Source of the DNA: a phage
DNA: 64,000 nt
Direction: 5' to 3' (one strand)
Sequence record: PX418213.1
Part shown: positions 1-64,000 of the stretch, one piece after another
How positions within the stretch are numbered: position 1 is the first letter of the stretch
Layout: each line of letters begins with the position of its first letter
Notes under the pieces: model-generated
Told to the model about the DNA's origin: nothing
The model's input: only the letters and a program-made list of their open reading frames with translations
Database searches by the model: none
Position numbers and translations under genes: made by a program

Positions 1-122
1 GTCCAGTGGGTTGGGAGAGAATACTTAGTCTGCTAACCGCCACCCCCGTTACTATTACCATGCTAAATGTTTCACCCTGCAACCATTTTAATTGCAAGGT
101 GAAACAATTTCAACTTTAATTA

Positions 123-899
123 TTACGCGACTTTTAGTTTCTCAATATATTGTTGCGGGCTGCAACTATATTCTGCGCGTTCTTCTTCTGTCATACTTTC
201 CCAACATAGTTTTAAGCGATCGGCTAGGAACTGATAATCATTATCATCCTCGAGCGATTCATCAATAAAGGTTCCGCCTATCAATGCCACGCCGATTGAT
301 AGAATATCATTAACGGCTTGCGCGTCCAACGTTTTAAATCCGTATGATGCCGCCGCTGATAATACACCTTTATGATCATCAATCATTGTAAAATCAGCGT
401 TCGGGTATAGCTGTTTAAATAATCCAAAGTAGTAACTTTTATATACTGCGTCCTTGCTGTGGTATATTTCGCTAACCTTATCAGCTTCAAAATATTTGTG
501 CAGTGTATCGCGGGAAAATACACGGATATTACTATCCCCACGCCCGCGCAAGCCTTGCTTGCGTAGGAAGTAATAATCTGATTTGCTCATCAGGCGAGCG
601 GTACAAATAAGGTTTAAGGTATTTGCGTCATTCATGCATTGGCGCATATATTCAACTAATGGTAATAAGGTGTCTTGCATTATTAAATGATGCTTGCAAG
701 CCTCGTTTTTGTATTTATTTAAATCTAAATTCCCGTCGCTATCAAAGCAAGGCGCTACGCGATGGAATGAGTTAACGATAGTGCCATCAAGATCCCAAAT
801 CATGACGCGGGAAACATGAGGAAAGCTACGGGTAATATTCGTTTTAACTTGATTCATTTTGTTACGTTCTCCATTAAAGGGATGTAGTTTATCCAGCAT
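123..899 (-). CDS. dmp: HAD-family 5'-deoxyribonucleotidase-like phosphatase (T5 dmp-like)
   Basis: 258-aa ORF; HAD motif I (IWDLDGTIVNS) near N-terminus; sits beside A1-like gene as in T5 pre-early region. Confidence 0.6.
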   Translation of the reverse strand: MLDKLHPFNGERNKMNQVKTNITRSFPHVSRVMIWDLDGTIVNSFHRVAPCFDSDGNLDLNKYKNEACKHHLIMQDTLLPLVEYMRQCMNDANTLNLICTARLMSKSDYYFLRKQGLRGRGDSNIRVFSRDTLHKYFEADKVSEIYHSKDAVYKSYYFGLFKQLYPNADFTMIDDHKGVLSAAASYGFKTLDAQAVNDILSIGVALIGGTFIDESLEDDNDYQFLADRLKLCWESMTEEERAEYSCSPQQYIEKLKVA

Positions 900-937
900 T
901 GCCCGCTATCTATCAGCGGGCAATAATAAATCAACTA

Positions 938-1330
938 TTAAAGACCAAAGGCCAGCGCATCAGCGATAAAACTAATATCTTCTCCTGATACGTGGGAACG
1001 AATGCCCGCGCATGTAAATACCTTCGCGCTCATTAGTTGATCATCAAGACAAGCCGGACAAGGCGCGACAACTGCAAACGCTAGGCCGGATTTCACGGCG
1101 TCGATGATAATCGTTTCCTGCTTCACCGTATCAACATAAACGCCTGCGGCCTTGATGTGACTACTTGCGCGGCCTTGCGTATAGGCGAAAGTCGTGATCT
1201 GCAGCGCCTCGTTAAACTCGAGTAAATCATCAACAACGTGACCGGCCTCAACGTGATACCGCTCCCCATTAGAATAAACCAGAACGATTGAGGATTGAGC
1301 GCGATCGAATGGAATATTTTGCTTTTTCAT
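938..1330 (-). CDS. hypothetical pre-early protein
   Basis: 130-aa ORF co-directional between dmp-like and A1-like genes; no recognised motif. Confidence 0.5.
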   Translation of the reverse strand: MKKQNIPFDRAQSSIVLVYSNGERYHVEAGHVVDDLLEFNEALQITTFAYTQGRASSHIKAAGVYVDTVKQETIIIDAVKSGLAFAVVAPCPACLDDQLMSAKVFTCAGIRSHVSGEDISFIADALAFGL

Positions 1331-1397
1331 AGTTATAAAACTCCAATTAATTTAATAAGGGAAATAAGCGAGGTATATACCCCGCTTATAAATTTAA

Positions 1398-3083
1398 TTA
1401 TGCGAAAAACTTACCGTTTTTAAAGTCAATCAAAGTGCGCTGGCCGTTCGCATAGGTAATTAAATGCGTTTGCGTCCAGCTTGACGCGCCAACGTTATAG
1501 CCCATATCTAGGGAACCAGCAACGCCCGCCGTATATACGCCGCCGTAAATGCTGGCGGTGTGAGTGTGCCCCGTGTTTAACTTGCCCAATTTCTTAAACT
1601 GCTTAGGATTGCCACGGCTGCCGTTTATGCCGTTGTGACCGTGTACGCCGCATTCAATGCCTGCAATCTTGAAAGATTGATCAGTCGTTAGGAAAATCGC
1701 GTTAAACTCGCAACCTGCGACGGTACGCAGCGCATAATCTAGCACGTTGAAAGTATCATCCTGCCTTGCAATAGCTGCATAGATAGCGGCATTCAGGCGG
1801 TGATATAATTCCGCGTTTGCTGGATCGTCTTTAATGTTAGCATTGCGATCATCAAGCCAACGGGATAGCGCCAGATCGTGGTTTGATTCCACAATGATTG
1901 TTTGACTAAAATCACGTTCCATTGATTCCAGCACGCGCCCGGTATCGATGAGATCATCCAGAACCTTATCACGTCCGGCTGCATACTGTTTCGCTAGAAA
2001 TACACCAGAAGCGCGGTTATGGTGGTTGCGCGATGTAAAATCATGCACGTCATGCACAAATTGATATTTTGGCTTGAGAATATCCACTAGCCCATAAGTA
2101 TCACCGTGCCCCCATGACGCTGCGGCGCACTCCTCATCAAGTTTTTCGGCGTGTATGTCGCCATATTGCAAGCCTAAAACATGCCCCGACGTTTCAAAGC
2201 ATCCGGTGGGAGTAGCGCAAACGTTCAGATCGTAAAACATGCCGCTTTCGTCCATCGTTTCAAGCTGGCGCACAAAAAACTCACCGTCTTCGTCGAACTC
2301 AACAATCAGCGCACCGAAATTATGCAATGCTTCCGCTTTCTGTCCTGCTTTCTGCTGAATGTAGTTTTTAAGCGTTGCCGTTCCGGTGGAATACATGCGG
2401 CGCACTACTTCACCTTTGAGAGCTGGCACGCTTTCGGCGGTGATTTTAGCGTGACCAATTGCCAGACCTTCCAGATTAAGCGCGGTTGCAGTTTCTGCGA
2501 ATCCAGACAGCGGATAGTCTGCGGTGGGCAAAACATTAATTTCAGCCATGAAAGCGAAACGGCGGTTATTTAAAAACACGTTTTTACTGCAAATATATTT
2601 ATCAAACGCGGAATCATATTTGATTCCGTCTGCGCCTTCCCCATTCTGGAATCCGTTTTTATTATAAATATACTTGCTAACCAGCAAATCAGCGCCGATA
2701 AATTGGGCGTATTGCTCCAACGCGGCTAAAAAGTTTTTATGCGGGAAAGTATTATTTTGAATCGACGTTAGAATAAAGCGTTTACCTTGTTTTACTTCCC
2801 ACTGTTCCACCGTGCTAGAAATAATTCCAGCCGCTTCGGGGCGCTCGTCGTTTTTAATGGCTTTTGCTACTTTCGCCGCTTTTGGTTTCGCTGGTTTATT
2901 TGCTTCCAGCCAATCACAAATCGCGGTGGAGTGTTTTGCAGTATCGTAAACCGCTTTCGAAATATCGTCACAAACTTCCAGCTTGGTGGCGCGCAGACGT
3001 TTACCATAGAAATTAAAGTCAGCGGCCAGCTTCAGGATAACGGTTTGCTTTTCTGCGGAAATAATCATAGTAATAAGCTCCAT
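1398..3083 (-). CDS. A1: A1-like pre-early protein, calcineurin-like metallophosphoesterase
   Basis: 561-aa ORF; phosphoesterase motifs GDIHAE, SNHD, GHTHT; size and position match T5 A1. Confidence 0.6.
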   Translation of the reverse strand: MELITMIISAEKQTVILKLAADFNFYGKRLRATKLEVCDDISKAVYDTAKHSTAICDWLEANKPAKPKAAKVAKAIKNDERPEAAGIISSTVEQWEVKQGKRFILTSIQNNTFPHKNFLAALEQYAQFIGADLLVSKYIYNKNGFQNGEGADGIKYDSAFDKYICSKNVFLNNRRFAFMAEINVLPTADYPLSGFAETATALNLEGLAIGHAKITAESVPALKGEVVRRMYSTGTATLKNYIQQKAGQKAEALHNFGALIVEFDEDGEFFVRQLETMDESGMFYDLNVCATPTGCFETSGHVLGLQYGDIHAEKLDEECAAASWGHGDTYGLVDILKPKYQFVHDVHDFTSRNHHNRASGVFLAKQYAAGRDKVLDDLIDTGRVLESMERDFSQTIIVESNHDLALSRWLDDRNANIKDDPANAELYHRLNAAIYAAIARQDDTFNVLDYALRTVAGCEFNAIFLTTDQSFKIAGIECGVHGHNGINGSRGNPKQFKKLGKLNTGHTHTASIYGGVYTAGVAGSLDMGYNVGASSWTQTHLITYANGQRTLIDFKNGKFFA

Positions 3084-3164
3084 TAAAGGGATAAAAAACG
3101 TTTGTTATTGGCAAATGTTGCCAAATATAACGCCTCCAATAATAGGCGTTATAATTTGCAATAT

Positions 3165-3410
3165 TTAACTAATAGGCATCAGGCTAGAACTAACACCGCA
3201 AACAACGGCGGCAATAAAACAAATCAGGCCCAAACGCTTCGCTAACTTAGATTTGCGTTTAAAATAATACGAATCTAAATCATTTTGAAAATATGCGAAC
3301 AATAACGAGGCCGCCACAATAAATAGGCCTAAAATTAAGGATTCAGTAGGAAAGAAAATCATTTTAATAACTCCAATTAAAGGGAAATTATAGTGGGGAA
3401 TAATCCCCAC
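3165..3410 (-). CDS. small membrane protein
   Basis: 81-aa ORF with two hydrophobic segments. Confidence 0.5.
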   Translation of the reverse strand: MGIIPHYNFPLIGVIKMIFFPTESLILGLFIVAASLLFAYFQNDLDSYYFKRKSKLAKRLGLICFIAAVVCGVSSSLMPIS

Positions 3411-3419
3411 TAATTAAAT

Positions 3420-3827
3420 TTATTCACCTGCGGCTTGTTTTACCTCATCGGCAACGCCTAACAACTGCGCCACGGCGTCCAGCGTTTCCAGCTTCGCGCT
3501 TTCAAGGCTTGCCAGATCATCGGCGTCCTTGATAATGCCGGAATCGATAGCGTGTTTTGCAATTACTCGCACATAGTGAGCTTTACGGATTGAGCTGCCG
3601 CCGCCAACCTTGCGCGGCTTGTCGCTTTTTTGGTAGGCTTTCGCGCTGGTCAATTTCGAACGAACTGACACGGGAGAAGCCGCACCAACTGCTTTCGCGA
3701 TCTCTTTCAAGCCGTCGCTATTTGCGAATTCTAGCCCGTTTTCATTGATTAACTGCTGATACATGGAAACAGCCTGCTGGGTGTTTTCTTCGTTCCAGGA
3801 AAATTTTGCGGCTTTAACGTTAGTCAT
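3420..3827 (-). CDS. hypothetical protein
   Basis: 135-aa ORF, co-directional, tightly packed. Confidence 0.55.
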   Translation of the reverse strand: MTNVKAAKFSWNEENTQQAVSMYQQLINENGLEFANSDGLKEIAKAVGAASPVSVRSKLTSAKAYQKSDKPRKVGGGSSIRKAHYVRVIAKHAIDSGIIKDADDLASLESAKLETLDAVAQLLGVADEVKQAAGE

Positions 3828-3927
3828 GGTAAAAACTCCAATTAATTTAATTTAAGGGATTAAATGATTAACTAATGTTAATCGTTATATGCCCCGAACT
3901 ACTGGGGCATATAAAGTTAACACTAAT

Positions 3928-4179
3928 TTATAAAACGGCTTCCCATTTTTCGTTGCGTTGAACAACCTTTACAACGTCGCCGGATTTAACGCGAACGTTA
4001 TAAATCGGCTTGCCGTTGTTACTGCGCTCATTTTCAGCGTATACCGCGTCGATTGTATCGAACGGCATGAGCGCCGCGCCTTTAATACGTTCGGCTTTTC
4101 CGGTCAATTCATCCGTTTTAGTAACGAAAGGAATAAAAACGGATTGACCAACTTTCGGCGCATTAATAACGTTTTTCAT
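3928..4179 (-). CDS. hypothetical protein
   Basis: 83-aa ORF. Confidence 0.5.
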   Translation of the reverse strand: MKNVINAPKVGQSVFIPFVTKTDELTGKAERIKGAALMPFDTIDAVYAENERSNNGKPIYNVRVKSGDVVKVVQRNEKWEAVL

Positions 4180-4408
4180 GGTATAAACTCCAAGTTATTT
4201 GTGGATTGTTCCGCATTATCTGCTACTTTCTAGCAGACAATAAGAAAAAATCCGCTAGCCATTATAAAATCAATTTAAGGAACTCCACGCGGGCCGCTAT
4301 ATCCCAGTTAGGGGGCGGGATGCATTATGGTAAGCACCGACCGTCAGATTTTATCAAGTTATCGCTCTTATCGAACTGGGTACATCTTAAAGCCTATCGG
4401 CTAGGGTG

Positions 4409-4585
4409 TCAAATAGTTTTTTCGTTTTCTTTTAAGTTAGGATCTTCCCAACTGAATAGCATTTCGCAAAATATTTTCCCATCTTTATGATGGTAAGCTA
4501 TTTCACTTCCGTGGTTAGCACAAAAATTAATCACCGCTTCAGCTTGTTCTACCGTGATATTGTTAGCCGTTTCTTTGATTTTCAT
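4409..4585 (-). CDS. small hypothetical protein (58 aa)
   Basis: hand-translated MKIKETANNITVEQ...; AAGGA RBS 9 nt upstream; below ORF-track length cutoff. Confidence 0.3.
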   Translation of the reverse strand: MKIKETANNITVEQAEAVINFCANHGSEIAYHHKDGKIFCEMLFSWEDPNLKENEKTI

Positions 4586-5010
4586 ATCGTCGATTCCTTA
4601 TAATGTAATAAGTTTACCGCCGATAGGCTTTAAGATATACCCAATTTTTAAAGAGCGCGGCGGTAAACTTCCCGCCGTGTAGTTCGTCATTGCCGCCCTA
4701 CGAGATAAATAATAACAAACAACGAAAAAGGCGCAACCTTATATTTGTAAAGAAATGTAAAGACAAACGCCACCGGACACCGTGCGGCGACCTGGGCGCA
4801 GCGCATTAAAATTAAAAGAAACGGGCGCGCGAATAACACAAAACATAGCAGATAGGCAAGTAATTTTTTCACTTATATTTGCTTTGGGGGTATTGACAAA
4901 ATCTAAAAAGCTCGTGGCAGCGATAAACGACGTGGCCCCTTATGATTGGATGGCCAAAAACTTTATTGCGTTCTGGGGCGTTTTAGGCGCATTCTAGCCT
5001 TGTTGATAAC

Positions 5011-5076
5011 TTATCCACAGAAGCAAAAATGAAATTTTCCTAGTTATCCACTTGACTTTTATTTTCCAGTGGATAA
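5011..5076. promoter_or_regulatory. DnaA-box-like cluster with perfect inverted pair
   Basis: TTATCCACA at 5011-5019; AGTTATCCACT (5042-5052) and AGTGGATAACT (5068-5078) form an 11-bp inverted repeat. Confidence 0.5.
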
Positions 5077-5275
5077 CTACTTATTTTATGAAATAAATTA
5101 ATTGACTTTTATTTGCTAGTATGCATCGGAAAGATAGCAGACTAATAATTGCTAGGATGATGATCATGCTGGTGGATTGTAACGGCCTGAATTATTAGCA
5201 GACTGTTAATCAGGGAAAATCTCATTAGCCAACTAACTATTTCATGATATATAATATACTTATAAATTAATGAGA

Positions 5276-5360
5276 AATAATAACTATAAGAAATCATCAT
5301 CATTATAATAATAACTATAAGAAATCATCATCATTATAATAATAACTATAAGAAACTATC
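5276..5360. repeat. 31-bp tandem repeat, about 2.7 copies
   Basis: unit aataataactataagaaatcatcatcattat repeated head-to-tail. Confidence 0.7.
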
Positions 5361-5365
5361 GGCAT

Positions 5366-5497
5366 AAGTGAGAACCACTATCATTTAAGTTATCCACAAC
5401 GTTATCCACAGCACAAAATAATTTGACACGATAGGCGGCGATATGAGGGCTTTTACACAGACTTATCCACAGGTTATCCTACTGTATAAATATACAG
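5366..5497. repeat. left arm of ~130-bp imperfect inverted repeat with three TTATCCACA boxes
   Basis: reverse complement closely matches 8755-8886 at both ends (gtgagaac...ttatccaca...ctgtataaatatacag). Confidence 0.65.
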
Positions 5498-5786
5498 GGT
5501 AAAAAGGCAGTGTTAACGACTGCAATCAATTTTAGGCGGCCTAAAACGCTTTCTAACGAGCTAAACGCTGCGGGGTAATATTAAAGTAAAGACCCAACAC
5601 GTCGCCCTGATGGCTTCAGTGCGTCGCCCTGGTGGCTTCGCCGTGTTTTGCTCGTTACTACACCGCTGCGCGGTTAGCATAAAATTAGGCGTTAGGCAAG
5701 AAAAATAAAAAAGTAAAATAATCTTTGCCTATGCTAGAAAATTACCTTTATCATTCACTCACCGATTAACGAGAGGGGCCGAACAA

Positions 5787-6773
5787 ATGAGGCTATATAA
5801 ACCAGATAACGCAACCGTCTTAAAAGGTGCGCTGCGTAACCTGCTGGACGGTAGCAGAACAACCAGCATTAAGCATTTTGTTTTCAATATTGAAACTATT
5901 CATCAAAACTTTTTTGATGATTATGATGCTTATAATATGAATAGTTTTCTACCGTTATATAAGCAAGGGGCAACGCTTGTTTTATATAATCAGGATTATC
6001 AATTACTTACTAGTCGGGGGCCGGATACTGATTTCATAATAGTAAAAGGCAACACAGTAAAAGCCTATGATACTGGGGCGGGCCTAGAAGTTTTTTCAAT
6101 AGAAAACTATGAGGCCAATGATAATGATCTTTATGACGTAGAAAATTTTCTCGATTCATTTTGGCGTTATTTATCAGTTGGCTGGAATCGGTCGGATTCT
6201 GATGGGTATCGTTTTGCGGCTATAATGGCCTTTGATGATAACGGTAATTTTTTGCTACCGTCGGAGTTATATAATCGGGTATATGAAGGCGATATTGTTG
6301 ACGCCGGATTTTCTTTCGAAAGGGAAGAAAGTATTGGCAATATAGAAAAACATGTTGTAAATTCTAACACTAAAAACGTTCACACTCAAACTACTGAAAA
6401 CAAAGGAAAAAATACCATGACCAAGATTGCTAACATCGTTGCCGCTAATAAATCCGCCGTTGTAAACGCTGCAAAACTGGAAGCGGGTAAAATTGCACTA
6501 ACTCAAATCACGAAAGTAGCGGCTAAAAAAGCACCGTTCATGATCAGAGGCTATATTGATACGCCGATTGGTCGCGTAGTGATCGCTAACCTGCTGAGTG
6601 TAGCGGTTGACCAGTACGCCCCGAGTAACCAGAAAGCGAAAGCGGTAGCAAGCGCGGCAATGGAAGCGGCTATGTTAGAAATGGTGCAATCTTTTAACAT
6701 CGCTGAGATGATCGATGAAATGGTAAAAGGTATCGATATTTCTACTTTTACCAATAACACCGAAAACGAGTAA
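5787..6773 (+). CDS. hypothetical protein (328 aa)
   Basis: long plus-strand ORF with GAGAGGGG RBS; first gene of inverted-repeat-bounded block. Confidence 0.6.
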   Translation: MRLYKPDNATVLKGALRNLLDGSRTTSIKHFVFNIETIHQNFFDDYDAYNMNSFLPLYKQGATLVLYNQDYQLLTSRGPDTDFIIVKGNTVKAYDTGAGLEVFSIENYEANDNDLYDVENFLDSFWRYLSVGWNRSDSDGYRFAAIMAFDDNGNFLLPSELYNRVYEGDIVDAGFSFEREESIGNIEKHVVNSNTKNVHTQTTENKGKNTMTKIANIVAANKSAVVNAAKLEAGKIALTQITKVAAKKAPFMIRGYIDTPIGRVVIANLLSVAVDQYAPSNQKAKAVASAAMEAAMLEMVQSFNIAEMIDEMVKGIDISTFTNNTENE

Positions 6774-6890
6774 TAAATAATCTAATGTAAAGTTTTGTAA
6801 AGGTCGCCTTTTATGGTGGCCTTTTTTGTTATAATGCCTTTACACCGTTCGAGGACGGTTGAAATTTTCCCAAAATTTTGGAGGCTTAAA

Positions 6891-7121
6891 ATGGTTGCTT
6901 TTTCTTCTGCTAGTCATCTTTTCACTGGAAAAGGCTGGGTATCAAATCGCTGGATCATTCAAGAAATGGTGCAAGAGTACGGCATCGCTAAAACTTATAC
7001 TACCATACAGGCGCTTTATGATAATGATCAGATTGATCAGCAAACGGCGGGCTTTTTACTGGATACCCTGAAGGCGGAGCACTGTACCAAAAAACAAGCG
7101 GCCAAAATTATTTTAATGTAA
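6891..7121 (+). CDS. hypothetical protein
   Basis: ORF 6813..7121 with start moved to ATG 6891 behind GGAGG RBS. Confidence 0.5.
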   Translation: MVAFSSASHLFTGKGWVSNRWIIQEMVQEYGIAKTYTTIQALYDNDQIDQQTAGFLLDTLKAEHCTKKQAAKIILM

Positions 7122-7170
7122 TCAATAACGGGGGATATAATATCCCCCACTAACTAGGGGAGTATTACAA

Positions 7171-7350
7171 ATGGTTATTTTTCGAGCTTTTTTAGCGGGT
7201 ATCTTGGGCGCTATTCTTACTCTTTTTGCTACCGCTTACGGTATCCAAGATTATTGCGGCTTAGTAGTCACAAAACCTATGGTTACTATTGGCGCGGGTA
7301 TCGCTGTATTTTCTTATCTGCTGGGCTGCATGACTAGTAAAGGAGAATAA
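7171..7350 (+). CDS. small membrane protein (59 aa)
   Basis: hand-translated MVIFRAFLAGILGAILTLF...; GGGGAG RBS; hydrophobic. Confidence 0.45.
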   Translation: MVIFRAFLAGILGAILTLFATAYGIQDYCGLVVTKPMVTIGAGIAVFSYLLGCMTSKGE

Positions 7351-7352
7351 AA

Positions 7353-7565
7353 ATGATCCGCAACGTTTCTCTTGCACGTTCGAAAGGCTTTGCGCTGGTG
7401 GATGCTAACACGTTCGAGCGTCCTGATTGTAAAATTGAATATGTAGCACGTAATAAAAATGCCTTTCGTGTTACTGAAAAGAAATTCGACAAGCGCGGCA
7501 ACGTGATCCTTGAAACGGTCAGGCACTTTGCCACCTTTTACGCTGCGTTTCGTGGGGTACTATGA
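7353..7565 (+). CDS. hypothetical protein
   Basis: 70-aa ORF with AAAGGAGAA RBS. Confidence 0.55.
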   Translation: MIRNVSLARSKGFALVDANTFERPDCKIEYVARNKNAFRVTEKKFDKRGNVILETVRHFATFYAAFRGVL

Positions 7566-7693
7566 AAAGCGTTATTGTTGTTCTCCTTGCAATGGCTGGC
7601 GGTTTTATCGCCACCTTATTTAGGAATGACCCCGTTTCGCTGGGGATCTTTATGCTTTTATCTGGATACCTGATCGGGAGGTTATGCAAATGA
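7562..7693 (+). CDS. small membrane protein (43 aa)
   Basis: ATGA start/stop overlap with upstream gene; hydrophobic MKSVIVVLLAMAGGFIATLF. Confidence 0.35.
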   Translation: MKSVIVVLLAMAGGFIATLFRNDPVSLGIFMLLSGYLIGRLCK

Positions 7694-8034
7694 TCATTTA
7701 CGAGGGCAATCGTTTTGTTGCTAACTGCCGCCCGGCATTGTTAGCAAACTATTTAAACCAGCTTTCGCCAGCTTATAAGGGCGTTATTAATATTTATGAG
7801 GGCAAGGCGCATTATAAAATCAATGCGGTCGTTGCCCGTGAACTAGCGTTTCAATTTTTAACCTTCGCATCTTGCGACGTTCAGGTAATGGGTGAGGCAT
7901 TAATCGCAGAAAATGAGGATGATTTTATTAATATTTTTCGCAAGATATGCACCGAGCGCCTGATAATGAAAGGCGCGTATATTCAATCCACGGCTGATAG
8001 TATTGAAACAGCGTTTCGAAAGGTGGCGCAATGA
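7684..8034 (+). CDS. hypothetical protein
   Basis: 116-aa ORF, overlapping-coupled with neighbours. Confidence 0.55.
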   Translation: MQMIIYEGNRFVANCRPALLANYLNQLSPAYKGVINIYEGKAHYKINAVVARELAFQFLTFASCDVQVMGEALIAENEDDFINIFRKICTERLIMKGAYIQSTADSIETAFRKVAQ

Positions 8035-8246
8035 GTGAAATTACTTGGAATATGTTGCTGAAGGTTAAACGGGTAAAATTAACGCAGGATTTATGGGGAG
8101 TAGGTAAAACTGGGGATGTATTCACTGTGTTTAAAGACGCCCATCATAGGTTTATAAGAAGGAATAACAATACCGGTACAGCGTTTTATTTAATTGATTT
8201 AATCAAATTACATGGTGAGGATATTTTCAAACTAGAATATGAGTAA
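8031..8246 (+). CDS. hypothetical protein
   Basis: 71-aa ORF, ATGA overlap with upstream gene. Confidence 0.5.
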   Translation: MSEITWNMLLKVKRVKLTQDLWGVGKTGDVFTVFKDAHHRFIRRNNNTGTAFYLIDLIKLHGEDIFKLEYE

Positions 8247-8301
8247 CTATATAATTTTGGCGTATTGCAATGAGATAGCCAACTAATAACGGAGCGTTAT
8301 T

Positions 8302-8496
8302 ATGAGCAATAAAATTGTTGTAACCAAAACTACTACGATGGTAGACGTTTTTTACGTGCCCAATACGCCGGAGAATCGACAAGCGGTTGAGCGTGGGGAA
8401 TATGATAAAGTGATCTATGATCACGATGGTTATTATCAGTATTTGGTGGATTCATACGGGGAGGAGGAAAAGATCACGCATCAACTACCTGACTAA
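8302..8496 (+). CDS. hypothetical protein
   Basis: 64-aa ORF, last gene of plus-strand block. Confidence 0.5.
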   Translation: MSNKIVVTKTTTMVDVFYVPNTPENRQAVERGEYDKVIYDHDGYYQYLVDSYGEEEKITHQLPD

Positions 8497-8754
8497 TAAT
8501 CACGGGGCGCAACTATCCGGGAGTGCCCCCAATTTTCAAACGATAATCATTCTCATTTGACCGCGCTCGCGATGGTTAGCCTGCTAATGGTTCGGGTGTT
8601 ACGTGTCGCCTTGTGTGATCGTTAGCGTGCTAACTAATTTTCAAGCCTCCTCCAATTTTGCCCTTGTTTTAGTATCTCCACCAAAATAAAACGCGTTAGA
8701 ATGCGTTTGAGAGCGTTTTAGCGGTATATTAGAATTATTCACTACATAGGAATA

Positions 8755-8886
8755 CTGTATATTTATACAGTAGGATAAGCTGTGGATAAGTCTGTTAATA
8801 ACGCCTCAAAATGGCTAGGATTCTGTCAAGTCAAATCGTGCTGTTAATAAGTCTGTGGATAACTTAAATAACAGTGTTTCTCACTT
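8755..8886. repeat. right arm of ~130-bp imperfect inverted repeat with TGTGGATAA boxes
   Basis: ctgtatatttatacagtaggataagctgtggataag ... tgtggataacttaaataacagtgtttctcac mirrors 5366-5497. Confidence 0.65.
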
Positions 8887-8889
8887 CCG

Positions 8890-9125
8890 TTCTTAAATGA
8901 GAATCATTATCATTTGCATTTCACTATCTAACTAATAATCATTCCACTTTTTAAATGAGAATCGTTCCACTTCCTGAATAATTTTCGTTCCACTTTCTAA
9001 ATGATAATCGTTATCATTTGCATTCCTCTTTCTAAATGCGAATCATTCCACTTCTTAAATGAGAATCGTTTCACTTTTTAAATGAGAATTATTATCATTC
9101 TCATTCCGCTTTTTAAATGAGAATG
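8890..9125. repeat. array of about 7 TAAATGAGAAT-type motifs
   Basis: taaatgagaat and variants (taaatgataat, taaatgcgaat) at irregular 23-60 bp spacing in AT-rich DNA. Confidence 0.6.
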
Positions 9126-9148
9126 ATTCTTATTATCATTCGTATTTA

Positions 9149-9170
9149 GCGCAGGGCAATTGCCCTGCGC
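9149..9170. promoter_or_regulatory. perfect 22-bp palindrome GCGCAGGGCAATTGCCCTGCGC
   Basis: exact palindrome between the two repeat arrays. Confidence 0.6.
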
Positions 9171-9174
9171 TTTT

Positions 9175-9397
9175 GTGCAAATCCGACATTGCTCCACGGG
9201 TGTTACGTGCGGGCGTGTATGTGCGAATCCGACAATTTTTGGTAGTGTGCAAATCCGACTCGAAAAATTTTTATAGTGTGCAAATCCGACAATGAATTTT
9301 TCTAGAAACTCCAGCAATCTCGAACTGCGCATCAATCCTGTGGAGTATGTGCAAATCCGACATGGTTTTTCTAGGATTAAGATGTGCGAATCCGACA
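9175..9397. repeat. six direct copies of GTGC(A/G)AATCCGAC, each followed by a T-run
   Basis: copies at 9175, 9221, 9247, 9278, 9349, 9384. Confidence 0.7.
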
Positions 9398-9725
9398 AGA
9401 TTTTTGTGACTTCGATGAGAGGGTGTGTGATTGTGTGAGTTTGAGGAGAAGTTGAGAGAGCGAGTGAAACTTGGGGGAACTGCGAGAGGGGCGCATGTTT
9501 GGTGCAGGGCACCTGATTTGCGGGGATTTTGGGGAAGAGTTGAGAAGATTTGGGTTAATTTGAGATTAGGGGAGATAAAGTAAAATTTTATTAGCAAAAT
9601 GGGGCAAAATAGCTTGACAAGTGAAAATTTCTGTGGCTCTAAAAACTCAGGCAATCATGGGCCTTCGGCCCGAAATAATGCTGCTATTTTCAGGAGATTA
9701 TATGTTCCTAAAAACTTAGGCAATT

Positions 9726-9774
9726 GTGCAAATCCGACCATAAATTTCTAGAAACACAATGTGCGAATCCGACA
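9726..9774. repeat. two further GTGC(A/G)AATCCGAC copies
   Basis: gtgcaaatccgacc at 9726 and gtgcgaatccgaca at 9761. Confidence 0.65.
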
Positions 9775-10284
9775 GTAATTTCTGGAAATGTGTTTTCAAA
9801 AAATGTCCCCTAGAAATAACCGCCCTCCTCATAACCGCCCTGTATTAAACCGCCTAGTATATGTTCCTAGAAACTTAGGAGAACCGCCCACTAGAAGTGT
9901 AGTATCTCGTGAGTATTTCGTGAGAACTCTGGAGTTTCTAGGAAAGTGTTGTGCCACCCTAGCAGATGAGCGGCAACAGGTGTATCATCTTGAATGTAAA
10001 TTATGTGGTCAAAAGTTTTACTTTTATTTTAAATATAAGATCCCCCAGGGTTCTCATATAGAGCTTTGCCCCCGCCAGAAGGTCTCGTGGTGTTTCTAGC
10101 AATTTATATTAAATTACTTATTAACTTGTCCTGTCGCTCCGTATCCTCCGCTACAAGTTAGTAATTTTAAATTACTGAACCACCACACCTTCTGTGTGGC
10201 AACTCTAAATGGTTAATTCTATTAACTCATAGAGTTATGATAACATACATTTAGCTATCTGTCAACGAGAGTTTGTATTTGAGT

Positions 10285-10309
10285 CTCGGTACAGATATTG
10301 TGCACCGAG
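10285..10309. other. stem-loop at boundary of repeat region and early genes
   Basis: CTCGGT (10285-10290) pairs with ACCGAG (10304-10309), 13-nt loop. Confidence 0.4.
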
Positions 10310-10321
10310 ACATGCAGGATC

Positions 10322-11206
10322 TTACAGTAACTCTTGGTATGCTTTTTGATACGCCTCAGTGTCAGTAGGTGTATCTTTTGCTAGTGCAATTAGTTCATCT
10401 GTTATCTGAATATTCGTATTATAACGTGAGTGGAACTCGTTAGGAATTTCTAGGTATCTATTGATGAATGCTGCAGCAAGCGGTGTGACTAAACCAATCT
10501 CTAGAGATAGCTTAACTTGTTTTTCGTAGATTAAATATTGAGAATCAGATGGGGTTGGTGGGGTTACATCAGTTTTCTCCGGTTCTTTTTCTGGAAGCAA
10601 GGGATTATTATATAATGCTTCATCTGGAAGCACAGATTTACGCTCTTTAAATATATAAGTTTCTAGATCCGATGCTTTAGATCCTGAGTATACCGCAAAG
10701 ACGCTAGCTTTACCCTGGGATGCCCTAACTGGTAAATAACTAGTAGGATAGCTTCTTAATGCATCATGGAATGGACTTCCTGAGTACTTGTACGTATCCC
10801 CATAGAGATCATCAATATTCATTCGTTCATCTTCAAAAATGTGAAAAGAGCTAAATGATGGGATAGTAAAGTATTCCATCTGTAATCCATAAACTAAGAA
10901 ACGATGTGCATATGCGCTAATCTTTAAGACTGTGAATGCTTTTTCACCTTCTTTATGGGCGTTGCCTTTTGAAGTAACTTGATAACGTTTACAAAACATC
11001 TCTACTAGACGTTTCTCATTAATACTAAGGGTGGAGTATAGTCGTCCACTTAATCCTATAAGTGCATCGAACATAAATGCTAGTTTATCTTTTTCTTCCT
11101 GAGATAGTTCTGGAAACGGTAATACTTTCGCATTAGGAACATTATTGTTCTCTTTAGGTTTTGTTTTACCAGCATTTTGTCTTAGTTTATCTTTAAAGTT
11201 ATACAT
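10322..11206 (-). CDS. hypothetical protein
   Basis: 294-aa ORF. Confidence 0.6.
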   Translation of the reverse strand: MYNFKDKLRQNAGKTKPKENNNVPNAKVLPFPELSQEEKDKLAFMFDALIGLSGRLYSTLSINEKRLVEMFCKRYQVTSKGNAHKEGEKAFTVLKISAYAHRFLVYGLQMEYFTIPSFSSFHIFEDERMNIDDLYGDTYKYSGSPFHDALRSYPTSYLPVRASQGKASVFAVYSGSKASDLETYIFKERKSVLPDEALYNNPLLPEKEPEKTDVTPPTPSDSQYLIYEKQVKLSLEIGLVTPLAAAFINRYLEIPNEFHSRYNTNIQITDELIALAKDTPTDTEAYQKAYQELL

Positions 11207-11285
11207 TATTATCTCCCATTTTTAAGGTCTGGATGACCTTCTTTTTATTTTAGAGCCTCCGTAGAGGCTCATGTATTAGGAATTA

Positions 11286-11888
11286 TTAATCCTTTTTACT
11301 CTCATTAATAGCAGCTCCCAACGCCTCCATAATAGCATCTTCTAAACTTCCATGTTGACTAGGATTATTAAAATGAATAGTACAAACAGAACTCCTAGAA
11401 ACTCCAGCATCCGCAGGTGCTACGCTTCGCATATCAGATTCAAAAGCTTCTTGAGTATGTTTCAACTGTACAGAAGGGCCGTAATCTTCCCCAAATTTAT
11501 ATGACTGCGTACTACTTACCACACCCCCACAAGGAACATTGTGCATATCCGATGATTTATTCAGCATTGCGATTGTCCCCGACTGCCACGGATCCCGAAT
11601 AGTTACTGGAGTACTAGGGCGGTTCACCTCAGCCTTCACAAGTTTGTACCCTGCATCGATTAATGCGTTAATTAGATTATCAGCTGGGATGCGAGCCTTA
11701 CCAAAAATCTTGCGAGCGTCTTCGAGCTTATCCTCAAGACCTTTACATGCTCTAAGGTCAGTGTGTGCAAAGGTTAGCTTCATAGATTTGAATTGTACAG
11801 TAGCAGTTAAATCTTTAAAGCTATAATCCCATGTATTCAGTTCATGATCTGGTACTACTTGAATAGATTGTTGCGCATTAAAAGTCAT
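11286..11888 (-). CDS. hypothetical protein
   Basis: 200-aa ORF. Confidence 0.6.
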   Translation of the reverse strand: MTFNAQQSIQVVPDHELNTWDYSFKDLTATVQFKSMKLTFAHTDLRACKGLEDKLEDARKIFGKARIPADNLINALIDAGYKLVKAEVNRPSTPVTIRDPWQSGTIAMLNKSSDMHNVPCGGVVSSTQSYKFGEDYGPSVQLKHTQEAFESDMRSVAPADAGVSRSSVCTIHFNNPSQHGSLEDAIMEALGAAINESKKD

Positions 11889-12073
11889 TATTTATTCTCC
11901 AGTTTGTCTAACAGTTTATGGGCTGCGATGTTATATTGTTTAAGTTCACGATTAAGGATTTGGTTCTCACACTTTAGCTCTAGATTCTTATTATTAAGAA
12001 TGTTGCAGATTAGTAGAAGTGCTAGTATTAGTAACAGAGAACCTATGAGCATTAAAAGAAAAAGAGTTTCCAT
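11888..12073 (-). CDS. small membrane / coiled-coil protein
   Basis: 61 aa; N-terminal hydrophobic LMLIGSLLLILALLLI then charged helix. Confidence 0.45.
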   Translation of the reverse strand: METLFLLMLIGSLLLILALLLICNILNNKNLELKCENQILNRELKQYNIAAHKLLDKLENK

Positions 12074-12513
12074 TATTTGATCTCCATTCTTAACTTTGAA
12101 AACTTATTATACCAAACTATATGATTATCGTCAATTACAAATTTATGATAACATGCTGGTACGGTATAAGTTCCATAATCCGTGACACGCTGCACAACCT
12201 TGTGTGCACACAGTCGACAACCATGCCCTTCTAAATGAGATCTAGCAGTTTGCCAATAATACCCTTCATGATCTGGACAATAGATCTCGACTTGCTGTTG
12301 CATTGTTTTGTAATTTACTCGCTCATACCCAAAGAAAGCTCCATGAACTGCAACAGCTTTCTTGATAAATATAAGGTTTAGTGCTTCTTGTTGAAAGTCG
12401 GGATGTAGCTGTTTAATCTTAGTTCTATTAATAGATCCATCCGATTTGATAAACCTGTTTATTGGAAAGTTGTTAGCTTCCTCGATTAGTAATTCATTTA
12501 CTTTTTCTCTCAT
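12073..12513 (-). CDS. hypothetical protein with Cys/His cluster
   Basis: ORF 12073..12615 trimmed to internal Met to avoid overlap; motif CPDHEGYYWQTARSHLEGHGCRLCAH. Confidence 0.45.
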   Translation of the reverse strand: MREKVNELLIEEANNFPINRFIKSDGSINRTKIKQLHPDFQQEALNLIFIKKAVAVHGAFFGYERVNYKTMQQQVEIYCPDHEGYYWQTARSHLEGHGCRLCAHKVVQRVTDYGTYTVPACYHKFVIDDNHIVWYNKFSKLRMEIK

Positions 12514-12514
12514 A

Positions 12515-12739
12515 TTAGATATTCTCACAGCTAAGGTAGAAACATTCGTAAGCATCACCAGTAAACTCTTTATCTTGTAGTATACACTTAGCCTGGTCTT
12601 CTGGTACTCCAGCATCTAATAATTGTTGTTTACTTGGCTTTTCAGCGAATACCTTTACAAAATATTCACCATCCTGATTATACTCATTTATATCTCTAGT
12701 AAGGACATATACTTGCATCTGAAGTTCCTTGAAACACAA
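12515..12739 (-). CDS. hypothetical protein
   Basis: 74-aa ORF. Confidence 0.5.
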   Translation of the reverse strand: MCFKELQMQVYVLTRDINEYNQDGEYFVKVFAEKPSKQQLLDAGVPEDQAKCILQDKEFTGDAYECFYLSCENI

Positions 12740-12772
12740 AAGGCCAGAACAATCAAGTCCTGGCCTCTAGAA

Positions 12773-13144
12773 TTAATGAAGTTGTTTACCACTTCTTAAA
12801 ATAGTGGCCGTTTCCATAAGACCTAGCGTAGCATCACGCTTATTGATCTGTTTACCAAGTTCATCAGTACGTTTACCGATATAAGCATTAATAGCCATAT
12901 TCATAGCTGTAGCGAGATCTTCTTTGGTTATCTCTTCATCATCTAAAGCTAATTTAGCCAAAGAATCGAAAGTACTAGAAAGCCCTATAAGATCAGAAGC
13001 TTCCCCAGCCAAAATAGGATTTATATTATCTATTGTTATTTCTAACATGGAGTTAACAATATTTTCTCCGTCTACTAGACCAGATTCAATATTACTCTCC
13101 CATTCCTTCATCTGCTCCAGCAATGGATTTTTCTTTTCTGTCAT
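12773..13144 (-). CDS. hypothetical protein
   Basis: ORF 12773..13210, start assigned to internal Met (MTEKK); true start ambiguous. Confidence 0.45.
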   Translation of the reverse strand: MTEKKNPLLEQMKEWESNIESGLVDGENIVNSMLEITIDNINPILAGEASDLIGLSSTFDSLAKLALDDEEITKEDLATAMNMAINAYIGKRTDELGKQINKRDATLGLMETATILRSGKQLH

Positions 13145-13553
13145 GGTAGAGGTTTCCTGTGTCAGTTGGTAAGAAGGACGATTGAGCTTTAGGTGGATGT
13201 TGTTTAGCAATCCAGTTAAGAATCAGTACACGACTAGGAACAATATCAGTGTTGTACCAAAAATCATGAACCCATTGACGAGCATCCTCAAACTTACCAA
13301 ATTTATATGCTTTCTTAAATAATTCAAACCCAAAACAATCTGGTGTGAAGTCTACTTCACGATACTGAACTACTTTGGAACCGGTTAGGTCTTGGATCGC
13401 TGCATTAATTTCTGTATGCGAGAATTTTGTTTCGTGAAACTTGTTAAAGAATCGGTAGTTGAAGCGTCCGTTCGTTTCGACAAACAACTGGATGAAGAGA
13501 TCGTTAAATTGGTTATCAAACCAGTAATTCTGTAGTTGTTGTAGTGCTGTCAT
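13092..13553 (-). CDS. hypothetical protein
   Basis: 153-aa ORF. Confidence 0.5.
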   Translation of the reverse strand: MTALQQLQNYWFDNQFNDLFIQLFVETNGRFNYRFFNKFHETKFSHTEINAAIQDLTGSKVVQYREVDFTPDCFGFELFKKAYKFGKFEDARQWVHDFWYNTDIVPSRVLILNWIAKQHPPKAQSSFLPTDTGNLYHDRKEKSIAGADEGMGE

Positions 13554-13750
13554 TTACGAACTCCGTTAATTGCCACGATGATGCCTTCGTACATAAAAGG
13601 AAGTAGTCCAGAAGTGTAGAAGATATTTTCTGTTATTCCTAGATGTCGAAAAAGTATATTAAATAATGCTGTTAGAAATACAATCTGAGGCAGTAATACA
13701 AAATACTCAGTTACAATCTTTGGTGCCTGATAAACAAGACGTTTTATCAT
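13550..13750 (-). CDS. small membrane protein
   Basis: 66 aa, hydrophobic. Confidence 0.45.
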   Translation of the reverse strand: MIKRLVYQAPKIVTEYFVLLPQIVFLTALFNILFRHLGITENIFYTSGLLPFMYEGIIVAINGVRK

Positions 13751-13849
13751 TGTTTTTAAGTCTCCTTATTACTTTGGCCTGCTCCACAATAATAAAAACT
13801 GCAAGCACTAATAGTGCTATTAGCCCAGCAGTAATTGGTACTAAATCAA

Positions 13850-14182
13850 TCATGGGAGACGCCATACGTAATTAGCTGTCTGTAGGATCTTAGGAGTATC
13901 GCCTTGATGCATTACTACAGACTCTGGTGAATAACTGTTAGCTAGTTCTTTACGAATCATCTTACATTCTTTACCAGTATCAATATTTTTAACAATCACT
14001 TTCATATTAAGTGGTGTTAATACAGAAAGTGGTTTCCAGGAATCTTCAATTTCAACTGCTACCTTTTTCTCAATTACTGTGAGAACTTCTAGTGTATCGT
14101 CTGGCATAGTGATATAGTCATTAGTATTCACAAACTGTAATAGATCAAGTAAGGTATTTAATTCATTAAAATTAAGCTTCAT
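13850..14182 (-). CDS. hypothetical protein
   Basis: 110-aa ORF. Confidence 0.5.
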   Translation of the reverse strand: MKLNFNELNTLLDLLQFVNTNDYITMPDDTLEVLTVIEKKVAVEIEDSWKPLSVLTPLNMKVIVKNIDTGKECKMIRKELANSYSPESVVMHQGDTPKILQTANYVWRLP

Positions 14183-14417
14183 CTTTAAGAATATCCTCTA
14201 CCATATCACAAGACTGCTGCAATTCATCAGCAATACGCTTAATATCGGTTTTTGTTACTTTACCAGCTAACATCACTAGTAGCATAGAAAAGATAATAAG
14301 TGGAACTGGAATAACAAATAAAGCTACCTTAACAACATTCTTTGGTGCCCATGTGTGGTATTTAGTAATCAGTACACCAACCACAATTAGATAAAACGCT
14401 AGAATAAACATCATCAT
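14172..14417 (-). CDS. small membrane protein
   Basis: 81 aa, two hydrophobic segments. Confidence 0.5.
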   Translation of the reverse strand: MMMFILAFYLIVVGVLITKYHTWAPKNVVKVALFVIPVPLIIFSMLLVMLAGKVTKTDIKRIADELQQSCDMVEDILKDEA

Positions 14418-14695
14418 CTTTTAATCTCCGTAATTATCTGTGCACGCATTACTTTATTAGGTAATTTTGTATTCCCAGCTATTGCTTCAATATTGTTTAA
14501 TTTTTCTTTTAGAATATCCGAGCGTCTCTGTGCTAGTTCAATATCTTGTTCTTGTTCTACTAGGCGGCAGTGAAGTCCGCTATTAGTAGTAAGCATACTC
14601 TCTATATTTTTTCGCATGCTTACAATACCAATAATCCCACCTATAGCTACTAGTGTCATAAGCACTAGCAATCCAATGAGAATTTCAGTTAACAT
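14414..14695 (-). CDS. membrane-anchored coiled-coil protein
   Basis: 93 aa; N-terminal TM (ILIGLLVLMTLVAIGGIIGIV) then charged helix. Confidence 0.5.
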   Translation of the reverse strand: MLTEILIGLLVLMTLVAIGGIIGIVSMRKNIESMLTTNSGLHCRLVEQEQDIELAQRRSDILKEKLNNIEAIAGNTKLPNKVMRAQIITEIKR

Positions 14696-14717
14696 TAATT
14701 ATATACTCCCTTAGTCC

Positions 14718-15014
14718 TTATTTCTTACCTTTCAGTTGCTTAACTTCACGCTCAAAGCTAGCTGCTCGGCGTTCTGCCACTGCTTGATGCTCCTTAGCAA
14801 AGCGTGCCTCTTGTTTTGCTAAGTTAAAGGCCATAGCGTTCTTGTTAAGAGAATCATACATCTTCTTCATCGCCGGAATAGACATCTTCATGAGCTGACC
14901 CTCAAAACCCTGCATGTCGAGGAGAATTGCTAATACATTGGCCATTTCAGTCTTGGTAAGGTTAGAGGCGTCGAAGTCTTTAGTCATGTTTTTCATTAGA
15001 ATTTCCTCTCTCAT
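14718..15014 (-). CDS. hypothetical protein
   Basis: 98-aa ORF directly downstream of promoter 15029-15057. Confidence 0.55.
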   Translation of the reverse strand: MREEILMKNMTKDFDASNLTKTEMANVLAILLDMQGFEGQLMKMSIPAMKKMYDSLNKNAMAFNLAKQEARFAKEHQAVAERRAASFEREVKQLKGKK

Positions 15015-15028
15015 TAATTTATGAACTT

Positions 15029-15057
15029 ATTATACAGAATTTTAAGGCTTAAAGCAA
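15029..15057 (-). promoter_or_regulatory. T5-type strong sigma70 promoter
   Basis: minus-strand TTGCTT, 17 bp, TATAAT in A/T-rich context. Confidence 0.6.
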
Positions 15058-15074
15058 CTGAATTTTTTAATTAC

Positions 15075-15503
15075 TTACCAATCGTTAACAACGCCGGAGA
15101 ACTCAGAAGCAAAAACTTTTTCAAATTTCTCTGCAATTTCAGGATGATCTTTGCAGATCAGCTCAATACAGGCTTCTGGAGTCATTCCTTCATCTTCAGG
15201 ATCACCGTAGTATTTATTCCAAAGATCATTAGGAATGATGCGTTCAGCTAGGTCTTGGAAATAAACTGCCTGATAACGTGGAGCCTCTTCAGTAAAAAGT
15301 TCTTCGATCTCTTCGTCTGCCTCACCCCTGTAATATGCCATTAATAGGGCATCAGTTGCGTAACATTCCCAAACCATCAAACGTTCAGAGATAGGATTAG
15401 ACTTATCTTGAACGTAAGACTGGAACAAGGTTCGGAAAGTTGCCTTAACTTGTTCAAACTTATCTGCTGCTGCGAAAACTAGAGCTTTGTCAACTTTGTT
15501 CAT
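15075..15503 (-). CDS. hypothetical protein
   Basis: 142-aa ORF downstream of promoter 15534-15562. Confidence 0.55.
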   Translation of the reverse strand: MNKVDKALVFAAADKFEQVKATFRTLFQSYVQDKSNPISERLMVWECYATDALLMAYYRGEADEEIEELFTEEAPRYQAVYFQDLAERIIPNDLWNKYYGDPEDEGMTPEACIELICKDHPEIAEKFEKVFASEFSGVVNDW

Positions 15504-15533
15504 TTTGATTCCTTCTCATCAATTTATAAAGTA

Positions 15534-15562
15534 ATTATACAGAAACTTAAGCATTTTAGCAA
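15534..15562 (-). promoter_or_regulatory. T5-type strong sigma70 promoter
   Basis: TTGCTA, 17 bp, TATAAT. Confidence 0.6.
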
Positions 15563-15670
15563 ATAAAACTTTTAATTAAAATGCCTAATCCCGTGCCAAT
15601 AGCAATACAAATGAGTATAAGTATTGCTATCGCTTGTATGATTCGTTTAATAATAGCCTCAGCTATATAC

Positions 15671-16192
15671 TTAGACATTTAACATCCAGCTAGTTTTATC
15701 ATGCGAAGTGTACTTACCACTCATGATGTCTTCCAGGCGTACTGGTGATTTTGCATACTCGACACAAACGTTAATATAACGAGGATCCCCCATTAGCTCA
15801 AAGTGAGTATGCCCATGTAAGTTCTTCTTACCTCTCAGCTCCCCATGGTGTATTGGGGCATGGGAAAGCCAGAAGTTTTTATACTTAACTAGTGATTGTA
15901 CGTTATCTACAACCCCTATTAAGTCTTTGAAAGATAATCCTTCTCGTTCTAAGTCGTGGTTTCCCAAAACTAACGTAGTTCTAACATTGCCAAAGAGTTT
16001 TTCGAACTTCTCCAAACCATTTCTAGATACAAATGCGTCTCCTAAAATATAGAATAATGTACGCTTATTCTTCACGGATGTAATAGTATCCATAATAAAT
16101 TCGTCATGCTCTTCCATAGTAGAGAAGATTGGTCTGAATTTAGTAATATTTGCATGTCCCAAGTGGAGATCACTCCAAAAGCTAACTTTCAT
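15671..16192 (-). CDS. calcineurin-like metallophosphoesterase
   Basis: motifs DLHLGH, GDAFVSRN, GNHDLE, HGHTHF. Confidence 0.65.
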   Translation of the reverse strand: MKVSFWSDLHLGHANITKFRPIFSTMEEHDEFIMDTITSVKNKRTLFYILGDAFVSRNGLEKFEKLFGNVRTTLVLGNHDLEREGLSFKDLIGVVDNVQSLVKYKNFWLSHAPIHHGELRGKKNLHGHTHFELMGDPRYINVCVEYAKSPVRLEDIMSGKYTSHDKTSWMLNV

Positions 16193-17067
16193 TAAAGAAT
16201 CCTCTGTACACCGCAGCTATTATTTTTATCAGTGGTAAATGTGGTGATTTTGCCAGTTTCATCGTTAACTTGCGCAACCGTCAACTGCCCGTTGAAAACA
16301 CCGCCAGTATCCAGATAAACACGGTTCTGATATAAAACCGGGTAGGGTACTCCAGTATGCCCATGAAATACAAAGTCTACTCCATTAACTGGGGGTACTT
16401 CTACCATGTATTTTTCTTTAAATCCTGCATAACGCTGGAAATATGGGTGTTCCTCACCATTTTTGGATAAGTAGAAGCCTATTTCTTGGATTACATCTCG
16501 ATCCCATAAATATGGTTCAACATGATATTCAGGATGGTCATGGGGGTCTTCCTTAGCTGCTTCTACTTGCGCAATAAGATTATCCCATACTGGGGTTTCT
16601 ACTTCATTACCACATTCTTTGTACGTAAAAGGTACACCACCATGAACAACACCAAATTTCTTACCACGATGTCTAACAGTTAGGAATACTGGCATTTTTT
16701 CAGCCATATCTTCGGCAATACTTTTAATGGTGTCTGCATCCAATTCATTCATGGCCCACATACCACCATTATACATCCAATTAGCCCAATCTCCTGCAAT
16801 CATAAATTGGTCATGATTACCACGGACACTGATAAAACGTGGATTATACAGGAATTTGGCTAAAACTTGTAGATTTTGCGTGCCTCGATCAATTAAGTCA
16901 CCAACACATACTACGCAATCTTTTTTGCTATTATACCCAGCCAATTTCAACGCATCTTCTAGCAAATCATTGCATCCATGAATATCACCGACGAAAAACA
17001 AGTTGGCGTCATCCGGCACTACTAGAGTTTTATGTACATTGAATTCTTTTTTCATAATTATTCCCAA
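16192..17067 (-). CDS. serine/threonine protein phosphatase (PPP family)
   Basis: motifs GDIHGC, GDLIDRG, GNHD. Confidence 0.75.
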   Translation of the reverse strand: MGIIMKKEFNVHKTLVVPDDANLFFVGDIHGCNDLLEDALKLAGYNSKKDCVVCVGDLIDRGTQNLQVLAKFLYNPRFISVRGNHDQFMIAGDWANWMYNGGMWAMNELDADTIKSIAEDMAEKMPVFLTVRHRGKKFGVVHGGVPFTYKECGNEVETPVWDNLIAQVEAAKEDPHDHPEYHVEPYLWDRDVIQEIGFYLSKNGEEHPYFQRYAGFKEKYMVEVPPVNGVDFVFHGHTGVPYPVLYQNRVYLDTGGVFNGQLTVAQVNDETGKITTFTTDKNNSCGVQRIL

Positions 17068-17303
17068 ATAACGGTTAAAATAGTTGTGCCATAATCATTA
17101 GATAGTTGGAGAGTATAACCCTCTTTATAGAGGGCTTTTATAGCTTCATAACTAATTTCATCACGATTAAACTGCACAAAAGAACCCCCAATCCCCACAG
17201 AAGAAACTATTCTCTTTTTAACATACTTATATGGTTTCTTCCTGCTATTAAGGAGTGCAGCTCTATTTATCCTGGCTAAACGTTTTGCTTGTTCCGCTAA
17301 CAT
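17058..17303 (-). CDS. hypothetical protein
   Basis: 81-aa ORF. Confidence 0.45.
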   Translation of the reverse strand: MLAEQAKRLARINRAALLNSRKKPYKYVKKRIVSSVGIGGSFVQFNRDEISYEAIKALYKEGYTLQLSNDYGTTILTVIWE

Positions 17304-17330
17304 TTAATCCTCCAATCAATTTATATAACT

Positions 17331-17359
17331 ATTATACCAAAATTTTTAGCAAAAAGCAA
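17331..17359 (-). promoter_or_regulatory. T5-type strong sigma70 promoter
   Basis: TTGCTT, 17 bp, TATAAT. Confidence 0.55.
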
Positions 17360-17360
17360 G

Positions 17361-17392
17361 TAAAATAAAAGCCTGATCAGCTAAGATCAGGC
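17361..17392 (-). terminator. rho-independent terminator
   Basis: GCCTGATC...GATCAGGC hairpin with U-run on minus strand, after thioredoxin-like gene. Confidence 0.6.
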
Positions 17393-17400
17393 TTTGTTTA

Positions 17401-17691
17401 TTAGTCCTCCGGATTATCATCCAGGAAATTTTTAATAGCTTCGTGCATAGTTTCTTTACGAAGCTGACGTCCAATCAGAATATGATTAGCTTCTACTCGA
17501 CCATTAGGTAAGCGATCCGCCAGAACTACTACGGGAACTTGGCGCACACCAAATTTCTGCATTAATTCTGTATTATCAGTCTCTTTATGGATTTCCAAAT
17601 TATAGTCACTGACTACTTTATCAAATACTGGCTCGAAAAGTTTGCAAGGGTTGCAAGTGGAACCTTTTAATAGATATACTAATTTACTCAT
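17401..17691 (-). CDS. thioredoxin/glutaredoxin-like protein
   Basis: 96 aa; CxxC motif (CNPC) near N-terminus; terminator downstream. Confidence 0.6.
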   Translation of the reverse strand: MSKLVYLLKGSTCNPCKLFEPVFDKVVSDYNLEIHKETDNTELMQKFGVRQVPVVVLADRLPNGRVEANHILIGRQLRKETMHEAIKNFLDDNPED

Positions 17692-18115
17692 AGTTATTAA
17701 TGGCCTCTAAGAAGTTTCTCATGGTTTTTACGGTTGCGGTGCTTAGATCAAGATTTACACCCAAACACTCGGTTAATGCTTCCTGATAAGGAGCCTTCAA
17801 TCTGCCTTCTGGGACTTCTACCTTTTTATACTCTTTATTTTTGACCTTTTTAATCATAGTCTCTAGTACAAGAAGCGGTAATTTAGCACCTTCAATATCA
17901 GTACCCAAAAGTTCAGTTAAAATTTTATTAAGATCAAGACGAGTTAACTTTTTGCCCTTAGACATAGATGCACCTACCTTTGTATCAATAGATTTTTCCG
18001 CTTTCTTTTCGAGCTTTTTGTACTCAGGAGAGTCATGATCACGGAGTGCAATGTTTAGCTCGTAATGTGGTATACGAAAATGTTCCGCCATTTGAGTATA
18101 GAAACGATCAGACAT
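17684..18115 (-). CDS. hypothetical protein
   Basis: 143-aa ORF. Confidence 0.5.
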   Translation of the reverse strand: MSDRFYTQMAEHFRIPHYELNIALRDHDSPEYKKLEKKAEKSIDTKVGASMSKGKKLTRLDLNKILTELLGTDIEGAKLPLLVLETMIKKVKNKEYKKVEVPEGRLKAPYQEALTECLGVNLDLSTATVKTMRNFLEAINNYE

Positions 18116-18190
18116 AATATATACCTCTCTTAACTAATTTATGTATATATTATATAATAACTAGGGCTAAAAGTCAAATACTTTTTTATC

Positions 18191-18607
18191 TTAATCCACT
18201 GCATGTATAAATCTTTTCCTAACTAGATACATAGTTATTGGGTAAATTGAGTACATAAGTATCGGGGAGAAAAGGGTGAAATACGCTGTAACTCCCCCAG
18301 CTAACATCAAAGGTATTAATGCTAGAGTAAGGGCCATAAGAATCATGCCGAATGAAACAGCCAAAGCTATGGATATAGGATTCTCTAGTTCCATCCATAA
18401 CCAACAATATTTCGTATCTCTATGGCAATTGCATTTACAAACGCCGAATGAACCCATAATTATATACTCTAGTCCGTGAATAACCTTTATTAATAAGCTA
18501 TTTCGGGTAGTTAATGCAAGGATAGTAAAGACTATCATTAAAACGAATACTACTAGACTTATTTTCCAGATACCTAGCAGCATCATAGTGAATAGTTCTG
18601 CAAACAT
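18191..18607 (-). CDS. polytopic membrane protein
   Basis: 138 aa, about 4 hydrophobic helices. Confidence 0.5.
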   Translation of the reverse strand: MFAELFTMMLLGIWKISLVVFVLMIVFTILALTTRNSLLIKVIHGLEYIIMGSFGVCKCNCHRDTKYCWLWMELENPISIALAVSFGMILMALTLALIPLMLAGGVTAYFTLFSPILMYSIYPITMYLVRKRFIHAVD

Positions 18608-18684
18608 GGCTTTCTCCTATCTTCAAAAATTATTAAAGCCCCCTTTGCCTAAAAAGGCGGGAATATTCCCGCCTAAGTTATTAA

Positions 18685-19098
18685 TTAAACTAGTTCGACA
18701 TGACCGCCATCATAGGTACCACGTTTTATTTCATCGTGATAATCTCCCGAAGCATTCCAATCAGCACCAAAACGAAGTTTAATGCCTAGTTCTTTACCAG
18801 CTTGTTCAAAAGCCTTTTTAACTGCCCAAAATGCTTCTAAATCATTCCAATCAATTTTGCCATTAATGTATGGAGCAAAATCAAGGGCATCCCCAGTAAT
18901 ATGCTTGCTTTTACTAGGATCTTTTAAAAATGAAGTACCATTAGCAATATTCTGGGCACTTTGTGCTACTGTACGAATACCCTGTACGATCGTGAAATCA
19001 TATGGAGATAATTCTAAAGCTCTACGAGCTACTTTTTGTAGCTCTGGCTTAACGGTAGCTAATTGTTTTTCGCTATTTTTACCAAATTTAAAACTCAT
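18685..19098 (-). CDS. lys: endolysin, L-alanyl-D-glutamate peptidase type (T5 Lys-like)
   Basis: 137-aa ORF matching T5 endolysin in size and sequence character; immediately downstream of holin-like gene. Confidence 0.7.
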   Translation of the reverse strand: MSFKFGKNSEKQLATVKPELQKVARRALELSPYDFTIVQGIRTVAQSAQNIANGTSFLKDPSKSKHITGDALDFAPYINGKIDWNDLEAFWAVKKAFEQAGKELGIKLRFGADWNASGDYHDEIKRGTYDGGHVELV

Positions 19099-19751
19099 AT
19101 TGATCTACCTAAAGATCTCTGTTGTGGGGAACAGAGCTTTGTTAAATACTCGTTAAATTTCTCAGAATCGGCTGCATCTACAGGATTATCTTTCCAAGCA
19201 ATACCAATATATCCAGCATAGATATTGTTTAGATTGAAATACGGACAAGTGTATATATAATTAAAAGTAACGTTCTTAAACGCAGGTATATTTAACCCCA
19301 TGTATTTATTTACTTTTACACTTAAATCCGACGCGTAGTTAAAGCCGTCTAAGTGACGTCTATATAGCTCAGACGTCTTATTTACCGCTTTATCGGCCAA
19401 GTCAGCCCTATCTAATTGCGCATTGCTTTCCCATGCAATAATGTTAGAATAATCATTAATGGCATCGGGTTTATACTTGACTACAAAAACAGCATCCGCA
19501 CCCGTTTGGGAAAAAAGCACCATGCTCTTTTCTCTAGCTACGTTAGGAAAATTACTTATCCTTTGAGTTTGAACATCCTGTAGAACTGCAGACGTGGAGA
19601 AAGTCTTTAAGAACGACATCACCTCACTAGTATTACTAACAAATAAGAAAATAATGACAGCAACTAAGATAGTTAGCAGACGTTTAAGAAGCGATGCTGG
19701 ATCTTTCGCTTCTTGGAGCAGTACCGTTAATAATTGTAAGAACTTTTCCAA
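19095..19751 (-). CDS. holin (T5-type, 218 aa, single TM)
   Basis: N-terminal TM LLTILVAVIIFLFV; ATGA-coupled to endolysin gene. Confidence 0.6.
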   Translation of the reverse strand: MEKFLQLLTVLLQEAKDPASLLKRLLTILVAVIIFLFVSNTSEVMSFLKTFSTSAVLQDVQTQRISNFPNVAREKSMVLFSQTGADAVFVVKYKPDAINDYSNIIAWESNAQLDRADLADKAVNKTSELYRRHLDGFNYASDLSVKVNKYMGLNIPAFKNVTFNYIYTCPYFNLNNIYAGYIGIAWKDNPVDAADSEKFNEYLTKLCSPQQRSLGRSI

Positions 19752-19922
19752 TTGTAACCTCCTCTAACCAGTACCATTATACTAATTTTGGAGGAAAATT
19801 ACAATGTGTTTTTAAAGATCACTTCTGGAGCATAAAATTTTGTCGTTGTCAAGAAGAATTTTACATAAAAGAAAAGCCAGGGTCGTTAAACCCTGGCTTA
19901 AAACTACTTACTCTTCGTTATG

Positions 19923-20507
19923 CTACTCTGACTGAGGTAACTGGGCTTTATTATATTGCTCAGATCGATATTTTGCCAAGATTTCAATACGCTTATGGAT
20001 TTCTTTGCTATCTAGATAGATATTTTTGTTGTCTTTTACCATCTCGTCGATTTCGTCTATTGAGAAGAACGGATAGTAGACATCTAGCATCATATCTTCT
20101 ACGAACTTGTTGTAAGATTCATAGGCTTTCTTGATTTCTTGACCCTTCTCACAGAATCCGCCAGAGAACGTGTGTCCCATTAGCGTAGCATGTGGATGTA
20201 CTACCCACCCATGGCAGGATAAGAAAATTGTGCAGTAAGCAGAAGCACTAGGACCAACCAGATGTCCTATAACTGTTCCACGGCAATTAGCAATTAAGTT
20301 AGATAACTGTGCAGCAGTATCAACATAACCACCAGGGCCATTAATCATCAGATTAATTTCGTCGTCCTCATTTGCTTGCATAAGTACCATTGATAAATCA
20401 CGGTATTCATCCGGCGGACCTAATTCTTCATCAAAGAAAAAGGTATACTCATTAGATTGGCGAATGGAGTGAAACAGGTTAGTCTTTTCTTCTTTTTTAT
20501 TAGTCAT
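19923..20507 (-). CDS. ClpP-like serine protease
   Basis: INGPGGYV and GPSASAYC motifs resembling ClpP oxyanion and Ser regions. Confidence 0.5.
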   Translation of the reverse strand: MTNKKEEKTNLFHSIRQSNEYTFFFDEELGPPDEYRDLSMVLMQANEDDEINLMINGPGGYVDTAAQLSNLIANCRGTVIGHLVGPSASAYCTIFLSCHGWVVHPHATLMGHTFSGGFCEKGQEIKKAYESYNKFVEDMMLDVYYPFFSIDEIDEMVKDNKNIYLDSKEIHKRIEILAKYRSEQYNKAQLPQSE

Positions 20508-20519
20508 AGCGATCCTTGA

Positions 20520-21272
20520 TTATCCAACTAGTGGTTCTAGCTCTAAGTCACAGAAGTTATAAACTTCTAGTTTAAGGTTATTGATACCATCGAATTTATT
20601 AACTAATTCGTGAGTAATATATTTTGCAGGAATACCACTTTCAGATGGATGATCTGATTTAATAGTAAACTTCTGCTCAGCGGGTACTACATTTACTATC
20701 AAAGAATCCATATCTAAATGGTTTGTTTCTCTGAGTAGCTCTCCTTCATTGGGGAATCTAACATCTGTTATTACGGCGACGTCTGGGTCGTCTTTAGCGA
20801 TGGATTGCTCCAGAATTATGAGCCAAATGCGTTCGTGCACCAGCTGTCTTCCTAGCTCTGTCCCTACGAGCTGTAACATTTTTCTCGGAGAAATAAATAA
20901 ACTGTAAAGTCCGTCTTCTTTATTCTCTGAGATAAGTTGTTGAGGATTAAGATATTTTTCCTCAAAAATAGGCCAAACGTACGAGAAGTCTTCAAACTTA
21001 TCGATACCGTACTTAAACCACACATCTCTGGCTCGCTCCAATTGAGATTGTGTGACCGTAAACCATTGGTCAATCTCTTTCCCCCTGCGCTCTCCTAGAA
21101 ACTCTGGAGTTACACCGAGGATTACGGATGCAAGTTCATAAACGGGCTTAGCAAAACTATAACGATGAGAAAAACACGTTGGATACGTGTCATTACACCA
21201 ATCGATAATTAATTTTGCAACGGTATCTTTTCCCGAACCAGCTTCACCATGTAAACCGACTAATACTGACAT
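20520..21272 (-). CDS. dnk: deoxynucleoside monophosphate kinase
   Basis: 250 aa; P-loop GEAGSGKDT at N-terminus. Confidence 0.65.
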   Translation of the reverse strand: MSVLVGLHGEAGSGKDTVAKLIIDWCNDTYPTCFSHRYSFAKPVYELASVILGVTPEFLGERRGKEIDQWFTVTQSQLERARDVWFKYGIDKFEDFSYVWPIFEEKYLNPQQLISENKEDGLYSLFISPRKMLQLVGTELGRQLVHERIWLIILEQSIAKDDPDVAVITDVRFPNEGELLRETNHLDMDSLIVNVVPAEQKFTIKSDHPSESGIPAKYITHELVNKFDGINNLKLEVYNFCDLELEPLVG

Positions 21273-21625
21273 TAATCTTTCCTATTGTTAATTGGTGGAT
21301 AATATACTAAACAACGTTTTTCTTGCAAATCTTGGCGATAGAAGCAAACCATACTTGTCAGTCGTGAAATATACGAATATTCTGCCTCACGGCATTTTGC
21401 CAACATATTCCAATCTTTATATGGTACAACAACTACTACGCCATCTTCCCCATTTGTAGCTAATTTCTTTTCAAACCTAAAGTTAAAGCTACAAGGTTGA
21501 AGTCCTTTAGGCCAGTCTACATGAGCTTGCTTTAACTCATGAGATGGCTCTGGTTTTATTTCTTCTGCACAGCCTGTGATTGTGATTGTGGCTGCGAGCA
21601 GTACTCCAAGTTTCCAGTTAAACAT
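21272..21625 (-). CDS. o-spanin-like outer-membrane lipoprotein
   Basis: signal peptide with lipobox (ITGC); 70-bp overlap with upstream i-spanin-like gene. Confidence 0.55.
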   Translation of the reverse strand: MFNWKLGVLLAATITITGCAEEIKPEPSHELKQAHVDWPKGLQPCSFNFRFEKKLATNGEDGVVVVVPYKDWNMLAKCREAEYSYISRLTSMVCFYRQDLQEKRCLVYYPPINNRKD

Positions 21626-22005
21626 GCTAATCTTTCCTCGAACTCTTTATTCTGCTTTTTAGCAATTAATGTTACCAATCCAGGCTTTGCAGCGATAACA
21701 TCTTGACGACTAAGAGCTTTATCTAGCTGCTTAATCTTTTTGTCTAGATCTGCTTGCGAAATATTATTCATTGTGAAATACTGATTCATTCTAGTCTCAC
21801 GAAGTTCGCTTTCAGCTTTCACCTTATTAAGGGAAGTCTCTAGAGAAGAGATCTTTTTAGTAGCTACTGCAAGATCTCCCGCTAAAGTCTCCACTTTATC
21901 TACTAAGTGATAAGCACCGAACCCGATGCCTATCGCTAGACCTGCTCCCAGGATGTACCACTTACCGTGCCATATTCCTGAAAGAAGTTTTTGTATCAAA
22001 TCCAT
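21556..22005 (-). CDS. i-spanin-like protein
   Basis: N-terminal TM (YILGAGLAIGIGFGAY) followed by coiled-coil-like periplasmic region. Confidence 0.55.
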   Translation of the reverse strand: MDLIQKLLSGIWHGKWYILGAGLAIGIGFGAYHLVDKVETLAGDLAVATKKISSLETSLNKVKAESELRETRMNQYFTMNNISQADLDKKIKQLDKALSRQDVIAAKPGLVTLIAKKQNKEFEERLACLTGNLEYCSQPQSQSQAVQKK

Positions 22006-22660
22006 GCGCTGCTAACCTGTCTTTATCTGATACTTTAATCATATCAGGCTCACCAGTTCCTAGTACACCGAAGATATACTGTTCGAGAACTTGGTGTAAA
22101 CGGTATAAGTTACTTTCAATTTCCTGCCACGGAATACCTGACTGATGGAAACGAATGTTAGTCTGAATCACGAAGTTACGAACATCATCGTTATCGTTCT
22201 TTTTAATACCTTTCACATATGCAATCGGTACACGCAGTTCGGATAAGATACGTTCTGCTTTAGGTTTTGCTTCAGCGAGCAAATCACGCATTGTTTCACG
22301 AACATCTCCACGACTCTTATCCATTAAGTAAGAGCGAGCATGCAATCCCATCTCTTCCATTTTATCGAACATAGTGTCGAGATTAAACGTTTTGAAGCTA
22401 AATGCTGGATGCCAGCAGTACAGCTCGTGTAACCAGTAAACTTCACCTGCAACAAATAGTGGGTTTACAAAGTATTCGAAATCACCACGGAAAGATAGCG
22501 AACCATCACGAAATACCTGGCGAGTATGCACAATGTTCTTTTCTGCATCATCGGTTACTTTAACCAGCAACTCCTCAGTTTTACGTTCCCACACACGATC
22601 TGGGTCGAACAAACTGTTCTGCAAATCATACACATCGGCGAACTTAGAAATAATCCTCAT
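21962..22660 (-). CDS. hypothetical protein
   Basis: 232-aa ORF downstream of promoter 22692-22720. Confidence 0.55.
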   Translation of the reverse strand: MRIISKFADVYDLQNSLFDPDRVWERKTEELLVKVTDDAEKNIVHTRQVFRDGSLSFRGDFEYFVNPLFVAGEVYWLHELYCWHPAFSFKTFNLDTMFDKMEEMGLHARSYLMDKSRGDVRETMRDLLAEAKPKAERILSELRVPIAYVKGIKKNDNDDVRNFVIQTNIRFHQSGIPWQEIESNLYRLHQVLEQYIFGVLGTGEPDMIKVSDKDRLAAHGFDTKTSFRNMAR

Positions 22661-22691
22661 ATTTAATCCTCTTGCCTCAATCTATAAACAT

Positions 22692-22720
22692 ATTATACAA
22701 AAGTTTGGGCATTTAAGCAA
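22692..22720 (-). promoter_or_regulatory. T5-type strong sigma70 promoter
   Basis: TTGCTT, 17 bp, TATAAT. Confidence 0.6.
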
Positions 22721-22730
22721 CTAAAATTTT

Positions 22731-22770
22731 ATTATAAAAATAGCCCAGTCGCAAAAGTGCGGGCTGGGCT
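22731..22770 (-). terminator. rho-independent terminator
   Basis: AGCCCAG...CTGGGCT hairpin with U-run on minus strand. Confidence 0.55.
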
Positions 22771-22814
22771 TTGTCATTATTTGCTTTTGCTAGTAAGTTG
22801 ATTTAGCATCAATC

Positions 22815-23195
22815 TTATGTAATATTAGTTTCTCTAGCTTTACGTAGTACCCCTGCATTTCTCCACAATTTGATGTCAGCAACTGTTTCTTTATACGGGG
22901 CAATGGTAGAACCAATTGGGCCAGCAACTAATAGCCCAAAGAACCCTACAATACGCATATAGAACAAACATTCTTTGGCTGTCATACTACTTACTGCTTT
23001 TTTCTGTCTTTCATCTCTAAACTCATGCTCTTGATTATCAATACGTAGATACTTAACAAACCATTCAGCAGAGTATTCGTCCAAATGTCTAATAATAGCT
23101 ATAGCATATCCAGCACCGATTAAAAACCAAGTTGTAACAAGAATTAGTAATATAGTCATATTATCTCCAGTTAGGGCTAGCAGCCACCTCACCAC
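22815..23195 (-). CDS. membrane protein
   Basis: 126 aa with TM segments. Confidence 0.5.
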   Translation of the reverse strand: MVRWLLALTGDNMTILLILVTTWFLIGAGYAIAIIRHLDEYSAEWFVKYLRIDNQEHEFRDERQKKAVSSMTAKECLFYMRIVGFFGLLVAGPIGSTIAPYKETVADIKLWRNAGVLRKARETNIT

Positions 23196-23269
23196 TTACC
23201 GCACTAAGGGGCACGACTCCCTTATCCGTAACAGTTGCAGGTGACGCAACTCGGTCCTACGCGAGTTCT

Positions 23270-23554
23270 TTAGGTATTCTGCATTTCAGCTTTAAATTTT
23301 TTCATATTACGAGTTTTTCTATAAAAGAAGAATACAGATGCTGGGCCTAGCAGAATATCCACAATAAATATCATAGATCTAGCACATCTGAGTAATGTTT
23401 TATCATCAAGAGGTGGCAGATCTAACGGTCGAGTTTTATGTATAACGTATAATATTACATCTTTATTCTTAGAAATATACAGATCATCAACCAAGCTGTA
23501 AATAGCAACTACAGATCCAATGACGAACCAAAGAGCAAATGGAGAGATAATCAT
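23270..23554 (-). CDS. membrane protein
   Basis: 94 aa hydrophobic. Confidence 0.5.
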   Translation of the reverse strand: MIISPFALWFVIGSVVAIYSLVDDLYISKNKDVILYVIHKTRPLDLPPLDDKTLLRCARSMIFIVDILLGPASVFFFYRKTRNMKKFKAEMQNT

Positions 23555-23847
23555 TTCAGATCCTTTTCATTAATTAGAATATTAGTAAACAGTGGAGTAA
23601 ATCCTAGACTCATAGTGGGTCCAAAGGTTTTCATAGCTATCCATAGCTGCATAGTAATCATCCCATCTTTAATCTCTGGATCTTTATATTCACCAATACG
23701 TTTCTTGGCAAAAGCAACTATGTCTGGGTTATTTTTATTTTCCTGAATATAGTCATGCCAAAATTGGGTATTCTCACTACGTAGGAATGTTAAAACATCC
23801 TTAGTTGCGGGAATCTGCACTGTGCTGTTGATGTTTAGTCTTTTCAC
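23551..23847 (-). CDS. hypothetical protein
   Basis: 98-aa ORF. Confidence 0.5.
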   Translation of the reverse strand: MKRLNINSTVQIPATKDVLTFLRSENTQFWHDYIQENKNNPDIVAFAKKRIGEYKDPEIKDGMITMQLWIAMKTFGPTMSLGFTPLFTNILINEKDLK

Positions 23848-24244
23848 GTTCTTCTCTCCTACGTTTACTTTCTTTCATCATATGAGCTGCTACAACTTCA
23901 TGGTAGTAGTCATTAATGTTACCTTCTGGCAAGAAATGCTTAATAGTCTCTAGCTGACAGATAACTCGATGAAGATGGTTATTTGGTAGACACAATTTTA
24001 TACCTGCAACAAATCCAGAGAAGCCTGGAACACTGAACATGGGTTGGGCCTCTACTCTACCTTCAGAGTTGATATTAAGCTCAATTGAGATACCCATTTT
24101 CATACTATAAAGCTGGCAATATTCTCCGTTACCAGACCTTGACCAAATAGTGAAGTCCTCATCAATTTGATCTTGGATTTCTGTAATTGCAAATTTAATT
24201 CTAGGGTCTAAATTATTCATCTTCACCTTCAAAGTCGCAATCAT
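23801..24244 (-). CDS. hypothetical protein
   Basis: 147-aa ORF. Confidence 0.5.
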   Translation of the reverse strand: MIATLKVKMNNLDPRIKFAITEIQDQIDEDFTIWSRSGNGEYCQLYSMKMGISIELNINSEGRVEAQPMFSVPGFSGFVAGIKLCLPNNHLHRVICQLETIKHFLPEGNINDYYHEVVAAHMMKESKRRREEREKTKHQQHSADSRN

Positions 24245-24578
24245 AACGACAAGTAAAAGAACTGGAGCTATTAGTACGTTGAGTGGTTATTTCACCGCGT
24301 TTGCTAATAGTAACGGCTGGAGTAGAGAAGTTTTTATTAGTATATATTTCTACTTTACCATTACGTTCCTTAATATCACGAACTTTACCATACTCGGTAA
24401 TAATGCCGTTCTGTTGGACTTTAACATTACCATTTTTCATAGAAACTTTGGTAGATGCCAGAGAACCGAAACTAACTGCGGAGATCATCAGTGCAATAAT
24501 AAACTTATTCATCTTCATCCTCCCCACTACAATCACGACATACATCATAATCGTTGAAAGAACGTTCGTGGGCTTCAC
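24213..24578 (-). CDS. secreted protein
   Basis: signal peptide MKMNKFIIALMISAVSFGSLAS; acidic C-terminal tail. Confidence 0.5.
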   Translation of the reverse strand: MKPTNVLSTIMMYVVIVVGRMKMNKFIIALMISAVSFGSLASTKVSMKNGNVKVQQNGIITEYGKVRDIKERNGKVEIYTNKNFSTPAVTISKRGEITTQRTNSSSSFTCRYDCDFEGEDE

Positions 24579-24786
24579 ACCACCAAGAACAAGAATCGCA
24601 GAGAAACATTTCGGTTTTCTCCAGTGCTTGACCTAAAAGATCATCAGCTTCCTCAGCAGTAATCTTCAATCCGCACACATCTGCCACACGTTCTTTAATT
24701 AAACGACCTGCTTCGTGGTAAGACATACAGGTTCCTGCAACATCATGTTCAAGAACATGAACAGCACAGTCTAGACGAGTTTTCAT
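24505..24786 (-). CDS. Cys-rich protein with acidic tail
   Basis: CDSCSWWC...CRDCSGEDEDE. Confidence 0.5.
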   Translation of the reverse strand: MKTRLDCAVHVLEHDVAGTCMSYHEAGRLIKERVADVCGLKITAEEADDLLGQALEKTEMFLCDSCSWWCEAHERSFNDYDVCRDCSGEDEDE

Positions 24787-24816
24787 TTCAAACCTCTCTC
24801 ATCAATTTATAAACAT

Positions 24817-24845
24817 ATTATAGCAAGAAAAGAGAGGTTTAGCAA
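24817..24845 (-). promoter_or_regulatory. T5-type strong sigma70 promoter
   Basis: TTGCTA, 17 bp, TATAAT. Confidence 0.6.
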
Positions 24846-24862
24846 ATGAATTATTTCAGAAT

Positions 24863-25210
24863 TTAGTCATAGCACCACCATAACCCGCGTTTACGCATGT
24901 CATGATCGCGATTATAATCATAATTTTCTGGATCTTTCATCACGCGGTGGAGTTCTTGACGATTCCCTTGACGAACCATTTTATTAGAATGCCACTTAAC
25001 ATTCTTACTAATAGAATTCCAGTTATAACCATCCTTTTTCTCATTACGAATGGTTGCTTCCTTCATTTCTTTTTTGATGTCGTCCCAGGATTTGGCATAA
25101 ATAACACGAATCCAGTAGCCATTTTCTTTGAGGAAAGAAAATTCTTGAGAGAATTGTTCTTTAGACTTCCACCACTGATCACCAGATTGTCTACGATAAG
25201 TACGGCTCAT
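24863..25210 (-). CDS. hypothetical protein
   Basis: 115-aa ORF. Confidence 0.5.
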   Translation of the reverse strand: MSRTYRRQSGDQWWKSKEQFSQEFSFLKENGYWIRVIYAKSWDDIKKEMKEATIRNEKKDGYNWNSISKNVKWHSNKMVRQGNRQELHRVMKDPENYDYNRDHDMRKRGLWWCYD

Positions 25211-25331
25211 ATTACCTCCATTAAGTCTTTTAAATTAACCTAATGTGGATGAATTTTATTATACATATATTATGTACCTTTATACAGAAAAACCCCAGAC
25301 TACTTATTCAATAGCTGGGGTTTGTTATTAA

Positions 25332-25637
25332 TTACAGATCGGGGCGTTCATCTTCGAACGCTACGAAGCCATCAAATTCATCGTTTGAAATACCACCAGT
25401 ATAGGTGGTGTCCGCAATCATCGCTTCCATTTTCCGGATCTCCGAGGTTTTCATGCCTGCTTTACTATTCTTATAATACTTGCGAGGGTTCCCACACATC
25501 CAACAAGAACAGATGCAAGGAGTAGTAGTGATAATACCTAACCGCTTAGGGCTTTCTTCATGTGGAAAGACTGTCCAATACTTCTTGCGGTTGTTCTTCA
25601 CACGTTGCCGGTGATGGCGTCTTAATGCTCGATCCAC
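25332..25637 (-). CDS. basic protein with Cys cluster
   Basis: N-terminal RRHHRQRVKNNRKKY and CICSCWMC; not a canonical CxxxCxxC radical-SAM motif. Confidence 0.5.
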   Translation of the reverse strand: MDRALRRHHRQRVKNNRKKYWTVFPHEESPKRLGIITTTPCICSCWMCGNPRKYYKNSKAGMKTSEIRKMEAMIADTTYTGGISNDEFDGFVAFEDERPDL

Positions 25638-25718
25638 ACATTTCTCCTAAAACTTGGGAGATAAACGGAGTTTGCTCGACTACCTTGCGTAGCTGGGAGA
25701 AATCGTATCCAAACCCCA

Positions 25719-26087
25719 TTACATCGCCTGAGTAAATGTACGACTAATAACGTCGTTCTGTTGTTCACGAGTCAATGCGTTAAATCGAACAGCATAGCCA
25801 GAGACACGGATAGTCAATTGAGGATATTTTTCAGGATGTTTCTGTGCATCCAAAAGCTGATCACGGCTTAACACATTGACATTTAGGTGCTGTCCACCTT
25901 CGATTTGAGGGGCGACTTCCACTTTGACTTCACGGAAGGCTTCGGGATCGAATTGTGGCGTGATACCTTCTAGATCTTCAACTAGAACTTTCTGTTTAAG
26001 TTCACCATTGTCGGAGTATAGCTGAATAATCTGATTTTCATGAACAAGGTTAATTACGCCAGATTTAAGATTTTGATATGCTTTCAT
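25719..26087 (-). CDS. grcA: autonomous glycyl radical cofactor (GrcA/YfiD-like)
   Basis: C-terminal ...[10 protein letters not shown]...[28 protein letters not shown] matches the GrcA/PFL glycyl-radical signature (RVSGY). Confidence 0.75.
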
Positions 26088-26129
26088 TAGATCTCCCCGA
26101 TGTTAGAATTTGGCTCAGCTCTTTATTCT

Positions 26130-26324
26130 TTATACTTTTCCATAGTATACGGAAACTGTCTTACCAGTTTGGTTCATGACATATGCTACTTCATCTTCTT
26201 TTAAAAAGATGGCTTGGTCTACTCCAACTATAGCCAATCTTTTATTTCTAGGATTAAAGCTTACACTTCTGCCTGTATGAATCTGTTCCCCATTCTTGGC
26301 TGACATTATTTTAATTGTTAACAT
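26130..26324 (-). CDS. hypothetical protein
   Basis: 64-aa ORF. Confidence 0.45.
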   Translation of the reverse strand: MLTIKIMSAKNGEQIHTGRSVSFNPRNKRLAIVGVDQAIFLKEDEVAYVMNQTGKTVSVYYGKV

Positions 26325-26361
26325 AGCTGCTCCTAAATTTAGCTATCTCTAGCTCTTTTAA

Positions 26362-26437
26362 TGGTAGTTAGTAGTGGATTTGAACCACTGTAGTCACTCC
26401 GTATGAAGGAGGTGCATAACCGCTCTGCCAACTAACT
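26362..26437 (-). tRNA. tRNA, anticodon CAT (Met or Ile2)
   Basis: T-arm GGTTCAAATCC, acceptor AGTTAGT/ACTAACT, CCA encoded. Confidence 0.6.
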
Positions 26438-26533
26438 GTTATGTTTTACTAGACTAAGTAAGTATTCTTTATACTCTTTAGACCAATTAGCTTTTTTAAA
26501 CTTTCCTGGACGCATAGTCTTAATTCCTAAATT

Positions 26534-26610
26534 TGGTACTCCGGGAGGGATTTAAACCCCCGATCTCTCGGTTATCAGCCGAGTGCTTTAGATCGCTAAG
26601 CTACCGAAGC
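26534..26610 (-). tRNA. tRNA-Ile (GAT)
   Basis: acceptor stem pairs; anticodon arm CTCGG-CTGATAA-CCGAG; CCA encoded. Confidence 0.65.
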
Positions 26611-26611
26611 A

Positions 26612-26839
26612 TTAACATTTTACAGTAGAACGTTTGCCATTTCTAGGTGCACCTGGAAGTCGTGCACGTTCTGCCATTCTTCGCTTAATCTTTGAGATAT
26701 TTTCTAGTGTTTGTTTTTCAAGCTTAATACCTGAAACACTACACCACTGATTACCATCCCATGCGGTAATGATCATAACACCATTACTCATAATCTTTTC
26801 TGTGAAAGTAATTCTCATTATAGCAACTCGTCTAAGCAA
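26612..26839 (-). CDS. hypothetical protein
   Basis: 75-aa ORF abutting tRNA; uncertain. Confidence 0.3.
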   Translation of the reverse strand: MLRRVAIMRITFTEKIMSNGVMIITAWDGNQWCSVSGIKLEKQTLENISKIKRRMAERARLPGAPRNGKRSTVKC

Positions 26840-27111
26840 GAGGTATATTTAAGTTTACCATCTTTATCTACTTTAATTTCGACTTCCGCTCGTGGTACTT
26901 GACGAACTACACCATGAATCATCTTATAGCGAATGCCTTTAGCTGGTTCACGATCTTTTGGAAATACTTGCTTAACCGTTACTACCTTGAAACCCTCACG
27001 CGGTGTTAACACTACTACTTGATCACCTTCTTTGATCTTCCAAGAGCTAGGAAATTCATAGGTATAGCGTTGACCACCAGTTTGGAACACAACAGAAAGA
27101 TAACGTTTCAT
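26818..27111 (-). CDS. hypothetical protein
   Basis: 97-aa ORF downstream of promoter 27142-27170. Confidence 0.5.
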   Translation of the reverse strand: MKRYLSVVFQTGGQRYTYEFPSSWKIKEGDQVVVLTPREGFKVVTVKQVFPKDREPAKGIRYKMIHGVVRQVPRAEVEIKVDKDGKLKYTSCLDELL

Positions 27112-27141
27112 TTGGTTTCCCTCTCATTAATTTATATAAAT

Positions 27142-27170
27142 ATTATAACAATAAATAAGAGAGAAAGCAA
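27142..27170 (-). promoter_or_regulatory. T5-type strong sigma70 promoter
   Basis: TTGCTT, 17 bp, TATAAT. Confidence 0.6.
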
Positions 27171-27178
27171 ATGAATTT

Positions 27179-27346
27179 TTAATAAAGTTTAGTCACTTCA
27201 TAAACTATACTACGAGATTCTTTATTACGTTGTATTAAATTAGCATATGCTTCTTCAGCTTCATTTTTAGTATTAAAGTCTATAACGTGGGAGGTATTAG
27301 CTCTGTTTGATTGGCTATACCAGATAACTACTAGGAGTTTAAACAT
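27179..27346 (-). CDS. small hypothetical protein
   Basis: ORF 27179..27373 trimmed to internal Met with AAGGA RBS so it no longer overlaps the tRNA. Confidence 0.4.
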   Translation of the reverse strand: MFKLLVVIWYSQSNRANTSHVIDFNTKNEAEEAYANLIQRNKESRSIVYEVTKLY

Positions 27347-27360
27347 ACTAATCCTTAAAT

Positions 27361-27447
27361 TGGTGCTGGGCACAGGATTCGAACCTGCAATGGGATTACT
27401 CCTCCTGATTACAAATCAGGTGCATTCAACCATTCTGCCAACCCAGC
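27361..27447 (-). tRNA. tRNA with long extra arm, anticodon TGT (Thr-type) in arm CCTGA-TTTGTAA-TCAGG
   Basis: 87 nt; acceptor GCTGGGT/GCCCAGC; T-arm GCAGG-TTCGAAT-CCTGT; class-II-like length unusual for Thr. Confidence 0.5.
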
Positions 27448-27612
27448 AGAACCCGTTATTTCAACGGGATTTCTTTTTCAATAACAAGAGACTTGTCAGT
27501 CATAACTATCATTGCCATTTGTTGTAGAAATTCAAAGGTGAAGGCTACACGTTCTTCACCAATCTCTACTTCTACACGTTTCTTTTGTTTATCGATCTTG
27601 ACTTTTATGTTA

Positions 27613-27864
27613 TCAGCCATTAGAGAGTACAGTACTGGTAGTTGGCAATACTACAGATGAAGCAACAGTGTTTAAATGCTTTCTCCAGTCTAGGTTAAAT
27701 TGTTTTCGAAACTCTTCATAAGGTTCTTCTGGATAAAAGCTAAAACCCCCTTTCTCATCATTCAGGATAACAGATCCGTCAGTTTGTTCGTATGCTCGGT
27801 ATGTTTCTCCAATAACAATAACTCGTTTATCGGTACTTTTATTACGAAACTCAAAAACGTGCAT
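27613..27864 (-). CDS. hypothetical protein
   Basis: 83-aa ORF. Confidence 0.5.
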   Translation of the reverse strand: MHVFEFRNKSTDKRVIVIGETYRAYEQTDGSVILNDEKGGFSFYPEEPYEEFRKQFNLDWRKHLNTVASSVVLPTTSTVLSNG

Positions 27865-27880
27865 AATGTTTCCTTAAAGT

Positions 27881-27956
27881 TGGAGCGGCTAGAGGGAATC
27901 GAACCCTACTCAGCGAGGCTTGGAAGGCCTGCGACACAACCCATGTGCTTAACCGC
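27881..27956 (-). tRNA. tRNA-Gly (TCC), tentative
   Basis: acceptor GCGGTTA/TAGCCGC; loop CTTCCAA; one mismatch in anticodon stem. Confidence 0.5.
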
Positions 27957-27964
27957 TTATTATT

Positions 27965-28040
27965 TGGCTGGAGAAGGAGGAATCGAACCTACCATTAACG
28001 GAGTCAAAGGCCGTTGTGCTAACCGTTACACTACTCTCCA
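27965..28040 (-). tRNA. tRNA-Gln (TTG)
   Basis: U1-A72 acceptor (TGGAGAG/CTTCTCCA) as in bacterial tRNA-Gln; loop CTTTGAC. Confidence 0.55.
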
Positions 28041-28046
28041 ATTATT

Positions 28047-28122
28047 TGGCTGGAGTGCCTGGGATCGAACCAGGAACCTTCGGAGTCAGAGGCCGACGAT
28101 CTGCCAATTGATCTACACTCCA
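28047..28122 (-). tRNA. tRNA, anticodon CTG (Gln-type), tentative
   Basis: acceptor TGGAGTG/CACTCCA; T-arm CTGGG-TTCGATC-CCAGG; loop CTCTGAC. Confidence 0.5.
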
Positions 28123-28131
28123 AAAATGCTA

Positions 28132-28368
28132 TTAACTAGATGCTGTTTCTACTGGCTGAGACACAGCAGGCTGTTCTAACGTATCTGGTGCTGATACAGA
28201 GAAAAGAGCTTGTAATGCTGCAATATCACGCTCGTAAGTATCAATACGAGTAGTAAGAGTATCTACCATCTGTTTATGGTAGGCTAAGTTATTCTGAGAT
28301 TCATCTCGAAGAGTTTGCAGTTCTGCAAGACGTGTTAACATAATTTCACTAATTAAAGCATTACTCAT
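28132..28368 (-). CDS. coiled-coil protein
   Basis: 78-aa ORF. Confidence 0.5.
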   Translation of the reverse strand: MSNALISEIMLTRLAELQTLRDESQNNLAYHKQMVDTLTTRIDTYERDIAALQALFSVSAPDTLEQPAVSQPVETASS

Positions 28369-28558
28369 TTGTTTCTCCTAAGTTTTCCGGTTCTTCTAAA
28401 CGTTTGCCTTCATGATCTACTCGAATAACTCCGCACCCTTCGCAAATCACAACTGCACCATAACCTTCTTTGACCTCAGCTTCTGTAATCAAACCAGAAA
28501 GATCACCAGTATCTCTGCCCCACATATCAATGGAGCATTGTTTGCAGAAATCAGCCAT
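28361..28558 (-). CDS. hypothetical protein
   Basis: 65-aa ORF. Confidence 0.45.
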   Translation of the reverse strand: MADFCKQCSIDMWGRDTGDLSGLITEAEVKEGYGAVVICEGCGVIRVDHEGKRLEEPENLGETNE

Positions 28559-28583
28559 ATTTTATTTCCTATTTAAGTTAATT

Positions 28584-28660
28584 TGGGGTGGCTAGTGGAA
28601 TTCGAATCCACATAGGCCTGATTCACAATCAGGATCATTAACCAATTATGATATAGCCAC
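28584..28660 (-). tRNA. tRNA-His (GTG)
   Basis: extra 5' G typical of tRNA-His; anticodon arm CTGAT-TGTGAAT-ATCAG. Confidence 0.7.
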
Positions 28661-29029
28661 AATTGAAAACTCGCAGGGTTAGCGAAACCATCCTCAATTA
28701 GCATGTTCTAGAATACTAATCAAGTTATCTCCTATTGCACGCAGCTCAAGACGAGTACGAATTTTCAATTGTGGCGGCTCTCCGAAACTCTTCTACTCTA
28801 GCCTTAGCAGCTTACTCCCGAACGCATGTCGGGAAAGTCTTACTAAGAGTATCAAATAGCACCGTTACACTTTGAGCCATAGGTGTATCAAGAAGCAGAA
28901 GGACTTGAACCTTCACGAGATAGACCATTTATCTCAGCCGCTTTATGAGGTATGTTGCGGGGAGTGGATGTTCCCCATAAACCTTTTAGGCAGCCCCGTC
29001 TACCGATTCCGGCATACTTCAAGATTTTT
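28661..29029 (-). ncRNA. non-coding stretch with isolated T-arm-like hairpin
   Basis: GAAGG-TTCAAGT-CCTTC hairpin near 28898-28914 with no matching acceptor stem; GGGGA..TCCCC hairpin at 28958-28975. Confidence 0.3.
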
Positions 29030-29203
29030 TTATAAACCAGCAGAAGCCTCATTTAGAGCATCAACAATAGCTTCACGTTGGGTCATTCCATACCCGGTGG
29101 AATCTAGGTGTGGCAAATAAGCCATCCATCCCTTATCTGTTTCATGAAGACATGCTTTAAATTTTGTACCATCCTTCATTGTTACAGTAACTGTTTTGCT
29201 CAT
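29030..29203 (-). CDS. small hypothetical protein (57 aa)
   Basis: hand-translated MSKTVTVTMKDGTKFKACLHE...; AAGGAAA RBS. Confidence 0.4.
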   Translation of the reverse strand: MSKTVTVTMKDGTKFKACLHETDKGWMAYLPHLDSTGYGMTQREAIVDALNEASAGL

Positions 29204-29223
29204 AAGATTTCCTTATAGTTAAT

Positions 29224-29313
29224 TGGCAGAAGATAATGGAGTCGAACCATCACCGTATCGCTACAGCGGGCTGGTTTTCAAGACCAGTTACGTACCACTA
29301 CGTCCTATCTTCT
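29224..29313 (-). tRNA. tRNA-Ser (TGA)
   Basis: 90 nt with long variable arm; anticodon arm CTGGT-CTTGAAA-ACCAG. Confidence 0.7.
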
Positions 29314-29326
29314 AGTATTTATTATA

Positions 29327-29674
29327 CTAATAGTCACTCGTACTAGTGAAGTTTTCTACTTTTCCACAAATTTTACAAGTCCTACGATGGTAGTAGGTAA
29401 TTTTTACTTTAGACCAGCCATCGTGATCATTACCTAGGTTTTCTGTTACTCCCCAAGTATGAGAACACTCATTTTCAATTTGCTTAGTAAGAGCGTTATA
29501 GCGAGTATAAAACTCCTCCTGAGCAATAGCAAACTCTTTCTGTAGTTTATCACGAGCAATAATAGCACGTTCCAGATATGTTAAATCTGGCATTCCAGCT
29601 TTTTCAGCAGCATCTATAATCTTATCTTCATCTAAAGATGCTAAAAACTCTAGAGCTTTATCTTTTGCTAACAT
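29327..29674 (-). CDS. hypothetical protein with C-terminal Cys pairs
   Basis: 115-aa ORF; ...CSHTWG...RRTCKICGK. Confidence 0.5.
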   Translation of the reverse strand: MLAKDKALEFLASLDEDKIIDAAEKAGMPDLTYLERAIIARDKLQKEFAIAQEEFYTRYNALTKQIENECSHTWGVTENLGNDHDGWSKVKITYYHRRTCKICGKVENFTSTSDY

Positions 29675-29693
29675 TATTATTACCTCAAGTGTT

Positions 29694-29784
29694 TGGCGGA
29701 AGAGGAGAGATTTGAACTCTCAAGCCGTTTTACCAGTCAGCCACTTTCCAAGCGGTTTTCGTCGCCAATTCGATTTGCTCTTCC
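29694..29784 (-). tRNA. tRNA-Ser (GGA), tentative
   Basis: 91 nt; acceptor GGAAGAG/CTCTTCC; T-arm GAGAG-TTCAAAT-CTCTC; long variable arm. Confidence 0.55.
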
Positions 29785-29804
29785 AATAATAAGATGATGC
29801 CTCT

Positions 29805-29893
29805 ATCACACCAGGCTGTTATGCCTCGCTGGGATTCGAACCCATTAAAACAGCTCAACCGAGATAGTAGGTTTAATTTACTCTGACCATCAA
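29805..29893 (-). ncRNA. degenerate tRNA-like element
   Basis: T-loop GGGTTCGAATCCC at 29831-29843 but no complementary acceptor strand or encoded CCA. Confidence 0.3.
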
Positions 29894-29896
29894 ATT

Positions 29897-29973
29897 TGGT
29901 GCGTGACAAGGGATTCGAACCCTCAAAACCCGACTTCTAAGGACGGTATGTATGCCAATTCCATCAATCACGC
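29897..29973 (-). tRNA. atypical tRNA, anticodon TAG (Leu codon) but class-I length
   Basis: 77 nt; acceptor GCGTGAT/GTCACGC; D-loop GAATTGG (Leu-like); loop CTTAGAA; no long variable arm. Confidence 0.45.
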
Positions 29974-29978
29974 GTATT

Positions 29979-30057
29979 TGGTGGAGAATAACGGAATCGA
30001 ACCGTTCTGATGTCCTCGGTGCAAGCGAGGTGTCCACTCCATGCAGACCCATTCCCC
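29979..30057 (-). tRNA. tRNA-Ala (TGC)
   Basis: G3:U70 pair in acceptor (GGGGAAT/ATTCTCC); anticodon arm CCTCG-CTTGCAC-CGAGG. Confidence 0.7.
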
Positions 30058-30295
30058 AAATTCTTTAGTTTACTAAGGCTATTAGCTCGGCGCAACTACA
30101 GCACCTTCGCTTCGAGCGGAAGGAACTGCGTCATCTCGCAAACCCAATACACTATTCAGTTGCCGCTGAATCTAGTGGACTAATCTAGAACTTCTCCCGA
30201 ATCGTAGGGATCGTGCTTTTTGGCAGCCAGTCCTAGGTCGAGCTAATACCTTAGTGAACTATGATGAGGATTTCTCCTCATCAATTTATATAAAT
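30058..30295 (-). ncRNA. structured leader / candidate ncRNA at 5' end of tRNA transcript
   Basis: no ORF; long-range complement AGGCTATTAGCTCG (30076-30089) with CGAGCTAATACCT (30239-30251); local hairpins. Confidence 0.35.
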
Positions 30296-30324
30296 ATTAT
30301 AACAAGAAATTAAGCATCAAGCAA
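30296..30324 (-). promoter_or_regulatory. T5-type promoter driving tRNA cluster segment
   Basis: TTGCTT, 17 bp, TATAAT; overlaps 3' end of CDS 30317-30685. Confidence 0.55.
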
Positions 30325-30685
30325 GTACATTTTTAGCGATTTCTTGCAGTTCCTTTACATCACGAACGTAAAGGTAATCAGAGCTTCCAGAGTGCATACT
30401 TTGCATAACTACACCTTCATCTGGTGCATTATCCTTCAGAGTAATTCCTAACCAGAACTCGGCAAAACTAGGTGTTATCTCACCTTGACTTGCCTTGAAT
30501 ACATCATATTCTGTAAGTTCTTGACCAGTAGATAATCCCAAATAGACAGAACTAAGATCTATCTCTTTATGAGACTCATAAAACTCCGTTAGATCTTTCT
30601 CCATATCCCAACCATGCTGTAACGCGAACTCCATTGCCACATGACTGAAATAACCTTGAATCTTGCTTGATAATTGCATTTGCAA
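30317..30685 (-). CDS. hypothetical protein
   Basis: 122-aa ORF starting with TTG. Confidence 0.5.
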   Translation of the reverse strand: MQMQLSSKIQGYFSHVAMEFALQHGWDMEKDLTEFYESHKEIDLSSVYLGLSTGQELTEYDVFKASQGEITPSFAEFWLGITLKDNAPDEGVVMQSMHSGSSDYLYVRDVKELQEIAKNVLA

Positions 30686-30704
30686 TTCCTTATTTTGAGT
30701 TAAT

Positions 30705-30778
30705 TGGTACTCGGTGATAGAATCGAACTATCGCAATCGCCGTGTAAAGACGGGGTTCTCCCATTAAACTAACCGAGC
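30705..30778 (-). tRNA. tRNA-Val (TAC), tentative
   Basis: acceptor GCTCGGT/ACCGAGT; T-arm GATAG-TTCGATT-CTATC; loop TTTACAC. Confidence 0.5.
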
Positions 30779-30782
30779 AATT

Positions 30783-30861
30783 TGGTAGATCGCCTGGGAC
30801 TCGAACCCAGAACCTTCCGATTAAAAGTCGGATGCTACTAAACCTATTGAGCTAGCGATCT
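30783..30861 (-). tRNA. tRNA-Lys (TTT)
   Basis: anticodon arm TCCGA-CTTTTAA-TCGGA; acceptor AGATCGC/GCGATCT. Confidence 0.7.
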
Positions 30862-30862
30862 A

Positions 30863-31030
30863 TTAGTAACCATTGTATACTTCTTTAATAGAGTGAATTT
30901 TCAAGTAAGGGTGATTAGTATTAAACTCTGCCATTACTTCATCCCAATTTTTACCGTAATGAGCGAGTAAGGATTTTGATGTATTCTTACCTAAACGTTT
31001 GTCACTTACTACTAATCGAAATACTTTCAT
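30863..31030 (-). CDS. small hypothetical protein (55 aa)
   Basis: hand-translated MKVFRLVVSDKRLGKN...; AGAGGA RBS. Confidence 0.4.
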   Translation of the reverse strand: MKVFRLVVSDKRLGKNTSKSLLAHYGKNWDEVMAEFNTNHPYLKIHSIKEVYNGY

Positions 31031-31050
31031 TTCGAAATCCTCTATTAAAA

Positions 31051-31128
31051 TGGAAGCGGGTGCAGGAATCGAACCTACCTCTTTCTAGCTTATGAGACTA
31101 GTGATCTCTACCAGAGATCTAACCCGCA
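31051..31128 (-). tRNA. tRNA, anticodon CAT (Met/fMet/Ile2)
   Basis: anticodon arm CTAGT-CTCATAA-GCTAG; T-arm GTAGG-TTCGATT-CCTGC; irregular acceptor end. Confidence 0.55.
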
Positions 31129-31134
31129 ATTGTT

Positions 31135-31212
31135 TGGTCTCCGTGGGAGGATTTGAACCCCCGACCCTATCGCCCCAAACGAAACGCTCTGGCCAAACTG
31201 AGCTACACGGAG
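31135..31212 (-). tRNA. tRNA-Pro (TGG)
   Basis: acceptor CTCCGTG/CACGGAG; D-arm GCTCAGTTTGGCCAGAGC; loop TTTGGGG. Confidence 0.6.
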
Positions 31213-31216
31213 AATA

Positions 31217-31375
31217 TTATTTCTTCAACCACAACAAAGATAAGCCCAACATACTAAAGCCGCTAACTAATCCGATACATTTTTCTTCTATAGTAAAAGT
31301 ATCTAGATTAAATGCTGTTATAGCTATTGGCATACACCATAATGCCATAAAAACTTGAGCTATCTTGTGTTTCAT
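31217..31375 (-). CDS. small membrane protein (52 aa)
   Basis: hand-translated MKHKIAQVFMALWCMPIAITAF...; GAAGGAAAG RBS; promoter directly upstream. Confidence 0.4.
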   Translation of the reverse strand: MKHKIAQVFMALWCMPIAITAFNLDTFTIEEKCIGLVSGFSMLGLSLLWLKK

Positions 31376-31407
31376 TTTGCTTTCCTTCTCTTCACTTTAT
31401 AAGATAT

Positions 31408-31436
31408 ATTATACAGAGAATTAAGCAGAATAGCAA
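31408..31436 (-). promoter_or_regulatory. T5-type strong sigma70 promoter
   Basis: TTGCTA, 17 bp, TATAAT. Confidence 0.6.
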
Positions 31437-31439
31437 ATG

Positions 31440-31828
31440 AATTTTTAATAAATTTACTTATTGTGTAGGCCACCTGGAGGCTACCAACCCCACGGCTGAC
31501 AAAGAAGTTTGCGAGACCTCTCTTAAATGCCAGAATAGACCCGCCGATCTATCGGAACCTACATAATAAGTAAACTTTATAGTGTCATTCTAGACAGGAC
31601 TCGAACCTGTTATCACTTGTGCGGACTTACGAGAACCATTCTTTCACTCGAATCGAACGAGCTTCTGCCCTAGCCAAGCTGGTTTCCCCATCAACCACGC
31701 TAGAATGTTTGATTGTTTTCAGTGCAAGAGTCCGAGTCTTGGACACGACCGCTTCGCAAGTACATAGGCAGCTTATCATGAGTCAGCACTTCCGAATTGC
31801 TAGCTCCGTGTTCTGCACTGAAATTTTG
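31440..31828 (-). ncRNA. structured non-coding region with tRNA-like elements
   Basis: no ORF; D-arm-like TGGTT-GATGGGGA-AACCA; two T-arm-like hairpins (CTCG-TTCGATT-CGAG and ACAGG-TTCGAGT-CCTGT); ATTCTAG/CTAGAAT complement about 120 nt apart; separate stem TTCAGTGCA/TGCACTGAA (31719-31727 with 31812-31820). Confidence 0.35.
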
Positions 31829-32176
31829 TTAATTTAATAGTAAAGTACGATCTACTTCACCATTAATTGTTCGGCACTCTTCTGGGATTGCTGGTGTAGC
31901 CTTATATTCCCACCATTCAGAACCGTCGTATTCACCACGTTCTAACCAAGTTCCGTCAGTAAACCATACATTACCATAAAGCAATTGCCCACCGAAACCC
32001 GAGTCATATTTAAAGTCTAGATTATTTAGAAAATCTTCAATATCTTTTTCTGTATAACCTACGGGCAATACCCAAACTTCTTTGTCTCCATAATAACCGA
32101 ATTCTATCTTAATACACTTAACTTCAGAATTAGTATTCTTTAGGGCAAGTAACAACTCTTCTTTAGCATTAATCAT
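31829..32176 (-). CDS. hypothetical protein
   Basis: 115-aa ORF. Confidence 0.5.
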   Translation of the reverse strand: MINAKEELLLALKNTNSEVKCIKIEFGYYGDKEVWVLPVGYTEKDIEDFLNNLDFKYDSGFGGQLLYGNVWFTDGTWLERGEYDGSEWWEYKATPAIPEECRTINGEVDRTLLLN

Positions 32177-32202
32177 AGCATATTTCTCGTGCTAGTTTAA
32201 TT

Positions 32203-32278
32203 TGGTACACCCACTAGGACTTGAACCTAGAACCCTCCGCTTAAGAGGCGGTAGCTCTAACCATTGAGCTATGGATGT
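32203..32278 (-). tRNA. tRNA, anticodon CTT (Lys-type), tentative
   Basis: acceptor ACATCCA/TGGGTGT; D-arm GCTCAATGGTTAGAGC; loop CTCTTAA. Confidence 0.5.
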
Positions 32279-32279
32279 A

Positions 32280-32438
32280 TTAAATTACTTTTTCCAGTTC
32301 ATCAGCTATGGCTTTGATTTTTTCAAAGTTTACATCACTTATAATGATACCTTCCAGTGACAGAGATATTCTAGCATTTTTCATAGCAGATTCTTTTATC
32401 TGCTCTATCTCTTCTGGAGTAAACTCCCTACGTTCCAT
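32280..32438 (-). CDS. small hypothetical protein (52 aa)
   Basis: hand-translated MERREFTPEEIEQIKESAMKNARISL...; AAGGTAGG RBS. Confidence 0.4.
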   Translation of the reverse strand: MERREFTPEEIEQIKESAMKNARISLSLEGIIISDVNFEKIKAIADELEKVI

Positions 32439-32455
32439 AGCTAACCTACCTTATT

Positions 32456-32532
32456 TGGCGCGACCGATGGGATTCGAACCCACATTCCCTCCCGTGACAG
32501 GGGAGTACCATTACCAAGCCAGCCCCGGTCGC
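32456..32532 (-). tRNA. tRNA-Asp (GTC)
   Basis: acceptor GCGACCG/CGGTCGC; anticodon arm CTCCC-CTGTCAC-GGGAG. Confidence 0.75.
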
Positions 32533-32541
32533 ATAATTCAT

Positions 32542-32727
32542 TTACTCAGCTTTGAGTTTTTCAATAGCTGCATTAAGTTCCTTAAGAAACTCTTTTCGTA
32601 CATTAAGACGATTAAGACTTACTAGTATATCATGTTTAAGTTCTTCGATGTATTTCTTCTCAACTTCAATATTGTTGAGAGTGCTATCACGATGAACCTC
32701 TAGCTGCGCAATTACATTCTTGGACAT
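32542..32727 (-). CDS. small coiled-coil protein
   Basis: 61-aa ORF. Confidence 0.4.
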   Translation of the reverse strand: MSKNVIAQLEVHRDSTLNNIEVEKKYIEELKHDILVSLNRLNVRKEFLKELNAAIEKLKAE

Positions 32728-32829
32728 GCTTGTTTCCTCAGTTATTAATGAAAATGGTATCTGTGGCTGAATTCGATGTCAGCAATGATAGCTGGTTGGC
32801 TACCGGTTTACTTAACTCTACACAGAATT

Positions 32830-32912
32830 TGGCGGGCCGTGTAGGATTCGAACCTACGTTGTCTTTCGACATGGATTAACAGTCCACCGCCAAACCGCTT
32901 GGCTAACGACCC
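32830..32912 (-). tRNA. tRNA, anticodon GTT (Asn-type) with 13-nt extra arm
   Basis: 83 nt; acceptor GGGTCGT/ACGGCCC; anticodon arm GTGGA-CTGTTAA-TCCAT; variable GTCGAAAGACAAC. Confidence 0.55.
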
Positions 32913-33064
32913 TAAATTTATATTGCTGACTAGGATTTTCACCTAGACGGAGTTAGCACCGTAGCGTGTAGCGGCATACCTCTCCAAACCGTGCCTCATC
33001 TTTCAATTACGGAGACAGTGTTCCTACGCGTGCCTGAATTGATTTAACAATTCTTTCAGCAAAT

Positions 33065-33140
33065 TGGACGACCGCATGAGATTTGAACTCACATAAAAAG
33101 GATTTGCAATCCTTCGCCTAAGCCATTCAGCCAACGGTCG
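33065..33140 (-). tRNA. tRNA-Cys (GCA)
   Basis: anticodon arm AAGGA-TTGCAAA-TCCTT; acceptor CGACCGT/GCGGTCG. Confidence 0.7.
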
Positions 33141-33188
33141 ATTTATCTTGTTCTGTCATGTTGCTTCTCCAGTTCAATTTATGTAATT

Positions 33189-33217
33189 ATTATACAGAAC
33201 TTTTGGAAACTAAGCAA
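33189..33217 (-). promoter_or_regulatory. T5-type promoter upstream of tRNA-Cys
   Basis: TTGCTT, 17 bp, TATAAT. Confidence 0.6.
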
Positions 33218-33497
33218 CTACATTTTTTAAGAATTTGATGCCTTTCTTTTTCTTCTTATATTTCCACGTTAATGGATTCTGTCGATTATGAACGCTTGAG
33301 ATCTTCGTCTCGTCAAAGTTCTTCAATATCATGTAATCACAAGATAATTGTTCTAGTGGAATGTGATCACCGTCAAAAGCGTATACATAGGGCTGTTGAC
33401 TAGCACGATAATGATAGACTTTGTTAATTCTACGTTTCAGCGACTTATCCGCGCAGTAAATAAAGAAGTTTTCAGGATGCATCAGCAGCTCCTTCAA
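33210..33497 (-). CDS. hypothetical protein
   Basis: 95-aa ORF. Confidence 0.5.
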   Translation of the reverse strand: MKELLMHPENFFIYCADKSLKRRINKVYHYRASQQPYVYAFDGDHIPLEQLSCDYMILKNFDETKISSVHNRQNPLTWKYKKKKKGIKFLKNVVA

Positions 33498-33499
33498 TT

Positions 33500-33574
33500 T
33501 GGTGCACCCTGTTCGTATCGAACGAACCTCTCAAGCTCTTCAGGCAAGCGCTAATCCATCTCAGCTAAAGGTGC
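33500..33574 (-). tRNA. tRNA, anticodon ambiguous (GAA-Phe or CTG)
   Basis: acceptor GCACCTT/AGGGTGC; T-arm GTTCG-TTCGATA-CGAAC; anticodon stem irregular. Confidence 0.45.
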
Positions 33575-33580
33575 AAATTT

Positions 33581-33660
33581 TGGCAAACCTACTAGGACTC
33601 GAACCTAGACCGTACGGTTTTGGAGACCGACATGCTGTCCAGTAACACTCTAGGAATGCA
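33581..33660 (-). ncRNA. tRNA-like element with mismatched acceptor
   Basis: T-arm CTAGG-TTCGAGT-CCTAG, variable hairpin ACCGTACGGT, 3' TAGGTTT-G-CCA; 5' strand pairs at only 5 of 7 positions. Confidence 0.35.
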
Positions 33661-33665
33661 GGAAT

Positions 33666-33742
33666 TGGCGTCCTGTGCGGGGGTCGAACCCGCAAATCCT
33701 ACCTTGAAAGGGTAGTGACTTTACCAGTTTGTCTAACAGGAC
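33666..33742 (-). tRNA. tRNA-Glu (TTC)
   Basis: acceptor GTCCTGT/ACAGGAC; anticodon arm CTACC-CTTTCAA-GGTAG. Confidence 0.75.
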
Positions 33743-33748
33743 TTAAAT

Positions 33749-33835
33749 TGGTGGGGAAAGATGGAGTCGAACCACCCGAGTCGCAATGACAACTGATTTA
33801 CAGTCAGCTCTGCTACCACTTACAGAATATTTCCC
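33749..33835 (-). tRNA. tRNA-Tyr (GTA)
   Basis: long-arm tRNA; acceptor GGGGAAA/TTTCCCC; anticodon arm GCTGA-CTGTAAA-TCAGT. Confidence 0.7.
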
Positions 33836-33967
33836 CATATTTAGAAGTATTCAAAAAATTCTAATTTAAACACTTTTAAATATGTTTCCAAATTAGGTAA
33901 CTATTATACCAAGTTTTAAGGCACTGAGCAAGTCAAATTTTAAAGAACTTGCTCAGTGCTGTATTGG

Positions 33968-34243
33968 TTAGTCGAACTTAGGAGTGACAGTTAAGGAGAA
34001 TGGAAGTTCGAAAACTTCTTCACCCTCATTACTAACAGTAATTACACGACCTTTAAGTTCAGACATTGAAATATCAATATCAGCTTTTGCATCCGGAGCC
34101 ATGCCAGCTTCAACACATTTAGCTTTAATTTCCGGCAGAAGTTCTACATCATAGAAATAAAGCCATTCAATCTCACCTTCCCAGCCTTCCCAGGATTTAC
34201 AGATTGCACTTTCAATACCAGCTGCTATAACACGATTTTGCAT
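33968..34243 (-). CDS. hypothetical protein
   Basis: 91-aa ORF. Confidence 0.5.
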   Translation of the reverse strand: MQNRVIAAGIESAICKSWEGWEGEIEWLYFYDVELLPEIKAKCVEAGMAPDAKADIDISMSELKGRVITVSNEGEEVFELPFSLTVTPKFD

Positions 34244-34273
34244 TCATTAACTCCTTCATCAATTTATATAACT

Positions 34274-34303
34274 ATTATATCAGAAATTTAAAGCAAAAGG
34301 CAA
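34274..34303 (-). promoter_or_regulatory. T5-type sigma70 promoter
   Basis: TTGCCT, 18 bp, TATAAT. Confidence 0.5.
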
Positions 34304-34333
34304 GTACATTTTTAAAAATTCTGTTTGGAGGAG

Positions 34334-34540
34334 CTAAACTCCAGATTCTTCAGCCAAGTCTAGGCTAATAAGAGATATAGCCATAATTGCCGCTCCATGT
34401 TCTTTTTCTCCAGTCTCTTTAGCTAGAGTTATAATGTCAAGAAATTGCTTATGAAAATCTGCAACCTCTTGAGTTATACCTGCCTCAGCAATCATGCCTT
34501 TAAGCATAAAACGTTGTGCAGTAATTTCAGGATTAGCCAT
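34334..34540 (-). CDS. hypothetical protein
   Basis: 68-aa ORF. Confidence 0.45.
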   Translation of the reverse strand: MANPEITAQRFMLKGMIAEAGITQEVADFHKQFLDIITLAKETGEKEHGAAIMAISLISLDLAEESGV

Positions 34541-34700
34541 GTTGTTTCTCCAGTTTCATCTTTAATAGTCTACAAATAAAATCAATGTCTTCATCCGTGC
34601 CTAGATCTCTGTCTTCAAGAGTTGCCTTGAAGTTTTTAGTCAATTCCATGAGGATAACTTCCCTAGAACGACGTGTTGGCGGAGGTGGATGTCTATACAT
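34533..34700 (-). CDS. small hypothetical protein (55 aa)
   Basis: hand-translated MYRHPPPPTRRSREV...; AAGGAAA RBS; stop overlaps next start. Confidence 0.4.
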   Translation of the reverse strand: MYRHPPPPTRRSREVILMELTKNFKATLEDRDLGTDEDIDFICRLLKMKLEKQHG

Positions 34701-34715
34701 CTTATTTCCTTAATT

Positions 34716-34792
34716 TGGTAGGGGTGGTGGGATTCGAACCCACAAAACCTGAATTTTAAGTCCAGTACCTATGCCAATTCGATTACACCCCC
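34716..34792 (-). tRNA. atypical tRNA, anticodon TAA (Leu codon) but class-I length
   Basis: 77 nt; acceptor GGGGGTG/CACCCCT; D-loop GAATTGG; anticodon arm CTGGA-CTTAAAA-TTCAG; no long variable arm. Confidence 0.5.
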
Positions 34793-34893
34793 ATGTAATC
34801 AGTTTATTAGTTGATACATATTATAGCCTAGTGAAAATCCTACTACTAGTCCCACAAACCAACCAATATAATAATCTTTTAGTTTCACAGGTA

Positions 34894-35079
34894 TTATCCT
34901 CTTTCAATATCTAGAGAAATACCACAGTTAGGATTAATACCTGTACCCTTGCAATTTGGGCAAATCCATATATTGCAAAAAGTATCTCCTGCTTCTGCAT
35001 CAGAACTTTCACCAATTCCCCTACACTCAGGGCAGGCGCATTCTTCTAGCTCTTGCTTGAGTTCTTGAAACTTGGACAT
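34894..35079 (-). CDS. small zinc-ribbon-like protein
   Basis: 61 aa; CPECRG...CPNCKG. Confidence 0.5.
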   Translation of the reverse strand: MSKFQELKQELEECACPECRGIGESSDAEAGDTFCNIWICPNCKGTGINPNCGISLDIERG

Positions 35080-35088
35080 ATAGTCTCC

Positions 35089-35277
35089 TTAGTTAATTAC
35101 TTTTGAGGCTTCTAAAGCATTAACGTAGTAAACATCTTCTACATTATACATATAGTCTACTACTTTGTCCATAGCATGGAGTTCGGATGTAGCCTTTACT
35201 AGTCTGTACCCTTGTTTAAACTCGTCCGAACGTTCTCTATCTTGTGCAAATTTAACAGAAACTATGAATAATTCCAT
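35089..35277 (-). CDS. hypothetical protein
   Basis: 62-aa ORF. Confidence 0.45.
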   Translation of the reverse strand: MELFIVSVKFAQDRERSDEFKQGYRLVKATSELHAMDKVVDYMYNVEDVYYVNALEASKVIN

Positions 35278-35296
35278 TAATTGTCCTTATTTAATT

Positions 35297-35374
35297 TGGT
35301 GGCTCCCCGAGGATTCGAACCTACGTACCTTCCGGTTATGAGCCGGGTGCTCATACCATATGAGCTTGAGAACC
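35297..35374 (-). tRNA. tRNA, anticodon CAT (Met/Ile2)
   Basis: acceptor GGTTCTC/GGGAGCC with G-U pairs; loop CTCATAA; T-stem has mismatches. Confidence 0.5.
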
Positions 35375-35380
35375 AAAATC

Positions 35381-35469
35381 TGGCGGAAGAAGTGGGAATC
35401 GAACCCACAAGGCTATATTTCAAACCGACAGATTAGCAATCTGCTGCAATACCGTTATGCTATTCTTCC
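35381..35469 (-). tRNA. tRNA-Ser (GCT)
   Basis: 89 nt long-arm tRNA; acceptor GGAAGAA/TTCTTCC; anticodon arm GCAGA-TTGCTAA-TCTGT. Confidence 0.65.
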
Positions 35470-35484
35470 GAATTTATAAGATAT

Positions 35485-35513
35485 ATTATATTAGAAATTT
35501 AGCTTCATAGCAA
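35485..35513 (-). promoter_or_regulatory. T5-type promoter upstream of tRNA-Ser(GCT)
   Basis: TTGCTA, 17 bp, TATAAT. Confidence 0.6.
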
Positions 35514-36060
35514 GAAAATTTTTCAAGTTTTCGGTAGACATCTCATCCATATCTACGGGAGAAACAAAGCCGTTTAATTTTCTAGCAAATTTTTCACCTG
35601 CAGGGTCATTATCCCCAACAGCTACCAATTTAAAAGGTAGTAATTTCAGTTGCTTTAATAATGCTTTTCCTGGAGAAGAACCCAACATTGCCAGGGCTGG
35701 ATAACCAGCGTTATGTAGCGCCACTGCCTTAAATACAGACTCAGCAATCAATACTACTTTTTCATCTCCATTGAGAGTTTCTAGTCCCCATACACACTGG
35801 GTAGTAGAATAAGTAAAATATTTAGCTTCAAAGGGGCACTTACCATGACCTTTTGGAGCAGAAGGATTATAAGTTTGATAGCCCCTCAACATCCCAGAGA
35901 AGTCATACAACGGGACTGTTAGCCATCCTTCCGGACTTAACCAGCAATGATATTTATCTGTATCAAATCCTCTAGATAAGAGGTGCTGTGTTAGCTCATC
36001 AACATTCATATTTGGTTCCTCTCTCAAATTTATAGATATATTATACTGAGAATTTAGCAT
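35491..36060 (-). CDS. Toprim-domain protein (primase-like fragment)
   Basis: VLIAESVFKAVAL...VAVGDNDPAGEKF resembles DnaG-type Toprim E...DxD motifs; only 189 aa. Confidence 0.55.
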   Translation of the reverse strand: MLNSQYNISINLREEPNMNVDELTQHLLSRGFDTDKYHCWLSPEGWLTVPLYDFSGMLRGYQTYNPSAPKGHGKCPFEAKYFTYSTTQCVWGLETLNGDEKVVLIAESVFKAVALHNAGYPALAMLGSSPGKALLKQLKLLPFKLVAVGDNDPAGEKFARKLNGFVSPVDMDEMSTENLKNFLAMKLNF

Positions 36061-36068
36061 TCAAGCAA
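36040..36068 (-). promoter_or_regulatory. T5-type strong sigma70 promoter
   Basis: TTGCTT, 17 bp, TATAAT. Confidence 0.6.
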
Positions 36069-36184
36069 TCAAATTTTTTAACTTTTTAGAGGAAAATCAT
36101 AGGGCACTTAAGGGTAGCAGATAAGTGGTGAGGACCAAAATTTGTGACCCCACTAAAAATTCAGGGGCAATTTTTAAAGACCCC

Positions 36185-36213
36185 TTGACATTTTCGCTGG
36201 GGTAGTGTAAAGT
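36185..36213 (+). promoter_or_regulatory. sigma70-type promoter for plus-strand three-gene module
   Basis: TTGACA (36185-36190), 17-bp spacer, TAAAGT; AGGAGG RBS before 36266. Confidence 0.4.
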
Positions 36214-36265
36214 ATATGTTATGGATGAGTGATCAAAGAGACACACATTTTCTATATACTAGGAG

Positions 36266-37261
36266 GTGTCAAAAATGACAGAAGAAGTAGCTAAGAGTCC
36301 TGAGACCGTCGCTAGCGTTGCAGCAGAACTGCACCGTCACGAGGAATCAGATAAGAAAAAGTGGGAGAAGGTCAGAGCCTACGAAGAAAAACATCGTGAA
36401 CACGATGATGAAGAAGATGACGATGATGAACATTGTCATAAATATGGAAAACATAAAATGCAAGAACCAGTAAACGTATTTACTAGTGGCTTCCCTGGCC
36501 TACTGGGTGGTTACCCAGCAAACGCAGGTGCTTTCGGTGGTGAAGGTATGGGACTATTCGGAGCTATCCTAATCGGTGCTCTATTAACAGGCGGATTCGG
36601 TGGATTCGGTGGATTCGGTGGACGTGGTATAGTTGGTGAAGGTACCGCAGTTGATGCAGTACTTCAGAACCAAGATACCGCTAGTATTCTAGCAGCTATT
36701 AACACTACTCGTACAGAAGCTAATCAGGGTACTGGGGCTGTTTTAAGCGCAGTTAACAATGGTTTTAGCCAGACATCCCAAAACCAGAGCCGTGATACTC
36801 AGTCTGTACTAACTACGATCTATGGTACAGGTGCTAATCTGTCTAATCAGATCTGCCAGGAAACTCGCAATGTTATTCAGGGTCAGTTCGATCTTTCTCG
36901 CCAGATTGATCAATCTTTCGCAGCTAATCAGATAGCTCGTGCACAAGATAAGTTTGATTCTGCACAGATCGCTTTCCAGCAGACTTTACAAACTAATAAC
37001 CAGTTTGCCGCTGTTCAGGCTCAGATGTGTGCTAACCAGAACTCTCTGGAACGTCAGATCGCTGAATGTTGCTGTGAACTTCAGACTGCGATCGCTGGTG
37101 TAACTACTGCGCGTATCCAGGATGAGTTAGACGCATGTCGCCTACGTGAAGCAATCGCTGCGGGTAGCGGTGCTAACGGTCAGGTAATTAATCAAATCGC
37201 TTTAAGTCTTGGTGCTATCACTCAGACTCTGGCTGGTCTGCAGGCTAAACTGCCGGCTTAA
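36266..37261 (+). CDS. glycine-zipper membrane protein with Q/N-rich coiled-coil-like tail
   Basis: 331 aa; His/acid-rich N-terminus (HREHDDEEDDDDEHCH); GLFGAILIGALLTGGFGGFGGFGG; long Q/N/S/T-rich region with ECCCE. Confidence 0.6.
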   Translation: MSKMTEEVAKSPETVASVAAELHRHEESDKKKWEKVRAYEEKHREHDDEEDDDDEHCHKYGKHKMQEPVNVFTSGFPGLLGGYPANAGAFGGEGMGLFGAILIGALLTGGFGGFGGFGGRGIVGEGTAVDAVLQNQDTASILAAINTTRTEANQGTGAVLSAVNNGFSQTSQNQSRDTQSVLTTIYGTGANLSNQICQETRNVIQGQFDLSRQIDQSFAANQIARAQDKFDSAQIAFQQTLQTNNQFAAVQAQMCANQNSLERQIAECCCELQTAIAGVTTARIQDELDACRLREAIAAGSGANGQVINQIALSLGAITQTLAGLQAKLPA

Positions 37262-37282
37262 TATTAAGGGGAGGAGCCCATT

Positions 37283-37699
37283 ATGAGTAAATATGGTTTT
37301 GTAAATAACGGACTTAATCAAAGTATGGGCTCCCAGCAGCCCGTTCCGGGTCTGGATAACCCCTACTTACAACAGTTGCAACAGCGTTTAGCAGAAGCGC
37401 AACAGATGCAGCAACAACTCCAGCAAAACCCTGGAAGTGTAAGTCCTATGCAAATGATGCAGCAAATGAGCGGGCAGTCGCAAATGTCTCAACAAATGCA
37501 GCAACAGATGCCGCAGCAGCAAGTTCAACAACAAACCCAACAACCGCAGGTTTCTGCGGAAGGACAGGCAGTACTAGCCCTTTTCGAAGACTTCGCAAAG
37601 ACAGAGGATGGGAAACAGCTTGTATCACTTATGGGTAAGTTTAATAGCTTCTGCCAAAGCCAAGTTGCAAAAGCTCAAAATGGTGGTAATAACTCCTAA
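37283..37699 (+). CDS. Gln/Met-rich low-complexity protein
   Basis: 138 aa; central QQLQQRLAEAQQMQQQLQQ...QQMQQQMPQQQVQQQTQQPQ; GGAGG RBS. Confidence 0.55.
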   Translation: MSKYGFVNNGLNQSMGSQQPVPGLDNPYLQQLQQRLAEAQQMQQQLQQNPGSVSPMQMMQQMSGQSQMSQQMQQQMPQQQVQQQTQQPQVSAEGQAVLALFEDFAKTEDGKQLVSLMGKFNSFCQSQVAKAQNGGNNS

Positions 37700-37708
37700 G
37701 GAGAAATT

Positions 37709-37903
37709 ATGTGTTGCAGAAAATCTGTTTCGTGCTGCCCAATGCCTGTAGCACGTTGTTGCTCTCCAGCAATGTTTACGCAAATACCGGCGTTCAATCC
37801 GTTTGCCTTTAAGCCTACTCTTATCCTGCCCCCTAGAGTGGATTTTCAGTCAAGATTGGCCTCCCGTATGGGTGGTTGCTGTACACCGAGAGTGTGGTTC
37901 TAA
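37709..37903 (+). CDS. small Cys-doublet-rich peptide
   Basis: 64 aa with four CC doublets (MCCRKSVSCCPMPVARCC...GGCC); AGGAGA RBS; followed by terminator. Confidence 0.45.
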   Translation: MCCRKSVSCCPMPVARCCSPAMFTQIPAFNPFAFKPTLILPPRVDFQSRLASRMGGCCTPRVWF

Positions 37904-37913
37904 ACCAAAAACA

Positions 37914-37950
37914 AAAGCCCCTGCCGAAAGGTAAGGGGCTTTTTCTTTTG
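37914..37950 (+). terminator. rho-independent terminator
   Basis: AGCCCCT...AGGGGCT hairpin followed by TTTTTCTTTT. Confidence 0.65.
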
Positions 37951-37959
37951 CCTTAAATA

Positions 37960-37994
37960 CAGAAAAGCCCGCGCTCTCGGAGGAAACGCGGGCT
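37960..37994 (-). terminator. rho-independent terminator for SPFH gene
   Basis: GCCCGCG...CGCGGGC hairpin with U-run on minus strand. Confidence 0.6.
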
Positions 37995-38018
37995 TGGTTC
38001 GAAGATTACGTGTAACTA

Positions 38019-38966
38019 TTACTTGTTACGCATATCCATGATCATTTGACCATCGTAGCCAGTACCTACCACAGTCTGAGGTACACCACCTTGATATTTC
38101 TGAGCACGAATCATCTCAACTTCCAGTTGTTTCCAACGAATCATCTCAGGAGTAATAGTACGTTGCAATGCGGCGTTAGCTTCAGCTTCTTTCTTAGCTG
38201 CGTACAGTTTAGCATCTGCGTCACGTTCATTAGCAATAGCTTGGTTGTTGCGAGCTTCACGATCTGCTTCTGCTTGTTTAACCTTCTGCTGTGCTTCTTG
38301 TTCAACACGAGCCAGTTCAGCTTTTGCAGCATTAACTTGCTCTTCACGAACTTTGGTATTCTGTACCTGCTCCATGATTACCGGTGGCAAAGTAATATCC
38401 TGAAGGAACACCTGCTTAACTGTGTAACCATATGGGCGTGCATACTCTTCAACTTCCTGTTGAATTGCAGTTTGCAATTGAGCCTGAATTTTAGCATCAA
38501 ACAAATCTTGTGCTTTAGGTACAGACTTACCAAACTCACGAATAGTAGACAGTAATTTTTCAGTTACATATTTGTCTAACGCTTGATCCTGAGTACCTGC
38601 ATTAATACGGTTAATCGGTGCCTTAGAACCATCAAACTGCAACATAACAGTCAGGTCAACAGTGGATTTAAACTTATCCTGACTAGGAACCTGAAGTTTA
38701 TCTAATTTTAGAGCAATATCTTTTGTACTAAAAGTATCGAAAGAAGCAAAAGGATTTACAATATGAAAGCCGGGTAATACTGGATTAGGGTCTACTTTAC
38801 CCAGGAAAGTCTGGGTTTTAACAGTACCGTCTTGAACAACAGTATAGGAGTTAAGGGCCAGAACTAAACCTACCAAACCAACTGCAGCACCAATACCCCA
38901 ACGTTTGATATTACGCATCAATTTTTGCTCATAAGTCAGTTCTTTAGTGTTTTTAGTAGCAAACAT
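38019..38966 (-). CDS. SPFH/band-7 (prohibitin/HflKC-like) membrane protein
   Basis: 315 aa; N-terminal TM (WGIGAAVGLVGLVLAL); band-7-like core; C-terminal coiled coil. Confidence 0.65.
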   Translation of the reverse strand: MFATKNTKELTYEQKLMRNIKRWGIGAAVGLVGLVLALNSYTVVQDGTVKTQTFLGKVDPNPVLPGFHIVNPFASFDTFSTKDIALKLDKLQVPSQDKFKSTVDLTVMLQFDGSKAPINRINAGTQDQALDKYVTEKLLSTIREFGKSVPKAQDLFDAKIQAQLQTAIQQEVEEYARPYGYTVKQVFLQDITLPPVIMEQVQNTKVREEQVNAAKAELARVEQEAQQKVKQAEADREARNNQAIANERDADAKLYAAKKEAEANAALQRTITPEMIRWKQLEVEMIRAQKYQGGVPQTVVGTGYDGQMIMDMRNK

Positions 38967-39000
38967 ATATTTCCTTTGTTTTAGTTACAGTTAATAAAAT

Positions 39001-39075
39001 TGGCCGAGGTGACAGGATTCGAACCTGCATAAAGGAATTTAGAAGACTCCTGCCTCTCCCTTAGACTACACCCCG
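39001..39075 (-). tRNA. tRNA-Arg (TCT)
   Basis: acceptor CGGGGTG/CACCTCG; anticodon arm GGAGT-CTTCTAA-ATTCC. Confidence 0.7.
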
Positions 39076-39083
39076 AAATTTAG

Positions 39084-39584
39084 TTATTTAATCAGATTAG
39101 CTTGACTTTCCACTGCTTCTGTAGCAGCTTTCTCAGCAATTCTAGCAGCTCGATTTGTCCTAGCTTTAGCAATTATCTTTTTATATTGTTCATCTATTAG
39201 ATCTTCTATCTCGTCATAGAATCTACATTGGTCTAGATAATTTATTGCATCAACATTATAAAGTTTTATATGTAATGCAGAGCTACGACCACCTTTCAAT
39301 GTGCTTTCTAAGATCTGTGGACGATAACGTCTAAGAGTATCTTTTGCCTTTTTAACTTCACCAGTTTCTTCTCCTAATTGGATTAGGTGATAAAGTCGGG
39401 TGTTATCAACGTAGTGCAGTTCAACACTGTGATATTCACCTTCACGAAGATTAAATCCGGTGAGTTTACTCATCTTTTCCTGTGCTTGTTCCAGTGTAAG
39501 CCGCTCCGTAAAATGAACTACGTACAGGATATGAGGACAACACATCTCTTGATGATCAAATATACAAGTAGTTCCTAGATTCAT
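39084..39584 (-). CDS. hypothetical protein
   Basis: 166-aa ORF. Confidence 0.5.
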   Translation of the reverse strand: MNLGTTCIFDHQEMCCPHILYVVHFTERLTLEQAQEKMSKLTGFNLREGEYHSVELHYVDNTRLYHLIQLGEETGEVKKAKDTLRRYRPQILESTLKGGRSSALHIKLYNVDAINYLDQCRFYDEIEDLIDEQYKKIIAKARTNRAARIAEKAATEAVESQANLIK

Positions 39585-39599
39585 AGATATATTTCCTAT

Positions 39600-40396
39600 T
39601 CTAAGTATTTTTAAGAATTCTCATAAAAACTCTTAAAAATACAGACGATACCGGGAGAGTCATAAGTCTCACTCATTAAGTATTTCAAGACAAAATACGG
39701 TAACGTCTATTATTTTCCAGTTTAAGTCAGGGTGACTTAGTGGTTATGTCCTGCGGTATATTGAGGACTCGGTTAGGCTTGGGGTCATGACTTCCCACCT
39801 TTTGCTGCTACTCAACAGGAGTTATCGCGAATTACCTGTGCTATTGTGCACCATTAGTGACATCTCTCATGTCAGCATTTCCCACTTTGTGGATAGCTTG
39901 AAAAACTACTCCGATATGGAGAAAGAACTTCACTATCCTAGAATACCTTCTAAAGTTCTTCTTTAGCCTGGACATAGTTAAATCGTAATAAAACTATTCA
40001 GCAGACTGGTTGGTTAGTCTGGAACCAACTACCGCGTGGTTTAGGCAGTGCGCAACTAACCTCGGAAGCTTTTACGTTAAAAGCACCAGTTATCCAGTTC
40101 TTACCGACCGTAGGATTCGAACCTACATCTTCCACCAGTTACGACTTGATAATACCAATTATACTAGGACGGCAGTGTTACTACATAAGTGATTTCCACA
40201 CCCCACTATTTATAAATTAGAGAAGAGTTTAGGGGAGAGGTTTCAGACGCCTCATTTTACACGTTCTAGCCACTAACCGGGATTGCCGCCCCCTGTGTAC
40301 TAGTTTTACAACTAACCCACCGACTCTATTCAATGCGCTCCGCTTGGGATTCTGCACTCAGCGTAATCGGCTCGCTGTTCCCTAATTTATGAATAT
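39600..40396 (-). ncRNA. about 800-nt non-coding transcribed region with degenerate tRNA-like element
   Basis: no ORF of 60 aa or more; lies between promoter 40397-40425 and gene 39084-39584; T-loop GGTTCGAATCC at 40113-40123 with imperfect acceptor. Confidence 0.3.
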
Positions 40397-40425
40397 ATTA
40401 TACAGAATTTATAAGCATTTAGCAA
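40397..40425 (-). promoter_or_regulatory. T5-type strong sigma70 promoter
   Basis: TTGCTA, 17 bp, TATAAT. Confidence 0.6.
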
Positions 40426-40433
40426 ATAAATTT

Positions 40434-40877
40434 TTAATTAAATTCTCCAGCAATCTGAGCAGCAGTACCACCATCATAACGCCCAGGAAATTCTTCCTTA
40501 ATCGCTTTCATCAGCATACCCTTTGTAATTCCAGGGTTTAGCTTAACTAATTCTGCAAAGTATTTACGAATCTCAGTATCAGATAACTGAGGAGGCAGAT
40601 ACTCCTGCAACCATTTATTTAGAATGTACTCATACTGAGCAGACTGCAAGCTATAACTATCAAGATCTTGACCATGAAGTTTAGCTTTCATCTGGTTAAT
40701 GCTTTTTAGTTGAGCTTTGAGATAAGACACAAATTGTTCAGAAGTGATGAAATCTTTATCAATACGCTGAAGATCCCCAATTATGGTCTGATAGCTTTTA
40801 GCGACTTCTTTATCAGAACCATTAAACTTAGAATCCTGCAAAGCTCTACGCAAAACATCTAAAATATTCTCTTCCAT
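40434..40877 (-). CDS. GatB/YqeY-domain protein
   Basis: 147 aa; C-terminal ...ITKGMLMKAIKEEFPGRYDGGTAAQIAGEF resembles YqeY family. Confidence 0.55.
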   Translation of the reverse strand: MEENILDVLRRALQDSKFNGSDKEVAKSYQTIIGDLQRIDKDFITSEQFVSYLKAQLKSINQMKAKLHGQDLDSYSLQSAQYEYILNKWLQEYLPPQLSDTEIRKYFAELVKLNPGITKGMLMKAIKEEFPGRYDGGTAAQIAGEFN

Positions 40878-41047
40878 TATTTCATTCCTAACGCTTGGTT
40901 AAAAGATTGTTCTGTCATAACTGCTGAGACTTTGGCGAAATCAAACTTTTTAGGGTTCGTAGTGATTTCAGCAACGTTAGAAGTTTTAACAGTTTTCGTA
41001 GTACGAATACCGCGAGTGTTAACACCAATAATTACAACTGATTTCAT
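40877..41047 (-). CDS. small hypothetical protein (56 aa)
   Basis: hand-translated MKSVVIIGVNTRGIRTTK...; GAGGAAG RBS; TAATG overlap with YqeY-like gene. Confidence 0.4.
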   Translation of the reverse strand: MKSVVIIGVNTRGIRTTKTVKTSNVAEITTNPKKFDFAKVSAVMTEQSFNQALGMK

Positions 41048-41078
41048 ATTTCGCTTCCTCTCATTAATTTATGAAAGT

Positions 41079-41107
41079 ATTATACAGAAATTTAAGTAGT
41101 TGAGCAA
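41079..41107 (-). promoter_or_regulatory. T5-type sigma70 promoter
   Basis: TTGCTC, 17 bp, TATAAT. Confidence 0.55.
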
Positions 41108-41115
41108 GTAAATTT

Positions 41116-41565
41116 TTAAGTTTTAGTGACAACAGGTTTATAGAATGTATGTCCCTTAATCTTAGTTGTTTTCTTAAATTTCTTTGTCCAGTAAGGTTTA
41201 TCTTTACCACTATGGAAGTATAGTGCTCCATGTGTAGGATCTTGTGGTAAATCAACGTAGTATATCACTCTAGCTAAATTCTTAGCGGTTTGCCAAGCCT
41301 CATCAGTTTTATCAACTTTTGGTCTCTTAGATACCCAAGAGAACTGGTTAGACTGATATACTACTTTACAGTAGGAATCTGGGAATTTACCGGAGTTTAC
41401 ACGGTTTTTAGTAACATGTGCAATCGCCGTCATTCCCTTTATGCCCTCACCACGACTTTCGAAATAGATATTTTTAGCAATGCAATCTATTTCTTTTGCA
41501 TCGTGCGATGCCTGACTACTAAAGCTGAAGGTAAGGGCAGCTACTAAAAGCAAAGCTGCCTTCAT
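41116..41565 (-). CDS. secreted SleB-like cell-wall hydrolase
   Basis: start moved to Met with AGGAG RBS; signal peptide MKAALLLVAALTFSFSSQA; core ...NIYFESRGE...AIAHVTKNR... Confidence 0.6.
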   Translation of the reverse strand: MKAALLLVAALTFSFSSQASHDAKEIDCIAKNIYFESRGEGIKGMTAIAHVTKNRVNSGKFPDSYCKVVYQSNQFSWVSKRPKVDKTDEAWQTAKNLARVIYYVDLPQDPTHGALYFHSGKDKPYWTKKFKKTTKIKGHTFYKPVVTKT

Positions 41566-41569
41566 TCTT

Positions 41570-41887
41570 TTACTCCTGCCAATCATATTCAACACGATTG
41601 GGATTTTCTTTATACCCTAAGTCAAGCAAATCATTACGCATATTTTGCTTAGCTACTGGGTTCGAGGTTACTAGTACCACTTTCTTTGGTCTCTGCCCAA
41701 ATTCTAAGAGTAAACGAAGAATTTGATAACCTTCCATACCATCTACAGCCAAGTCATTATCCATATAAACGAAATGGCCTGTGGTATCAGTTTTATTCAG
41801 AAACTCTACAGCGGCTTCTGGGGTTCGAATGATAATGTCCATTCCGTGAAGATTACGCACATCATCAATCAAAATATGAAAAGTCAT
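41570..41887 (-). CDS. hypothetical protein, possible receiver-like fold
   Basis: 105-aa ORF; domain call is weak. Confidence 0.45.
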   Translation of the reverse strand: MTFHILIDDVRNLHGMDIIIRTPEAAVEFLNKTDTTGHFVYMDNDLAVDGMEGYQILRLLLEFGQRPKKVVLVTSNPVAKQNMRNDLLDLGYKENPNRVEYDWQE

Positions 41888-41917
41888 AATAGCCTCGTTT
41901 CATCAATTTAAAAATAT

Positions 41918-41946
41918 ATTATACATATAATTTAGTAGATTAGCAA
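41918..41946 (-). promoter_or_regulatory. T5-type strong sigma70 promoter
   Basis: TTGCTA, 17 bp, TATAAT. Confidence 0.6.
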
Positions 41947-42329
41947 ATACATTTTTAAATTGTGAAACTAGTAAACCGATAAACAGCCTAGAGGCGCCAC
42001 AGGCCATATCTTATGAGCCATGTACCTTTGATCTAGGGTTTGAATCATCAACGAATACTTTGCATCTTTTAGCTTTAGAAGTTTAGAAGTTTGAGTTCTT
42101 TAAACTTTTCAGCTTTCATACTTAAATGTTGATCTTTGAAGTTGTGTCGGTAATATCAACGACGCTTTGTTCTTACGTGTCAGCTTAAAAGGCTGGTGTA
42201 ATAAACATAATCTCCAATAGATTATACTTTATAGTATGGTCAGCGGTCCTATTTAACCTCGTATTTCAACCGCTGCTGCGAGGTAAGATGCTTGGGCTTT
42301 CGTCTACCGATTTACTAGCTTTTAAATTA

Positions 42330-42968
42330 TTACTCTACTTCAATGAAGGTAGAGGCGTTAGACTCGGACAGAACAAAGTCAACATTTGTTGCAAAGTCCT
42401 GATATTCCTCGTCATGCTGCTTAATCAGCTTTTCCAGTTCCAGCGGATCAATCAAGAATGGAGTATTCTTGAGTTCCAGCAGGTTGAGCTGCATTTTAAC
42501 TTCATCTTCGGAAGTTTTCTTATCGCGGGTAGCCATGCTATCCTGCAAACGCTCATATTTAGCATCAAACTGTGCTTTCTGCGTATTAAACTTAACCGTA
42601 GCGGCATGGAACTGCTTACGCATATTAGCCAGCAGTTGGGCTTTAAGTTCCATAGAACGCTTAGCTTCAATTGCTTCCGCAACAGTCATCTTACGAGAGC
42701 CAATCTCAACGATTGTTTCCGCATTGCTTTTAATCAGAGCAGATTTGATACGATCACGCTGGGACATCATATCCAGGAGAGATTGGAAATCTGCCTTAAT
42801 ACGAGTAGACAAATCAGCTACTTCGATTGCAGCGCCAACTACAACCTGGTTTTTATCCTTACCTTCGCCAACAGCGATCAGAAGCTGCTGTTCAGTAGCT
42901 TTACGGATTTTAGCTTCCAGAGATTTGATAGTTGCCAGAGCGCGAGTTTTAGAGATACGAGTAGTCAT
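42330..42968 (-). CDS. hypothetical coiled-coil protein
   Basis: 212-aa ORF; overlapping plus-strand ORFs judged spurious. Confidence 0.55.
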   Translation of the reverse strand: MTTRISKTRALATIKSLEAKIRKATEQQLLIAVGEGKDKNQVVVGAAIEVADLSTRIKADFQSLLDMMSQRDRIKSALIKSNAETIVEIGSRKMTVAEAIEAKRSMELKAQLLANMRKQFHAATVKFNTQKAQFDAKYERLQDSMATRDKKTSEDEVKMQLNLLELKNTPFLIDPLELEKLIKQHDEEYQDFATNVDFVLSESNASTFIEVE

Positions 42969-43021
42969 TATTTGCTTCCTTATATGAAGTTTGAGATTTG
43001 AATTTGTTTAAATTTGGTCTA

Positions 43022-43204
43022 TTACAGACCAATTGCCAGCAGAGTGCGCAGAACAGTATCATTACTGTTATCAATTTTAGGATTAGCACGATTTAGCAGA
43101 TCAAAGATCTTCTGGATACCTGATTGACGTTCAGCCATACGACGGATGCCCAGATTACGAGTAGCTTTCTTACCATTTTTACGAACATTTTTAGATACTG
43201 GCAT
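43022..43204 (-). CDS. small basic protein
   Basis: 60-aa ORF downstream of promoter 43245-43273. Confidence 0.4.
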   Translation of the reverse strand: MPVSKNVRKNGKKATRNLGIRRMAERQSGIQKIFDLLNRANPKIDNSNDTVLRTLLAIGL

Positions 43205-43244
43205 ATTTGTTTTCCTTTTATTGTTTTCTCAAATTTATGAGTAT

Positions 43245-43273
43245 ATTATACAGAATTTTGGGGCCGGAAGCAA
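43245..43273 (-). promoter_or_regulatory. T5-type strong sigma70 promoter
   Basis: TTGCTT, 17 bp, TATAAT. Confidence 0.6.
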
Positions 43274-43274
43274 A

Positions 43275-43976
43275 TCAAATTTTCATTTTTTCGATCATAG
43301 CTGCAACACAATAGCTCTCAACTAAGGCATCAAATGCAGGAGCATGCTTAACCGGATAGATCCCATAACGAATGGTGTCCATCTTTTCCATTTTAGCTAT
43401 TGCCCAGCTAATACCTTCGGTCTCTAGAGCTTTATAACTGTATCCAGCTTGCATCCAGAGATTACGAAGAGATCGAACATTGCCCAAATTCCAGAATTTC
43501 CACGGAACTACCTCTTCATTGGTTCCAGCATGGAACGTATTTGCAGAGTAGATAGTCATATCAAACTCTGGGCCATTGCCATAATACAAAGCATTTTCGC
43601 CTAGAGCCAACTCCATAATATTTTGAGCCATAGAGAAGGCAGCATAGTTTGAGCCTAATTTATTAGTGCAATGATGTTTACCATTTTGGAAGGCAATCAG
43701 TTTTGGATTACGTTCCTTCATAGCTTCCATAATGTGGATAGCAGACGGACTATTTTTAGCTTGATCCATCCAGAATGCTAGAGTAGATGCTGTAACTTTG
43801 GCACCAGAATTAAGTTGATCTTGCACATCCAAAGTAACAAATACTAGATCAGGGTCTTTATCAATTCCATGCATAGCCACAAAAGCGAAAGAAGGCATTG
43901 CGATATGAGTAGTACCACAATCTCCTGGAGTTCCTAGAGATTCAATATCTAGCATACCAAATGGTTTTACTTTCAT
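43275..43976 (-). CDS. DEDD-family 3'-5' exonuclease-like protein
   Basis: 233 aa; N-terminal FGMLDIESLG resembles DnaQ-like Exo I motif. Confidence 0.5.
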   Translation of the reverse strand: MKVKPFGMLDIESLGTPGDCGTTHIAMPSFAFVAMHGIDKDPDLVFVTLDVQDQLNSGAKVTASTLAFWMDQAKNSPSAIHIMEAMKERNPKLIAFQNGKHHCTNKLGSNYAAFSMAQNIMELALGENALYYGNGPEFDMTIYSANTFHAGTNEEVVPWKFWNLGNVRSLRNLWMQAGYSYKALETEGISWAIAKMEKMDTIRYGIYPVKHAPAFDALVESYCVAAMIEKMKI

Positions 43977-44004
43977 AACTTATCCTTTATTGTGTAGAAA
44001 ACTA

Positions 44005-44226
44005 TTAAAGAGCTGTCTCTTTAATAGACTCCCACTTCTTGGGGTCTTTAAAACCAGGAAGCATATCCTCACTGACATCCCAGTTCTCTTCCATATAGGG
44101 GTCATCTAAGTCTAACTCATCCACTGCTAAATCCATTACCTCATGACTAGAAAGTCGTGTATAATCCCTAGCTGACTTATGGGTGCTAGCACGGTTAAAA
44201 TCATTCTTTGCTACAAAATTACGCAT
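44005..44226 (-). CDS. hypothetical protein
   Basis: 73-aa ORF. Confidence 0.45.
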   Translation of the reverse strand: MRNFVAKNDFNRASTHKSARDYTRLSSHEVMDLAVDELDLDDPYMEENWDVSEDMLPGFKDPKKWESIKETAL

Positions 44227-44267
44227 AGTTTCTCCAAATAAGAGGGGCTTTCGCCCCCTGATTTAAA

Positions 44268-44483
44268 TCACTTGCCCAGCAGTTTAAGGATATTTTCCAT
44301 AATAGTTTGGGCGGATTTTTCACTCTTGTTGGTTTCAGCCAACTTTAAAGCGAGTTCTTCCTGCTGTTTCTGAATATCAGCTGCGATTTTTTGATCAGCC
44401 TCAATACGAGCTTGAAGCTCATCAGTGATAGTGGTAAAGGAAGCAACGATTTCAGTAACAGAACGTGGTTTCTTAGAGAACAT
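44268..44483 (-). CDS. hypothetical coiled-coil protein
   Basis: 71-aa ORF. Confidence 0.45.
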   Translation of the reverse strand: MFSKKPRSVTEIVASFTTITDELQARIEADQKIAADIQKQQEELALKLAETNKSEKSAQTIMENILKLLGK

Positions 44484-44547
44484 AAAAAATATCCTTGATT
44501 AGTTAGAGAATTAGTCGATTGTAGGGGCTTTCGCCCCTATTTATCTA

Positions 44548-45063
44548 TTACTTCGCTTTACGCTTGCGAGCTGGTTTAGCAGATTTACGAGCAGAATCAC
44601 CCGTGAACTTAATGCCTACACCGTAACACAGAGCACGAACATTATCTTTACTATACTCTACGCCAAAGATATTTGGCTTAACAGAACCAAACTGTCCACG
44701 AGTATCACGCAATACATCTGCTGTTGGTTTACGCTTCTGGTTAACTGCCTTCTCATAGTCTTTCATAGACATACCATTACGAGAGAACAATTCAGCCCCA
44801 GCGTTGAAGCTCAAGGAAACCGGGACAGATTTGTGGCCGTAATTTTCTACATACATAACCATTTTGTAGGATTTACGGGTGGCATTTTTAGCTTTAGGCT
44901 TTTGACGAATCGGAGCCGGGTTATTCAGTGCTTGTGCAGCCTGAGCATCGGTAGGATGCTTACGCAGGTGACGTTCCAGGCGAGCTTTGCGATTAGCCTC
45001 GGTCTGCGGGAAAGTTTTAACTGCCGGAGCTGCTTGAGTTTTTGCGTTTTTCTGCTTAGCCAT
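44548..45063 (-). CDS. basic, probably nucleic-acid-binding protein
   Basis: 171 aa; K/R-rich termini. Confidence 0.5.
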   Translation of the reverse strand: MAKQKNAKTQAAPAVKTFPQTEANRKARLERHLRKHPTDAQAAQALNNPAPIRQKPKAKNATRKSYKMVMYVENYGHKSVPVSLSFNAGAELFSRNGMSMKDYEKAVNQKRKPTADVLRDTRGQFGSVKPNIFGVEYSKDNVRALCYGVGIKFTGDSARKSAKPARKRKAK

Positions 45064-45101
45064 TATTTGTTTTCCTTTTTGTTTATCAATTTATGAAGTA
45101 T

Positions 45102-45130
45102 ATTATACGAGAATTTGAAGCGTTTAGCAA
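45102..45130 (-). promoter_or_regulatory. T5-type strong sigma70 promoter
   Basis: TTGCTA, 17 bp, TATAAT. Confidence 0.6.
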
Positions 45131-45138
45131 ATGAATTT

Positions 45139-45588
45139 TTAATTTATTAACTGTAAGCTTCTTTTAATTTCAGACCTTACCTGCATCAAAAGAACTCCTA
45201 AAGTATTATCCCCGATGCCTCGGCAAACACCCCAATATGTATCTCCCCAGGTATTTCCTTCGATCAAAGTTGCATTTTTTGTTGCTAACAGTTTGTCTCT
45301 CAAATCAGGGATTGCAAACTTTAACCGTAAAAGCTCTAGCATTACATCATCTTTTACCTTATCCCAGTCAGAGCGCAGAGTTAATTTACGTCCTCTACGT
45401 TTGGCAACTCCTGCATTTAGGGAGCGCAGTACATGAGCTACATCATCTTTTTGGTCGGATTTCATAGCCTGAAAAGCATGTTCTACAGTATCAGCATGCC
45501 ATATCTCATTTAGGTATTCGAAAGTAATTGGTGATAAATAAAAGTTAGATAAGAAACTATAAGCACCTTTAAATTCAGTAATCTTCAT
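45139..45588 (-). CDS. NADAR-domain (YbiA-like) protein
   Basis: 149 aa; ...EGNTWGDTYWGVC...GDNTLGVLLMQVR resembles NADAR/DUF1768. Confidence 0.6.
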   Translation of the reverse strand: MKITEFKGAYSFLSNFYLSPITFEYLNEIWHADTVEHAFQAMKSDQKDDVAHVLRSLNAGVAKRRGRKLTLRSDWDKVKDDVMLELLRLKFAIPDLRDKLLATKNATLIEGNTWGDTYWGVCRGIGDNTLGVLLMQVRSEIKRSLQLIN

Positions 45589-45869
45589 TTTTTACGCCCC
45601 GCATCTTTAGCCTCTTCGGCTGTATAGATATACTGATAAGCCCCTTTGGAGTAGGCTGGAGCAGTACACATTTTCTTACGCTCAATCTCTTCTTGGGCTT
45701 TTCTTTCGCGTTCAGCTAATTCTTCATCCAGATAAACTAAACGTTGTTCTGGAGGGGGTGGAAGACGTGTTTCTGGCTCACCAATATTAGCCTTTCTTAT
45801 TTGACGAGGTGATTGTGCACGTTTTCTCAATGGTTTAAATCCTAATGAATTTGAGTTATAAATCCGCAT
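45585..45869 (-). CDS. hypothetical protein
   Basis: 94-aa ORF. Confidence 0.5.
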   Translation of the reverse strand: MRIYNSNSLGFKPLRKRAQSPRQIRKANIGEPETRLPPPPEQRLVYLDEELAERERKAQEEIERKKMCTAPAYSKGAYQYIYTAEEAKDAGRKK

Positions 45870-45896
45870 AAAGCCCTCCTCACTTTCAATACGAAT

Positions 45897-45925
45897 ATTA
45901 TACTAAATTAGAGGGCTTTAAGCAA
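45897..45925 (-). promoter_or_regulatory. T5-type strong sigma70 promoter
   Basis: TTGCTT, 17 bp, TATAAT. Confidence 0.6.
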
Positions 45926-45946
45926 GAGAATTTTTTAATTTATTTA

Positions 45947-46435
45947 TCACATCTCAGCCATTTCAGCTTCAGTAATAACTGTGTTACATAAGGCATCTAC
46001 AGCTTCATTACCACTAATACCAGAATGTCCTTTAACCTTAATAAAGGTAGGGTTAGTATTATGAAAGTTGATATACTGCTGTGTTAATTTAAATGCTTCC
46101 TGCCAAAGTTCTAGATTAAGAGGAACTTCACCATCTGCTTTCTTCCAGCCTTTCCTTTGCCAAGAAAACATCCAACTTTCCATACCATTTTTGCAATAAG
46201 CAGAGTCAGTATAGATAGCAATTGGTCTATTATCTTTTTTAACAGACCAACGTAGAGCTTCTACAATAGCTGTGAGTTCCATCTCATTATTTGTAGTTTT
46301 AGGATTATAACCAGATTTAGAACCTAAACGATCGTCGTTATCATCATAGACAATAAAACCCCAAGCACCTGGACCTGGATTAGACTTACAAGCACCATCT
46401 GTGTAAATGTGGAAAACCGACATTATACCTCCCAA
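45947..46435 (-). CDS. rnhA: ribonuclease H
   Basis: 162 aa; RNase HI motifs YTDGAC, NNEMEL, YTDS, GHSGI.GNE.VD. Confidence 0.8.
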   Translation of the reverse strand: MGGIMSVFHIYTDGACKSNPGPGAWGFIVYDDNDDRLGSKSGYNPKTTNNEMELTAIVEALRWSVKKDNRPIAIYTDSAYCKNGMESWMFSWQRKGWKKADGEVPLNLELWQEAFKLTQQYINFHNTNPTFIKVKGHSGISGNEAVDALCNTVITEAEMAEM

Positions 46436-46704
46436 CTAATTTTAAGACCCATGTCTACAAAGGCGGCTTCTCGGTAGTATTGTGAGAGATGATACCCCTT
46501 ATCCGATAAGGCTTTTAGTACCGATTTAGCCGCTCCTGGCATTTCTCTAGGGTTATATAGCCACCTAGCGTAAGGATTATCTCTAATAATTACTTCTGTA
46601 TTTCCAGACTTAGCAGCTTCTACAATCTTTTCTTCTATAAATTTTAGAAATGCGGGTACTTCTGTTAATCCTGCAAGTTCTTGGGCTTCTTTGGCTGAAA
46701 TCAT
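46423..46704 (-). CDS. hypothetical protein
   Basis: 93-aa ORF. Confidence 0.5.
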   Translation of the reverse strand: MISAKEAQELAGLTEVPAFLKFIEEKIVEAAKSGNTEVIIRDNPYARWLYNPREMPGAAKSVLKALSDKGYHLSQYYREAAFVDMGLKISWEV

Positions 46705-46729
46705 TATATACCTCCAATTTATAAAATAT

Positions 46730-46758
46730 ATTATATTTAAATTTCACTAAATAAGCAA
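46730..46758 (-). promoter_or_regulatory. T5-type strong sigma70 promoter
   Basis: TTGCTT, 17 bp, TATAAT. Confidence 0.6.
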
Positions 46759-46797
46759 ATGAAATTTAAATATAATAGCCCCGAAGGGCTATTTAAA

Positions 46798-47652
46798 TTA
46801 CACAGTGAATGGATATGCAATAGCAGGATGGTGTTTGTAACCACGAACAGTAAAATCATCCTTATTTACCCAGGTCAATACGTCCTCCAGAGTTCGGATA
46901 TTTGGATTGATTTCTAGAGTAGGAGGTGCAAAAGGTTCACGATCGAATTGCTTATGCTCCATCAAAACGTTATACTGATCCTCATAAATATGAAGATTGA
47001 TAATCTTCTGGCGTGCAATTCCTGGTTTAAGGCCTGTAATCTGTGCCATTAATGCTAGAAGCGTATAGCACTGAACCATGTTAAATACTTGGCCTAACAG
47101 GAAGTCATTAGATCTCTGGAAAGAGTTCAGATATAATGTATCTCCCAAAATAGAGAACTGATGAGTGTGCATACATGGACGTAAGCAACCCTTTGAGAAC
47201 TCTCCCGGATTCCAAAATGTTAGAATTTCCCCACGATCATCAATGCCCTTCTTCAGGTTATGATAAATCTTGGCTAGTTGGTCAAACATAAGACCATCGG
47301 AATTAGTCCACTGACGTCCTTGAACACCATAGACTCGTCCCATATCATCCTCACCTTTACGGTATGGATTGTCTAACCAAGCTAAGTTTTCATTTGCATT
47401 AGCATTCCATGTGTTAACACCAATAGCGCGGAATTGTGCTGCTGAATCATACCCGCGTAGATACCCAATCATTTCCATTATTGCTTGTTTTGCAAACGCC
47501 TTACGGGTAGTAATAAGTGGAAATTCACCTGCACCTACGTTAAAAGTAAAGTCTGCGTCAATAATAGTGAGGCAACGAACCCCCGTTCTAGGATTCGTTA
47601 CCCACTGACCTTCTGATAGAATACGTTTTCCAACTTCGATATACTGATCCAT
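46798..47652 (-). CDS. thyA: thymidylate synthase
   Basis: 284 aa; ThyA-like sequence; ATGA-coupled to DHFR gene. Confidence 0.8.
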
Positions 47653-48185
47653 TAATAAGTAACCAATTCCTGTACAAATCGCAGGCTGTTATCACTGTTT
47701 GCGCCAGTTGCGTAAACTAAACGAGTAGATTCATAGTTGTAATCTAGAATCGTATTATCCAGATGTACATCTGCCTCTAGTTTTTGATTACTAAAGATTG
47801 TGGATACGAAAGCACTTTCAATATGTCCATGAATATACATTTCGTACAGTAATGTTGCACCACCTAAAACCACTGTCTGTTGATCTTTTAAGAATGTAGG
47901 TAATGTATCTCCAATCTTTGAAATTGGGGTATAGATACCATGCTTAATATCATCAGGCAGAGGACGATCCGCACGAATAAAGAGGTCAGATTCTCCAATC
48001 ATACGTTGCCGAACAACTTCTGGAAGTGCTAAATAAGTACCCGCACCAATGATGATGTTATCTGGATTCAACACGTCTAGTTGAGAATAGAAAGCATCTA
48101 GTTCTTCTTTGAAGGAACCCCATGGGAGTTTACCTCGGAGGCCGAACTCCCCATTCGGCCCAACTGCATATATTGCTGTAATCAT
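47652..48185 (-). CDS. frd: dihydrofolate reductase
   Basis: 177 aa; N-terminal [25 protein letters not shown] motif. Confidence 0.75.
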
Positions 48186-49327
48186 AAGAAATCTCCAAAT
48201 TCATTACCCAGATCTTTCAAAGTATCCGTAGAGGTCTCAGTTACCTGACCTACACGGTAGGCTGCACCAATCTGGATTTCTTGTGGAGCAGGCTGTAAAG
48301 AGGTGGTATCCAACCAGTTCATGATCCACGGAATAGGGTTTTTGGTGATTACTGGTAAATGACTAGGCCATTCTACACCAATGTGCATAAACGCATTACG
48401 CCCTACAAAATATAGGTACTCTTCTAGAAGTTCTGCATTCAAGCCAATCAGACTACGACCTTTGAAAATGAAGTGGCCCCATTCAATTTCAGTTTTCAGA
48501 GTTTTCAGGAGCTGTGCTGGTGCTTTAGTCACTGCTTCATCTACCAGATCTTTGTCAAATTGCTGAAACATAATCTGGATGATTGCTTTAGACATCTGAG
48601 TGTGTAGAGCTTCATCTTTAGCAATTAATTGTAGGTTTTTAGCAATACCTTGTAGAATATCGTTCTCTGCTAATGCAAAGGTACATGCAAAGGATGCGTA
48701 AAACTGCATTGCTTCCAGACCATAGATCGCAAAATAAGCGTCTAATAGTTTAGCCTGAGTTTCACGTTTAACTTCAGGGAACTCAGTTTCTGGATATGTA
48801 TTGTCTCCACGATGATCGCGTACTGCGATGAAATACTGACCTAACTGGTACAGTTCATCGAATAGTTCAACAGAATCAGCGATGCGTGCGAATGCTTCTT
48901 GGTTTTTGGTTACAGAATCAATAAATTCTGCTGGATCAGTTAGCACATTACGAATAATATTGCTATAAGCACGACTATGCAGATCTTCGAAGTAGCTCCA
49001 CTGCTTGAGCATACCTTCCAATTCTGGACGACTTACAAGCGGCATAATAGCTGCTTCAGGAGCACGACTGATAAAGGAATCAGTTTGAGTCTGCCATGCT
49101 AAGTTCAGGAGTGTAATTTCCTGAATTTCACGTGGGAGATTAGGCCATTGTTTCTTATCTGCTTCCAGACTGATTTCAGTTTCAGTCCAAAATTGAGAGC
49201 GTTGCAGAAGTGCCAGGCGTTCTAGTTCTGGATGTGCTACACGTACATAATCTGCGATACCGAGAGAATCTCCCAGGAAAAGGTCAGCGTTAGTATGATC
49301 CCAATTCAGGTTTAGTAAAGTAGTCAT
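48182..49327 (-). CDS. nrdB: ribonucleotide reductase class Ia small subunit
   Basis: 381 aa with di-iron/tyrosyl-radical motif pattern. Confidence 0.8.
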   Translation of the reverse strand: MTTLLNLNWDHTNADLFLGDSLGIADYVRVAHPELERLALLQRSQFWTETEISLEADKKQWPNLPREIQEITLLNLAWQTQTDSFISRAPEAAIMPLVSRPELEGMLKQWSYFEDLHSRAYSNIIRNVLTDPAEFIDSVTKNQEAFARIADSVELFDELYQLGQYFIAVRDHRGDNTYPETEFPEVKRETQAKLLDAYFAIYGLEAMQFYASFACTFALAENDILQGIAKNLQLIAKDEALHTQMSKAIIQIMFQQFDKDLVDEAVTKAPAQLLKTLKTEIEWGHFIFKGRSLIGLNAELLEEYLYFVGRNAFMHIGVEWPSHLPVITKNPIPWIMNWLDTTSLQPAPQEIQIGAAYRVGQVTETSTDTLKDLGNEFGDFL

Positions 49328-49358
49328 TGATTTTCCTCTTTCTCACTATTTCAGGAAT

Positions 49359-49387
49359 ATTATAGCAAATCTGGTAGCGATTAGCAA
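49359..49387 (-). promoter_or_regulatory. T5-type promoter for nrdB-DHFR-thyA operon
   Basis: TTGCTA, 17 bp, TATAAT upstream of nrdB. Confidence 0.6.
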
Positions 49388-49400
49388 GTAAAATTTCAAA

Positions 49401-49425
49401 GAAAAAGGAGACCCGAAGATCTCCT
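49401..49425 (-). terminator. rho-independent terminator after nrdA
   Basis: GGAGA...TCTCC hairpin with U-run on minus strand. Confidence 0.55.
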
Positions 49426-49433
49426 TGTTTTTA

Positions 49434-51764
49434 TTAAATAGTACAACCACCGGATGCACAACCGGCTGCTTCTTCTCCAGCACCTCCACCATTTGCGGTA
49501 TTGAAGTTAGCATAATACCAAGTTTTCCACCCATACTTAACAGCAGTCATGAAATCACGAACTACTACTGGGCCAGGAATGATTTCATTCTCAAACTTGG
49601 TGTAGTCATAGTACATATTCGTACTGATAGACTGACTGAAGAATTTCTGCATAGTTGCTACCCATTTGATCCACTCGATACGATCTACATCATAAGCCAG
49701 TTTATAGCTCATTAATGTTTCCCAATCGGTTGCACCTGGAGCAATTGCAATTACTTTATTTACTGCACTACCTTTAATAGATACAATCTTACGAGGCGGT
49801 TCGATAGAGTTAGTAACTCCTAGCAGAACAGAAGAACTTTCTCCCGGCATCTGAGCAGTCAGAACAGAGTTACGCATACCATATTTCAGAATATCTGCAC
49901 GTAGAGACTCCCAATCCATTTCTAGACCTACGGATACCAGTTCATCAACAGTTTTCTTGTACGTATCGATTACCAGAATTCCTTTAGATGGTTTAGTACG
50001 ATCAAACCACTCACATGCACCCTGTTCCTTAGCCAGGCGTACAGAGGCTTTATGCAGGAAGTAAGACAGTTTTTCAGCCTCACGGTGAATCCAGTTACGG
50101 GCTTCAATACCTTCGTAAGCCAGACCTTCTGCTGCCATTGCACCTGCTGCATTCATCAGGCCAATACCAACATTACGACGTTTCTTAGCCGTATATTCCA
50201 TAGTTGGGAACGGATAATCCTGAATTTCAATAATTGTATCAACGAATTTCAGGAGGATGTAGCAAGTTTTTTCCCACTCAGCCAGAGACTCCATGCGCCC
50301 AAGTACAACACCACCTAAGTTACACAGAGATACTTCACCAATATCCTCCGGCTTCATTTGATCAAGCTGCTCTTTTGTCTTGTACAGCTCTGTAATGTGA
50401 TGGAACGGGCGCGTAGGCTGAGTAATTTCAACACAAAGGTTTGTCATACGGATCGGATCAAGGAAGTTACCGTGACGATTAGATTCCCCGATGTGATGAG
50501 CATACATACGTCCTGTTTCCATTCGGATACGTAGCCAAGTATCTAGGATTTCTTTTGCAGAGACTTTAGGAGCTGCTGGAACTGTTTTTCCTTCGTGGTC
50601 GATCTTTGTAAGAGATGCCACACGTTTCTCCGCTGCCACGTAGATTTCTTCAAAATTAGCCTCGTCATCACTATAAAACGCTTCATGAACTTCTGGAGCA
50701 TAGAAGTATGACATTAGCGTAATATCTTCGTTTTTAAGATAACGTTTTAACAAAAGATTGTTAAAGCTCAGAGAATAATCCATCTTATCGATTTTATTCT
50801 CATCTGTAGCACGTTGTTGCTTAACCTGCATCAATTGAATGATTTCAGGATCGAAGTATGGATAAGACACTGTAGCAGAACCACCACGAGTTTGCTGAGT
50901 ATTGGCCTTTACTGAGCGGTCAATGTGTCGATAATATGGCAGTTTTCCGGAATGCGGGAATGCCCCATTTCGCACCGGATCAGCAATTGATCGGCTTTCA
51001 AGATGATACCCGATTCCCGCTCTGGCTGCGACCATTTTGAAGACGATGTGCTCGGCGGTGTCGATTGAATCCAACGTGTCAGTGGAATCCACGAGGCAGC
51101 AACTAGCAAATCCACGGTCACTAGAGCGCAGACCAACCAGTGGCGGCGTAGGAACGTTGATTTTGTGGAGTGACATTGCGTTGTAGAGATCGATTGCATC
51201 TAGAATTGTCCAGTTAGGTTGAGATAACATAGCCATTGCCATACCCATGTAGGCAAACTGCGGGGTTTCATAAATTTCACCAGTGGCTATATTACGACGG
51301 GAATACTTATCAAAGAACTGCTTCAGCCCACCACTAGTAAAAAGACGGTCACGATCATGGTCGATAACCTGATTCAGAGCTTCAAATTGCTCATCGGTAA
51401 TCCATGCACTCATGTCTTCCCATGCACCTACGCTAACCATGTGGTCATGGAAGAAGCGTAGAGAAGGTGGTTCGAAGGAATCATAAAGGCGTTTACGCAT
51501 TTGCGCAAGACGTAATTCCTTTGCTGGCACATCATATGCTGGATTATCTTTAATAAGACTTTCAGCAGCTTTAATTAATGCATCCATCAGAGTGTCGGAA
51601 TCTACAACCCCTTTAGGCAGAGTTTTTTGAGCAGCCATAGTAATGGCTGACCAACTTACATCAACTGTTTTGCAACCATACTCTGCCCAACCATTGATTT
51701 TTTCAGGAGCAAAGTCTTCTACAGTACCGTCACGTTTAATTACTTTTTCAATGCGATGGCTCAT
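49434..51764 (-). CDS. nrdA: ribonucleotide reductase class Ia large subunit
   Basis: start moved to ATG 51764 (MSHRIEKVIKRDG, ATP-cone) behind AAGGAAAG RBS; terminator downstream. Confidence 0.8.
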   Translation of the reverse strand: MSHRIEKVIKRDGTVEDFAPEKINGWAEYGCKTVDVSWSAITMAAQKTLPKGVVDSDTLMDALIKAAESLIKDNPAYDVPAKELRLAQMRKRLYDSFEPPSLRFFHDHMVSVGAWEDMSAWITDEQFEALNQVIDHDRDRLFTSGGLKQFFDKYSRRNIATGEIYETPQFAYMGMAMAMLSQPNWTILDAIDLYNAMSLHKINVPTPPLVGLRSSDRGFASCCLVDSTDTLDSIDTAEHIVFKMVAARAGIGYHLESRSIADPVRNGAFPHSGKLPYYRHIDRSVKANTQQTRGGSATVSYPYFDPEIIQLMQVKQQRATDENKIDKMDYSLSFNNLLLKRYLKNEDITLMSYFYAPEVHEAFYSDDEANFEEIYVAAEKRVASLTKIDHEGKTVPAAPKVSAKEILDTWLRIRMETGRMYAHHIGESNRHGNFLDPIRMTNLCVEITQPTRPFHHITELYKTKEQLDQMKPEDIGEVSLCNLGGVVLGRMESLAEWEKTCYILLKFVDTIIEIQDYPFPTMEYTAKKRRNVGIGLMNAAGAMAAEGLAYEGIEARNWIHREAEKLSYFLHKASVRLAKEQGACEWFDRTKPSKGILVIDTYKKTVDELVSVGLEMDWESLRADILKYGMRNSVLTAQMPGESSSVLLGVTNSIEPPRKIVSIKGSAVNKVIAIAPGATDWETLMSYKLAYDVDRIEWIKWVATMQKFFSQSISTNMYYDYTKFENEIIPGPVVVRDFMTAVKYGWKTWYYANFNTANGGGAGEEAAGCASGGCTI

Positions 51765-51906
51765 TTGGCTTTCCTTTTTATAGTTATCAGGATTTAAGGA
51801 ATATTCTACTTTATTATCGGTCATTAGGCAAATAAAATTTTCTGATAGAAAAGGCCCGAGTATTTTCATACCCAGGCCCTGTATATTACCAGTCTAGCTT
51901 TTTAGC

Positions 51907-52128
51907 TTATTCAATTACTTTAGCTCTAGCTACTTCTTTTAATAGAATATCTATGGAGGTGCTCAGCTCATTATAATTGAATGGTTTATTTGGATTTGAG
52001 GTTACAATTTTCCACGCTAGGGTTGTCTTAGGACTTTCTTCCCCTTCCTTACGTGTAATCATATTAGCAGCACTCAGTGAAGTACGATGTATTTTAGTTT
52101 TACGGCTCATATGAACGACGTTTCCCAT
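51907..52128 (-). CDS. hypothetical protein
   Basis: ORF 51907..52197 trimmed to Met with GGAAGG RBS. Confidence 0.45.
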   Translation of the reverse strand: MGNVVHMSRKTKIHRTSLSAANMITRKEGEESPKTTLAWKIVTSNPNKPFNYNELSTSIDILLKEVARAKVIE

Positions 52129-52129
52129 A

Positions 52130-52891
52130 TTACACCTTCCCCATGTCTTTAAAAATATCATAGAATGCTTTAGACTCAACAGAACGAACGTTATCAATCA
52201 ATTCGATCATTGAGAATGGGGCATTTTCGTATTTCTCATAGACTTCCATAAGGAGTGCTAGACCTGAGTCACCTTTAATGTCTTTCTGAGCTATATCTCC
52301 GCAGATAATTAAACGGCAGTCTTGTCCTACACGAGTTAGGAGACAAATCATTGCCTCAACGGAAATATTCTGAGCTTCATCGACAATTACATAGGAGTTG
52401 TTGAAAGTTCTGCCACGAGCATGTTCGATAGCCAAAAATTTAATTTTCTGACGTTCGACATATCCTTTATATGCATGATCGCCAATGGCCCATTTCATAC
52501 CATCAGCTATTGGCTCCAACCAAGGCTCTAGCTTTTCTGCTAGATCACCAGGAAGCATACCAAGAGACTTACCTAGAGGTTCATTAGGACGTACGAGAAT
52601 CACTTGCTCAATATCTGAGTGAATGTCTACGAGTTCCTGAGCTGCAAGAACGGACGGAATAAAGGTTTTACCAGTACCTGGCTCACCGATACCCACAGTC
52701 ACTGTGTTGTTCTTGATCATATTGATATATGATTTTTGCTCGCGGTTTTTACCTACTAGGGATTTAGCAACTGGGTTAGCGTAATCATTAGAAAAATCAG
52801 CCTGAATTACGTTATTCTCATATTTGTTGCCACGCTTTCTTGAACCATTGCGGTTCTCTCTTTTTTGACGTGCTTTTCCCATAAATAACAC
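52130..52891 (-). CDS. phoH: PhoH-like ATPase
   Basis: 253 aa; Walker A GEPGTGKT, Walker B VIVDEAQN. Confidence 0.8.
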   Translation of the reverse strand: MLFMGKARQKRENRNGSRKRGNKYENNVIQADFSNDYANPVAKSLVGKNREQKSYINMIKNNTVTVGIGEPGTGKTFIPSVLAAQELVDIHSDIEQVILVRPNEPLGKSLGMLPGDLAEKLEPWLEPIADGMKWAIGDHAYKGYVERQKIKFLAIEHARGRTFNNSYVIVDEAQNISVEAMICLLTRVGQDCRLIICGDIAQKDIKGDSGLALLMEVYEKYENAPFSMIELIDNVRSVESKAFYDIFKDMGKV

Positions 52892-52955
52892 TCCTATAGT
52901 GTACTTCGCTAACAGAGGATCAACAAAAAGATCTTGTTTATCAACTTACAAATAT

Positions 52956-52984
52956 ATTATACCAATATATACAGTAAAAAGCAA
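52956..52984 (-). promoter_or_regulatory. T5-type promoter for phoH, divergent from nrdD promoter
   Basis: TTGCTT, 17 bp, TATAAT. Confidence 0.6.
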
Positions 52985-53176
52985 CTACAATTTTAAATAA
53001 GCCTATGATATTGCATTTAAATAAAAAATTTGCTTGCTTTTAACGTGAGATGTGTGATAATAGATAATCATTTTATATCGCGTACACGAGTGCGTGATTA
53101 TACAATTTTTAATAGAGATTGACAAATAAAATTTTTTGACTCAGATCATGTTACAGAACTTTATAGTAAAATATTG

Positions 53177-53205
53177 TTGACATCCGCCCTCGAATGAGTT
53201 ATAAT
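53177..53205 (+). promoter_or_regulatory. sigma70-type promoter for nrdD
   Basis: TTGACA, 17-bp spacer, TATAAT; further TTGACA/TTGCTT elements upstream. Confidence 0.6.
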
Positions 53206-53234
53206 AGTAGTCTTAGTTAGAAAAGGAGAGTATA

Positions 53235-55109
53235 ATGAATCGCAATGAAGAACTAAAGTATAAAGAAATGCAGGCGTTAATTAGAAACTGCAAAGAGATT
53301 ATCGAAGGGTCAGCAGATGAAGAGCTGCTGTTTAATAATGCCAATAAACCCTCAGAACGTTTCCCTACACAAAGGGATATGCTTGCAGGTGAATTGAGTA
53401 AGTATCTAATTCTAGAAGAAATGCCAATTCAGATTCGAAATGCTCATATGATTGGGGATATTCATTTCCATGATGCCGATTATGCTGCATTAGGCATGAC
53501 TAACTGTTGTCTGGTAGCTCTGGAAGATATGTTGAAGAATGGTATGAAGGTTGGTAATGCTGAAATTAGCACTCCAAACTCTATCACTACTGCGGCGGCT
53601 ATTACTGCTCAGATTATCACTCAGGTTAGCTCCCATCAGTATGGTGGTACTTCTGTAGATCGCCTTGATGAAGTATTAGCCCCTTATGTTCGTAAATCCT
53701 ATGATAAAAATCATGCGTTTGCAAAACGTTGGACTAAGGATGAAGCCAAAGCATCCGTAATGGCTACGGAGATGACTGAAAAAGAAGTCTATGACGCTTG
53801 TCAGGGTTTAGAATATGAAATCAATACCATGTTCAACTCTAATGGTCAGAGTCCATTTATTACCTTTGGTTTTGGTCTAGGAACTTCTTGGGAAGCACGT
53901 CTAGTACAGAAAGCAATACTGAAAGTACGCATGGATGGTTTAGGTATCAATAAACGTACAGCTATCTTCCCGAAACTGGTATTTGTACTTCGTGATGGTG
54001 TTAACATGAAACCAGGAGATGTTAATTATGACATCAAGAAGTTAGCTATGAAATGTACTGCTGAACGTATGTATCCAGATTATATTAGCTATGACAAGGT
54101 TGTAGAAGTTACTGGAGACTATAAAGTTTCTATGGGCTGCCGTTCATTCCTAGCTGCTACAGAAGATGGTGAAACTGCCGGTCGTAATAACTTAGGTGTT
54201 GTTTCTGTAAACTTGCCTAGAATTGCTATCGAAGCTGAAGGAAATATTGACCTATTCTTTGATTTGCTTGAGCTACGTGTGGATACAGCATTAAAAGCGT
54301 TGGAGTGGAGAGTTGATCGCTTAAAATACATTCAAGCTAAAGCTGCACCCATCCTCTATATGTCAGGAGCCTTTGGGTTACGCTTGGGGCCTGATGAATA
54401 TGTATTCGATCATTTCTATAACCGTGCTTCTGTATCTCTAGGGTATATTGGCTGCCATGAAATGCTACAGTTCATGTTTGGCAAAGATGTAGACACAATG
54501 TCCGAGACCTGCATCAAGTTTGTTCAGCGTGTATTGCAGTACATGCGAGATAGAGTCGATCAGAAGAAGGAAGAGACTAAGTTAGGTTATAGCCTGTATG
54601 CTACACCGTCAGAGTCCCTATGCGATCGTTTTTGTCGTCTAGACCGTGAGTATTTCCCGGAGCATGAAGATATTCTGTCCAAAGGATACTACACTAACTC
54701 TCACCACCTTGATGTGGAACGTAAAGTTGCTCCCAATGTGAAATTTGATTATGAATCTAACTTTACGCCTATTGCCTCTGGTGGGTGTATTTCCTATGTA
54801 GAACTACCGGATATGAAACGATTCCCAGATGCGCTGGAATGGGTTATTAATTATGCTGCTAGTAAGGTTCATTACTTCGGTATTAATACTCCAGTGGATT
54901 CTTGTGGTAAATGTGGATTCTTAGGTGAAACAATAGCATCCGAAGATGGATTTAAGTGCCCTATCTGTGGTAATCATGACCCCGAAACTCTTGAAGTAAC
55001 TCGTCGAGTTTGTGGGTATCTTGGAAATCCGGGTGCTCGTCCATTTAACCCTGGCAAACAGCACGAGGTTATGGGCAGAGTGAAGCATCAGGATATTCGA
55101 GCTAAATAA
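53235..55109 (+). CDS. nrdD: anaerobic ribonucleoside-triphosphate reductase (class III)
   Basis: 624 aa; C-terminal Zn ribbon (CGKCG...CPICG) and glycyl-radical motif RVCGYLG. Confidence 0.85.
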   Translation: MNRNEELKYKEMQALIRNCKEIIEGSADEELLFNNANKPSERFPTQRDMLAGELSKYLILEEMPIQIRNAHMIGDIHFHDADYAALGMTNCCLVALEDMLKNGMKVGNAEISTPNSITTAAAITAQIITQVSSHQYGGTSVDRLDEVLAPYVRKSYDKNHAFAKRWTKDEAKASVMATEMTEKEVYDACQGLEYEINTMFNSNGQSPFITFGFGLGTSWEARLVQKAILKVRMDGLGINKRTAIFPKLVFVLRDGVNMKPGDVNYDIKKLAMKCTAERMYPDYISYDKVVEVTGDYKVSMGCRSFLAATEDGETAGRNNLGVVSVNLPRIAIEAEGNIDLFFDLLELRVDTALKALEWRVDRLKYIQAKAAPILYMSGAFGLRLGPDEYVFDHFYNRASVSLGYIGCHEMLQFMFGKDVDTMSETCIKFVQRVLQYMRDRVDQKKEETKLGYSLYATPSESLCDRFCRLDREYFPEHEDILSKGYYTNSHHLDVERKVAPNVKFDYESNFTPIASGGCISYVELPDMKRFPDALEWVINYAASKVHYFGINTPVDSCGKCGFLGETIASEDGFKCPICGNHDPETLEVTRRVCGYLGNPGARPFNPGKQHEVMGRVKHQDIRAK

Positions 55110-55151
55110 GCTAATCAGCCGGGTTGCTAGTCGACCTGGCTTTTATTTTAT

Positions 55152-55180
55152 TTGCTTTCAGCCAAAAATTTATATATAAT
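55152..55180 (+). promoter_or_regulatory. sigma70-type promoter
   Basis: TTGCTT, 17-bp spacer, TATAAT; near-duplicate of cassette at 62772-62800. Confidence 0.6.
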
Positions 55181-55208
55181 AGATTTATAAATTTGAGAGG
55201 AGAAAGAT

Positions 55209-55589
55209 ATGGAATTAAAGCCCTATATAGTTGAATCTACATGTGGTGGTTTCCATCTGGGTGTGGATGATATTGCTGAGGCTGTCTTTGCTGCCACAGG
55301 TGATTACTCGCACATAGAGGGTGTTGCATACCCTACCATTATTGGCGATTGGGTAGGAACAAATCTAGATGTATCTCCTTATAACCCATATTGCTTGTTT
55401 GATGAAGACAGAGATGAAGTAAAATGTAATCTTGAATTTGTGTATAATAGAGTGTTAAAAGTATACCAACGTAGCCCCAATGGGTACGAAGATATTACTT
55501 GGAGCATTAAACAGTATCTTAAAGATATATACTCTAGTTTTTCTGACGAAGACCTAGAAACAGTTGCAGTGGAGTTTAATAATGACTAA
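55209..55589 (+). CDS. hypothetical protein
   Basis: 126-aa ORF with GAGGAGAAAG RBS. Confidence 0.5.
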   Translation: MELKPYIVESTCGGFHLGVDDIAEAVFAATGDYSHIEGVAYPTIIGDWVGTNLDVSPYNPYCLFDEDRDEVKCNLEFVYNRVLKVYQRSPNGYEDITWSIKQYLKDIYSSFSDEDLETVAVEFNND

Positions 55590-55788
55590 GAATGTGAAAC
55601 ACCTTAAATATCGCTTAATTTACAATGGACGTATGGAAACAGAAGACCTAGCCCAATTAGCTATTAATTCTAATGAGGTTACAGTGCGTGCGCTGGCAAT
55701 TGAAAAGTTGCGTGCCTCTTATGAAAATCGTGTTATGGAACTAGAGGAGAAACTTTATGGCATTCTCGAAGCCGATGCTACCAGATAA
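55564..55788 (+). CDS. hypothetical protein
   Basis: 74-aa ORF. Confidence 0.45.
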   Translation: MQWSLIMTKNVKHLKYRLIYNGRMETEDLAQLAINSNEVTVRALAIEKLRASYENRVMELEEKLYGILEADATR

Positions 55789-55978
55789 TGGTTTAAATGC
55801 CGCTTTGGAAAATGCATTAATGCAGCAGTGGGAAACTGGCTATAAGGATGGTGTTGAATCCTGTGCTACTATGCTAGAAGTTATTGCTAATACCTTAATG
55901 GAGAAAGGCAATAAAGAATTAGCTGAGCTATTAGACAGTATTGGGCAAAACTTCAGAGAACAGGTGAAAAATGCGTAG
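55757..55978 (+). CDS. hypothetical protein
   Basis: 73-aa ORF. Confidence 0.45.
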   Translation: MAFSKPMLPDNGLNAALENALMQQWETGYKDGVESCATMLEVIANTLMEKGNKELAELLDSIGQNFREQVKNA

Positions 55979-56789
55979 ATTAATTATTATTAGCGGTGCA
56001 GGTTTGAGTGTTGAAAGTGGTGTACGAGCTTTTCGTACTGATACTACTAGTGGTAAAGCACTGTGGGATGACTATGATCTAGAAGAAGTATGTAATATTC
56101 ATGCCTTTCGTGGTAATTTTTATCATAAAACCCATATGTTTTACAACAAGCGTCGTGAAGAGCTAAAAACTGTTGAACCCAATCTTGCGCATTTGCGTAT
56201 TGGTGAATGGTATAAACAATATCCAGGTCAAGTAGTAAACTTGACTACCAACGTTGATGACCTTATTGAGCGTGCTGGAGTTCCACATAGTGACATTCTG
56301 CACATTCACGGATATTTAAAAGAGGTTGTTGTAGCTGATAGCTACAATAGTAGCAATAAACGGATTATTGATGTAGGATACAATTCTGTTGATCCAGATG
56401 ATTATAAATGGGTTAAACCTAATGTAATCTTCTTTGGAGAGCATGCTCCTGCATACGCAGAAATGTATAATGTTTTTGATGGTATTACCAGTCAAGATAT
56501 GATCATTGTGGTTGGTTGCTCTAACCAAGTAATTAACTTCTACTGGGAATTATTTCCTGTTCTTAATTTGACTGCTGCGAAACTTATGGTTGTTAACTAT
56601 TATGATAGTGCCCTAGCGGCGGAACCGGGCTATCAAGGTATGACTCGTAGTGAGATGTACCAGCTGGAAGAACGTGGTATCCCTTACTGGAGTAAAGGTG
56701 CAGTAGATGCTTTCAGTGATCCTGATTTTATTGCTCGTGTAGAAGCTCATTTAGAGGGTAGACCTTATGTGTCGAGAAGCAAGAAATAA
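55971..56789 (+). CDS. Sir2-family NAD-binding protein lacking Zn-ribbon cysteines
   Basis: 272 aa; ISGAGLSVESGVRAFR, PNLAHLRIGEW, TTNVDDLIERAG, HIHGYL, KPNVIFFGE match Sir2/CobB blocks; no CxxC pairs. Confidence 0.7.
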   Translation: MRRLIIISGAGLSVESGVRAFRTDTTSGKALWDDYDLEEVCNIHAFRGNFYHKTHMFYNKRREELKTVEPNLAHLRIGEWYKQYPGQVVNLTTNVDDLIERAGVPHSDILHIHGYLKEVVVADSYNSSNKRIIDVGYNSVDPDDYKWVKPNVIFFGEHAPAYAEMYNVFDGITSQDMIIVVGCSNQVINFYWELFPVLNLTAAKLMVVNYYDSALAAEPGYQGMTRSEMYQLEERGIPYWSKGAVDAFSDPDFIARVEAHLEGRPYVSRSKK

Positions 56790-56964
56790 TGAATGGGATA
56801 TTTTTATAACTGAGTCTGGCACTTGGTGTTATAGGTTTGCCTACAGGTTTGCCTACAGGTTTCCTAGTGTAAGAAAACGGTTGGGATACGCATATAAAAT
56901 TATCTATACTATGGATAATATATGGTTATCCTCTGGAGATGAGGAGAAACAGGTATGTCCATAG
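56767..56964 (+). CDS. hypothetical protein
   Basis: 65-aa ORF. Confidence 0.35.
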   Translation: MCREARNNEWDIFITESGTWCYRFAYRFAYRFPSVRKRLGYAYKIIYTMDNIWLSSGDEEKQVCP

Positions 56965-57137
56965 TTAAATCTGTGTATACACATCCAGATGATATATTTG
57001 TATGGGCGGATGGTAGTTGGTGCTATCGCTGTGAGCTGTGGGAAATGGATTATAAATCCGATGACTATGGTGTTATATATGTTGATACGGTTGAGTATGA
57101 TACGTTCTTAGAAAGGAACAGAAATGGAAATAAGTAA
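56955..57137 (+). CDS. hypothetical protein
   Basis: 60-aa ORF. Confidence 0.4.
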   Translation: MSIVKSVYTHPDDIFVWADGSWCYRCELWEMDYKSDDYGVIYVDTVEYDTFLERNRNGNK

Positions 57138-57630
57138 TACTCCAATTATTTTTCTAGACATTGATGGGGTGCTCAATTCGAGCATCTCCCACCATCATGC
57201 ACCTGACGATGAGAAGATTTTCTTTGGAAGTGATTGGGTTTTCAAACCGCTTCTCAAGGCTTTTCAGGACTTTATTCGTCCTTCTCCAATAATGATTGTT
57301 GGAGTATCATCTTGGTTCTCTGTCAGAAATGAGATGGAGAACGTTCGGATTATGACCGGATTAGGTCTTATCGATCGTTTTCTTGGTACAACGGATTTTA
57401 CTGGTGGTGGATTATCTAGGGGTAATTCTGTTCTTCGTTTCGTCGAAAAGCATAAGCTCAAACATTGGTGTGTACTTGATGATGCGGGTGCTATGATGTA
57501 TCAGTATCCAACGGTTATAGTCAACGGTAGAACTGGGATAAATCTTCAAGATTTAAAAGCTGTTAGCTATATGCTAGAATTTAGCCCAGATCTTGAAATG
57601 TGTAAATCCTTACAACAATTTAAGGTGTAA
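57124..57630 (+). CDS. HAD-like hydrolase
   Basis: 168 aa; N-terminal IIFLDIDGVLN (DxDG) and downstream VLDDAG acidic motif. Confidence 0.55.
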   Translation: MEISNTPIIFLDIDGVLNSSISHHHAPDDEKIFFGSDWVFKPLLKAFQDFIRPSPIMIVGVSSWFSVRNEMENVRIMTGLGLIDRFLGTTDFTGGGLSRGNSVLRFVEKHKLKHWCVLDDAGAMMYQYPTVIVNGRTGINLQDLKAVSYMLEFSPDLEMCKSLQQFKV

Positions 57631-57632
57631 AT

Positions 57633-58061
57633 ATGTTCAATAATGTATTCTCTAAAGAAGCTAACCCAATTTTGGTTAACTTTTGGCGTACTCTCCCGGC
57701 TAGCCTGTATAATGAGGCTATTAACTCCTTGAAAATATGGTGTGAGAATAATGAAATCTCCTTTGCTTTTAAAGATGATATTGATGAGGGCCCCTGTATT
57801 GGTTTAACTGTGCAGGTAGAGGATGGTCTTGAAGAGATTGTCGGCTGGAAAGAGTTGGATGAAATGGGCTTAGTTTTTGCGTTAAACTATAAGCTGTTTA
57901 TGCCTAACAAACACCGTATTGCTATTAATTATAAAACCGGTGAATCTCCTGGTTTTCAGGTTAATGAACGTTATGGTTGGTCTTACTCACCAGAAGAAGT
58001 AAATGAGGGGATTCAGAAACTTCGACGTTTCGGGTATATAATCCCAGGTTTAACTGCTTAA
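57633..58061 (+). CDS. hypothetical protein, paralog A
   Basis: 142 aa; shares PCIG, MGL..ALN and IPGL/VPGL blocks with next gene. Confidence 0.5.
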   Translation: MFNNVFSKEANPILVNFWRTLPASLYNEAINSLKIWCENNEISFAFKDDIDEGPCIGLTVQVEDGLEEIVGWKELDEMGLVFALNYKLFMPNKHRIAINYKTGESPGFQVNERYGWSYSPEEVNEGIQKLRRFGYIIPGLTA

Positions 58062-58070
58062 GGAGGCAGA

Positions 58071-58463
58071 ATGGAACAAGTATATTGGCGTCAGATTGAC
58101 CCTAGTTTGGTGAAACGTGCGGAGAAGCTGCTACAACGTTGGTTGGGGGTAAGACAAGCCTCCTTCACTTTTCCGGAACAGCAAATAGATGACCCCTGCA
58201 TTGGTGTTTTCCTGTCTGGATATGCCGGGGAATGGGAATTGGATTGGAATGAATTGTCTGCTATGGGCTTGATTGTTGCCCTAAACTTCTCTATATTCCA
58301 TCCACGTGGTTTGGCCATATGTCGTGTGCCTGATGACGGTTGTTCGCCCCATCTTTTACAGGTGGAAGATGATATTTGGGAGTACACTCCAGATATTCTC
58401 AAAGAGGCTAAAGAACAATTAAACCGTGTTGGGATATATGTTCCGGGATTAAATGATGAATAA
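58071..58463 (+). CDS. hypothetical protein, paralog B
   Basis: 130 aa; same motif blocks as 57633-58061. Confidence 0.5.
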   Translation: MEQVYWRQIDPSLVKRAEKLLQRWLGVRQASFTFPEQQIDDPCIGVFLSGYAGEWELDWNELSAMGLIVALNFSIFHPRGLAICRVPDDGCSPHLLQVEDDIWEYTPDILKEAKEQLNRVGIYVPGLNDE

Positions 58464-58650
58464 GGAATTTTGGAAAATAAAAGGTAAGATTTCTAAGTGG
58501 AATACTACAGGGAAAATTAGTAAGTCTCTAGAGATAGAGATAGCTAGAATGTTTACTGATCCTGATTTTGATATAGGAAAGCTAAGTAAAGTAGATGCTA
58601 AAAAAGTAGATAAGTATATGGAAGAGATTAGAAGTATTTTAAGTGTCTAA
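58453..58650 (+). CDS. hypothetical protein
   Basis: 65-aa ORF. Confidence 0.4.
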   Translation: MMNKEFWKIKGKISKWNTTGKISKSLEIEIARMFTDPDFDIGKLSKVDAKKVDKYMEEIRSILSV

Positions 58651-58657
58651 TCCACAT

Positions 58658-58684
58658 AACCGAGTCATTTTGGCTCGGTTTTAC
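58658..58684 (+). terminator. rho-independent terminator
   Basis: AACCGAG...CTCGGTT hairpin followed by TT. Confidence 0.5.
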
Positions 58685-58726
58685 CCGTACTCAAGACCAA
58701 TGATAGCACCATCCGGAAAATTTTAC

Positions 58727-58755
58727 TTGCAGGATGCCCAAAATCTTGATATAAT
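58727..58755 (+). promoter_or_regulatory. sigma70-type promoter
   Basis: TTGCAG, 17-bp spacer, TATAAT. Confidence 0.5.
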
Positions 58756-58764
58756 ATTTATATT

Positions 58765-59250
58765 GAATTGAGAGACATTAGTAAAAATTGATTTTGCTAA
58801 TTTTTCTTGTTTACAATCCGCGATACGGAACAGTTAGGCTGCCCCATTAAGGGTTGTTTTAACTGTTACGTGTTAGTTTTTAAACAAATAATTAATAGAA
58901 TACTTAGCGATCTACATCCCGTAGGAACCCTGGTAAGGCCTCGAAGCAACCTAGTGTGAGGTGGTTGTGAAGTGAGACGGGAAGAGTGAAAAACTCTGAG
59001 AAGTGATGACGTAAGGTATACTACATCTAGTATGAGCTAGTACATGAAGCATTAGGTGAGCAAATCTGGCTTAGCGGCCATCCTCAAGGATTTGTGCGGT
59101 ATAGTGAAGCGGCAGTGTAGCGTGAAAGGGGAAGTTGCCACCCCCCTTCAGTATTTGCGATTAATTTGTTGAGAAATTGACAGTAACAGTTGTTCTATTC
59201 TTTCTGAATAGTCCTAAAGAAAACTTATTTCATTTCCAACACAGGAGTAT
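58765..59250 (+). ncRNA. candidate purine-rich non-coding RNA / long leader
   Basis: no ORF; downstream of promoter; recurring GTGA(A/G)G units; GGGG..CCCC hairpin near 59128-59148. Confidence 0.3.
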
Positions 59251-59254
59251 TGTT

Positions 59255-62041
59255 GTGTTCTCAATCCTACAAGGTCATGCAGGATTTCATCGCGATTTAG
59301 CCACAGGCAATTGGCGAGAAGTTAAAGCAGAAGACTATCTTTTTGCTAAAAGATTTTCCTCAAAGCATCCTGAAGGTAAACCAGCTTCAATGCCCTTCAA
59401 GTTTGATGTAATTGATGAAGTTGATCCTCAAACCCTAGTAGAAATGCTTCCTCTTATGAGACGTTTAACGTCTGACCCTCATATCGTTGCGGTACGAGGT
59501 CGATGTCTTGCACCTAAAAATAATGTGCGACGTAAGAAGGGCAACTTTAATATATCTAACCCAAGTCATATAATTGCAATGGACGTGGATGGTATTGTAG
59601 ATACAGGTGGTTGTAACAAGTTTGATCTTGTTGGCATGGCTCGACATATTATTAGAATGTTAAATAGTATTAGTGAGGATATGTTTCCTCTTGATGCAGG
59701 GTTTATTGCTCATGCATCGTCTTCGGCTGGACTAAAACCAGGTATCCGAATGCACTTAATACTAGAATCTAATGTTAAAGTAACTCAGGGTCAAATCAAA
59801 TTCTTATTTACATCTATCAACGAAAGTAGTAGACAAAAGTATGGCTTTGATATTGCCGACTTAGCCTATTACTCTTCCGTACAGCTCCATTACTTTGCAG
59901 ATCCGTTATTTATCGATGGTATAGTAGATCCGTTTAAAGCGGAGGGTGCTTCACGTCTGGTATTTGTTAAGGGTTCTAAAGTAAATTTACCCAATAATCT
60001 GGTTGACTATGAAACAACTAGGGGTGAGTTTAAAGAGGAGTTTTACTCTTTACTCGATCAAATTAAAGGTAAAAAAGCTGCCTCTGATAAAGTAGAGGAA
60101 ACTATCAGCGAACTAGAAGAAGCTGAGGATGGAGTGTATCTACGTATCATACCTAAACTCTATCACAGAGCTTTAGAGGATGGTGTTGACTTTGCATGGC
60201 TAGAAAAAGAAATCCGTCCAGCCTTATCAGAGTATATTGCAACTAAAGATAATAGTCGTAATATTCAAGATTACTTTAATAACGGTCGTAAACAGGCTCT
60301 GAAAGCATTTGTTAATAATTCTAAACGTGATATACCGGATGTTTTAAAAGGTATTCCACTTAAAAAACTAGAAACTAATTCTCTAGAAACTGATAACTTC
60401 TTGAAATTAAATACTGTACCACCAGAAGGTTATATGACTTTTGTAAAAGCAAGTCTAGGTACAGGTAAAACTACAGCGGTTGTGCGTTGGTTAGACTCAG
60501 GAGTTATTAAAGGTAATTTCTTAGCAATTACCAATACTAGAGCGCTAGTATCTTCAAATGCTAAGAAATTTAGTGCAGGACAATATGATAAGTCTGTAGA
60601 TATGCTTAATTTTAAGCGTGGTGCTATTGACCGTATGTCCACAACTATTCACTCTTTGCATAAGTTCAAGAGTTTTATTGGTCAAATTGATGCAATCTTT
60701 ATCGATGAATGTGATGCTGTAATGAATGACCTATTATTCGCCCCGGTTGTTAAACAACGTCGTGAATGTATTCAGGTTCTTCGAGACATTCTTGCAACTG
60801 CAAAAATCATTATATTATCTGATGGGGATATTAGTGCAGAAACAATTGAAGCATATGGTTCTTTGATTGAGTTTGATAAACCGGTTGCATTTTATAATCA
60901 TCACCGTAAAATGCTATCAAAAGCTCATGCTTATGAGTTCCCGGATGAATCCAGTATTTGGGTTGCACTTCAGACTTCTCTAGAGATGGGTGAGAAATCT
61001 ATCCTAGTATCTGACTGTGGGCCGGATGAACTGAATGAGAAGGGCATGGCATTACGTCGTAATACGGGTGCGTTAGTTAAGGAAATCCACTCAAACTCTA
61101 CGTCTGATGTAGATATTCGACGTATTCTGGATTACACAACTAATGAGCTAATTGATCAACAAATTGATTGCTTATTATGTAGTCCATCGGTAACAAGTGG
61201 TGTTGACTTTAACTACTTTGATAACGTATTCGTTATTACTAGAACCTCAAACCAAGCGCCAAACATGCGTTTCCAAGCAATCAGGCGCGACCGTGGTGCT
61301 CAGAACATTTATTATTTTATTGATAAATCTACGAGTGGGTTCTCCGCAGGTTCTGAGCAATATAACATTGATGAAGGTTGGCTGGAGTTAGCACAGCAAT
61401 TATACGCACGTCGCAGGGAGCTGGAATCTAGAAACTATACTAGTACTCTACGTTATTACTTGCTTGATCAGGGTGCAACTATTGATATTTTCAGTGAAAG
61501 CTGGGGAAATATCGAAGGTGCAGGAAAAGAGTATACGGAAGAGCGAATCAAAGCTATTTTGTATTCAACTCCTGATTATTGTGCTCCACGCCATGCAGAT
61601 GCGTATGAAGCTAAACTACTTCTTGTTCGCTATTACCATCTTGAGTCTATTAAAGATGTAACAGTTGAGCATGTTGAACAATATATCAAAGATAAACCGA
61701 ATGATCGAGCTGCATTCTTCCATAAGATGCACGAGATGTTCTGGGAAGATATTAAGAAGTGTTCAAATGTCACTATCAAACCCTTTATAGAAGCTCTGAA
61801 AGGTAAGAAGAAAGATTTCTTCCTTAAAACAGGTCAGAGTGCTAACCCAAAATATGCGAGAATGTATCTTGGTATGATGGGTATTGGCAAGGATATGAAC
61901 ACGGAGAATATTGTAGACTGGTACAGAACCTATTGTAAAATCGAGTGTATGCCAATCCCCCTAAAATTCATGACAGAGGAAGAGAAGGCCATGGCAGAAG
62001 AAGTAATGTCCGAACTTGGAGCAACCAATGAAGATACATAA
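59255..62041 (+). CDS. primase-polymerase / helicase-like fusion protein
   Basis: ORF called from TTG 59177; GTG 59255 behind AGGAG RBS preferred; N-terminal IIAMDVDG and IRMHLIL (AEP-like), C-terminal Walker A LGTGKTT and Walker B FIDECD. Confidence 0.55.
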   Translation: MFSILQGHAGFHRDLATGNWREVKAEDYLFAKRFSSKHPEGKPASMPFKFDVIDEVDPQTLVEMLPLMRRLTSDPHIVAVRGRCLAPKNNVRRKKGNFNISNPSHIIAMDVDGIVDTGGCNKFDLVGMARHIIRMLNSISEDMFPLDAGFIAHASSSAGLKPGIRMHLILESNVKVTQGQIKFLFTSINESSRQKYGFDIADLAYYSSVQLHYFADPLFIDGIVDPFKAEGASRLVFVKGSKVNLPNNLVDYETTRGEFKEEFYSLLDQIKGKKAASDKVEETISELEEAEDGVYLRIIPKLYHRALEDGVDFAWLEKEIRPALSEYIATKDNSRNIQDYFNNGRKQALKAFVNNSKRDIPDVLKGIPLKKLETNSLETDNFLKLNTVPPEGYMTFVKASLGTGKTTAVVRWLDSGVIKGNFLAITNTRALVSSNAKKFSAGQYDKSVDMLNFKRGAIDRMSTTIHSLHKFKSFIGQIDAIFIDECDAVMNDLLFAPVVKQRRECIQVLRDILATAKIIILSDGDISAETIEAYGSLIEFDKPVAFYNHHRKMLSKAHAYEFPDESSIWVALQTSLEMGEKSILVSDCGPDELNEKGMALRRNTGALVKEIHSNSTSDVDIRRILDYTTNELIDQQIDCLLCSPSVTSGVDFNYFDNVFVITRTSNQAPNMRFQAIRRDRGAQNIYYFIDKSTSGFSAGSEQYNIDEGWLELAQQLYARRRELESRNYTSTLRYYLLDQGATIDIFSESWGNIEGAGKEYTEERIKAILYSTPDYCAPRHADAYEAKLLLVRYYHLESIKDVTVEHVEQYIKDKPNDRAAFFHKMHEMFWEDIKKCSNVTIKPFIEALKGKKKDFFLKTGQSANPKYARMYLGMMGIGKDMNTENIVDWYRTYCKIECMPIPLKFMTEEEKAMAEEVMSELGATNEDT

Positions 62042-62546
62042 ACCAATGCCTCCTATGGCATTTATCCTGAAAAAGCTTAAGTATGATGAAAGTACTGGGG
62101 ACTTAATTTGGTTATCTGGCCCAAGGAAGGGAAGGGTAGCGGGCTCCAAAATGAAAACTGGGAGACAGTTAGAGTTTACTATAAAGGGAGAGCGGACAGC
62201 TTACTTAGCCCATAGAATAATCTGGTTTATAAAAACAGGCGAAGATCCTGGGGATAAAACTATCGACCACAAAGACGGGGATAACTTAAACAACTTGTGG
62301 GATAATTTACGTAAGGCTACCTACTCCGAAAATGGAAAGAATAAGAAGTGTTCTACTAATTCTACCGGATTCACTGGAGTTGTAAAACGAGGTAATAGGT
62401 ATATGGCCTACGCTTACTGTGATGGAAAGCAGCATATTTTTGGTAGACGAGATACCCCGGAAGAAGCCCATCAGCTATACCTTATGGGAGTTAAAGAACT
62501 GTTTGGTGAATTTAATCCCTCGGAGAGATATGACAGTGAAGAATAA
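62016..62546 (+). CDS. HNH homing endonuclease with AP2-like DNA-binding domain
   Basis: HNH core AHRIIWFIKTGEDPGDKTIDHKDGDNLNNLWDNL; AP2-like GFTGVVKRGNRYMAYAY; overlaps 3' end of upstream gene. Confidence 0.7.
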   Translation: MEQPMKIHKPMPPMAFILKKLKYDESTGDLIWLSGPRKGRVAGSKMKTGRQLEFTIKGERTAYLAHRIIWFIKTGEDPGDKTIDHKDGDNLNNLWDNLRKATYSENGKNKKCSTNSTGFTGVVKRGNRYMAYAYCDGKQHIFGRRDTPEEAHQLYLMGVKELFGEFNPSERYDSEE

Positions 62547-62771
62547 AAAATGGGAAACAAGGAAGTTCCCAGTAAAAGAACGTAAAGTTCCTGCTTACAA
62601 CACTTCGGAAAAGCTATGTAGGGTGGTTCCTGCTAGACTAGCTGGCATCCCTAACATATCCGAGTGGTTACTTAAACAACGGAAAACAAACGTGTCTCTT
62701 CGCATCGGCTTTGAGTTAGATAAAGTCTATGCTGAACTTGCTTCTTTGCTCAAGGAATCGTAAAAATTTAT

Positions 62772-62800
62772 TTGCTTTCAGGAAAATTTTTCTGTATAAT
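62772..62800 (+). promoter_or_regulatory. sigma70-type promoter (duplicate cassette)
   Basis: TTGCTT, 17-bp spacer, TATAAT. Confidence 0.6.
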
Positions 62801-62831
62801 AGATTCATAAATTTGAGAGAGGAGTTTAAAT

Positions 62832-63536
62832 ATGGCTGGTTCTCGCAGAAAGAAACATATCCATGAAATCCCTGATGAAGTCTTTAAAAAGGTTATAGAG
62901 CATCTGGAGAACGGTGGTACTAAGAAAGCAGCATGTGAAATGCTCGGCGTATCATCCAATCCAACTATGGAAAGGATGATTGAGGAGTGGCAAGACCGCC
63001 AGATCCAAGTTGCCGAAATGAAGAAAAAGAAACGCGGCACACTTATTGAAGGCATTGAGTTAGCTAACGTTATTGAGCAGTATTTATCTGGTGATTCTTT
63101 CGAAGAAATTGCCGATCGTAATTACCGCTCTGTAGCAATGGTTAAATCTGTTCTGGAACGATATGGTGCTCTACTTCGTTTGAACGATATTGTAGATCCA
63201 TTGAATCCTCCAATTATTCCTGATGATGCTGTAGCAGAAGAATTTGCAGTTGGTGAGCTTGTTTGGGTTCCTGGATACCAGTGTATTGGTGAAATCAAAA
63301 AAGCAATGGATAATCCTGTTGGTTGCTATCGTGTATGGCTTCTATCAGAAGGCAAACAACAGAACGTCCATTATATGAATTACGAGCTGGCTTCTGTTAA
63401 ACATCTGGAAAAATTAGGGGTTGACGTAAAATCTCTAGGGTACAAGTGGACTCGTGAAGAAGTAATTTCATTAATTAATGAAGCTGTTAAGGCTGCCTTG
63501 AAACTTGATAAAGAAAAAGGAAAACGCCGTGAGTAA
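62832..63536 (+). CDS. hypothetical protein with HTH-like segment
   Basis: 234 aa; GGTKKAACEMLGVSSNPTMERMIEEW. Confidence 0.55.
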   Translation: MAGSRRKKHIHEIPDEVFKKVIEHLENGGTKKAACEMLGVSSNPTMERMIEEWQDRQIQVAEMKKKKRGTLIEGIELANVIEQYLSGDSFEEIADRNYRSVAMVKSVLERYGALLRLNDIVDPLNPPIIPDDAVAEEFAVGELVWVPGYQCIGEIKKAMDNPVGCYRVWLLSEGKQQNVHYMNYELASVKHLEKLGVDVKSLGYKWTREEVISLINEAVKAALKLDKEKGKRRE

Positions 63537-63780
63537 GCTAACAGATTTGCTTAAAGATGGGGAAGTAAAAACTCTGTATCGTAGAAGCTGGGATAATGAT
63601 AATAATGGCTTAGTATTACTAACTCTAGATGCTGACTCAGATGTAGTTACCCAACATACCTGGGTAGCTGGTAATTATCCCTATAGTGAGGTTGTTACGT
63701 TAACAGTATGCGAAGCTATTGCCGACGATTGGGAGGTTGCCAGCATCGATGATATGCTCGCTGTTGGCCTGGTGGAGTAA
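63505..63780 (+). CDS. hypothetical protein
   Basis: 91-aa ORF. Confidence 0.45.
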   Translation: MIKKKENAVSKLTDLLKDGEVKTLYRRSWDNDNNGLVLLTLDADSDVVTQHTWVAGNYPYSEVVTLTVCEAIADDWEVASIDDMLAVGLVE

Positions 63781-63797
63781 CTACAGAAAAATTTCAG

Positions 63798-63826
63798 TTG
63801 CTTAATCCTATAATTCTTGATATAAT
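63798..63826 (+). promoter_or_regulatory. sigma70-type promoter
   Basis: TTGCTT, 17-bp spacer, TATAAT. Confidence 0.55.
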
Positions 63827-63883
63827 ATTCTCATAGTTTGAAAGAACTATTCTGTTTAATTCTTAATTAAGGAAATATAAAAT

Positions 63884-64000
63884 ATGACTACTCCAACTCA
63901 GTGGACTGATGAACTGTTCGAAAAAATGTCTTCCGAATACGTTGCTCGTATGGAGCAATTCCCAGAGGATGAACGTCCGGGTGTTAGCATGGAAATTGTT
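63884..64000 (+). CDS. hypothetical protein (5' partial, runs off window)
   Basis: ATG 63884 behind AAGGAAA RBS; MTTPTQWTDELFEKMSSEYVARMEQ... Confidence 0.4.
   Translation, partial: MTTPTQWTDELFEKMSSEYVARMEQFPEDERPGVSMEIV

What the first reader, a model, noticed from the sequence alone, without database searches (positions are those of the whole stretch)
41116..41565. Secreted SleB-like cell-wall hydrolase in addition to the endolysin
A second peptidoglycan hydrolase with a cleavable signal peptide is unusual for a phage that already has a cytoplasmic endolysin. It could aid lysis from without or remodel the envelope during early infection.
Basis: partly seen in the sequence, partly recalled or inferred. 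Interest (0 to 1): 0.45.

Follow-up and report, generated by a model that had tools for sequence, protein, structure and literature searches.

The report
Exported SleB-like wall hydrolase of T5
The gene is real: it is the long-annotated but never-tested T5.083 gene of T5-like phages, a small cell-wall-cutting enzyme that carries an export signal and sits far from the phage's normal lysis genes, which is conserved and mildly interesting rather than new.

Summary
Window 41116..41565 (minus strand) encodes a 149-aa protein. It has a typical Sec/signal-peptidase-I leader (MKAALLLVAALTFSFSSQA|SH) followed by one SleB/CwlJ-type catalytic domain (Pfam PF07486, E=2e-25). A confident model superposes on the Bacillus SleB catalytic domain, and the catalytic Glu (E36) is invariant.

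The window is the left 64 kb of a T5-like phage, and the gene is the ortholog of T5.083 (97% identical). It is already annotated as "SleB putative cell wall hydrolase", "endolysin" or "spore cortex-lytic enzyme precursor". About 520 phage records carry it, roughly as many as carry the true endolysin, whose ortholog lies at 18685..19098 beside a T-type holin.

The mature domain is under strong purifying selection (dN/dS 0.06-0.12). The leader changes sequence quickly but keeps its shape and its AxA cleavage site. The gene is second in an early sigma-70 operon, behind a cREC_REC gene.

Similar exported SleB-like "second lysins" occur in rV5-like and phAPEC8-like phages, and Kayvirus Tgl is a tested analogue.

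In a published T5 knock-down screen the gene had no fitness effect. Its role, most likely an accessory periplasmic lytic transglycosylase, remains inferred. A virion-borne role in lysis from without is unlikely.

The parts
41116..41565 (-). CDS of 149 aa, ortholog of T5.083: an exported single-domain SleB/CwlJ-family (Hydrolase_2) peptidoglycan hydrolase
   Evidence: ORF and sequence. 97% aa identity to T5.083. Pfam PF07486 E=2.2e-25. PHROG 938. PDB 4F55/4FET. AF2 plus Foldseek.
41509..41565 (-). Codons 1-19: predicted Sec signal peptide MKAALLLVAALTFSFSSQA, with predicted cleavage after Ala19 (SQA|SH)
   Evidence: Rule-based analysis: n-h-c layout, 13-aa h-region, small residues at -3 and -1, no TM-length hydrophobic window, no lipobox. 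Layout and AxA position conserved across homologs despite fast sequence change. 138 of 149 diverse representatives have a hydrophobic N-terminus. Not run through SignalP.
41119..41508 (-). Codons 20-149: mature catalytic domain. About 15 kDa, pI 9.7, net charge about +12, with a Lys-rich C-terminal tail
   Evidence: Pfam match spans residues 39-142. Model helices and strands. Physicochemical values. dN/dS 0.06-0.12.
41458..41460 (-). Codon of Glu36, the predicted catalytic glutamate in the motif YFESRGE
   Evidence: Aligns with the Glu of YGESRGE in 4F55 and 4FET. By chain offset this is E157/E151; the identity of those residues as catalytic is from my own recollection of Li 2012 and Jing 2012. 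Invariant in 34 of 34 homologs. The equivalent Glu is needed for toxicity of a SleB-like T6SS effector (PMC11148199).
41482..41484 (-). Codon of Cys28, one half of a conserved Cys pair
   Evidence: Present in 33 of 34 homologs; the one exception is N-terminally truncated. Co-occurs with Cys66 in 146 of 149 representatives, and no representative has only one of the two. A disulfide is inferred; no distance was measured.
41368..41370 (-). Codon of Cys66, the other half of the conserved Cys pair
   Evidence: Invariant in alignment A1. Co-occurrence data. Absent from Bacillus SleB at the aligned position.
41573..41577 (-). Shine-Dalgarno AGGAG, 7 nt before the ATG. It overlaps the end of the upstream gene, whose stop TAA is at 41572..41570
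   Evidence: Read directly from the sequence.
41570..41887 (-). Upstream co-transcribed gene (T5.084 ortholog, 105 aa) with a cREC_REC receiver-like domain and no export signal
   Evidence: Pfam PF20274 E=3.8e-15. PHROG 1479. Only 4 nt separate it from the hydrolase ATG.
41913..41946 (-). Early-type sigma-70 promoter of the cREC_REC/hydrolase operon: TTGCTA, 17 nt, TATAAT, then ATATT
   Evidence: Consensus scan found 10 of 12 matches. Sequence read directly. Lies at the position of the promoter annotated upstream of T5.084 in NC_005859. The ATATT discriminator is the T5 early-promoter signature (PMC7472727). The scan as a whole was no richer than shuffled sequence (5 sites against 6.7 expected).
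18685..19098 (-). Context: the canonical leaderless endolysin (T5 Lys/EndoT5 ortholog, an L-alanyl-D-glutamate peptidase)
   Evidence: 99% identity to T5 Lys. PDB 2MXZ E=1e-90.
19095..19751 (-). Context: holin of the T4 T-holin family, overlapping the endolysin start
   Evidence: Pfam PF11031 E=4.8e-113. T5.041 is annotated as holin.
21272..22005 (-). Context: two overlapping ORFs (117 and 149 aa) at the position of the T5.044/T5.045 Rz-like spanins
   Evidence: ORF list and T5 annotation. Assigned by position and size only; not tested separately.

Best explanation
The gene encodes a small pre-protein. Its 19-residue leader sends it through the Sec translocon and is removed by signal peptidase I. 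That releases a soluble, very basic, roughly 15-kDa single-domain SleB/CwlJ-family enzyme into the periplasm of the infected cell. There it most likely cuts the glycan strands of the host sacculus as a lytic transglycosylase, using Glu36. A Cys28-Cys66 disulfide probably stabilises it.

It is made from an early sigma-70 promoter as the second gene of a two-gene operon, without any need for the holin. I consider it an accessory muralytic enzyme. It would pre-load the periplasm and act together with the holin-released L-Ala-D-Glu peptidase endolysin, one cutting glycan and the other cutting peptide stems. This would make lysis faster or more robust, with little effect on intact energised cells until the holin fires.

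Shown here: the ORF, the domain, the fold, the catalytic residue, the leader features, the conservation, the purifying selection and the operon/promoter anatomy. Inferred: export and cleavage, the bond cleaved, the disulfide, and above all the physiological role.
For: Identity. Pfam PF07486 scores E=2e-25 with full profile coverage. The SleB catalytic domain is the only significant PDB match by sequence and by fold (TM 0.78-0.80). E36 is invariant.

Export.
- The leader has a classical n-h-c layout with an AxA site, no TM-length hydrophobic window and no lipobox.
- The leader evolves fast (dN 0.4-0.67) while keeping this layout and the AxA position, whereas the mature part has dN/dS 0.06-0.12.
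- 138 of 149 diverse representatives have a hydrophobic N-terminus, and 146 of 149 carry both cysteines together.

Activity on Gram-negative walls is plausible.
- The homologous Vequintavirinae protein CB7_83 has a signal peptide and is toxic when expressed in E. coli (PMC7344957).
- A SleB-fold T6SS effector rounds and bursts E. coli from the periplasm, and an E-to-Q change abolishes this (PMC11148199).
- In Chaseviridae phage MLP1 the SleB-like gene sits directly after the holin gene.

Early, holin-independent supply.
- The promoter carries the T5 early ATATT discriminator.
- The gene lies 22 kb from the lysis cassette.
- Distant metagenomic homologs also sit among early and nucleotide-metabolism genes.

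Accessory role.
- The gene is co-conserved with the endolysin (521 against 527 records).
- T5.083 knock-down was 'Not Fit' in CRISPRi-ART. So was lys, while the holin was 'Fit' (PMC11879866 supplement). This is compatible with two partly redundant lysins.
- Kayvirus Tgl is an experimentally shown case of a secreted, early-promoter lytic transglycosylase acting alongside the main endolysin (PMC7150955).
Against: - There is no biochemical or genetic test of T5.083 or any Demerecviridae ortholog. Literature searches found annotation mentions only.
- Bacillus SleB needs muramic-delta-lactam in cortex peptidoglycan (my own knowledge), which E. coli lacks. The substrate preference must therefore differ and is unproven.
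- An active lytic transglycosylase exported from early times should harm the cell before progeny are made. What restrains it is unknown.
- The CRISPRi-ART 'Not Fit' call is weak evidence, because several T5 genes expected to matter (the virion genes N4 and ltf, the replication gene D13, nrdA) were also 'Not Fit'.
- No dedicated signal-peptide predictor was run.
- The Cys pair also occurs in a leaderless homolog, Acinetobacter phage Ab5, so it does not prove export.
Confidence: 0.6

Rival explanations
1. Early envelope remodeller rather than a lysis factor. The exported enzyme acts during the early or middle period to loosen or edit the sacculus. Possible purposes are allowing cell enlargement, blocking division, altering the wall against superinfecting phages, or producing anhydromuropeptides. 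Any contribution to final lysis would be incidental.
For: - The early-type promoter and the position among early and nucleotide-metabolism genes hold in T5-like phages and in distant metagenomic relatives.
- In rV5 the SleB-like gene overlaps the start of the early gene rIIA.
- The gene is separate from the lysis cassette.
- T5 is known to make other early envelope-targeted proteins, such as Llp/lpp for superinfection exclusion, listed in the CRISPRi-ART table.
Against: - The T5 holin and endolysin are themselves encoded in the early region, so position does not separate the two roles.
- No phenotype is known.
- The closest tested analogue, Tgl, behaves as an additional lysin.
Confidence: 0.22
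2. Signal-anchor-release (SAR) type or membrane-tethered lysin. The N-terminal segment is not cleaved. It holds the enzyme inactive in the inner membrane until membrane depolarisation releases it, as for P1 Lyz or phage 21 R.
For: - Predicted signal peptides on lysins of Gram-negative phages are usually read as SAR domains (PMC8223927).
- Tethering would explain how an early-made enzyme is kept harmless.
- Some relatives, such as PAK_P1, have longer TM-like N-termini without an obvious AxA site.
Against: - The h-region is only 13 residues and rich in Leu rather than Gly/Ala/Ser.
- The best 19-residue hydrophobicity is 1.34, below the usual TM level.
- An AxA site sits at a fixed distance from the domain in the first nine sequences of alignment A1.
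Confidence: 0.13
3. Virion-associated or extracellular enzyme for 'lysis from without' or for wall penetration at entry.
For: - The mature protein is very basic (pI 9.7), and its last 30 residues carry about +9. This trait is linked to outer-membrane-active lysins, and Hydrolase_2 lysins are noted for high positive charge (PMC8223927).
- SleB-fold domains do occur inside phage proteins of more than 1000 aa, which may be virion proteins.
Against: - A Sec leader removes the protein from the cytoplasm where virions assemble.
- It is an early gene far from the structural module.
- It was not among the four virion proteins identified for T5-like AKFV33, although that survey was shallow.
- T5 tails carry their own wall-active tip protein pb2 (my own knowledge).
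Confidence: 0.03
4. Decaying or non-catalytic remnant: a wall-binding protein or a dispensable passenger gene with no enzymatic role.
For: - The knock-down had no fitness effect.
- At least one T5-like genome has a frameshifted copy (P0033 from Klebsiella phage vB_Kpn_3). The EPS7 entry is only 72 aa.
Against: - dN/dS is 0.06-0.12.
- The catalytic Glu is invariant and the domain is full length across about 520 records.
Confidence: 0.02

Closest known systems
T5.083 of Escherichia phage T5 (NC_005859 42290-42739) and its orthologs in Demerecviridae (SPC35_0073, AKFV33 ORF81, phiLLS ORF55)
   Same: It is the same gene. Identity is 97% to T5 and 99-100% to Spc35 and T5_ev219. The neighbours are the same (T5.082, T5.084), as are the promoters.
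   Different: Nothing of substance differs. The public names vary (endolysin, SleB putative cell wall hydrolase, spore cortex-lytic enzyme precursor, hypothetical protein), and none of them rests on experiment.
Bacillus SleB and CwlJ germination-specific cortex-lytic enzymes (Pfam PF07486; PDB 4F55, 4FET)
   Same: The catalytic-domain fold, the YxESRGE motif and the catalytic Glu are shared. Like CwlJ it is a single domain. SleB is also made with a signal peptide (the 4FET molecule is named 'prepeptide').
   Different: It has no N-terminal PG-binding domain. It scores 50 bits against the 236.5-bit cut-off of the SleB equivalog model TIGR02869. It carries an extra conserved Cys pair. The host wall lacks muramic-delta-lactam. 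It has no link to spores, YpeB or germination.
Kayvirus Tgl (Staphylococcus phages; PMC7150955)
   Same: It is the functional analogue: a secreted enzyme with lytic-transglycosylase motifs, transcribed from an early host-RNAP promoter, encoded in addition to the main late endolysin, and lytic for E. coli when expressed with its signal peptide.
   Different: Tgl belongs to a different fold family (IsaA/SceD-like), infects a Gram-positive host, and lies only a few genes from lysK. The T5 gene is 22 kb from lys.
SleB-like proteins of Vequintavirinae and Stephanstirmvirinae (rV5 ORF2, CB7_83, CR3_087, phAPEC8-like)
   Same: They are exported single-domain Hydrolase_2 proteins, about 41% identical in the domain, that coexist with a separate lysozyme-type endolysin. 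CB7_83 has a predicted signal peptide and is toxic in E. coli.
   Different: They sit in a different genomic context (overlapping rIIA in rV5, next to a candidate holin in CB7). rV5 lacks the Cys28/Cys66 pair at the aligned positions.
SAR endolysins (P1 Lyz, phage 21 R) and Sec-exported endolysin Lys44 of Oenococcus phage fOg44
   Same: These are also muralytic enzymes that reach the wall compartment through Sec without the holin and are thought to be restrained until the membrane is depolarised (my own knowledge; the SAR reading is discussed in PMC8223927).
   Different: Those are the sole endolysins of their phages and belong to lysozyme families. SAR domains are uncleaved. Here a cleavage site is conserved and a separate canonical endolysin exists.

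Membership tests
Pfam PF07486 Hydrolase_2 (SleB/CwlJ catalytic domain) | Profile match above the curated gathering score | tested here: met
   89.7 bits against a cut-off of 27, profile positions 1-100 of 100.
Pfam PF07486 Hydrolase_2 (SleB/CwlJ catalytic domain) | SleB catalytic-domain fold | tested here: met
   AF2 model with pLDDT 91.2. Foldseek matches to 4FET and 4F55 with probability 1.00, TM 0.71-0.80 and rmsd 2.4-2.9 A. No other PDB fold scored below E=1.
Pfam PF07486 Hydrolase_2 (SleB/CwlJ catalytic domain) | Conserved catalytic glutamate | tested here: met
   E36 aligns with the Glu of YGESRGE in 4F55 and 4FET and is invariant in 34 homologs.
Pfam PF07486 Hydrolase_2 (SleB/CwlJ catalytic domain) | Lytic transglycosylase chemistry (1,6-anhydroMurNAc products) | not testable with these tools
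   Needs muropeptide analysis of digested sacculi.
SleB proper (NCBIfam TIGR02869 spore_SleB equivalog) | Whole-protein score above the equivalog cut-off, including the N-terminal PG-binding domain | tested here: not met
   50.3 bits against a cut-off of 236.5. Only profile positions 79-201 match. No second Pfam domain was found. The public name 'spore cortex-lytic enzyme precursor' is therefore an over-annotation.
SleB proper (NCBIfam TIGR02869 spore_SleB equivalog) | Acts on muramic-delta-lactam cortex peptidoglycan during spore germination | not testable with these tools
   The hosts named in related records are non-sporulating Enterobacteria. Substrate specificity needs biochemistry.
Sec/SPase I secreted protein | Positively charged n-region, 7-15 residue hydrophobic h-region, and small residues at -3 and -1 | tested here: met
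   The leader reads MK / AALLLVAALTFSF / SSQA|S, with no TM-length window and no lipobox. The layout is conserved in homologs. This is rule-based only; SignalP was not available.
Sec/SPase I secreted protein | Demonstrated export and cleavage | not testable with these tools
   Needs fractionation, reporter fusions or N-terminal sequencing.
Canonical holin-dependent endolysin | Leaderless muralytic enzyme encoded in a lysis cassette with holin and spanins | tested here: not met
   The protein has a leader. The gene lies 22 kb from the lys/holin/spanin cluster at 18.7-22.0 kb. Its neighbours are a cREC_REC gene and DUF7616.
Canonical holin-dependent endolysin | Required for host lysis | tested here: inconclusive
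   Published T5 CRISPRi-ART data call T5.083 'Not Fit'. The screen also calls lys and several T5 genes expected to matter 'Not Fit'.
SAR endolysin | Uncleaved, weakly hydrophobic, Gly/Ala/Ser-rich N-terminal transmembrane domain of about 16-22 residues | tested here: not met
   The h-region has 13 residues and is Leu-rich. An AxA site is conserved at a fixed position. The maximum 19-residue Kyte-Doolittle value is 1.34. Experimental topology was not tested.

The most novel reading that the evidence does not exclude
T5-like phages may run a two-enzyme, two-route lysis system. An early, Sec-exported lytic transglycosylase (T5.083) would be pre-positioned in the periplasm and be functionally redundant with the holin-released peptidase EndoT5. 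That would explain why knock-down of the holin, but of neither lysin alone, costs T5 fitness in the CRISPRi-ART screen. If true, the exported enzyme must be held silent in energised cells by a mechanism not yet known for cleaved-leader lysins of Gram-negative phages.
Probability: 0.25. Interest if true: 0.45.

Novelty: already known. Interest (0 to 1): 0.22.

Why it matters
If the inferred role holds, T5 and its roughly 500 sequenced relatives carry a holin-independent second wall-cutting enzyme. That bears on how lysis timing is secured and on why single-lysin knock-downs show no defect.

The enzyme is also small, very basic and directed at Gram-negative walls, in a fold family with little biochemistry, so it has some value as an enzybiotic lead.

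As it stands, the finding re-discovers a gene already annotated in the T5 reference genome. What this analysis adds is clarification:
- The name 'spore cortex-lytic enzyme precursor' is an over-annotation.
- The leader and a Cys pair are conserved family traits.
- The gene is early, is co-transcribed with a cREC_REC gene, and is under strong purifying selection.

Tried and rejected
- Literature on T5.083. Searches for 'T5.083', 'SleB' with 'phage T5', 'spore cortex-lytic enzyme' with 'T5-like', 'PF07486' and 'Hydrolase_2' returned genome-annotation mentions only. A phage transposon-mutagenesis preprint contains nothing on T5.
- The two SleB structure papers (PMC3415495, PMC3621120) are not held. 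The numbering E157/E151 for the catalytic Glu therefore rests on the chain offsets plus my own recollection.
- I considered using the conserved Cys28/Cys66 pair as proof of periplasmic location and rejected it. The leaderless Acinetobacter phage Ab5 homolog has both cysteines and rV5 has neither. The model coordinates cannot be downloaded, so the Cys-Cys distance could not be measured.
- The promoter/terminator scan found no more promoter-like sites than shuffled sequence (5 against 6.7) and no terminator. The promoter call therefore rests on correspondence with the T5 annotation and on the ATATT signature, not on the scan.
- The longer GTG start at 41595 (159 aa) was rejected in favour of the ATG, because of the AGGAG at the right spacing and the consistent public annotation.
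- The antisense ORFs inside the gene (41290..41547 +, 41064..41255 -) overlap the conserved minus-strand CDS and were not pursued.
- Obligate linkage with the upstream cREC_REC gene was rejected. In Sugarlandvirus the hydrolase follows a different gene, and in SE3 a gap of about 530 bp separates the two.

Full report
**What the window is**

A 5-kb stretch around the finding is 98.5% identical in DNA to many Tequintavirus genomes, including Spc35, vB_Sen-E22 and Th1. The gene order matches the left arm of phage T5 (NC_005859): the pre-early and early region, a block of 24 tRNA genes, then nucleotide-metabolism genes.

**The observation**

The ORF lies at exactly the given coordinates, on the minus strand. 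It runs from ATG 41565 to the stop at 41116 and encodes 149 aa. An AGGAG lies 7 nt before the ATG, and the stop codon of the upstream gene falls between them.

- The protein is 97% identical to T5.083 and 99-100% identical to the orthologs in Spc35 and T5_ev219.
- It matches Pfam PF07486 (Hydrolase_2, the SleB/CwlJ catalytic domain) over the whole profile at E=2.2e-25, and PHROG 938 'endolysin'.
- The only solved structures it matches by sequence are the catalytic domains of B. cereus and B. anthracis SleB.
- An AlphaFold model built on 34 homologs has pLDDT 91. It superposes on those two structures only (TM 0.71-0.80, rmsd 2.4-2.9 A).
- Glu36, in YFESRGE, aligns with the Glu of YGESRGE in SleB. 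By chain offset that is E157 or E151, the catalytic residue as I recall it from Li 2012 and Jing 2012. It is invariant in the homolog alignment.

**The leader**

No signal-peptide predictor was available, so the analysis is rule-based.

- The N-terminus reads MK / AALLLVAALTFSF / SSQA|SH. That is one positive charge, a 13-residue Leu-rich core, and Ser and Ala at -3 and -1.
- No 19-residue window is hydrophobic enough for a membrane span (maximum 1.34), and there is no lipobox cysteine.
- Comparative data are more telling. Between T5-like genera the leader changes quickly (dN 0.4-0.67) while the mature part is strongly constrained (dN/dS 0.06-0.12). Yet the window protein and its eight closest homologs in alignment A1 keep the n-h-c layout and an Ala at -1 exactly eight residues before Cys28.
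- In an exhaustive search of 1.84 billion representative proteins the family has 14,485 clusters at E<=1e-3. Among the 149 nearest clusters, 138 have a hydrophobic N-terminus. 146 carry both Cys28 and Cys66 equivalents, and none has only one.
- This points to an exported subfamily with a probable disulfide. The Cys pair alone does not prove export, because a leaderless Acinetobacter-phage homolog also has it.

**The 'second enzyme' claim**

The canonical lysis cassette is elsewhere in the window.

- A leaderless 137-aa protein at 18685..19098 is 99% identical to T5 Lys, the L-alanyl-D-glutamate peptidase solved as 2MXZ.
- It overlaps a holin of the T4 T-holin family at 19095..19751.
- Two ORFs sit at the position of the T5 spanins, at 21272..22005.

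So the phage does encode two wall-cleaving enzymes with different bond specificities and different routes to the wall.

**Context and expression**

- The hydrolase is the second gene of a two-gene unit. Four nucleotides upstream ends a 105-aa cREC_REC receiver-like gene, the T5.084 ortholog.
- Before that gene lies TTGCTA, 17 nt, TATAAT, followed by ATATT. This is the position of a promoter annotated in T5. ATATT is the discriminator signature reported for T5 early promoters (PMC7472727).
- Immediately after the hydrolase stop, another promoter serves the next gene.
- The pairing with cREC_REC is not obligatory, since Sugarlandvirus and SE3 differ.
- Homologs at 42-48% identity on 85-95-kb metagenomic phage contigs also sit among early and nucleotide-metabolism genes rather than in a lysis cassette.

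**How common it is**

- About 521 phage records carry a homolog at 60% identity or more, against 527 for the endolysin. Both are therefore core genes of T5-like phages.
- More distant homologs (30-47% identity) occur in about 760 further records, from rV5-like, phAPEC8-like, PAK_P1-like, Chaseviridae and other phages. The fold is frequent in a library of viral structure models.
- rV5 ORF2 'SleB' has a signal peptide and overlaps the start of rIIA.
- In Chaseviridae phage MLP1 the homolog follows the holin directly and is presumably the main lysin.
- The literature already notes the SleB-like protein of Vequintavirinae, its signal peptide and its toxicity in E. coli (PMC7344957). It also notes two lytic proteins in a Phapecoctavirus (PMC10793346).
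- For T5-like phages the literature only lists the gene, as in AKFV33 ORF81 and phiLLS.

**Function**

There is no direct experiment on this protein.

- Activity of the fold on Gram-negative walls is plausible. A SleB-fold T6SS effector rounds and bursts E. coli from the periplasm, and this requires the aligned Glu (PMC11148199).
- The best functional analogue is Kayvirus Tgl. It is a secreted enzyme with lytic-transglycosylase motifs, transcribed from an early-type promoter, that acts as an additional lysin beside LysK (PMC7150955).
- In the published genome-wide CRISPRi-ART screen of T5, knock-down of T5.083 had no fitness effect, nor had knock-down of lys, while the holin was 'Fit' (PMC11879866 supplement).
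- This fits two partly redundant lysins. However, the screen also missed several T5 genes expected to matter, so it is weak evidence.
- My best reading is an accessory, Sec-exported periplasmic lytic transglycosylase that cooperates with the endolysin at lysis.
- The rivals are a pre-lysis envelope-remodelling role, a SAR-type tethered form, and, unlikely, a virion or 'from without' role. That last role conflicts with export from the cytoplasm where virions assemble.

**Naming**

The protein belongs to the Hydrolase_2 domain family but is not an equivalog of SleB. It scores 50 bits against a 236.5-bit cut-off for TIGR02869 and lacks the N-terminal wall-binding domain. 'Spore cortex-lytic enzyme precursor' is an over-annotation. 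'Endolysin' is not established either.

**Verdict**

The gene is already known and annotated, its occurrence is the rule in this phage family, and the suggested roles remain untested. Interest is low to moderate.

Noticed in passing
window 39084..39584 (-): A 166-aa ORF with no Pfam or PHROG match lies between tRNA-Arg (39001..39075) and the YqeY-like gene, where T5 has only the annotated stable 'rnaX' RNA. Homologs occur in just 92 phage records, mostly Epseptimavirus at 61-65% identity, and only one (Kenya-K44) exceeds 90%. This probably explains why megablast covers only 89% of 39000-44000 in the closest genomes. It looks like a mosaic accessory gene.
   Followed up: partly
window 41570..41887 (-): The gene co-transcribed with the hydrolase carries a cREC_REC ('cyclic-phosphate processing receiver') domain (PF20274, E=3.8e-15). 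It is annotated only as hypothetical in T5 (T5.084). Its function in a phage early operon is unknown.
   Followed up: partly
window 19095..19751 (-) and 18685..19098 (-): The T5-type holin belongs to the T4 T-holin family (PF11031, E=4.8e-113). In published CRISPRi-ART data the holin is 'Fit' while the endolysin next to it is 'Not Fit'.
   Followed up: partly
L003 (phage rV5) 2402..2902 and 2899..4881: The rV5 SleB-like gene overlaps the start of rIIA by 4 nt, so in that family an exported wall hydrolase appears to be co-expressed with the rII genes.
   Followed up: no
window 42330..42968 (-), 43275..43976 (-), 40434..40877 (-): Public names of the neighbouring genes look unreliable. The 'tail fiber protein' (T5.085 ortholog) lies in the early region and has no Pfam match. 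The gene called 'metallopeptidase' or 'exonuclease' matches an Rv2179c-like 3'-5' exoribonuclease domain (E=3.6e-8). The 'tRNA amidotransferase' rests on a YqeY-like match below the Pfam cut-off (25.4 against 27 bits).
   Followed up: no
window 38019..38966 (-): The T5.080 ortholog, annotated 'lipoprotein', is an SPFH/Band 7 domain protein (PF01145, E=3.2e-17). It is another envelope-associated early protein of unknown role.
   Followed up: no
P0033 (Klebsiella phage vB_Kpn_3) and BFVD entry B2I4C9 (phage EPS7): A few T5-like genomes carry truncated copies of the hydrolase: 96 aa with a frameshifted tail after about residue 78, and a 72-aa fragment. These are either sequencing errors or occasional loss of the gene.
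   Followed up: partly
window 26362..39075 (-): All 24 tRNA genes lie on the minus strand, interspersed with small ORFs, as in T5. The set includes tRNA-Lys(CTT) and tRNA-Leu(TAA), which are not among the tRNAs annotated in the stretch of T5 examined.
   Followed up: no

Follow-up and report, generated by a model that had tools for sequence, protein, structure and literature searches.

The minus-strand gene at positions 45139-45588 of the window, by which we mean the whole 64,000-nucleotide stretch of phage DNA analysed here, encodes a NADAR protein that is effectively the same protein as AdfN^Bas32, a phage factor described by Johannesman et al. (Nat Commun 2025, PMC11825919, section 11). In our view, this AdfN of the T5 group is very probably an early orphan antitoxin, which strips the ADP-ribose placed by the toxin DarT1 from guanine N2 in phage DNA. 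The preliminary description of the window had proposed that the gene product removes ADP-ribose from guanine and acts against DarTG systems. This proposal is supported by the published results of ectopic expression of AdfN^Bas32, which is identical to the window protein at 148 of 149 residues; the function of the gene is accordingly already published and not an open hypothesis, as which it had been treated. The features of the window that bear on this assignment are listed in Table 1.

Table 1. Features in and around the NADAR gene (positions in the window)
Feature	Position	Strand	Evidence or remarks
24-tRNA-gene cluster	26362-39075	-	typical of T5-like genomes; the early-gene block with the NADAR gene lies downstream
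Rv2179c-like 3'-5' exoribonuclease-domain protein (T5.087 homolog)	43275-43976	-	E = 3.6e-8
Small ORF, 71 aa, phrog_2380	44268-44483	-	present in Bas32; absent from T5 and Bas33
DUF7022 protein (T5.089 homolog), 171 aa	44548-45063	-	strongly basic at both ends
P-H207-type promoter, TTGCTA / 17-nt spacer / TATAAT	45102..45130	-	promoter scan; drives the DUF7022 gene
NADAR-fold ADP-ribosylglycohydrolase gene (AdfN^Bas32 ortholog; bas32_0066 / bas33_0070)	45139..45588	-	ORF, Pfam, identity, AF2, Foldseek
NADAR cassette, 490 bp	45141..45630	-	pairwise alignment; 46 bp at the same place in T5
Two 13-nt direct repeats, AAAAGATGATGTA	45451-45439 and 45355-45343 (span 45343..45451)	-
94-aa early gene (T5.090 homolog, phrog_4593), upstream of NADAR	45585..45869	-	stop codon overlaps the NADAR start codon
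Sigma-70-type promoter, TTGCTT / 17-nt spacer / TATAAT, upstream of the 94-aa gene	45897..45925	-	predicted
RNase H	45947-46435	-	E = 2.9e-32
Small ORF, 93 aa, phrog_5321	46423-46704	-	present in Bas33; absent from T5 and Bas32

Family, fold and active site

The open reading frame runs from an ATG to a stop codon with exact ends and encodes 149 amino acids. In a Pfam profile search, the protein matched NADAR (PF08719, DUF1768) with 78.9 bits (E = 6.9e-22), against a gathering cutoff of 35.1 bits, and the alignment pairs residues 9-142 with profile positions 9-163 of 163, that is, end to end. With membership defined as a full-length match above the cutoff, the protein belongs to this family. 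With the protein as the query, the match to E. coli YbiA (2b3w) was at 3.5e-15 and that to the NADAR of Phytophthora nicotianae (8bau) at 6.7e-7. Thus, the NADAR (YbiA-like) blocks that had been noticed in the translated sequence reflect a clear homology, far beyond chance. The protein also matched PHROG 1017, which is annotated as of unknown function, at 8e-45. Matches to defence models of PADLOC and NCBIfam were below threshold (PDC-M42C, E = 6.5e-7; DS32_2, 44.9 bits against a cutoff of 240) and were taken as family resemblance rather than membership. Two antisense ORFs within the gene (45215-45436 and 45237-45467, plus strand) were without support and were set aside.

The AlphaFold2 model, for which an alignment of 40 homologs with 48-59% identity served as the input, had a mean pLDDT of 97.6 and a pTM of 0.91, and showed six to seven helices, with strands at the two termini. 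The predicted structure has the YbiA fold, consisting of a helical core and two small flanking beta-sheets, in its bare form without extensions. A Foldseek search with the model gave TM scores of 0.82 for E. coli YbiA (2b3w; 37% identity), 0.76 for the Phytophthora NADAR-ADP-ribose complex (8bau; 28% identity) and 0.50 for the DarG1-type NADAR of Geobacter lovleyi (8bat; 16% identity), and it returned no significant match to non-NADAR folds. Profile alignments were likewise strong, with E values of 1.9e-37 against YbiA and 1.6e-19 against 8bau.

We used the profile alignment to 8bau to locate the counterparts of nine catalytic and ligand-contacting residues of the Phytophthora protein (Pn), the roles of which were described by Schuller et al. 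(2023, PMC11543638). Counterparts were found for all of them in the window protein: E43, K50, K75, R79, W89, R93, E125, D130 and W133 of Pn correspond to E36, K43, K63, R67, W75, K79, E110, D116 and W119, respectively, eight being identical and one a conservative replacement. E36, K43, E110, D116 and W119 are invariant among the 40 homologs. The first two reside in the segment TVEHAFQAMK, which carries the EHxFQxxK motif and aligns with the corresponding segments of 8bau and YbiA; this motif comprises the catalytic glutamate and the phosphate-binding lysine (E43/K50 in Pn and E88/K95 in E. coli C7; PMC11543638).

The residue on the last strand is diagnostic of the NADAR types, being Asp in DarG1 and His in the T4-type phage NADARs (classification of PMC11125620). 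In the window protein this position is occupied by the invariant E110, in the segment LIEGNTWGD, which pairs with E125 of Pn. The Glu-type residue places the window protein with the YbiA/NADAR types and not with the DarG1 or T4 type. From the retained residues, taken together with the in-cell activity of AdfN^Bas32, we infer that the window protein would hydrolyse guanine-N2-ADP-ribose on DNA.

YbiA and the stand-alone NADAR 8bau are the best structural and sequence matches, and they share with the window protein the bare YbiA fold, the Glu-type site and the ADP-ribose contacts, although the identities are only those given above and the YbiA-specific NCBIfam model is matched below its cutoff (see below). 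DarG1, the antitoxin of DarTG1 (E. coli C7, 8bat), performs the reaction ascribed to the window protein, on the same lesion, with its E88/K95 equivalent to E36/K43. DarG1, however, is a protein of ~230 residues with an N-terminal extension of the fold and an Asp (D171) on the last strand, and its gene lies beside darT1 (PMC11543638), whereas the window protein consists of 149 residues without the extension, has E110 at the diagnostic position, lacks a toxin neighbour and superimposes on 8bat with the low TM score mentioned above. Lacking the Asp, the extension and darT1, it does not belong to the DarG1 antitoxins (BC4488 family).

Relation to AdfN^Bas32 and the probable target

The window protein is equal in length to the products of bas32_0066 and bas33_0070, and differs from each of them by a single residue (K104E with respect to Bas32 and A9T with respect to Bas33), neither position being conserved. 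Both genes come from BASEL phages, namely, the Escherichia phages IrisVonRoten (Bas32; bas32_ tags) and HildyBeyeler (Bas33; bas33_ tags). In either genome, the gene fills the slot that it has in the window, with RNase H upstream and the homologs of T5.090 and T5.089 on its two sides, and the gene order is conserved. The near-identity and the shared flanking homologs of T5.090 and DUF7022 together identify the window gene as an ortholog of AdfN of the Bas32 type. The NADAR sequences deposited for Bas32 and Bas33 (L002 3001-3450 and L004 3375-3824) show two substitutions relative to each other, A/T at position 9 and E/K at position 104; in Johannesman et al. (PMC11825919) the two NADARs, together named AdfN^Bas32, are described as identical.

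According to that study, ectopically expressed AdfN^Bas32 neutralised DarT1 in uninfected E. coli, and enabled RB69, T5 and Bas25 to regain full titre on DarTG1 hosts. T5, in which the gene is absent, offers a natural contrast: it is sensitive to DarTG1 and was rescued by AdfN^Bas32 in trans. AdfN^Bas32 was without effect against DarTG2, which modifies thymidine (PMC11825919). The main text of PMC11825919 reports neither a knock-out of the gene in a T5-like phage that carries it naturally, nor the plating of Bas32 or Bas33 on DarTG1, nor an assay of a purified Bas32-type protein. De-ADP-ribosylation of guanine by a NADAR in vitro does not guarantee protection in cells (PMC11125620), so that the specificity of a NADAR is not readable from sequence alone. 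Unlike the Bas32-type protein (PMC11825919), E. coli YbiA gave no in-cell protection against DarT1 (PMC11125620). The window NADAR is, moreover, carried by a virulent phage and not by a LexA-controlled host operon.

The founding phage anti-DarTG1 NADAR is AdfN^T4 (T4 gene 30.3, gp30.3; 152 aa), which is of similar size, belongs to the same superfamily and has the same proposed task, namely, the orphan antitoxin-like removal of guanine ADP-ribosylation from phage DNA. The pairwise similarity of the two proteins was not significant (BLASTP E = 1.1), and only a remote profile homology was detected (hhalign probability 88.9%, 19% identity); together with the Glu in place of the His of the T4 type, this sets the window protein apart from the gp30.3 cluster. 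AdfN^T4 and AdfN^Bas32 also behave differently, as AdfN^T4 works only in a T-even context and does not neutralise DarT1 alone, whereas AdfN^Bas32 does (PMC11825919). Johannesman et al. take the view that phages gained NADARs several times (PMC11825919), and the remote homology to the T4 protein agrees with such repeated acquisitions.

These considerations lead us to the following scheme. A minimal 149-residue enzyme of the NADAR/YbiA fold would be co-transcribed early in infection with the upstream 94-aa gene. When DarT1 of the host puts ADP-ribose on guanine N2 of the phage DNA, AdfN would cut the N-glycosidic bond between the ADP-ribose and the guanine N2, and removal of the lesion would let phage replication proceed in DarTG1 hosts. 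AdfN would then be an accessory single-gene cassette acting as an orphan antitoxin, in a part of the T5-like phages only.

The natural target might be broader than, or other than, the guanine modified by DarT1, including ADP-ribosylated cytidine (C-ADPr), RNA or the products of other, partly unknown ADP-ribosyltransferase defences. This idea is compatible with the scheme above, and we regard it as possible but rather unlikely. In its favour, the last strand has E110 and neither the Asp of DarG1 nor the His of the T4 type, and the NADAR-/YbiA-family enzymes tested so far remove C-ADPr from DNA and RNA, an activity that DarG1s and the T4 NADAR do not have (PMC12945103). Johannesman et al. suggest other ADP-ribosylating defences as possible targets (PMC11825919), and the nearest relatives are spread across very diverse bacteria, archaea and phages, which fits a one-toxin role poorly. 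The tests of the Bas32-type protein cover DarT1 and DarT2, however; no phage defence that modifies cytidine is known, such a function being listed as unknown (PMC12945103), and the full rescue on DarTG1 by ectopic AdfN^Bas32 makes the simple explanation, removal of the DarT1 lesion, sufficient.

The cassette and its surroundings in the early region

The window derives from a T5-like phage (Tequintavirus). The 3-kb region around the NADAR gene matches 442 T5-like records (Demerecviridae, Markadamsvirinae) and is 98.5% identical to Salmonella phage SE11, which is nearer than any BASEL phage. The gene lies in a block of early genes that includes those for thymidylate synthase, DHFR and ribonucleotide reductase, amid promoters that are annotated in the T5 record. 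Its placement in the early region, as well as the presence nearby of a DEDD exonuclease-like gene and RNase H, had been pointed out in the preliminary description; both held, and the two neighbours are on the same strand as the NADAR gene (Table 1).

In the T5 record, the order is T5.089 (DUF7022), promoter P-H207, T5.090 and rnh, without a NADAR gene. The slot is also empty in the Epseptimavirus Bas28. A pairwise alignment of the window with T5, in which gap extension was made cheap, located the junctions of the cassette, which contains the 3' end of the upstream gene and the whole NADAR ORF but no promoter of its own. The right junction coincides exactly with the NADAR stop codon, with T5 homology back from 45140. 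The P-H207-type promoter (P-H 207 in the T5 record) begins 9 nucleotides past this stop codon and marks the right boundary. The left junction falls inside the T5.090 homolog, in its final ~15 codons, and this accounts for the C-terminus of the 94-aa protein being unlike that of T5. We considered co-adaptation with NADAR as the origin of this C-terminal difference, and rejected it in favour of the simpler recombination junction.

The stop codon of the 94-aa gene and the start codon of the NADAR gene overlap in an ATGA. The predicted promoter at 45925-45897 is identical in T5, Bas32 and Bas33 (alignment A1) and has its counterpart in the promoter that the T5 record places ahead of T5.090 (L003 3389-3463). 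It is the only candidate that could drive the 94-aa gene and the NADAR gene, and a scan of the coding strand from this promoter to the NADAR stop codon revealed no terminator-like site. The layout of the promoter and the ATGA overlap suggests that the two genes are co-transcribed early and translationally coupled.

Small accessory genes form a mosaic over the whole interval between RNase H and the exonuclease, as the distribution of the two small ORFs illustrates (Table 1). The flanks of the NADAR gene, made up of the 94-aa protein, DUF7022 and RNase H, contain no ADP-ribosyltransferase (toxin) gene. A functional link of NADAR with the Rv2179c-like exonuclease, DUF7022 or RNase H was rejected, since the three genes are kept in T5 and Bas28, which have no NADAR, and there is consequently no co-inheritance. 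Some annotations in this region deserve comment. Records disagree on the product of 43275-43976, many naming it 'metallopeptidase' and others 'exonuclease'; Pfam and PHROGs favour a nuclease. For the DUF7022 protein, many GenBank records give the name 'swarming motility protein', which appears to have spilled over from the adjoining NADAR/YbiA gene. A 212-aa ORF at 42330-42968 on the minus strand (T5.085 homolog, phrog_1491), without a Pfam match, is annotated as a 'tail fiber protein' among the early genes, and this annotation looks doubtful.

At a nucleotide identity of at least 95%, the NADAR gene was found in 96 phage records, as compared with the ~443 records that match its flanks; it is missing from about 347 of the 443 T5-like records. 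Several short 'Listeria phage' records, including OR848833.1 and OR847649.1, contain T5-type NADAR sequences that are 98-100% identical, and are probably fragments of T5-like phages under a wrong host label. A search of 185,579 species genomes gave no nameable recent cellular donor, as the best cellular matches are only 45-53% identical and scattered among Lachnospiraceae, Planctomycetes, Pseudomonadales, Myxococcales and a few archaea. The NADAR of Bas32 was placed as 'archaeal-like' by Johannesman et al. (PMC11825919). Relatives with 30-50% identity are also encoded by phages of Streptomyces, Vibrio and Stenotrophomonas, among others.

A NADAR with 60% identity is encoded on the minus strand of Salmonella phage vB_SenS_UTK0009 (Epseptimavirus; NC_111487.1 49333-49782, L006 4637-5086). 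Its neighbours are rnh on one side and the T5.090 homolog on the other, so that it is displaced by one gene relative to the NADAR of the window; with its different junction, it represents a second, independent insertion into this short early stretch. One could imagine that the T5-group AdfN is a broad-spectrum eraser directed against undescribed ADP-ribosylating defences rather than a dedicated anti-DarTG1 factor, with the stretch from RNase H to DUF7022 serving as a recurrent landing site for erasers. The first part of this thought comes from the action of the tested Glu-type members on cytidine and RNA as well, and the second from the entry of the UTK0009 gene one gene away. We consider it unlikely, and retain the reading of AdfN as an antitoxin against DarT1.

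Gene names, alleles and meaning

The NADAR gene appears in databases as 'swarming motility protein', 'GTP cyclohydrolase II', 'N-glycosidase', 'DUF1768', 'NADAR' or 'hypothetical protein'. Taken at face value, such names would make it a housekeeping N-glycosidase of riboflavin intermediates (YbiA/COG3236), or a swarming motility or GTP cyclohydrolase II protein, with no role in defence. E. coli YbiA is indeed its best match among the solved structures, and the NCBIfam model TIGR02464 ('riboflavin biosynthesis intermediates N-glycosidase') is matched at 66.5 bits. This score, however, is below the curated equivalog-domain cutoff of 73.7 bits, which leaves the protein outside the YbiA/COG3236 equivalog; just 37% of the residues are identical to YbiA, and no riboflavin gene adjoins the NADAR gene. 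The 'swarming motility protein' and 'GTP cyclohydrolase II' labels are artefacts of homology transfer, the former having been given even to the unrelated DUF7022 protein. Moreover, a 99%-identical protein acts against DarT1 in cells (PMC11825919), and even E. coli YbiA was active on G-ADPr in vitro, removing it (PMC11125620). A housekeeping function is hence highly improbable.

Alleles of the gene differ mainly at synonymous positions, the ratio of synonymous to non-synonymous codon differences ranging from 7:1 to 12:2, which fits purifying selection on NADAR. One naturally occurring allele is shortened. The 107-kb T5-like Logan contig SRR10680568_2548 (L005 3001-3354) has an in-frame NADAR deletion of 96 bp, leaving 117 codons for amino acids. 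The deletion lies between the AAAAGATGATGTA repeats, recombination between which gives this allele, and it eliminates residues 51-82, including the four ligand-binding residues K63, R67, W75 and K79. The product is presumably null. The existence of this allele and the absence of the gene from most T5-like phages indicate that NADAR is dispensable on many hosts. The same two observations might be taken to mean that NADAR is a decaying passenger without a current function in this phage, but we give this very little credence, since the window allele is intact with all the catalytic and ligand residues kept, the allele differences are mainly synonymous, the gene is kept at a nucleotide identity of at least 95% in 96 records and a near-identical copy is active in cells (PMC11825919).

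The mechanism class and the activity of AdfN^Bas32 had been published, and in this respect the gene opens no new question. What is added here is how the cassette is built and distributed, together with the independent UTK0009 insertion, the deletion allele found in nature, the assignment of a Glu-type active site and a gene name to replace the labels. The gene can be named with confidence as AdfN, an anti-DarTG1 ADP-ribosylglycohydrolase, in place of the misleading labels. Its patchy presence, in about one-fifth of the T5-like records, constitutes a simple genomic marker that should predict which of these phages, therapeutic candidates for Salmonella and E. coli among them, grow on strains with DarTG1.

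What the first reader, a model, noticed from the sequence alone, without database searches (positions are those of the whole stretch)
55971..57630. Phage Sir2-like protein without zinc ribbon, adjacent to a HAD-like hydrolase
ORF 55971-56789 carries the conserved Sir2/CobB NAD-binding blocks but lacks the four zinc-ribbon cysteines of canonical sirtuins, like the Sir2 domains in bacterial anti-phage systems that act as NADases. Two small ORFs downstream sits a HAD-like phosphatase (57124-57630). On a phage, this could deplete or remodel host NAD+, or counter NAD-dependent defence.
Basis: partly seen in the sequence, partly recalled or inferred. Interest (0 to 1): 0.75.

Follow-up and report, generated by a model that had tools for sequence, protein, structure and literature searches.

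The report
T5-type phage sirtuin plus HAD phosphatase
This is the long-annotated Sir2-like gene of T5-type phages and its HAD phosphatase partner: a real, conserved pair already described in the literature, closer to ordinary CobB-type sirtuins than to bacterial defence NADases, and with a biochemical role that nobody has yet tested.

Summary
ORF 55971-56789 is a true sirtuin (Pfam SIR2, E 5e-25). It has no cysteine where the zinc ribbon should be. ORF 57124-57630 is a HAD_SAK_2 phosphatase with all catalytic motifs intact.

The window is a T5-like phage. The two genes are orthologues of T5.102 and T5.105, and they sit in one tightly packed early block between nrdD and the origin-binding helicase.

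None of this is new:
- The gene has been annotated since the T5 genome was published.
- Zinc-ligand loss in phage Sir2/CobB was noted in 2016.
- The sirtuin + "Swiss-army-knife" HAD neighbourhood was described in 2022 from phage SP15, which is 94% identical to this region. That paper predicted a KptA-like role in NAD+-dependent RNA repair.

One apparently unreported extra emerged. Homologues of this HAD sit in NARP1-type NAD+-rebuilding operons of phages that have no Sir2. That suggests the HAD acts on a phosphorylated ADP-ribose rather than on RNA ends.

The function remains untested. Verdict: already known, moderate-to-low interest.

The parts
55117..55151 (+). Terminator-like hairpin plus T-run after nrdD. 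It marks the upstream edge of the gene block that holds Sir2 and HAD.
   Evidence: 10-bp stem, 6 GC pairs, T-tail. T5 has a terminator and then a promoter annotated at the equivalent place.
55209..55589 (+). First gene of the block: T5.100-like protein of 126 aa, function unknown (phrog_11748).
   Evidence: Homologues lie between HAD and Sir2 in divergent Demerecviridae contigs, but the gene was found in only 14 of the 61 loci scanned.
55564..55788 (+). Small ORF of unknown function (phrog_5236). Relatives annotate it from an internal ATG.
55757..55978 (+). Small ORF of unknown function (phrog_5827). Its end overlaps the Sir2 start by 8 nt.
55971..56789 (+). Sir2-like protein, orthologue of T5.102 (94.5% amino-acid identity). 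It is a class III-derived sirtuin without zinc ligands.
55995..56036 (+). NAD+-binding loop, residues G9 to R22 (GAGLSVESGVRAFR).
   Evidence: Invariant G9 A10 G11 S13 S16 G17 F21 R22. Aligned to CobB GAGISAESGIRTFR.
56142..56153 (+). Y58-N-K-R61, the class III sirtuin Y-x-x-R motif (CobB Y92/R95). This motif binds an anionic group.
   Evidence: Alignment to CobB. Y58, R61 and R62 are invariant.
56244..56261 (+). TTNVDD block, residues 92-97. Catalytic N94 and D96 are kept; the canonical Gln is replaced by T93.
56307..56312 (+). Catalytic H113-G114.
   Evidence: Invariant. Aligned with the CobB catalytic HG.
56313..56429 (+). Small-domain segment, residues 115-153, equivalent to the zinc ribbon. 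It contains no cysteine and is predicted as a three-stranded sheet.
   Evidence: In the AF2 model the strands are 114-122, 131-134 and 147-152, with pLDDT 88-97.
56767..56964 (+). Small ORF, phrog_5116 paralogue 1. It contains a 12-nt tandem repeat (x2.9) at 56833-56866.
56955..57137 (+). Small ORF, phrog_5116 paralogue 2. It overlaps the HAD start by 14 nt.
57124..57630 (+). HAD_SAK_2 phosphatase, the T5.105 orthologue (D12, D14, S62/S63, R99, D119/D120).
57633..58061 (+). DUF7415 protein, paralogue 1 (T5.106-like).
58071..58463 (+). DUF7415 protein, paralogue 2 (T5.107-like). Last sizeable gene of the block.
   Evidence: T5 has a terminator annotated just after it.

Best explanation
Identity (near certain): these are the T5.102 and T5.105 orthologues of a T5-like phage. 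One is a class III (CobB/SIRT5-type)-derived sirtuin that has lost its zinc ligands. The other is a small HAD_SAK_2 phosphatase. Both are expressed from one tightly packed early gene block.

Mechanism (inferred, not shown): the sirtuin is not a free NADase. It uses NAD+ in a substrate-dependent ADP-ribosyl transfer to an anionic acceptor held by the conserved Y58-x-x-R61 motif. The most likely acceptor is a phosphate on a damaged nucleic-acid end, as in KptA/Tpt1 and as proposed by Iyer et al. 2022. The reaction would release nicotinamide and a phosphorylated ADP-ribose, either ADP-ribose 1'',2''-cyclic phosphate or ADP-ribose 1''-phosphate.

The HAD phosphatase then removes that phosphate to give plain ADP-ribose. 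Alternatively it trims the terminal RNA phosphate.

The pair would therefore be an NAD+-dependent phosphate-removal ("healing") module, acting within the NAD+/RNA arms race between phage and host.
For: Identity:
- The region is 92-96% identical in DNA to many Tequintavirus and Epseptimavirus genomes, and the gene order matches.
- All catalytic residues of both enzymes are invariant.

Canonical-sirtuin architecture: CobB is the top hit by sequence (E 2e-17) and by structure.

Clade-specific changes suggest an altered substrate site. Zinc is lost, the Q of QNxD becomes T, and the P of VxP becomes N. More distant jumbo-phage homologues keep CxxC...CxxC, TQN and VxP.

Context of the Sir2 clade:
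- In about 13 of 59 IMG/VR loci, the 50-63% identical orthologue is embedded in a cluster of T4-type RNA ligase, cREC cyclic-phosphate domain, P-loop kinase, Sir2, DNA ligase and MazG.
- In 31 of 59 loci it is linked to the HAD.
- The HAD-Sir2 pairing survives an order swap (HAD-x-Sir2) in divergent lineages. It also survives loss of the intervening ORFs.

Context of the HAD: homologues at 38-41% identity directly precede or overlap a prs-like + NAPRTase-like (NARP1-type) operon, in four sequence clusters. NARP1 operons are known to carry accessory enzymes that convert ADPR-1''P or cADPR to ADPR. ADPR-PP also decays to an ADPR cyclic phosphate.

A zinc-less Sir2 homologue lies next to NAMPT, which recycles nicotinamide.

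The published prediction is for exactly this neighbourhood.
Against: - No experiment on any member of this clade was found.
- T5-type genomes show no RNA ligase, polynucleotide kinase, 2H or cREC gene (annotation; homology search). A healed RNA end would have no phage-encoded sealer.
- The whole Sir2 clade is acidic (pI 4.6-5.9, net charge -6 to -20). That is unlike typical RNA-end enzymes.
- The FGE block and the acyl-lysine tunnel positions are largely retained, which fits an ordinary deacylase equally well.
- Some T5-like lineages keep Sir2 without the HAD (L054, L056). ChuuTotoro keeps the HAD without Sir2. The two enzymes are therefore not obligate partners.
- Most HAD-Sir2 co-occurrences lie in one syntenic slot of one virus family, so they amount to few independent events.
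Confidence: 0.4

Rival explanations
1. Ordinary protein lysine deacylase. The phage sirtuin works like CobB/SIRT5, removing acetyl or succinyl groups from host or phage proteins early in infection. The HAD would be an unrelated neighbour.
For: - Closest relatives by sequence and fold are CobB, Sir2Af, SIRT5 and SIRT2.
- The catalytic His/Asn/Asp, the FGE block and the class III Y-x-x-R motif (succinyl/malonyl recognition in SIRT5 and CobB; established knowledge) are all invariant.
- This is the standard database annotation and the view of Skliros et al. 2016.
Against: - NCBIfam CobB equivalog models score far below their cutoffs (100.8 against 243 bits; 90 against 320).
- Zinc ligands are lost, and the peptide-binding VxP proline is replaced (V187-I-N189) across the clade.
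- It does not explain the tight embedding among RNA ligase, cREC and kinase genes.
- It does not explain why the HAD link persists through gene-order changes.
Confidence: 0.25
2. NAD+/ADP-ribose metabolite module for counter-defence, with no nucleic-acid substrate. Sir2 and HAD would together convert or neutralise NAD+-derived small molecules made by host immunity, such as ADPR-1''-phosphate from RES-type systems or ADPR-based signals. They might even help restore NAD+.
For: - HAD homologues are built into NARP1-type operons in phages that lack Sir2.
- Accessory NARP1 enzymes that feed ADPR into the pathway are experimentally established: Macro Adpp and RyDEP.
- A Sir2 homologue lies beside NAMPT.
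- Both proteins are acidic, which fits small-molecule substrates.
- T5 needs NAD+ for its own ligase.
Against: - The window and T5 positions 1-85 kb have no Adps or Namat, so ADPR made by the HAD has no known phage route back to NAD+.
- No sirtuin is known to act on such substrates.
- The RNA-ligase context of the Sir2 orthologues is left unexplained.
Confidence: 0.2
3. Phage NADase. The zinc-less Sir2 would hydrolyse or phosphorolyse NAD+ outright to deplete or remodel the host pool, as defence Sir2 domains do.
For: - Zinc ligands are lost, as they are in defence SIR2 domains (established knowledge).
- The retained N94 and H113 are also the residues that defence NADases use.
- A downstream phosphatase could process an ADPR-phosphate product.
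Against: - No PADLOC match.
- Structural similarity to ThsA, SIR2-HerA, PsSIR2 and Avs5 is much lower than to deacylase sirtuins.
- The small domain and the substrate tunnel are retained.
- The protein is standalone, with no sensor or oligomerisation partner.
- T5's own DNA ligase depends on NAD+.
- Related phages pair the gene with NAD+ salvage rather than with NAD+ destruction.
Confidence: 0.05

Closest known systems
T5.102 / T5.105 of phage T5, and the sirtuin + "Swiss-army-knife-like" HAD neighbourhood typified by Escherichia phage SP15 (Iyer, Burroughs, Anantharaman & Aravind 2022, Viruses 14:1977)
   Same: Orthologous genes. Sir2 is 94.5% identical to T5 in amino acids. The region is 93.9% identical in DNA to SP15. 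Gene order and flanks are the same: nrdD upstream and the origin-binding helicase downstream.
   Different: Only minor differences: a 12-nt repeat expansion in one small ORF, and a variable number of small ORFs between the two genes among relatives.
E. coli CobB and other class III sirtuins (SIRT5)
   Same: Rossmann core, NAD+ loop, N/D/H catalytic set, FGE and the Y-x-x-R motif. Foldseek gives E 1e-17 with TM-score 0.71 (query-normalised) and 0.85 (target-normalised).
   Different: No zinc ligands. Q becomes T in QNxD. P becomes N in VxP. There is a 4-residue insertion in the cofactor loop and a C-terminal insertion of about 25 residues. Scores fall far below the NCBIfam equivalog cutoffs.
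KptA/Tpt1 RNA 2'-phosphotransferase (functional analogue proposed in the literature)
   Same: NAD+-dependent, nicotinamide-releasing chemistry. Orthologues of this Sir2 are associated with RNA ligase, kinase and cyclic-phosphate-processing genes.
   Different: Unrelated fold: KptA belongs to the ART superfamily. The activity is untested. T5-type phages lack the ligase and kinase partners.
Defence SIR2 NADases (ThsA, DSR1/2, SIR2-HerA/Nezha, pAgo-SIR2, Avs5)
   Same: Sirtuin superfamily with no zinc site.
Adpp, the Macro-domain ADPR-1''-phosphate phosphatase of NARP1-AP operons (Osterman et al. 2026 preprint)
   Same: HAD homologues occupy an equivalent accessory position next to Adps/Namat-like genes. 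Both are phosphatases by prediction or by assay.
   Different: Unrelated fold (HAD versus Macro). The HAD's substrate is untested. In the window the HAD accompanies Sir2, not NARP1.

Membership tests
Sirtuin superfamily (Pfam SIR2 PF02146) | Profile match above the curated cutoff | tested here: met
   88.8 bits against a cutoff of 24, E 5.4e-25, model positions 1-178 of 180.
Sirtuin superfamily (Pfam SIR2 PF02146) | NAD+-binding GAGxS...FR loop and catalytic Asn/Asp/His | tested here: met
   G9 A10 G11 S13 F21 R22 N94 D96 H113 are invariant in 45 homologues and aligned to CobB.
Sirtuin superfamily (Pfam SIR2 PF02146) | Zinc-ribbon small domain with CxxC...CxxC ligands | tested here: not met
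   No Cys in residues 115-153, and 0-2 Cys across 120 homologues. The fold of the module is retained in the AF2 model.
CobB / class III protein deacylase | Y-x-x-R acidic-acyl recognition motif | tested here: met
   Y58 and R61 align with CobB Y92 and R95 and are invariant.
CobB / class III protein deacylase | Score above the NCBIfam equivalog cutoffs | tested here: not met
   Best scores are 100.8 bits against a cutoff of 243, and 90.2 against 320.
CobB / class III protein deacylase | Peptide-binding G-x-S-x-x-V-x-P strand | tested here: not met
   CobB VYP aligns with V187-I188-N189. The Pro is kept only in distant jumbo-phage homologues.
CobB / class III protein deacylase | NAD+-dependent deacylation of acyl-lysine | not testable with these tools
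   Needs an enzyme assay.
Defence-type SIR2 NADase (ThsA, DSR, SIR2-HerA, pAgo-SIR2) | Match to defence-system HMMs | tested here: not met
   No PADLOC hit at E <= 0.1.
Defence-type SIR2 NADase (ThsA, DSR, SIR2-HerA, pAgo-SIR2) | Closest structural neighbours are defence SIR2 domains | tested here: not met
Defence-type SIR2 NADase (ThsA, DSR, SIR2-HerA, pAgo-SIR2) | Fused or adjacent sensor/partner (SLOG, HerA, TIR ThsB, pAgo, STAND) | tested here: not met
   The protein is a standalone 272 aa. The neighbours are small ORFs, the HAD and DUF7415 proteins.
SirTM (macrodomain-linked ADP-ribosylating sirtuins) | Operon partner with a Macro domain | tested here: not met
Phage "RNA-repair" sirtuin clade of Iyer et al. 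2022 (type 3, SP15-like) | Orthology to the SP15/T5 sirtuin, with a HAD_SAK-type phosphatase in the conserved neighbourhood | tested here: met
   93.9% DNA identity to SP15 across the region. The HAD is 334 nt downstream on the same strand.
Phage "RNA-repair" sirtuin clade of Iyer et al. 2022 (type 3, SP15-like) | RNA end-healing/sealing partners (RNA ligase, kinase, cREC/2H) in the same genome | tested here: not met
   These genes are present beside orthologues in roughly 145-kb phages. They are absent from every T5-like locus searched and from the T5 annotation for positions 1-85 kb.
Phage "RNA-repair" sirtuin clade of Iyer et al. 2022 (type 3, SP15-like) | KptA-like removal of RNA 2'-phosphate using NAD+ | not testable with these tools
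   A prediction only. No experimental paper was found.
HAD superfamily phosphatase (Pfam HAD_SAK_2 PF18143) | Profile match above the cutoff, plus motif I DxDxV, motif II S/T and motif IV DD | tested here: met
   73 bits against a cutoff of 27.5. D12, D14, S62/S63 and D119/D120 are invariant, and R99 is invariant as the likely motif III basic residue. The AF2 model has pLDDT 94.8, with weak Foldseek matches to HAD phosphatases such as KdsC/YrbI and MDP-1 (best E 3e-3).
NARP1-AP accessory phosphatase (Adpp) | Macro-domain protein inside an Adps-Namat operon that dephosphorylates ADPR-1''P | tested here: not met
   The window protein is a HAD, not a Macro domain. The window has no Adps or Namat. 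Only the HAD's homologues occupy that operon position.

The most novel reading that the evidence does not exclude
The HAD_SAK_2 family may be an unrecognised ADP-ribose-phosphate phosphatase, a non-homologous counterpart of the Macro enzyme Adpp. Phages would plug it either into NARP1 NAD+-rebuilding operons or next to a zinc-less sirtuin.

On this reading the T5 Sir2-HAD pair is an NAD+-centred counter-defence module rather than an RNA-repair or deacetylase system. At the extreme, the sirtuin's Y-x-x-R pocket would bind the 1''-phosphate of ADPR-1''P, and the enzyme would run its nicotinamide-exchange chemistry to re-form NAD+.
Probability: 0.15. Interest if true: 0.75.

Novelty: already known. 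Interest (0 to 1): 0.3.

Why it matters
Sir2-like genes occur in about 1,000 of 50,697 sequenced phage genomes, yet I found no biochemical or genetic test of any of them. NAD+ has since become a central battleground between bacteria and phages.

T5-type phages are easy to manipulate genetically, so the question can be tested directly. The new contextual clue, that this HAD family also sits in NARP1-type operons, narrows the candidate substrates to phosphorylated ADP-ribose species. It also suggests a simple experiment: test whether the HAD can replace Adpp against aRES defence.

As a discovery in this window, however, the finding adds nothing to the 2005, 2016 and 2022 literature.

Tried and rejected
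2. Experimental literature on T5.102/T5.105 or on phage sirtuins. Nothing was found.
3. A solved relative of the HAD. None by sequence or by profile. Foldseek gave only weak matches (best E 3e-3) to HAD phosphatases such as KdsC/YrbI and MDP-1, so the substrate class cannot be read from structure.
4. Domain fusions of HAD_SAK_2 as a functional clue. Among the 150 best of 8,593 representatives, nearly all are standalone. The long ones are tandem HAD repeats, plus one fusion to a calcineurin-like phosphoesterase. There were no kinase, ligase, Macro or Nudix fusions. Uninformative.
5. A conserved trio of T5.100-like protein + Sir2 + HAD. The T5.100-like ORF does lie between HAD and Sir2 in reversed-order lineages. 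However, it was found in only 14 of the 61 loci scanned. It is also unrelated to the ORF upstream of the HAD in NARP1-type operons (hhalign probability 0.2%). Rejected.
6. Adps/Namat in the window or in T5. None found.
7. Sir2 in ChuuTotoro. None in the whole genome.
8. Net charge as a test for nucleic-acid binding. The clade is acidic. This is only weak evidence and is not decisive.
Full report
**What the window is.** The region is 92-96% identical in DNA to many T5-like phages (Demerecviridae): Salmonella phage ABTNLsp4, Citrobacter phage CitS1, and Escherichia phages slur09, SP15 and fp01. In all, 448 phage records match. The window also carries a T5-style array of 24 tRNA genes. The genes of interest lie in the slot PhoH | nrdD ... 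origin-binding helicase, exactly as in T5.

**Checking the observation.**
- ORF 55971-56789 (272 aa) matches Pfam SIR2 at E 5.4e-25 and 88.8 bits, against a cutoff of 24. It matches phrog_2162 at E 1.8e-121.
- Its best solved relative by sequence is E. coli CobB (1s5p, E 2.2e-17). That alignment shows GAGLSVESGVRAFR, TTNVDD, HIHG and FFGE opposite the CobB blocks.
- The protein has only two cysteines, C41 and C183. Neither falls in residues 115-153, which align with CobB's zinc module.
- Zinc loss is a property of the whole clade. In 120 homologues the segment holds 0 Cys (68 sequences), 1 Cys (49) or 2 Cys (4), while its length stays near 39 residues.
- ORF 57124-57630 (168 aa) matches Pfam HAD_SAK_2 at E 4e-20. 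It has invariant FLDIDGVLN, SS, R-G and DD motifs.
- Two small paralogous ORFs (phrog_5116) lie between the two genes.

**Anatomy of the block.**
- A terminator-like hairpin follows nrdD at 55117-55141.
- From 55209 to 58463, nine same-strand ORFs abut or overlap. Sir2 overlaps its upstream ORF by 8 nt, and the HAD overlaps its upstream ORF by 14 nt.
- T5 annotates a promoter before this block and a terminator after it. It names the genes T5.100 to T5.107, with T5.102 as Sir2.
- The block ends with two DUF7415 paralogues that are 34% identical to each other.

**What kind of sirtuin it is.** The AF2 model is confident (pLDDT 89). It keeps the small domain as a three-stranded sheet, with strands 114-122, 131-134 and 147-152.
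- Foldseek against the PDB puts CobB first (E 1.4e-17; TM-score 0.71 query-normalised, 0.84-0.85 target-normalised). Sir2Af, Sir2Tm, SIRT5 and SIRT2 follow.
- PADLOC defence models give no hit.
- NCBIfam CobB models do hit, but far below their cutoffs.

Aligning with full-length CobB shows that the class III motif Y92-x-x-R95 corresponds to invariant Y58 and R61. Three further changes mark the T5/rV5-type clade:
- T replaces Q in QNxD.
- N replaces P in the peptide-binding VxP strand.
- The cofactor loop carries a 4-residue insertion.

More distant homologues from jumbo phages (L059, L061) still have CxxC...CxxC, TQN and VxP. The protein is therefore a derived offshoot of class III sirtuins with a remodelled substrate site. 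It is not a relative of the immune NADases.

**It is already in the literature.**
- T5.102 carries a Sir2 annotation in the T5 reference record.
- Skliros et al. 2016 reported the absence of zinc ligands in the Sir2/CobB of Vibrio phages and KVP40. They listed T5 among the carriers.
- Iyer et al. [quoted passage not shown] They propose a KptA-like, NAD+-dependent removal of RNA 2'-phosphates. SP15 is 93.9% identical to this region.
- I found no experimental study.

**Independent test of the contexts.** I fetched 59 IMG/VR loci that encode relatives of the Sir2 and searched their flanks.
- The HAD lies within 10 kb, on the same strand, in 31 loci. All the T5-like ones are included, plus L033 (Pectobacterium phage My1-type) and L058.
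- About 13 loci from phages of roughly 145 kb instead show a tight cluster: T4-type RNA ligase (PF09511), cREC (PF20274), P-loop kinase, Sir2, ATP-dependent DNA ligase and MazG.
- The two contexts never coincide.
- About 15 loci have neither. These include T5-like L054 and L056, which keep Sir2 but lack the HAD.
- In divergent Demerecviridae contigs the order is reversed to HAD-x-Sir2.
- In others the two ORFs overlap directly.

The link is therefore maintained through rearrangement. It is largely confined to one virus family, however, so it represents few independent events.

**A context that the papers I read do not mention.** The nearest HAD relatives outside T5-like phages are 38-41% identical, with all catalytic motifs kept.
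- They sit immediately upstream of a prs-like gene, and in one case overlap it. An NAPRTase-family gene of 594-596 aa follows.
- This arrangement occurs in Serratia phage ChuuTotoro and in three metagenomic contigs. Together these represent four sequence clusters, down to 45% mutual identity.
- That gene pair has the architecture of NARP1 (Adps + Namat), the phage pathway that rebuilds NAD+ from ADP-ribose and nicotinamide. I did not test its identity beyond homology and operon form.
- ChuuTotoro has no Sir2 anywhere in its genome. The window and T5 positions 1-85 kb have no Adps or Namat.
- Recent preprints show that accessory genes inside NARP1 operons convert defence-derived ADPR-1''-phosphate (Macro Adpp) or cyclic ADPR signals (RyDEP) into ADP-ribose.
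- None of the NARP1 papers I read mentions a HAD. The term PF18143 does not occur in the searchable library.
- Separately, a zinc-less Sir2 homologue in a T4-like contig lies beside a true NAMPT gene.

**Most likely mechanism.** The reading that covers the most contexts has three parts:
- The sirtuin performs a substrate-dependent ADP-ribosyl transfer to a phosphate-bearing acceptor held by Y58 and R61. This is KptA-like and follows Iyer et al.
- The reaction releases nicotinamide and a phosphorylated ADP-ribose.
- The HAD dephosphorylates that product, or a terminal RNA phosphate.

This accounts for the RNA-ligase/cREC/kinase neighbourhood of the orthologues, the HAD link, the HAD's second home in NARP1-type operons, and the NAMPT neighbour. 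None of these steps has been demonstrated.

Several points count against it:
- T5-type phages have no RNA ligase, kinase, 2H or cREC gene.
- The Sir2 clade is uniformly acidic, with pI 4.6-5.9.
- The FGE and tunnel positions still look like those of a deacylase.

I put this model at about 0.4. Against it I put about 0.25 for a plain deacylase, 0.2 for a purely metabolite-level NAD+/ADPR counter-defence role, and 0.05 for a free NADase. Three things disfavour the free NADase: the canonical architecture, the absence of any defence-type similarity, and T5's own NAD-dependent DNA ligase about 8 kb downstream.

**Verdict.** The feature is real and accurately described, but it is an already known and already interpreted gene pair of T5-like phages. 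The comparison with defence NADases is not supported. What remains open, and testable, is the actual biochemistry. The HAD-NARP1 association found here gives that question a sharper first experiment.

Noticed in passing
window 57124-57630; L001 5113-5619; L002 3113-3619; T5.105 in L063 7589-8095: The HAD phosphatase is labelled "Sir2 (NAD-dependent deacetylase)" in many phage records, including RefSeq T5, slur09 and CitS1. The cause is that phrog_18062, a 92-residue family covering the HAD's C-terminal half, carries the Sir2 name. This is an annotation error spread by PHROG-based pipelines.
   Followed up: yes
L068 6001-9217 (Serratia phage ChuuTotoro ON287369 35888-39104); L065 6001-9569; L069 6001-9519; L081 472-3978: HAD_SAK_2 homologues sit directly upstream of a prs-like + NAPRTase-like (NARP1-type) gene pair, and in one case overlap it. 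These phages lack Sir2. The link is not mentioned in the NARP1 papers I read. It suggests a third kind of NARP1 accessory enzyme.
   Followed up: partly
window 56833-56866, and the Sir2-HAD spacer in L003-L025: A 12-nt unit (AGGTTTGCCTAC) is repeated 2.9 times inside small ORF 56767-56964, giving the peptide FAYRFAYRF. Among T5-like phages the spacer between Sir2 and the HAD ranges from more than 400 nt, through about 310 nt as in this window and about 150 nt, to a direct overlap of the two genes. That fits a varying number of phrog_5116 paralogues.
   Followed up: partly
L060 8057-10705: In a T4-like 120-kb metagenomic contig, a zinc-less Sir2 homologue (42% identity in the best tblastn segment) lies 466 nt downstream of a genuine NAMPT gene (NAMPT_N + NAPRTase). 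Endonuclease VII, nrdD and an nrdG-like radical-SAM (Fer4_12) gene follow.
   Followed up: partly
L059 10001-10708; L061 9977-10705: Sir2 homologues from a 279-kb and a 608-kb phage contig still carry the CxxC...CxxC zinc ligands, TQN and VxP. Zinc loss therefore happened within the phage lineage.
   Followed up: partly
window 57633-58463: Two tandem DUF7415 paralogues (34% identical; T5.106/T5.107-like) close the block. Their function is unknown. A single copy follows the HAD in the My1-type phage (L082).
   Followed up: no
window 26362-39075 (- strand): An array of 24 tRNA genes, as in T5. This is relevant background for any RNA-repair or tRNA-nuclease hypothesis.
   Followed up: no
phage records MG065692 (C13), MG065666 (A12a), MG065639 (A150): Three records named "Campylobacter phage" carry Sir2 genes 95%, 57% and 52% identical to this one. 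Their genome sizes are typical of T5-like and rV5-like coliphages. The host labels look doubtful.
   Followed up: no
window 52000-54000: GC skew changes sign near 52-53 kb. This coincides with the switch from leftward genes (PhoH side) to rightward genes (nrdD onward).
   Followed up: no
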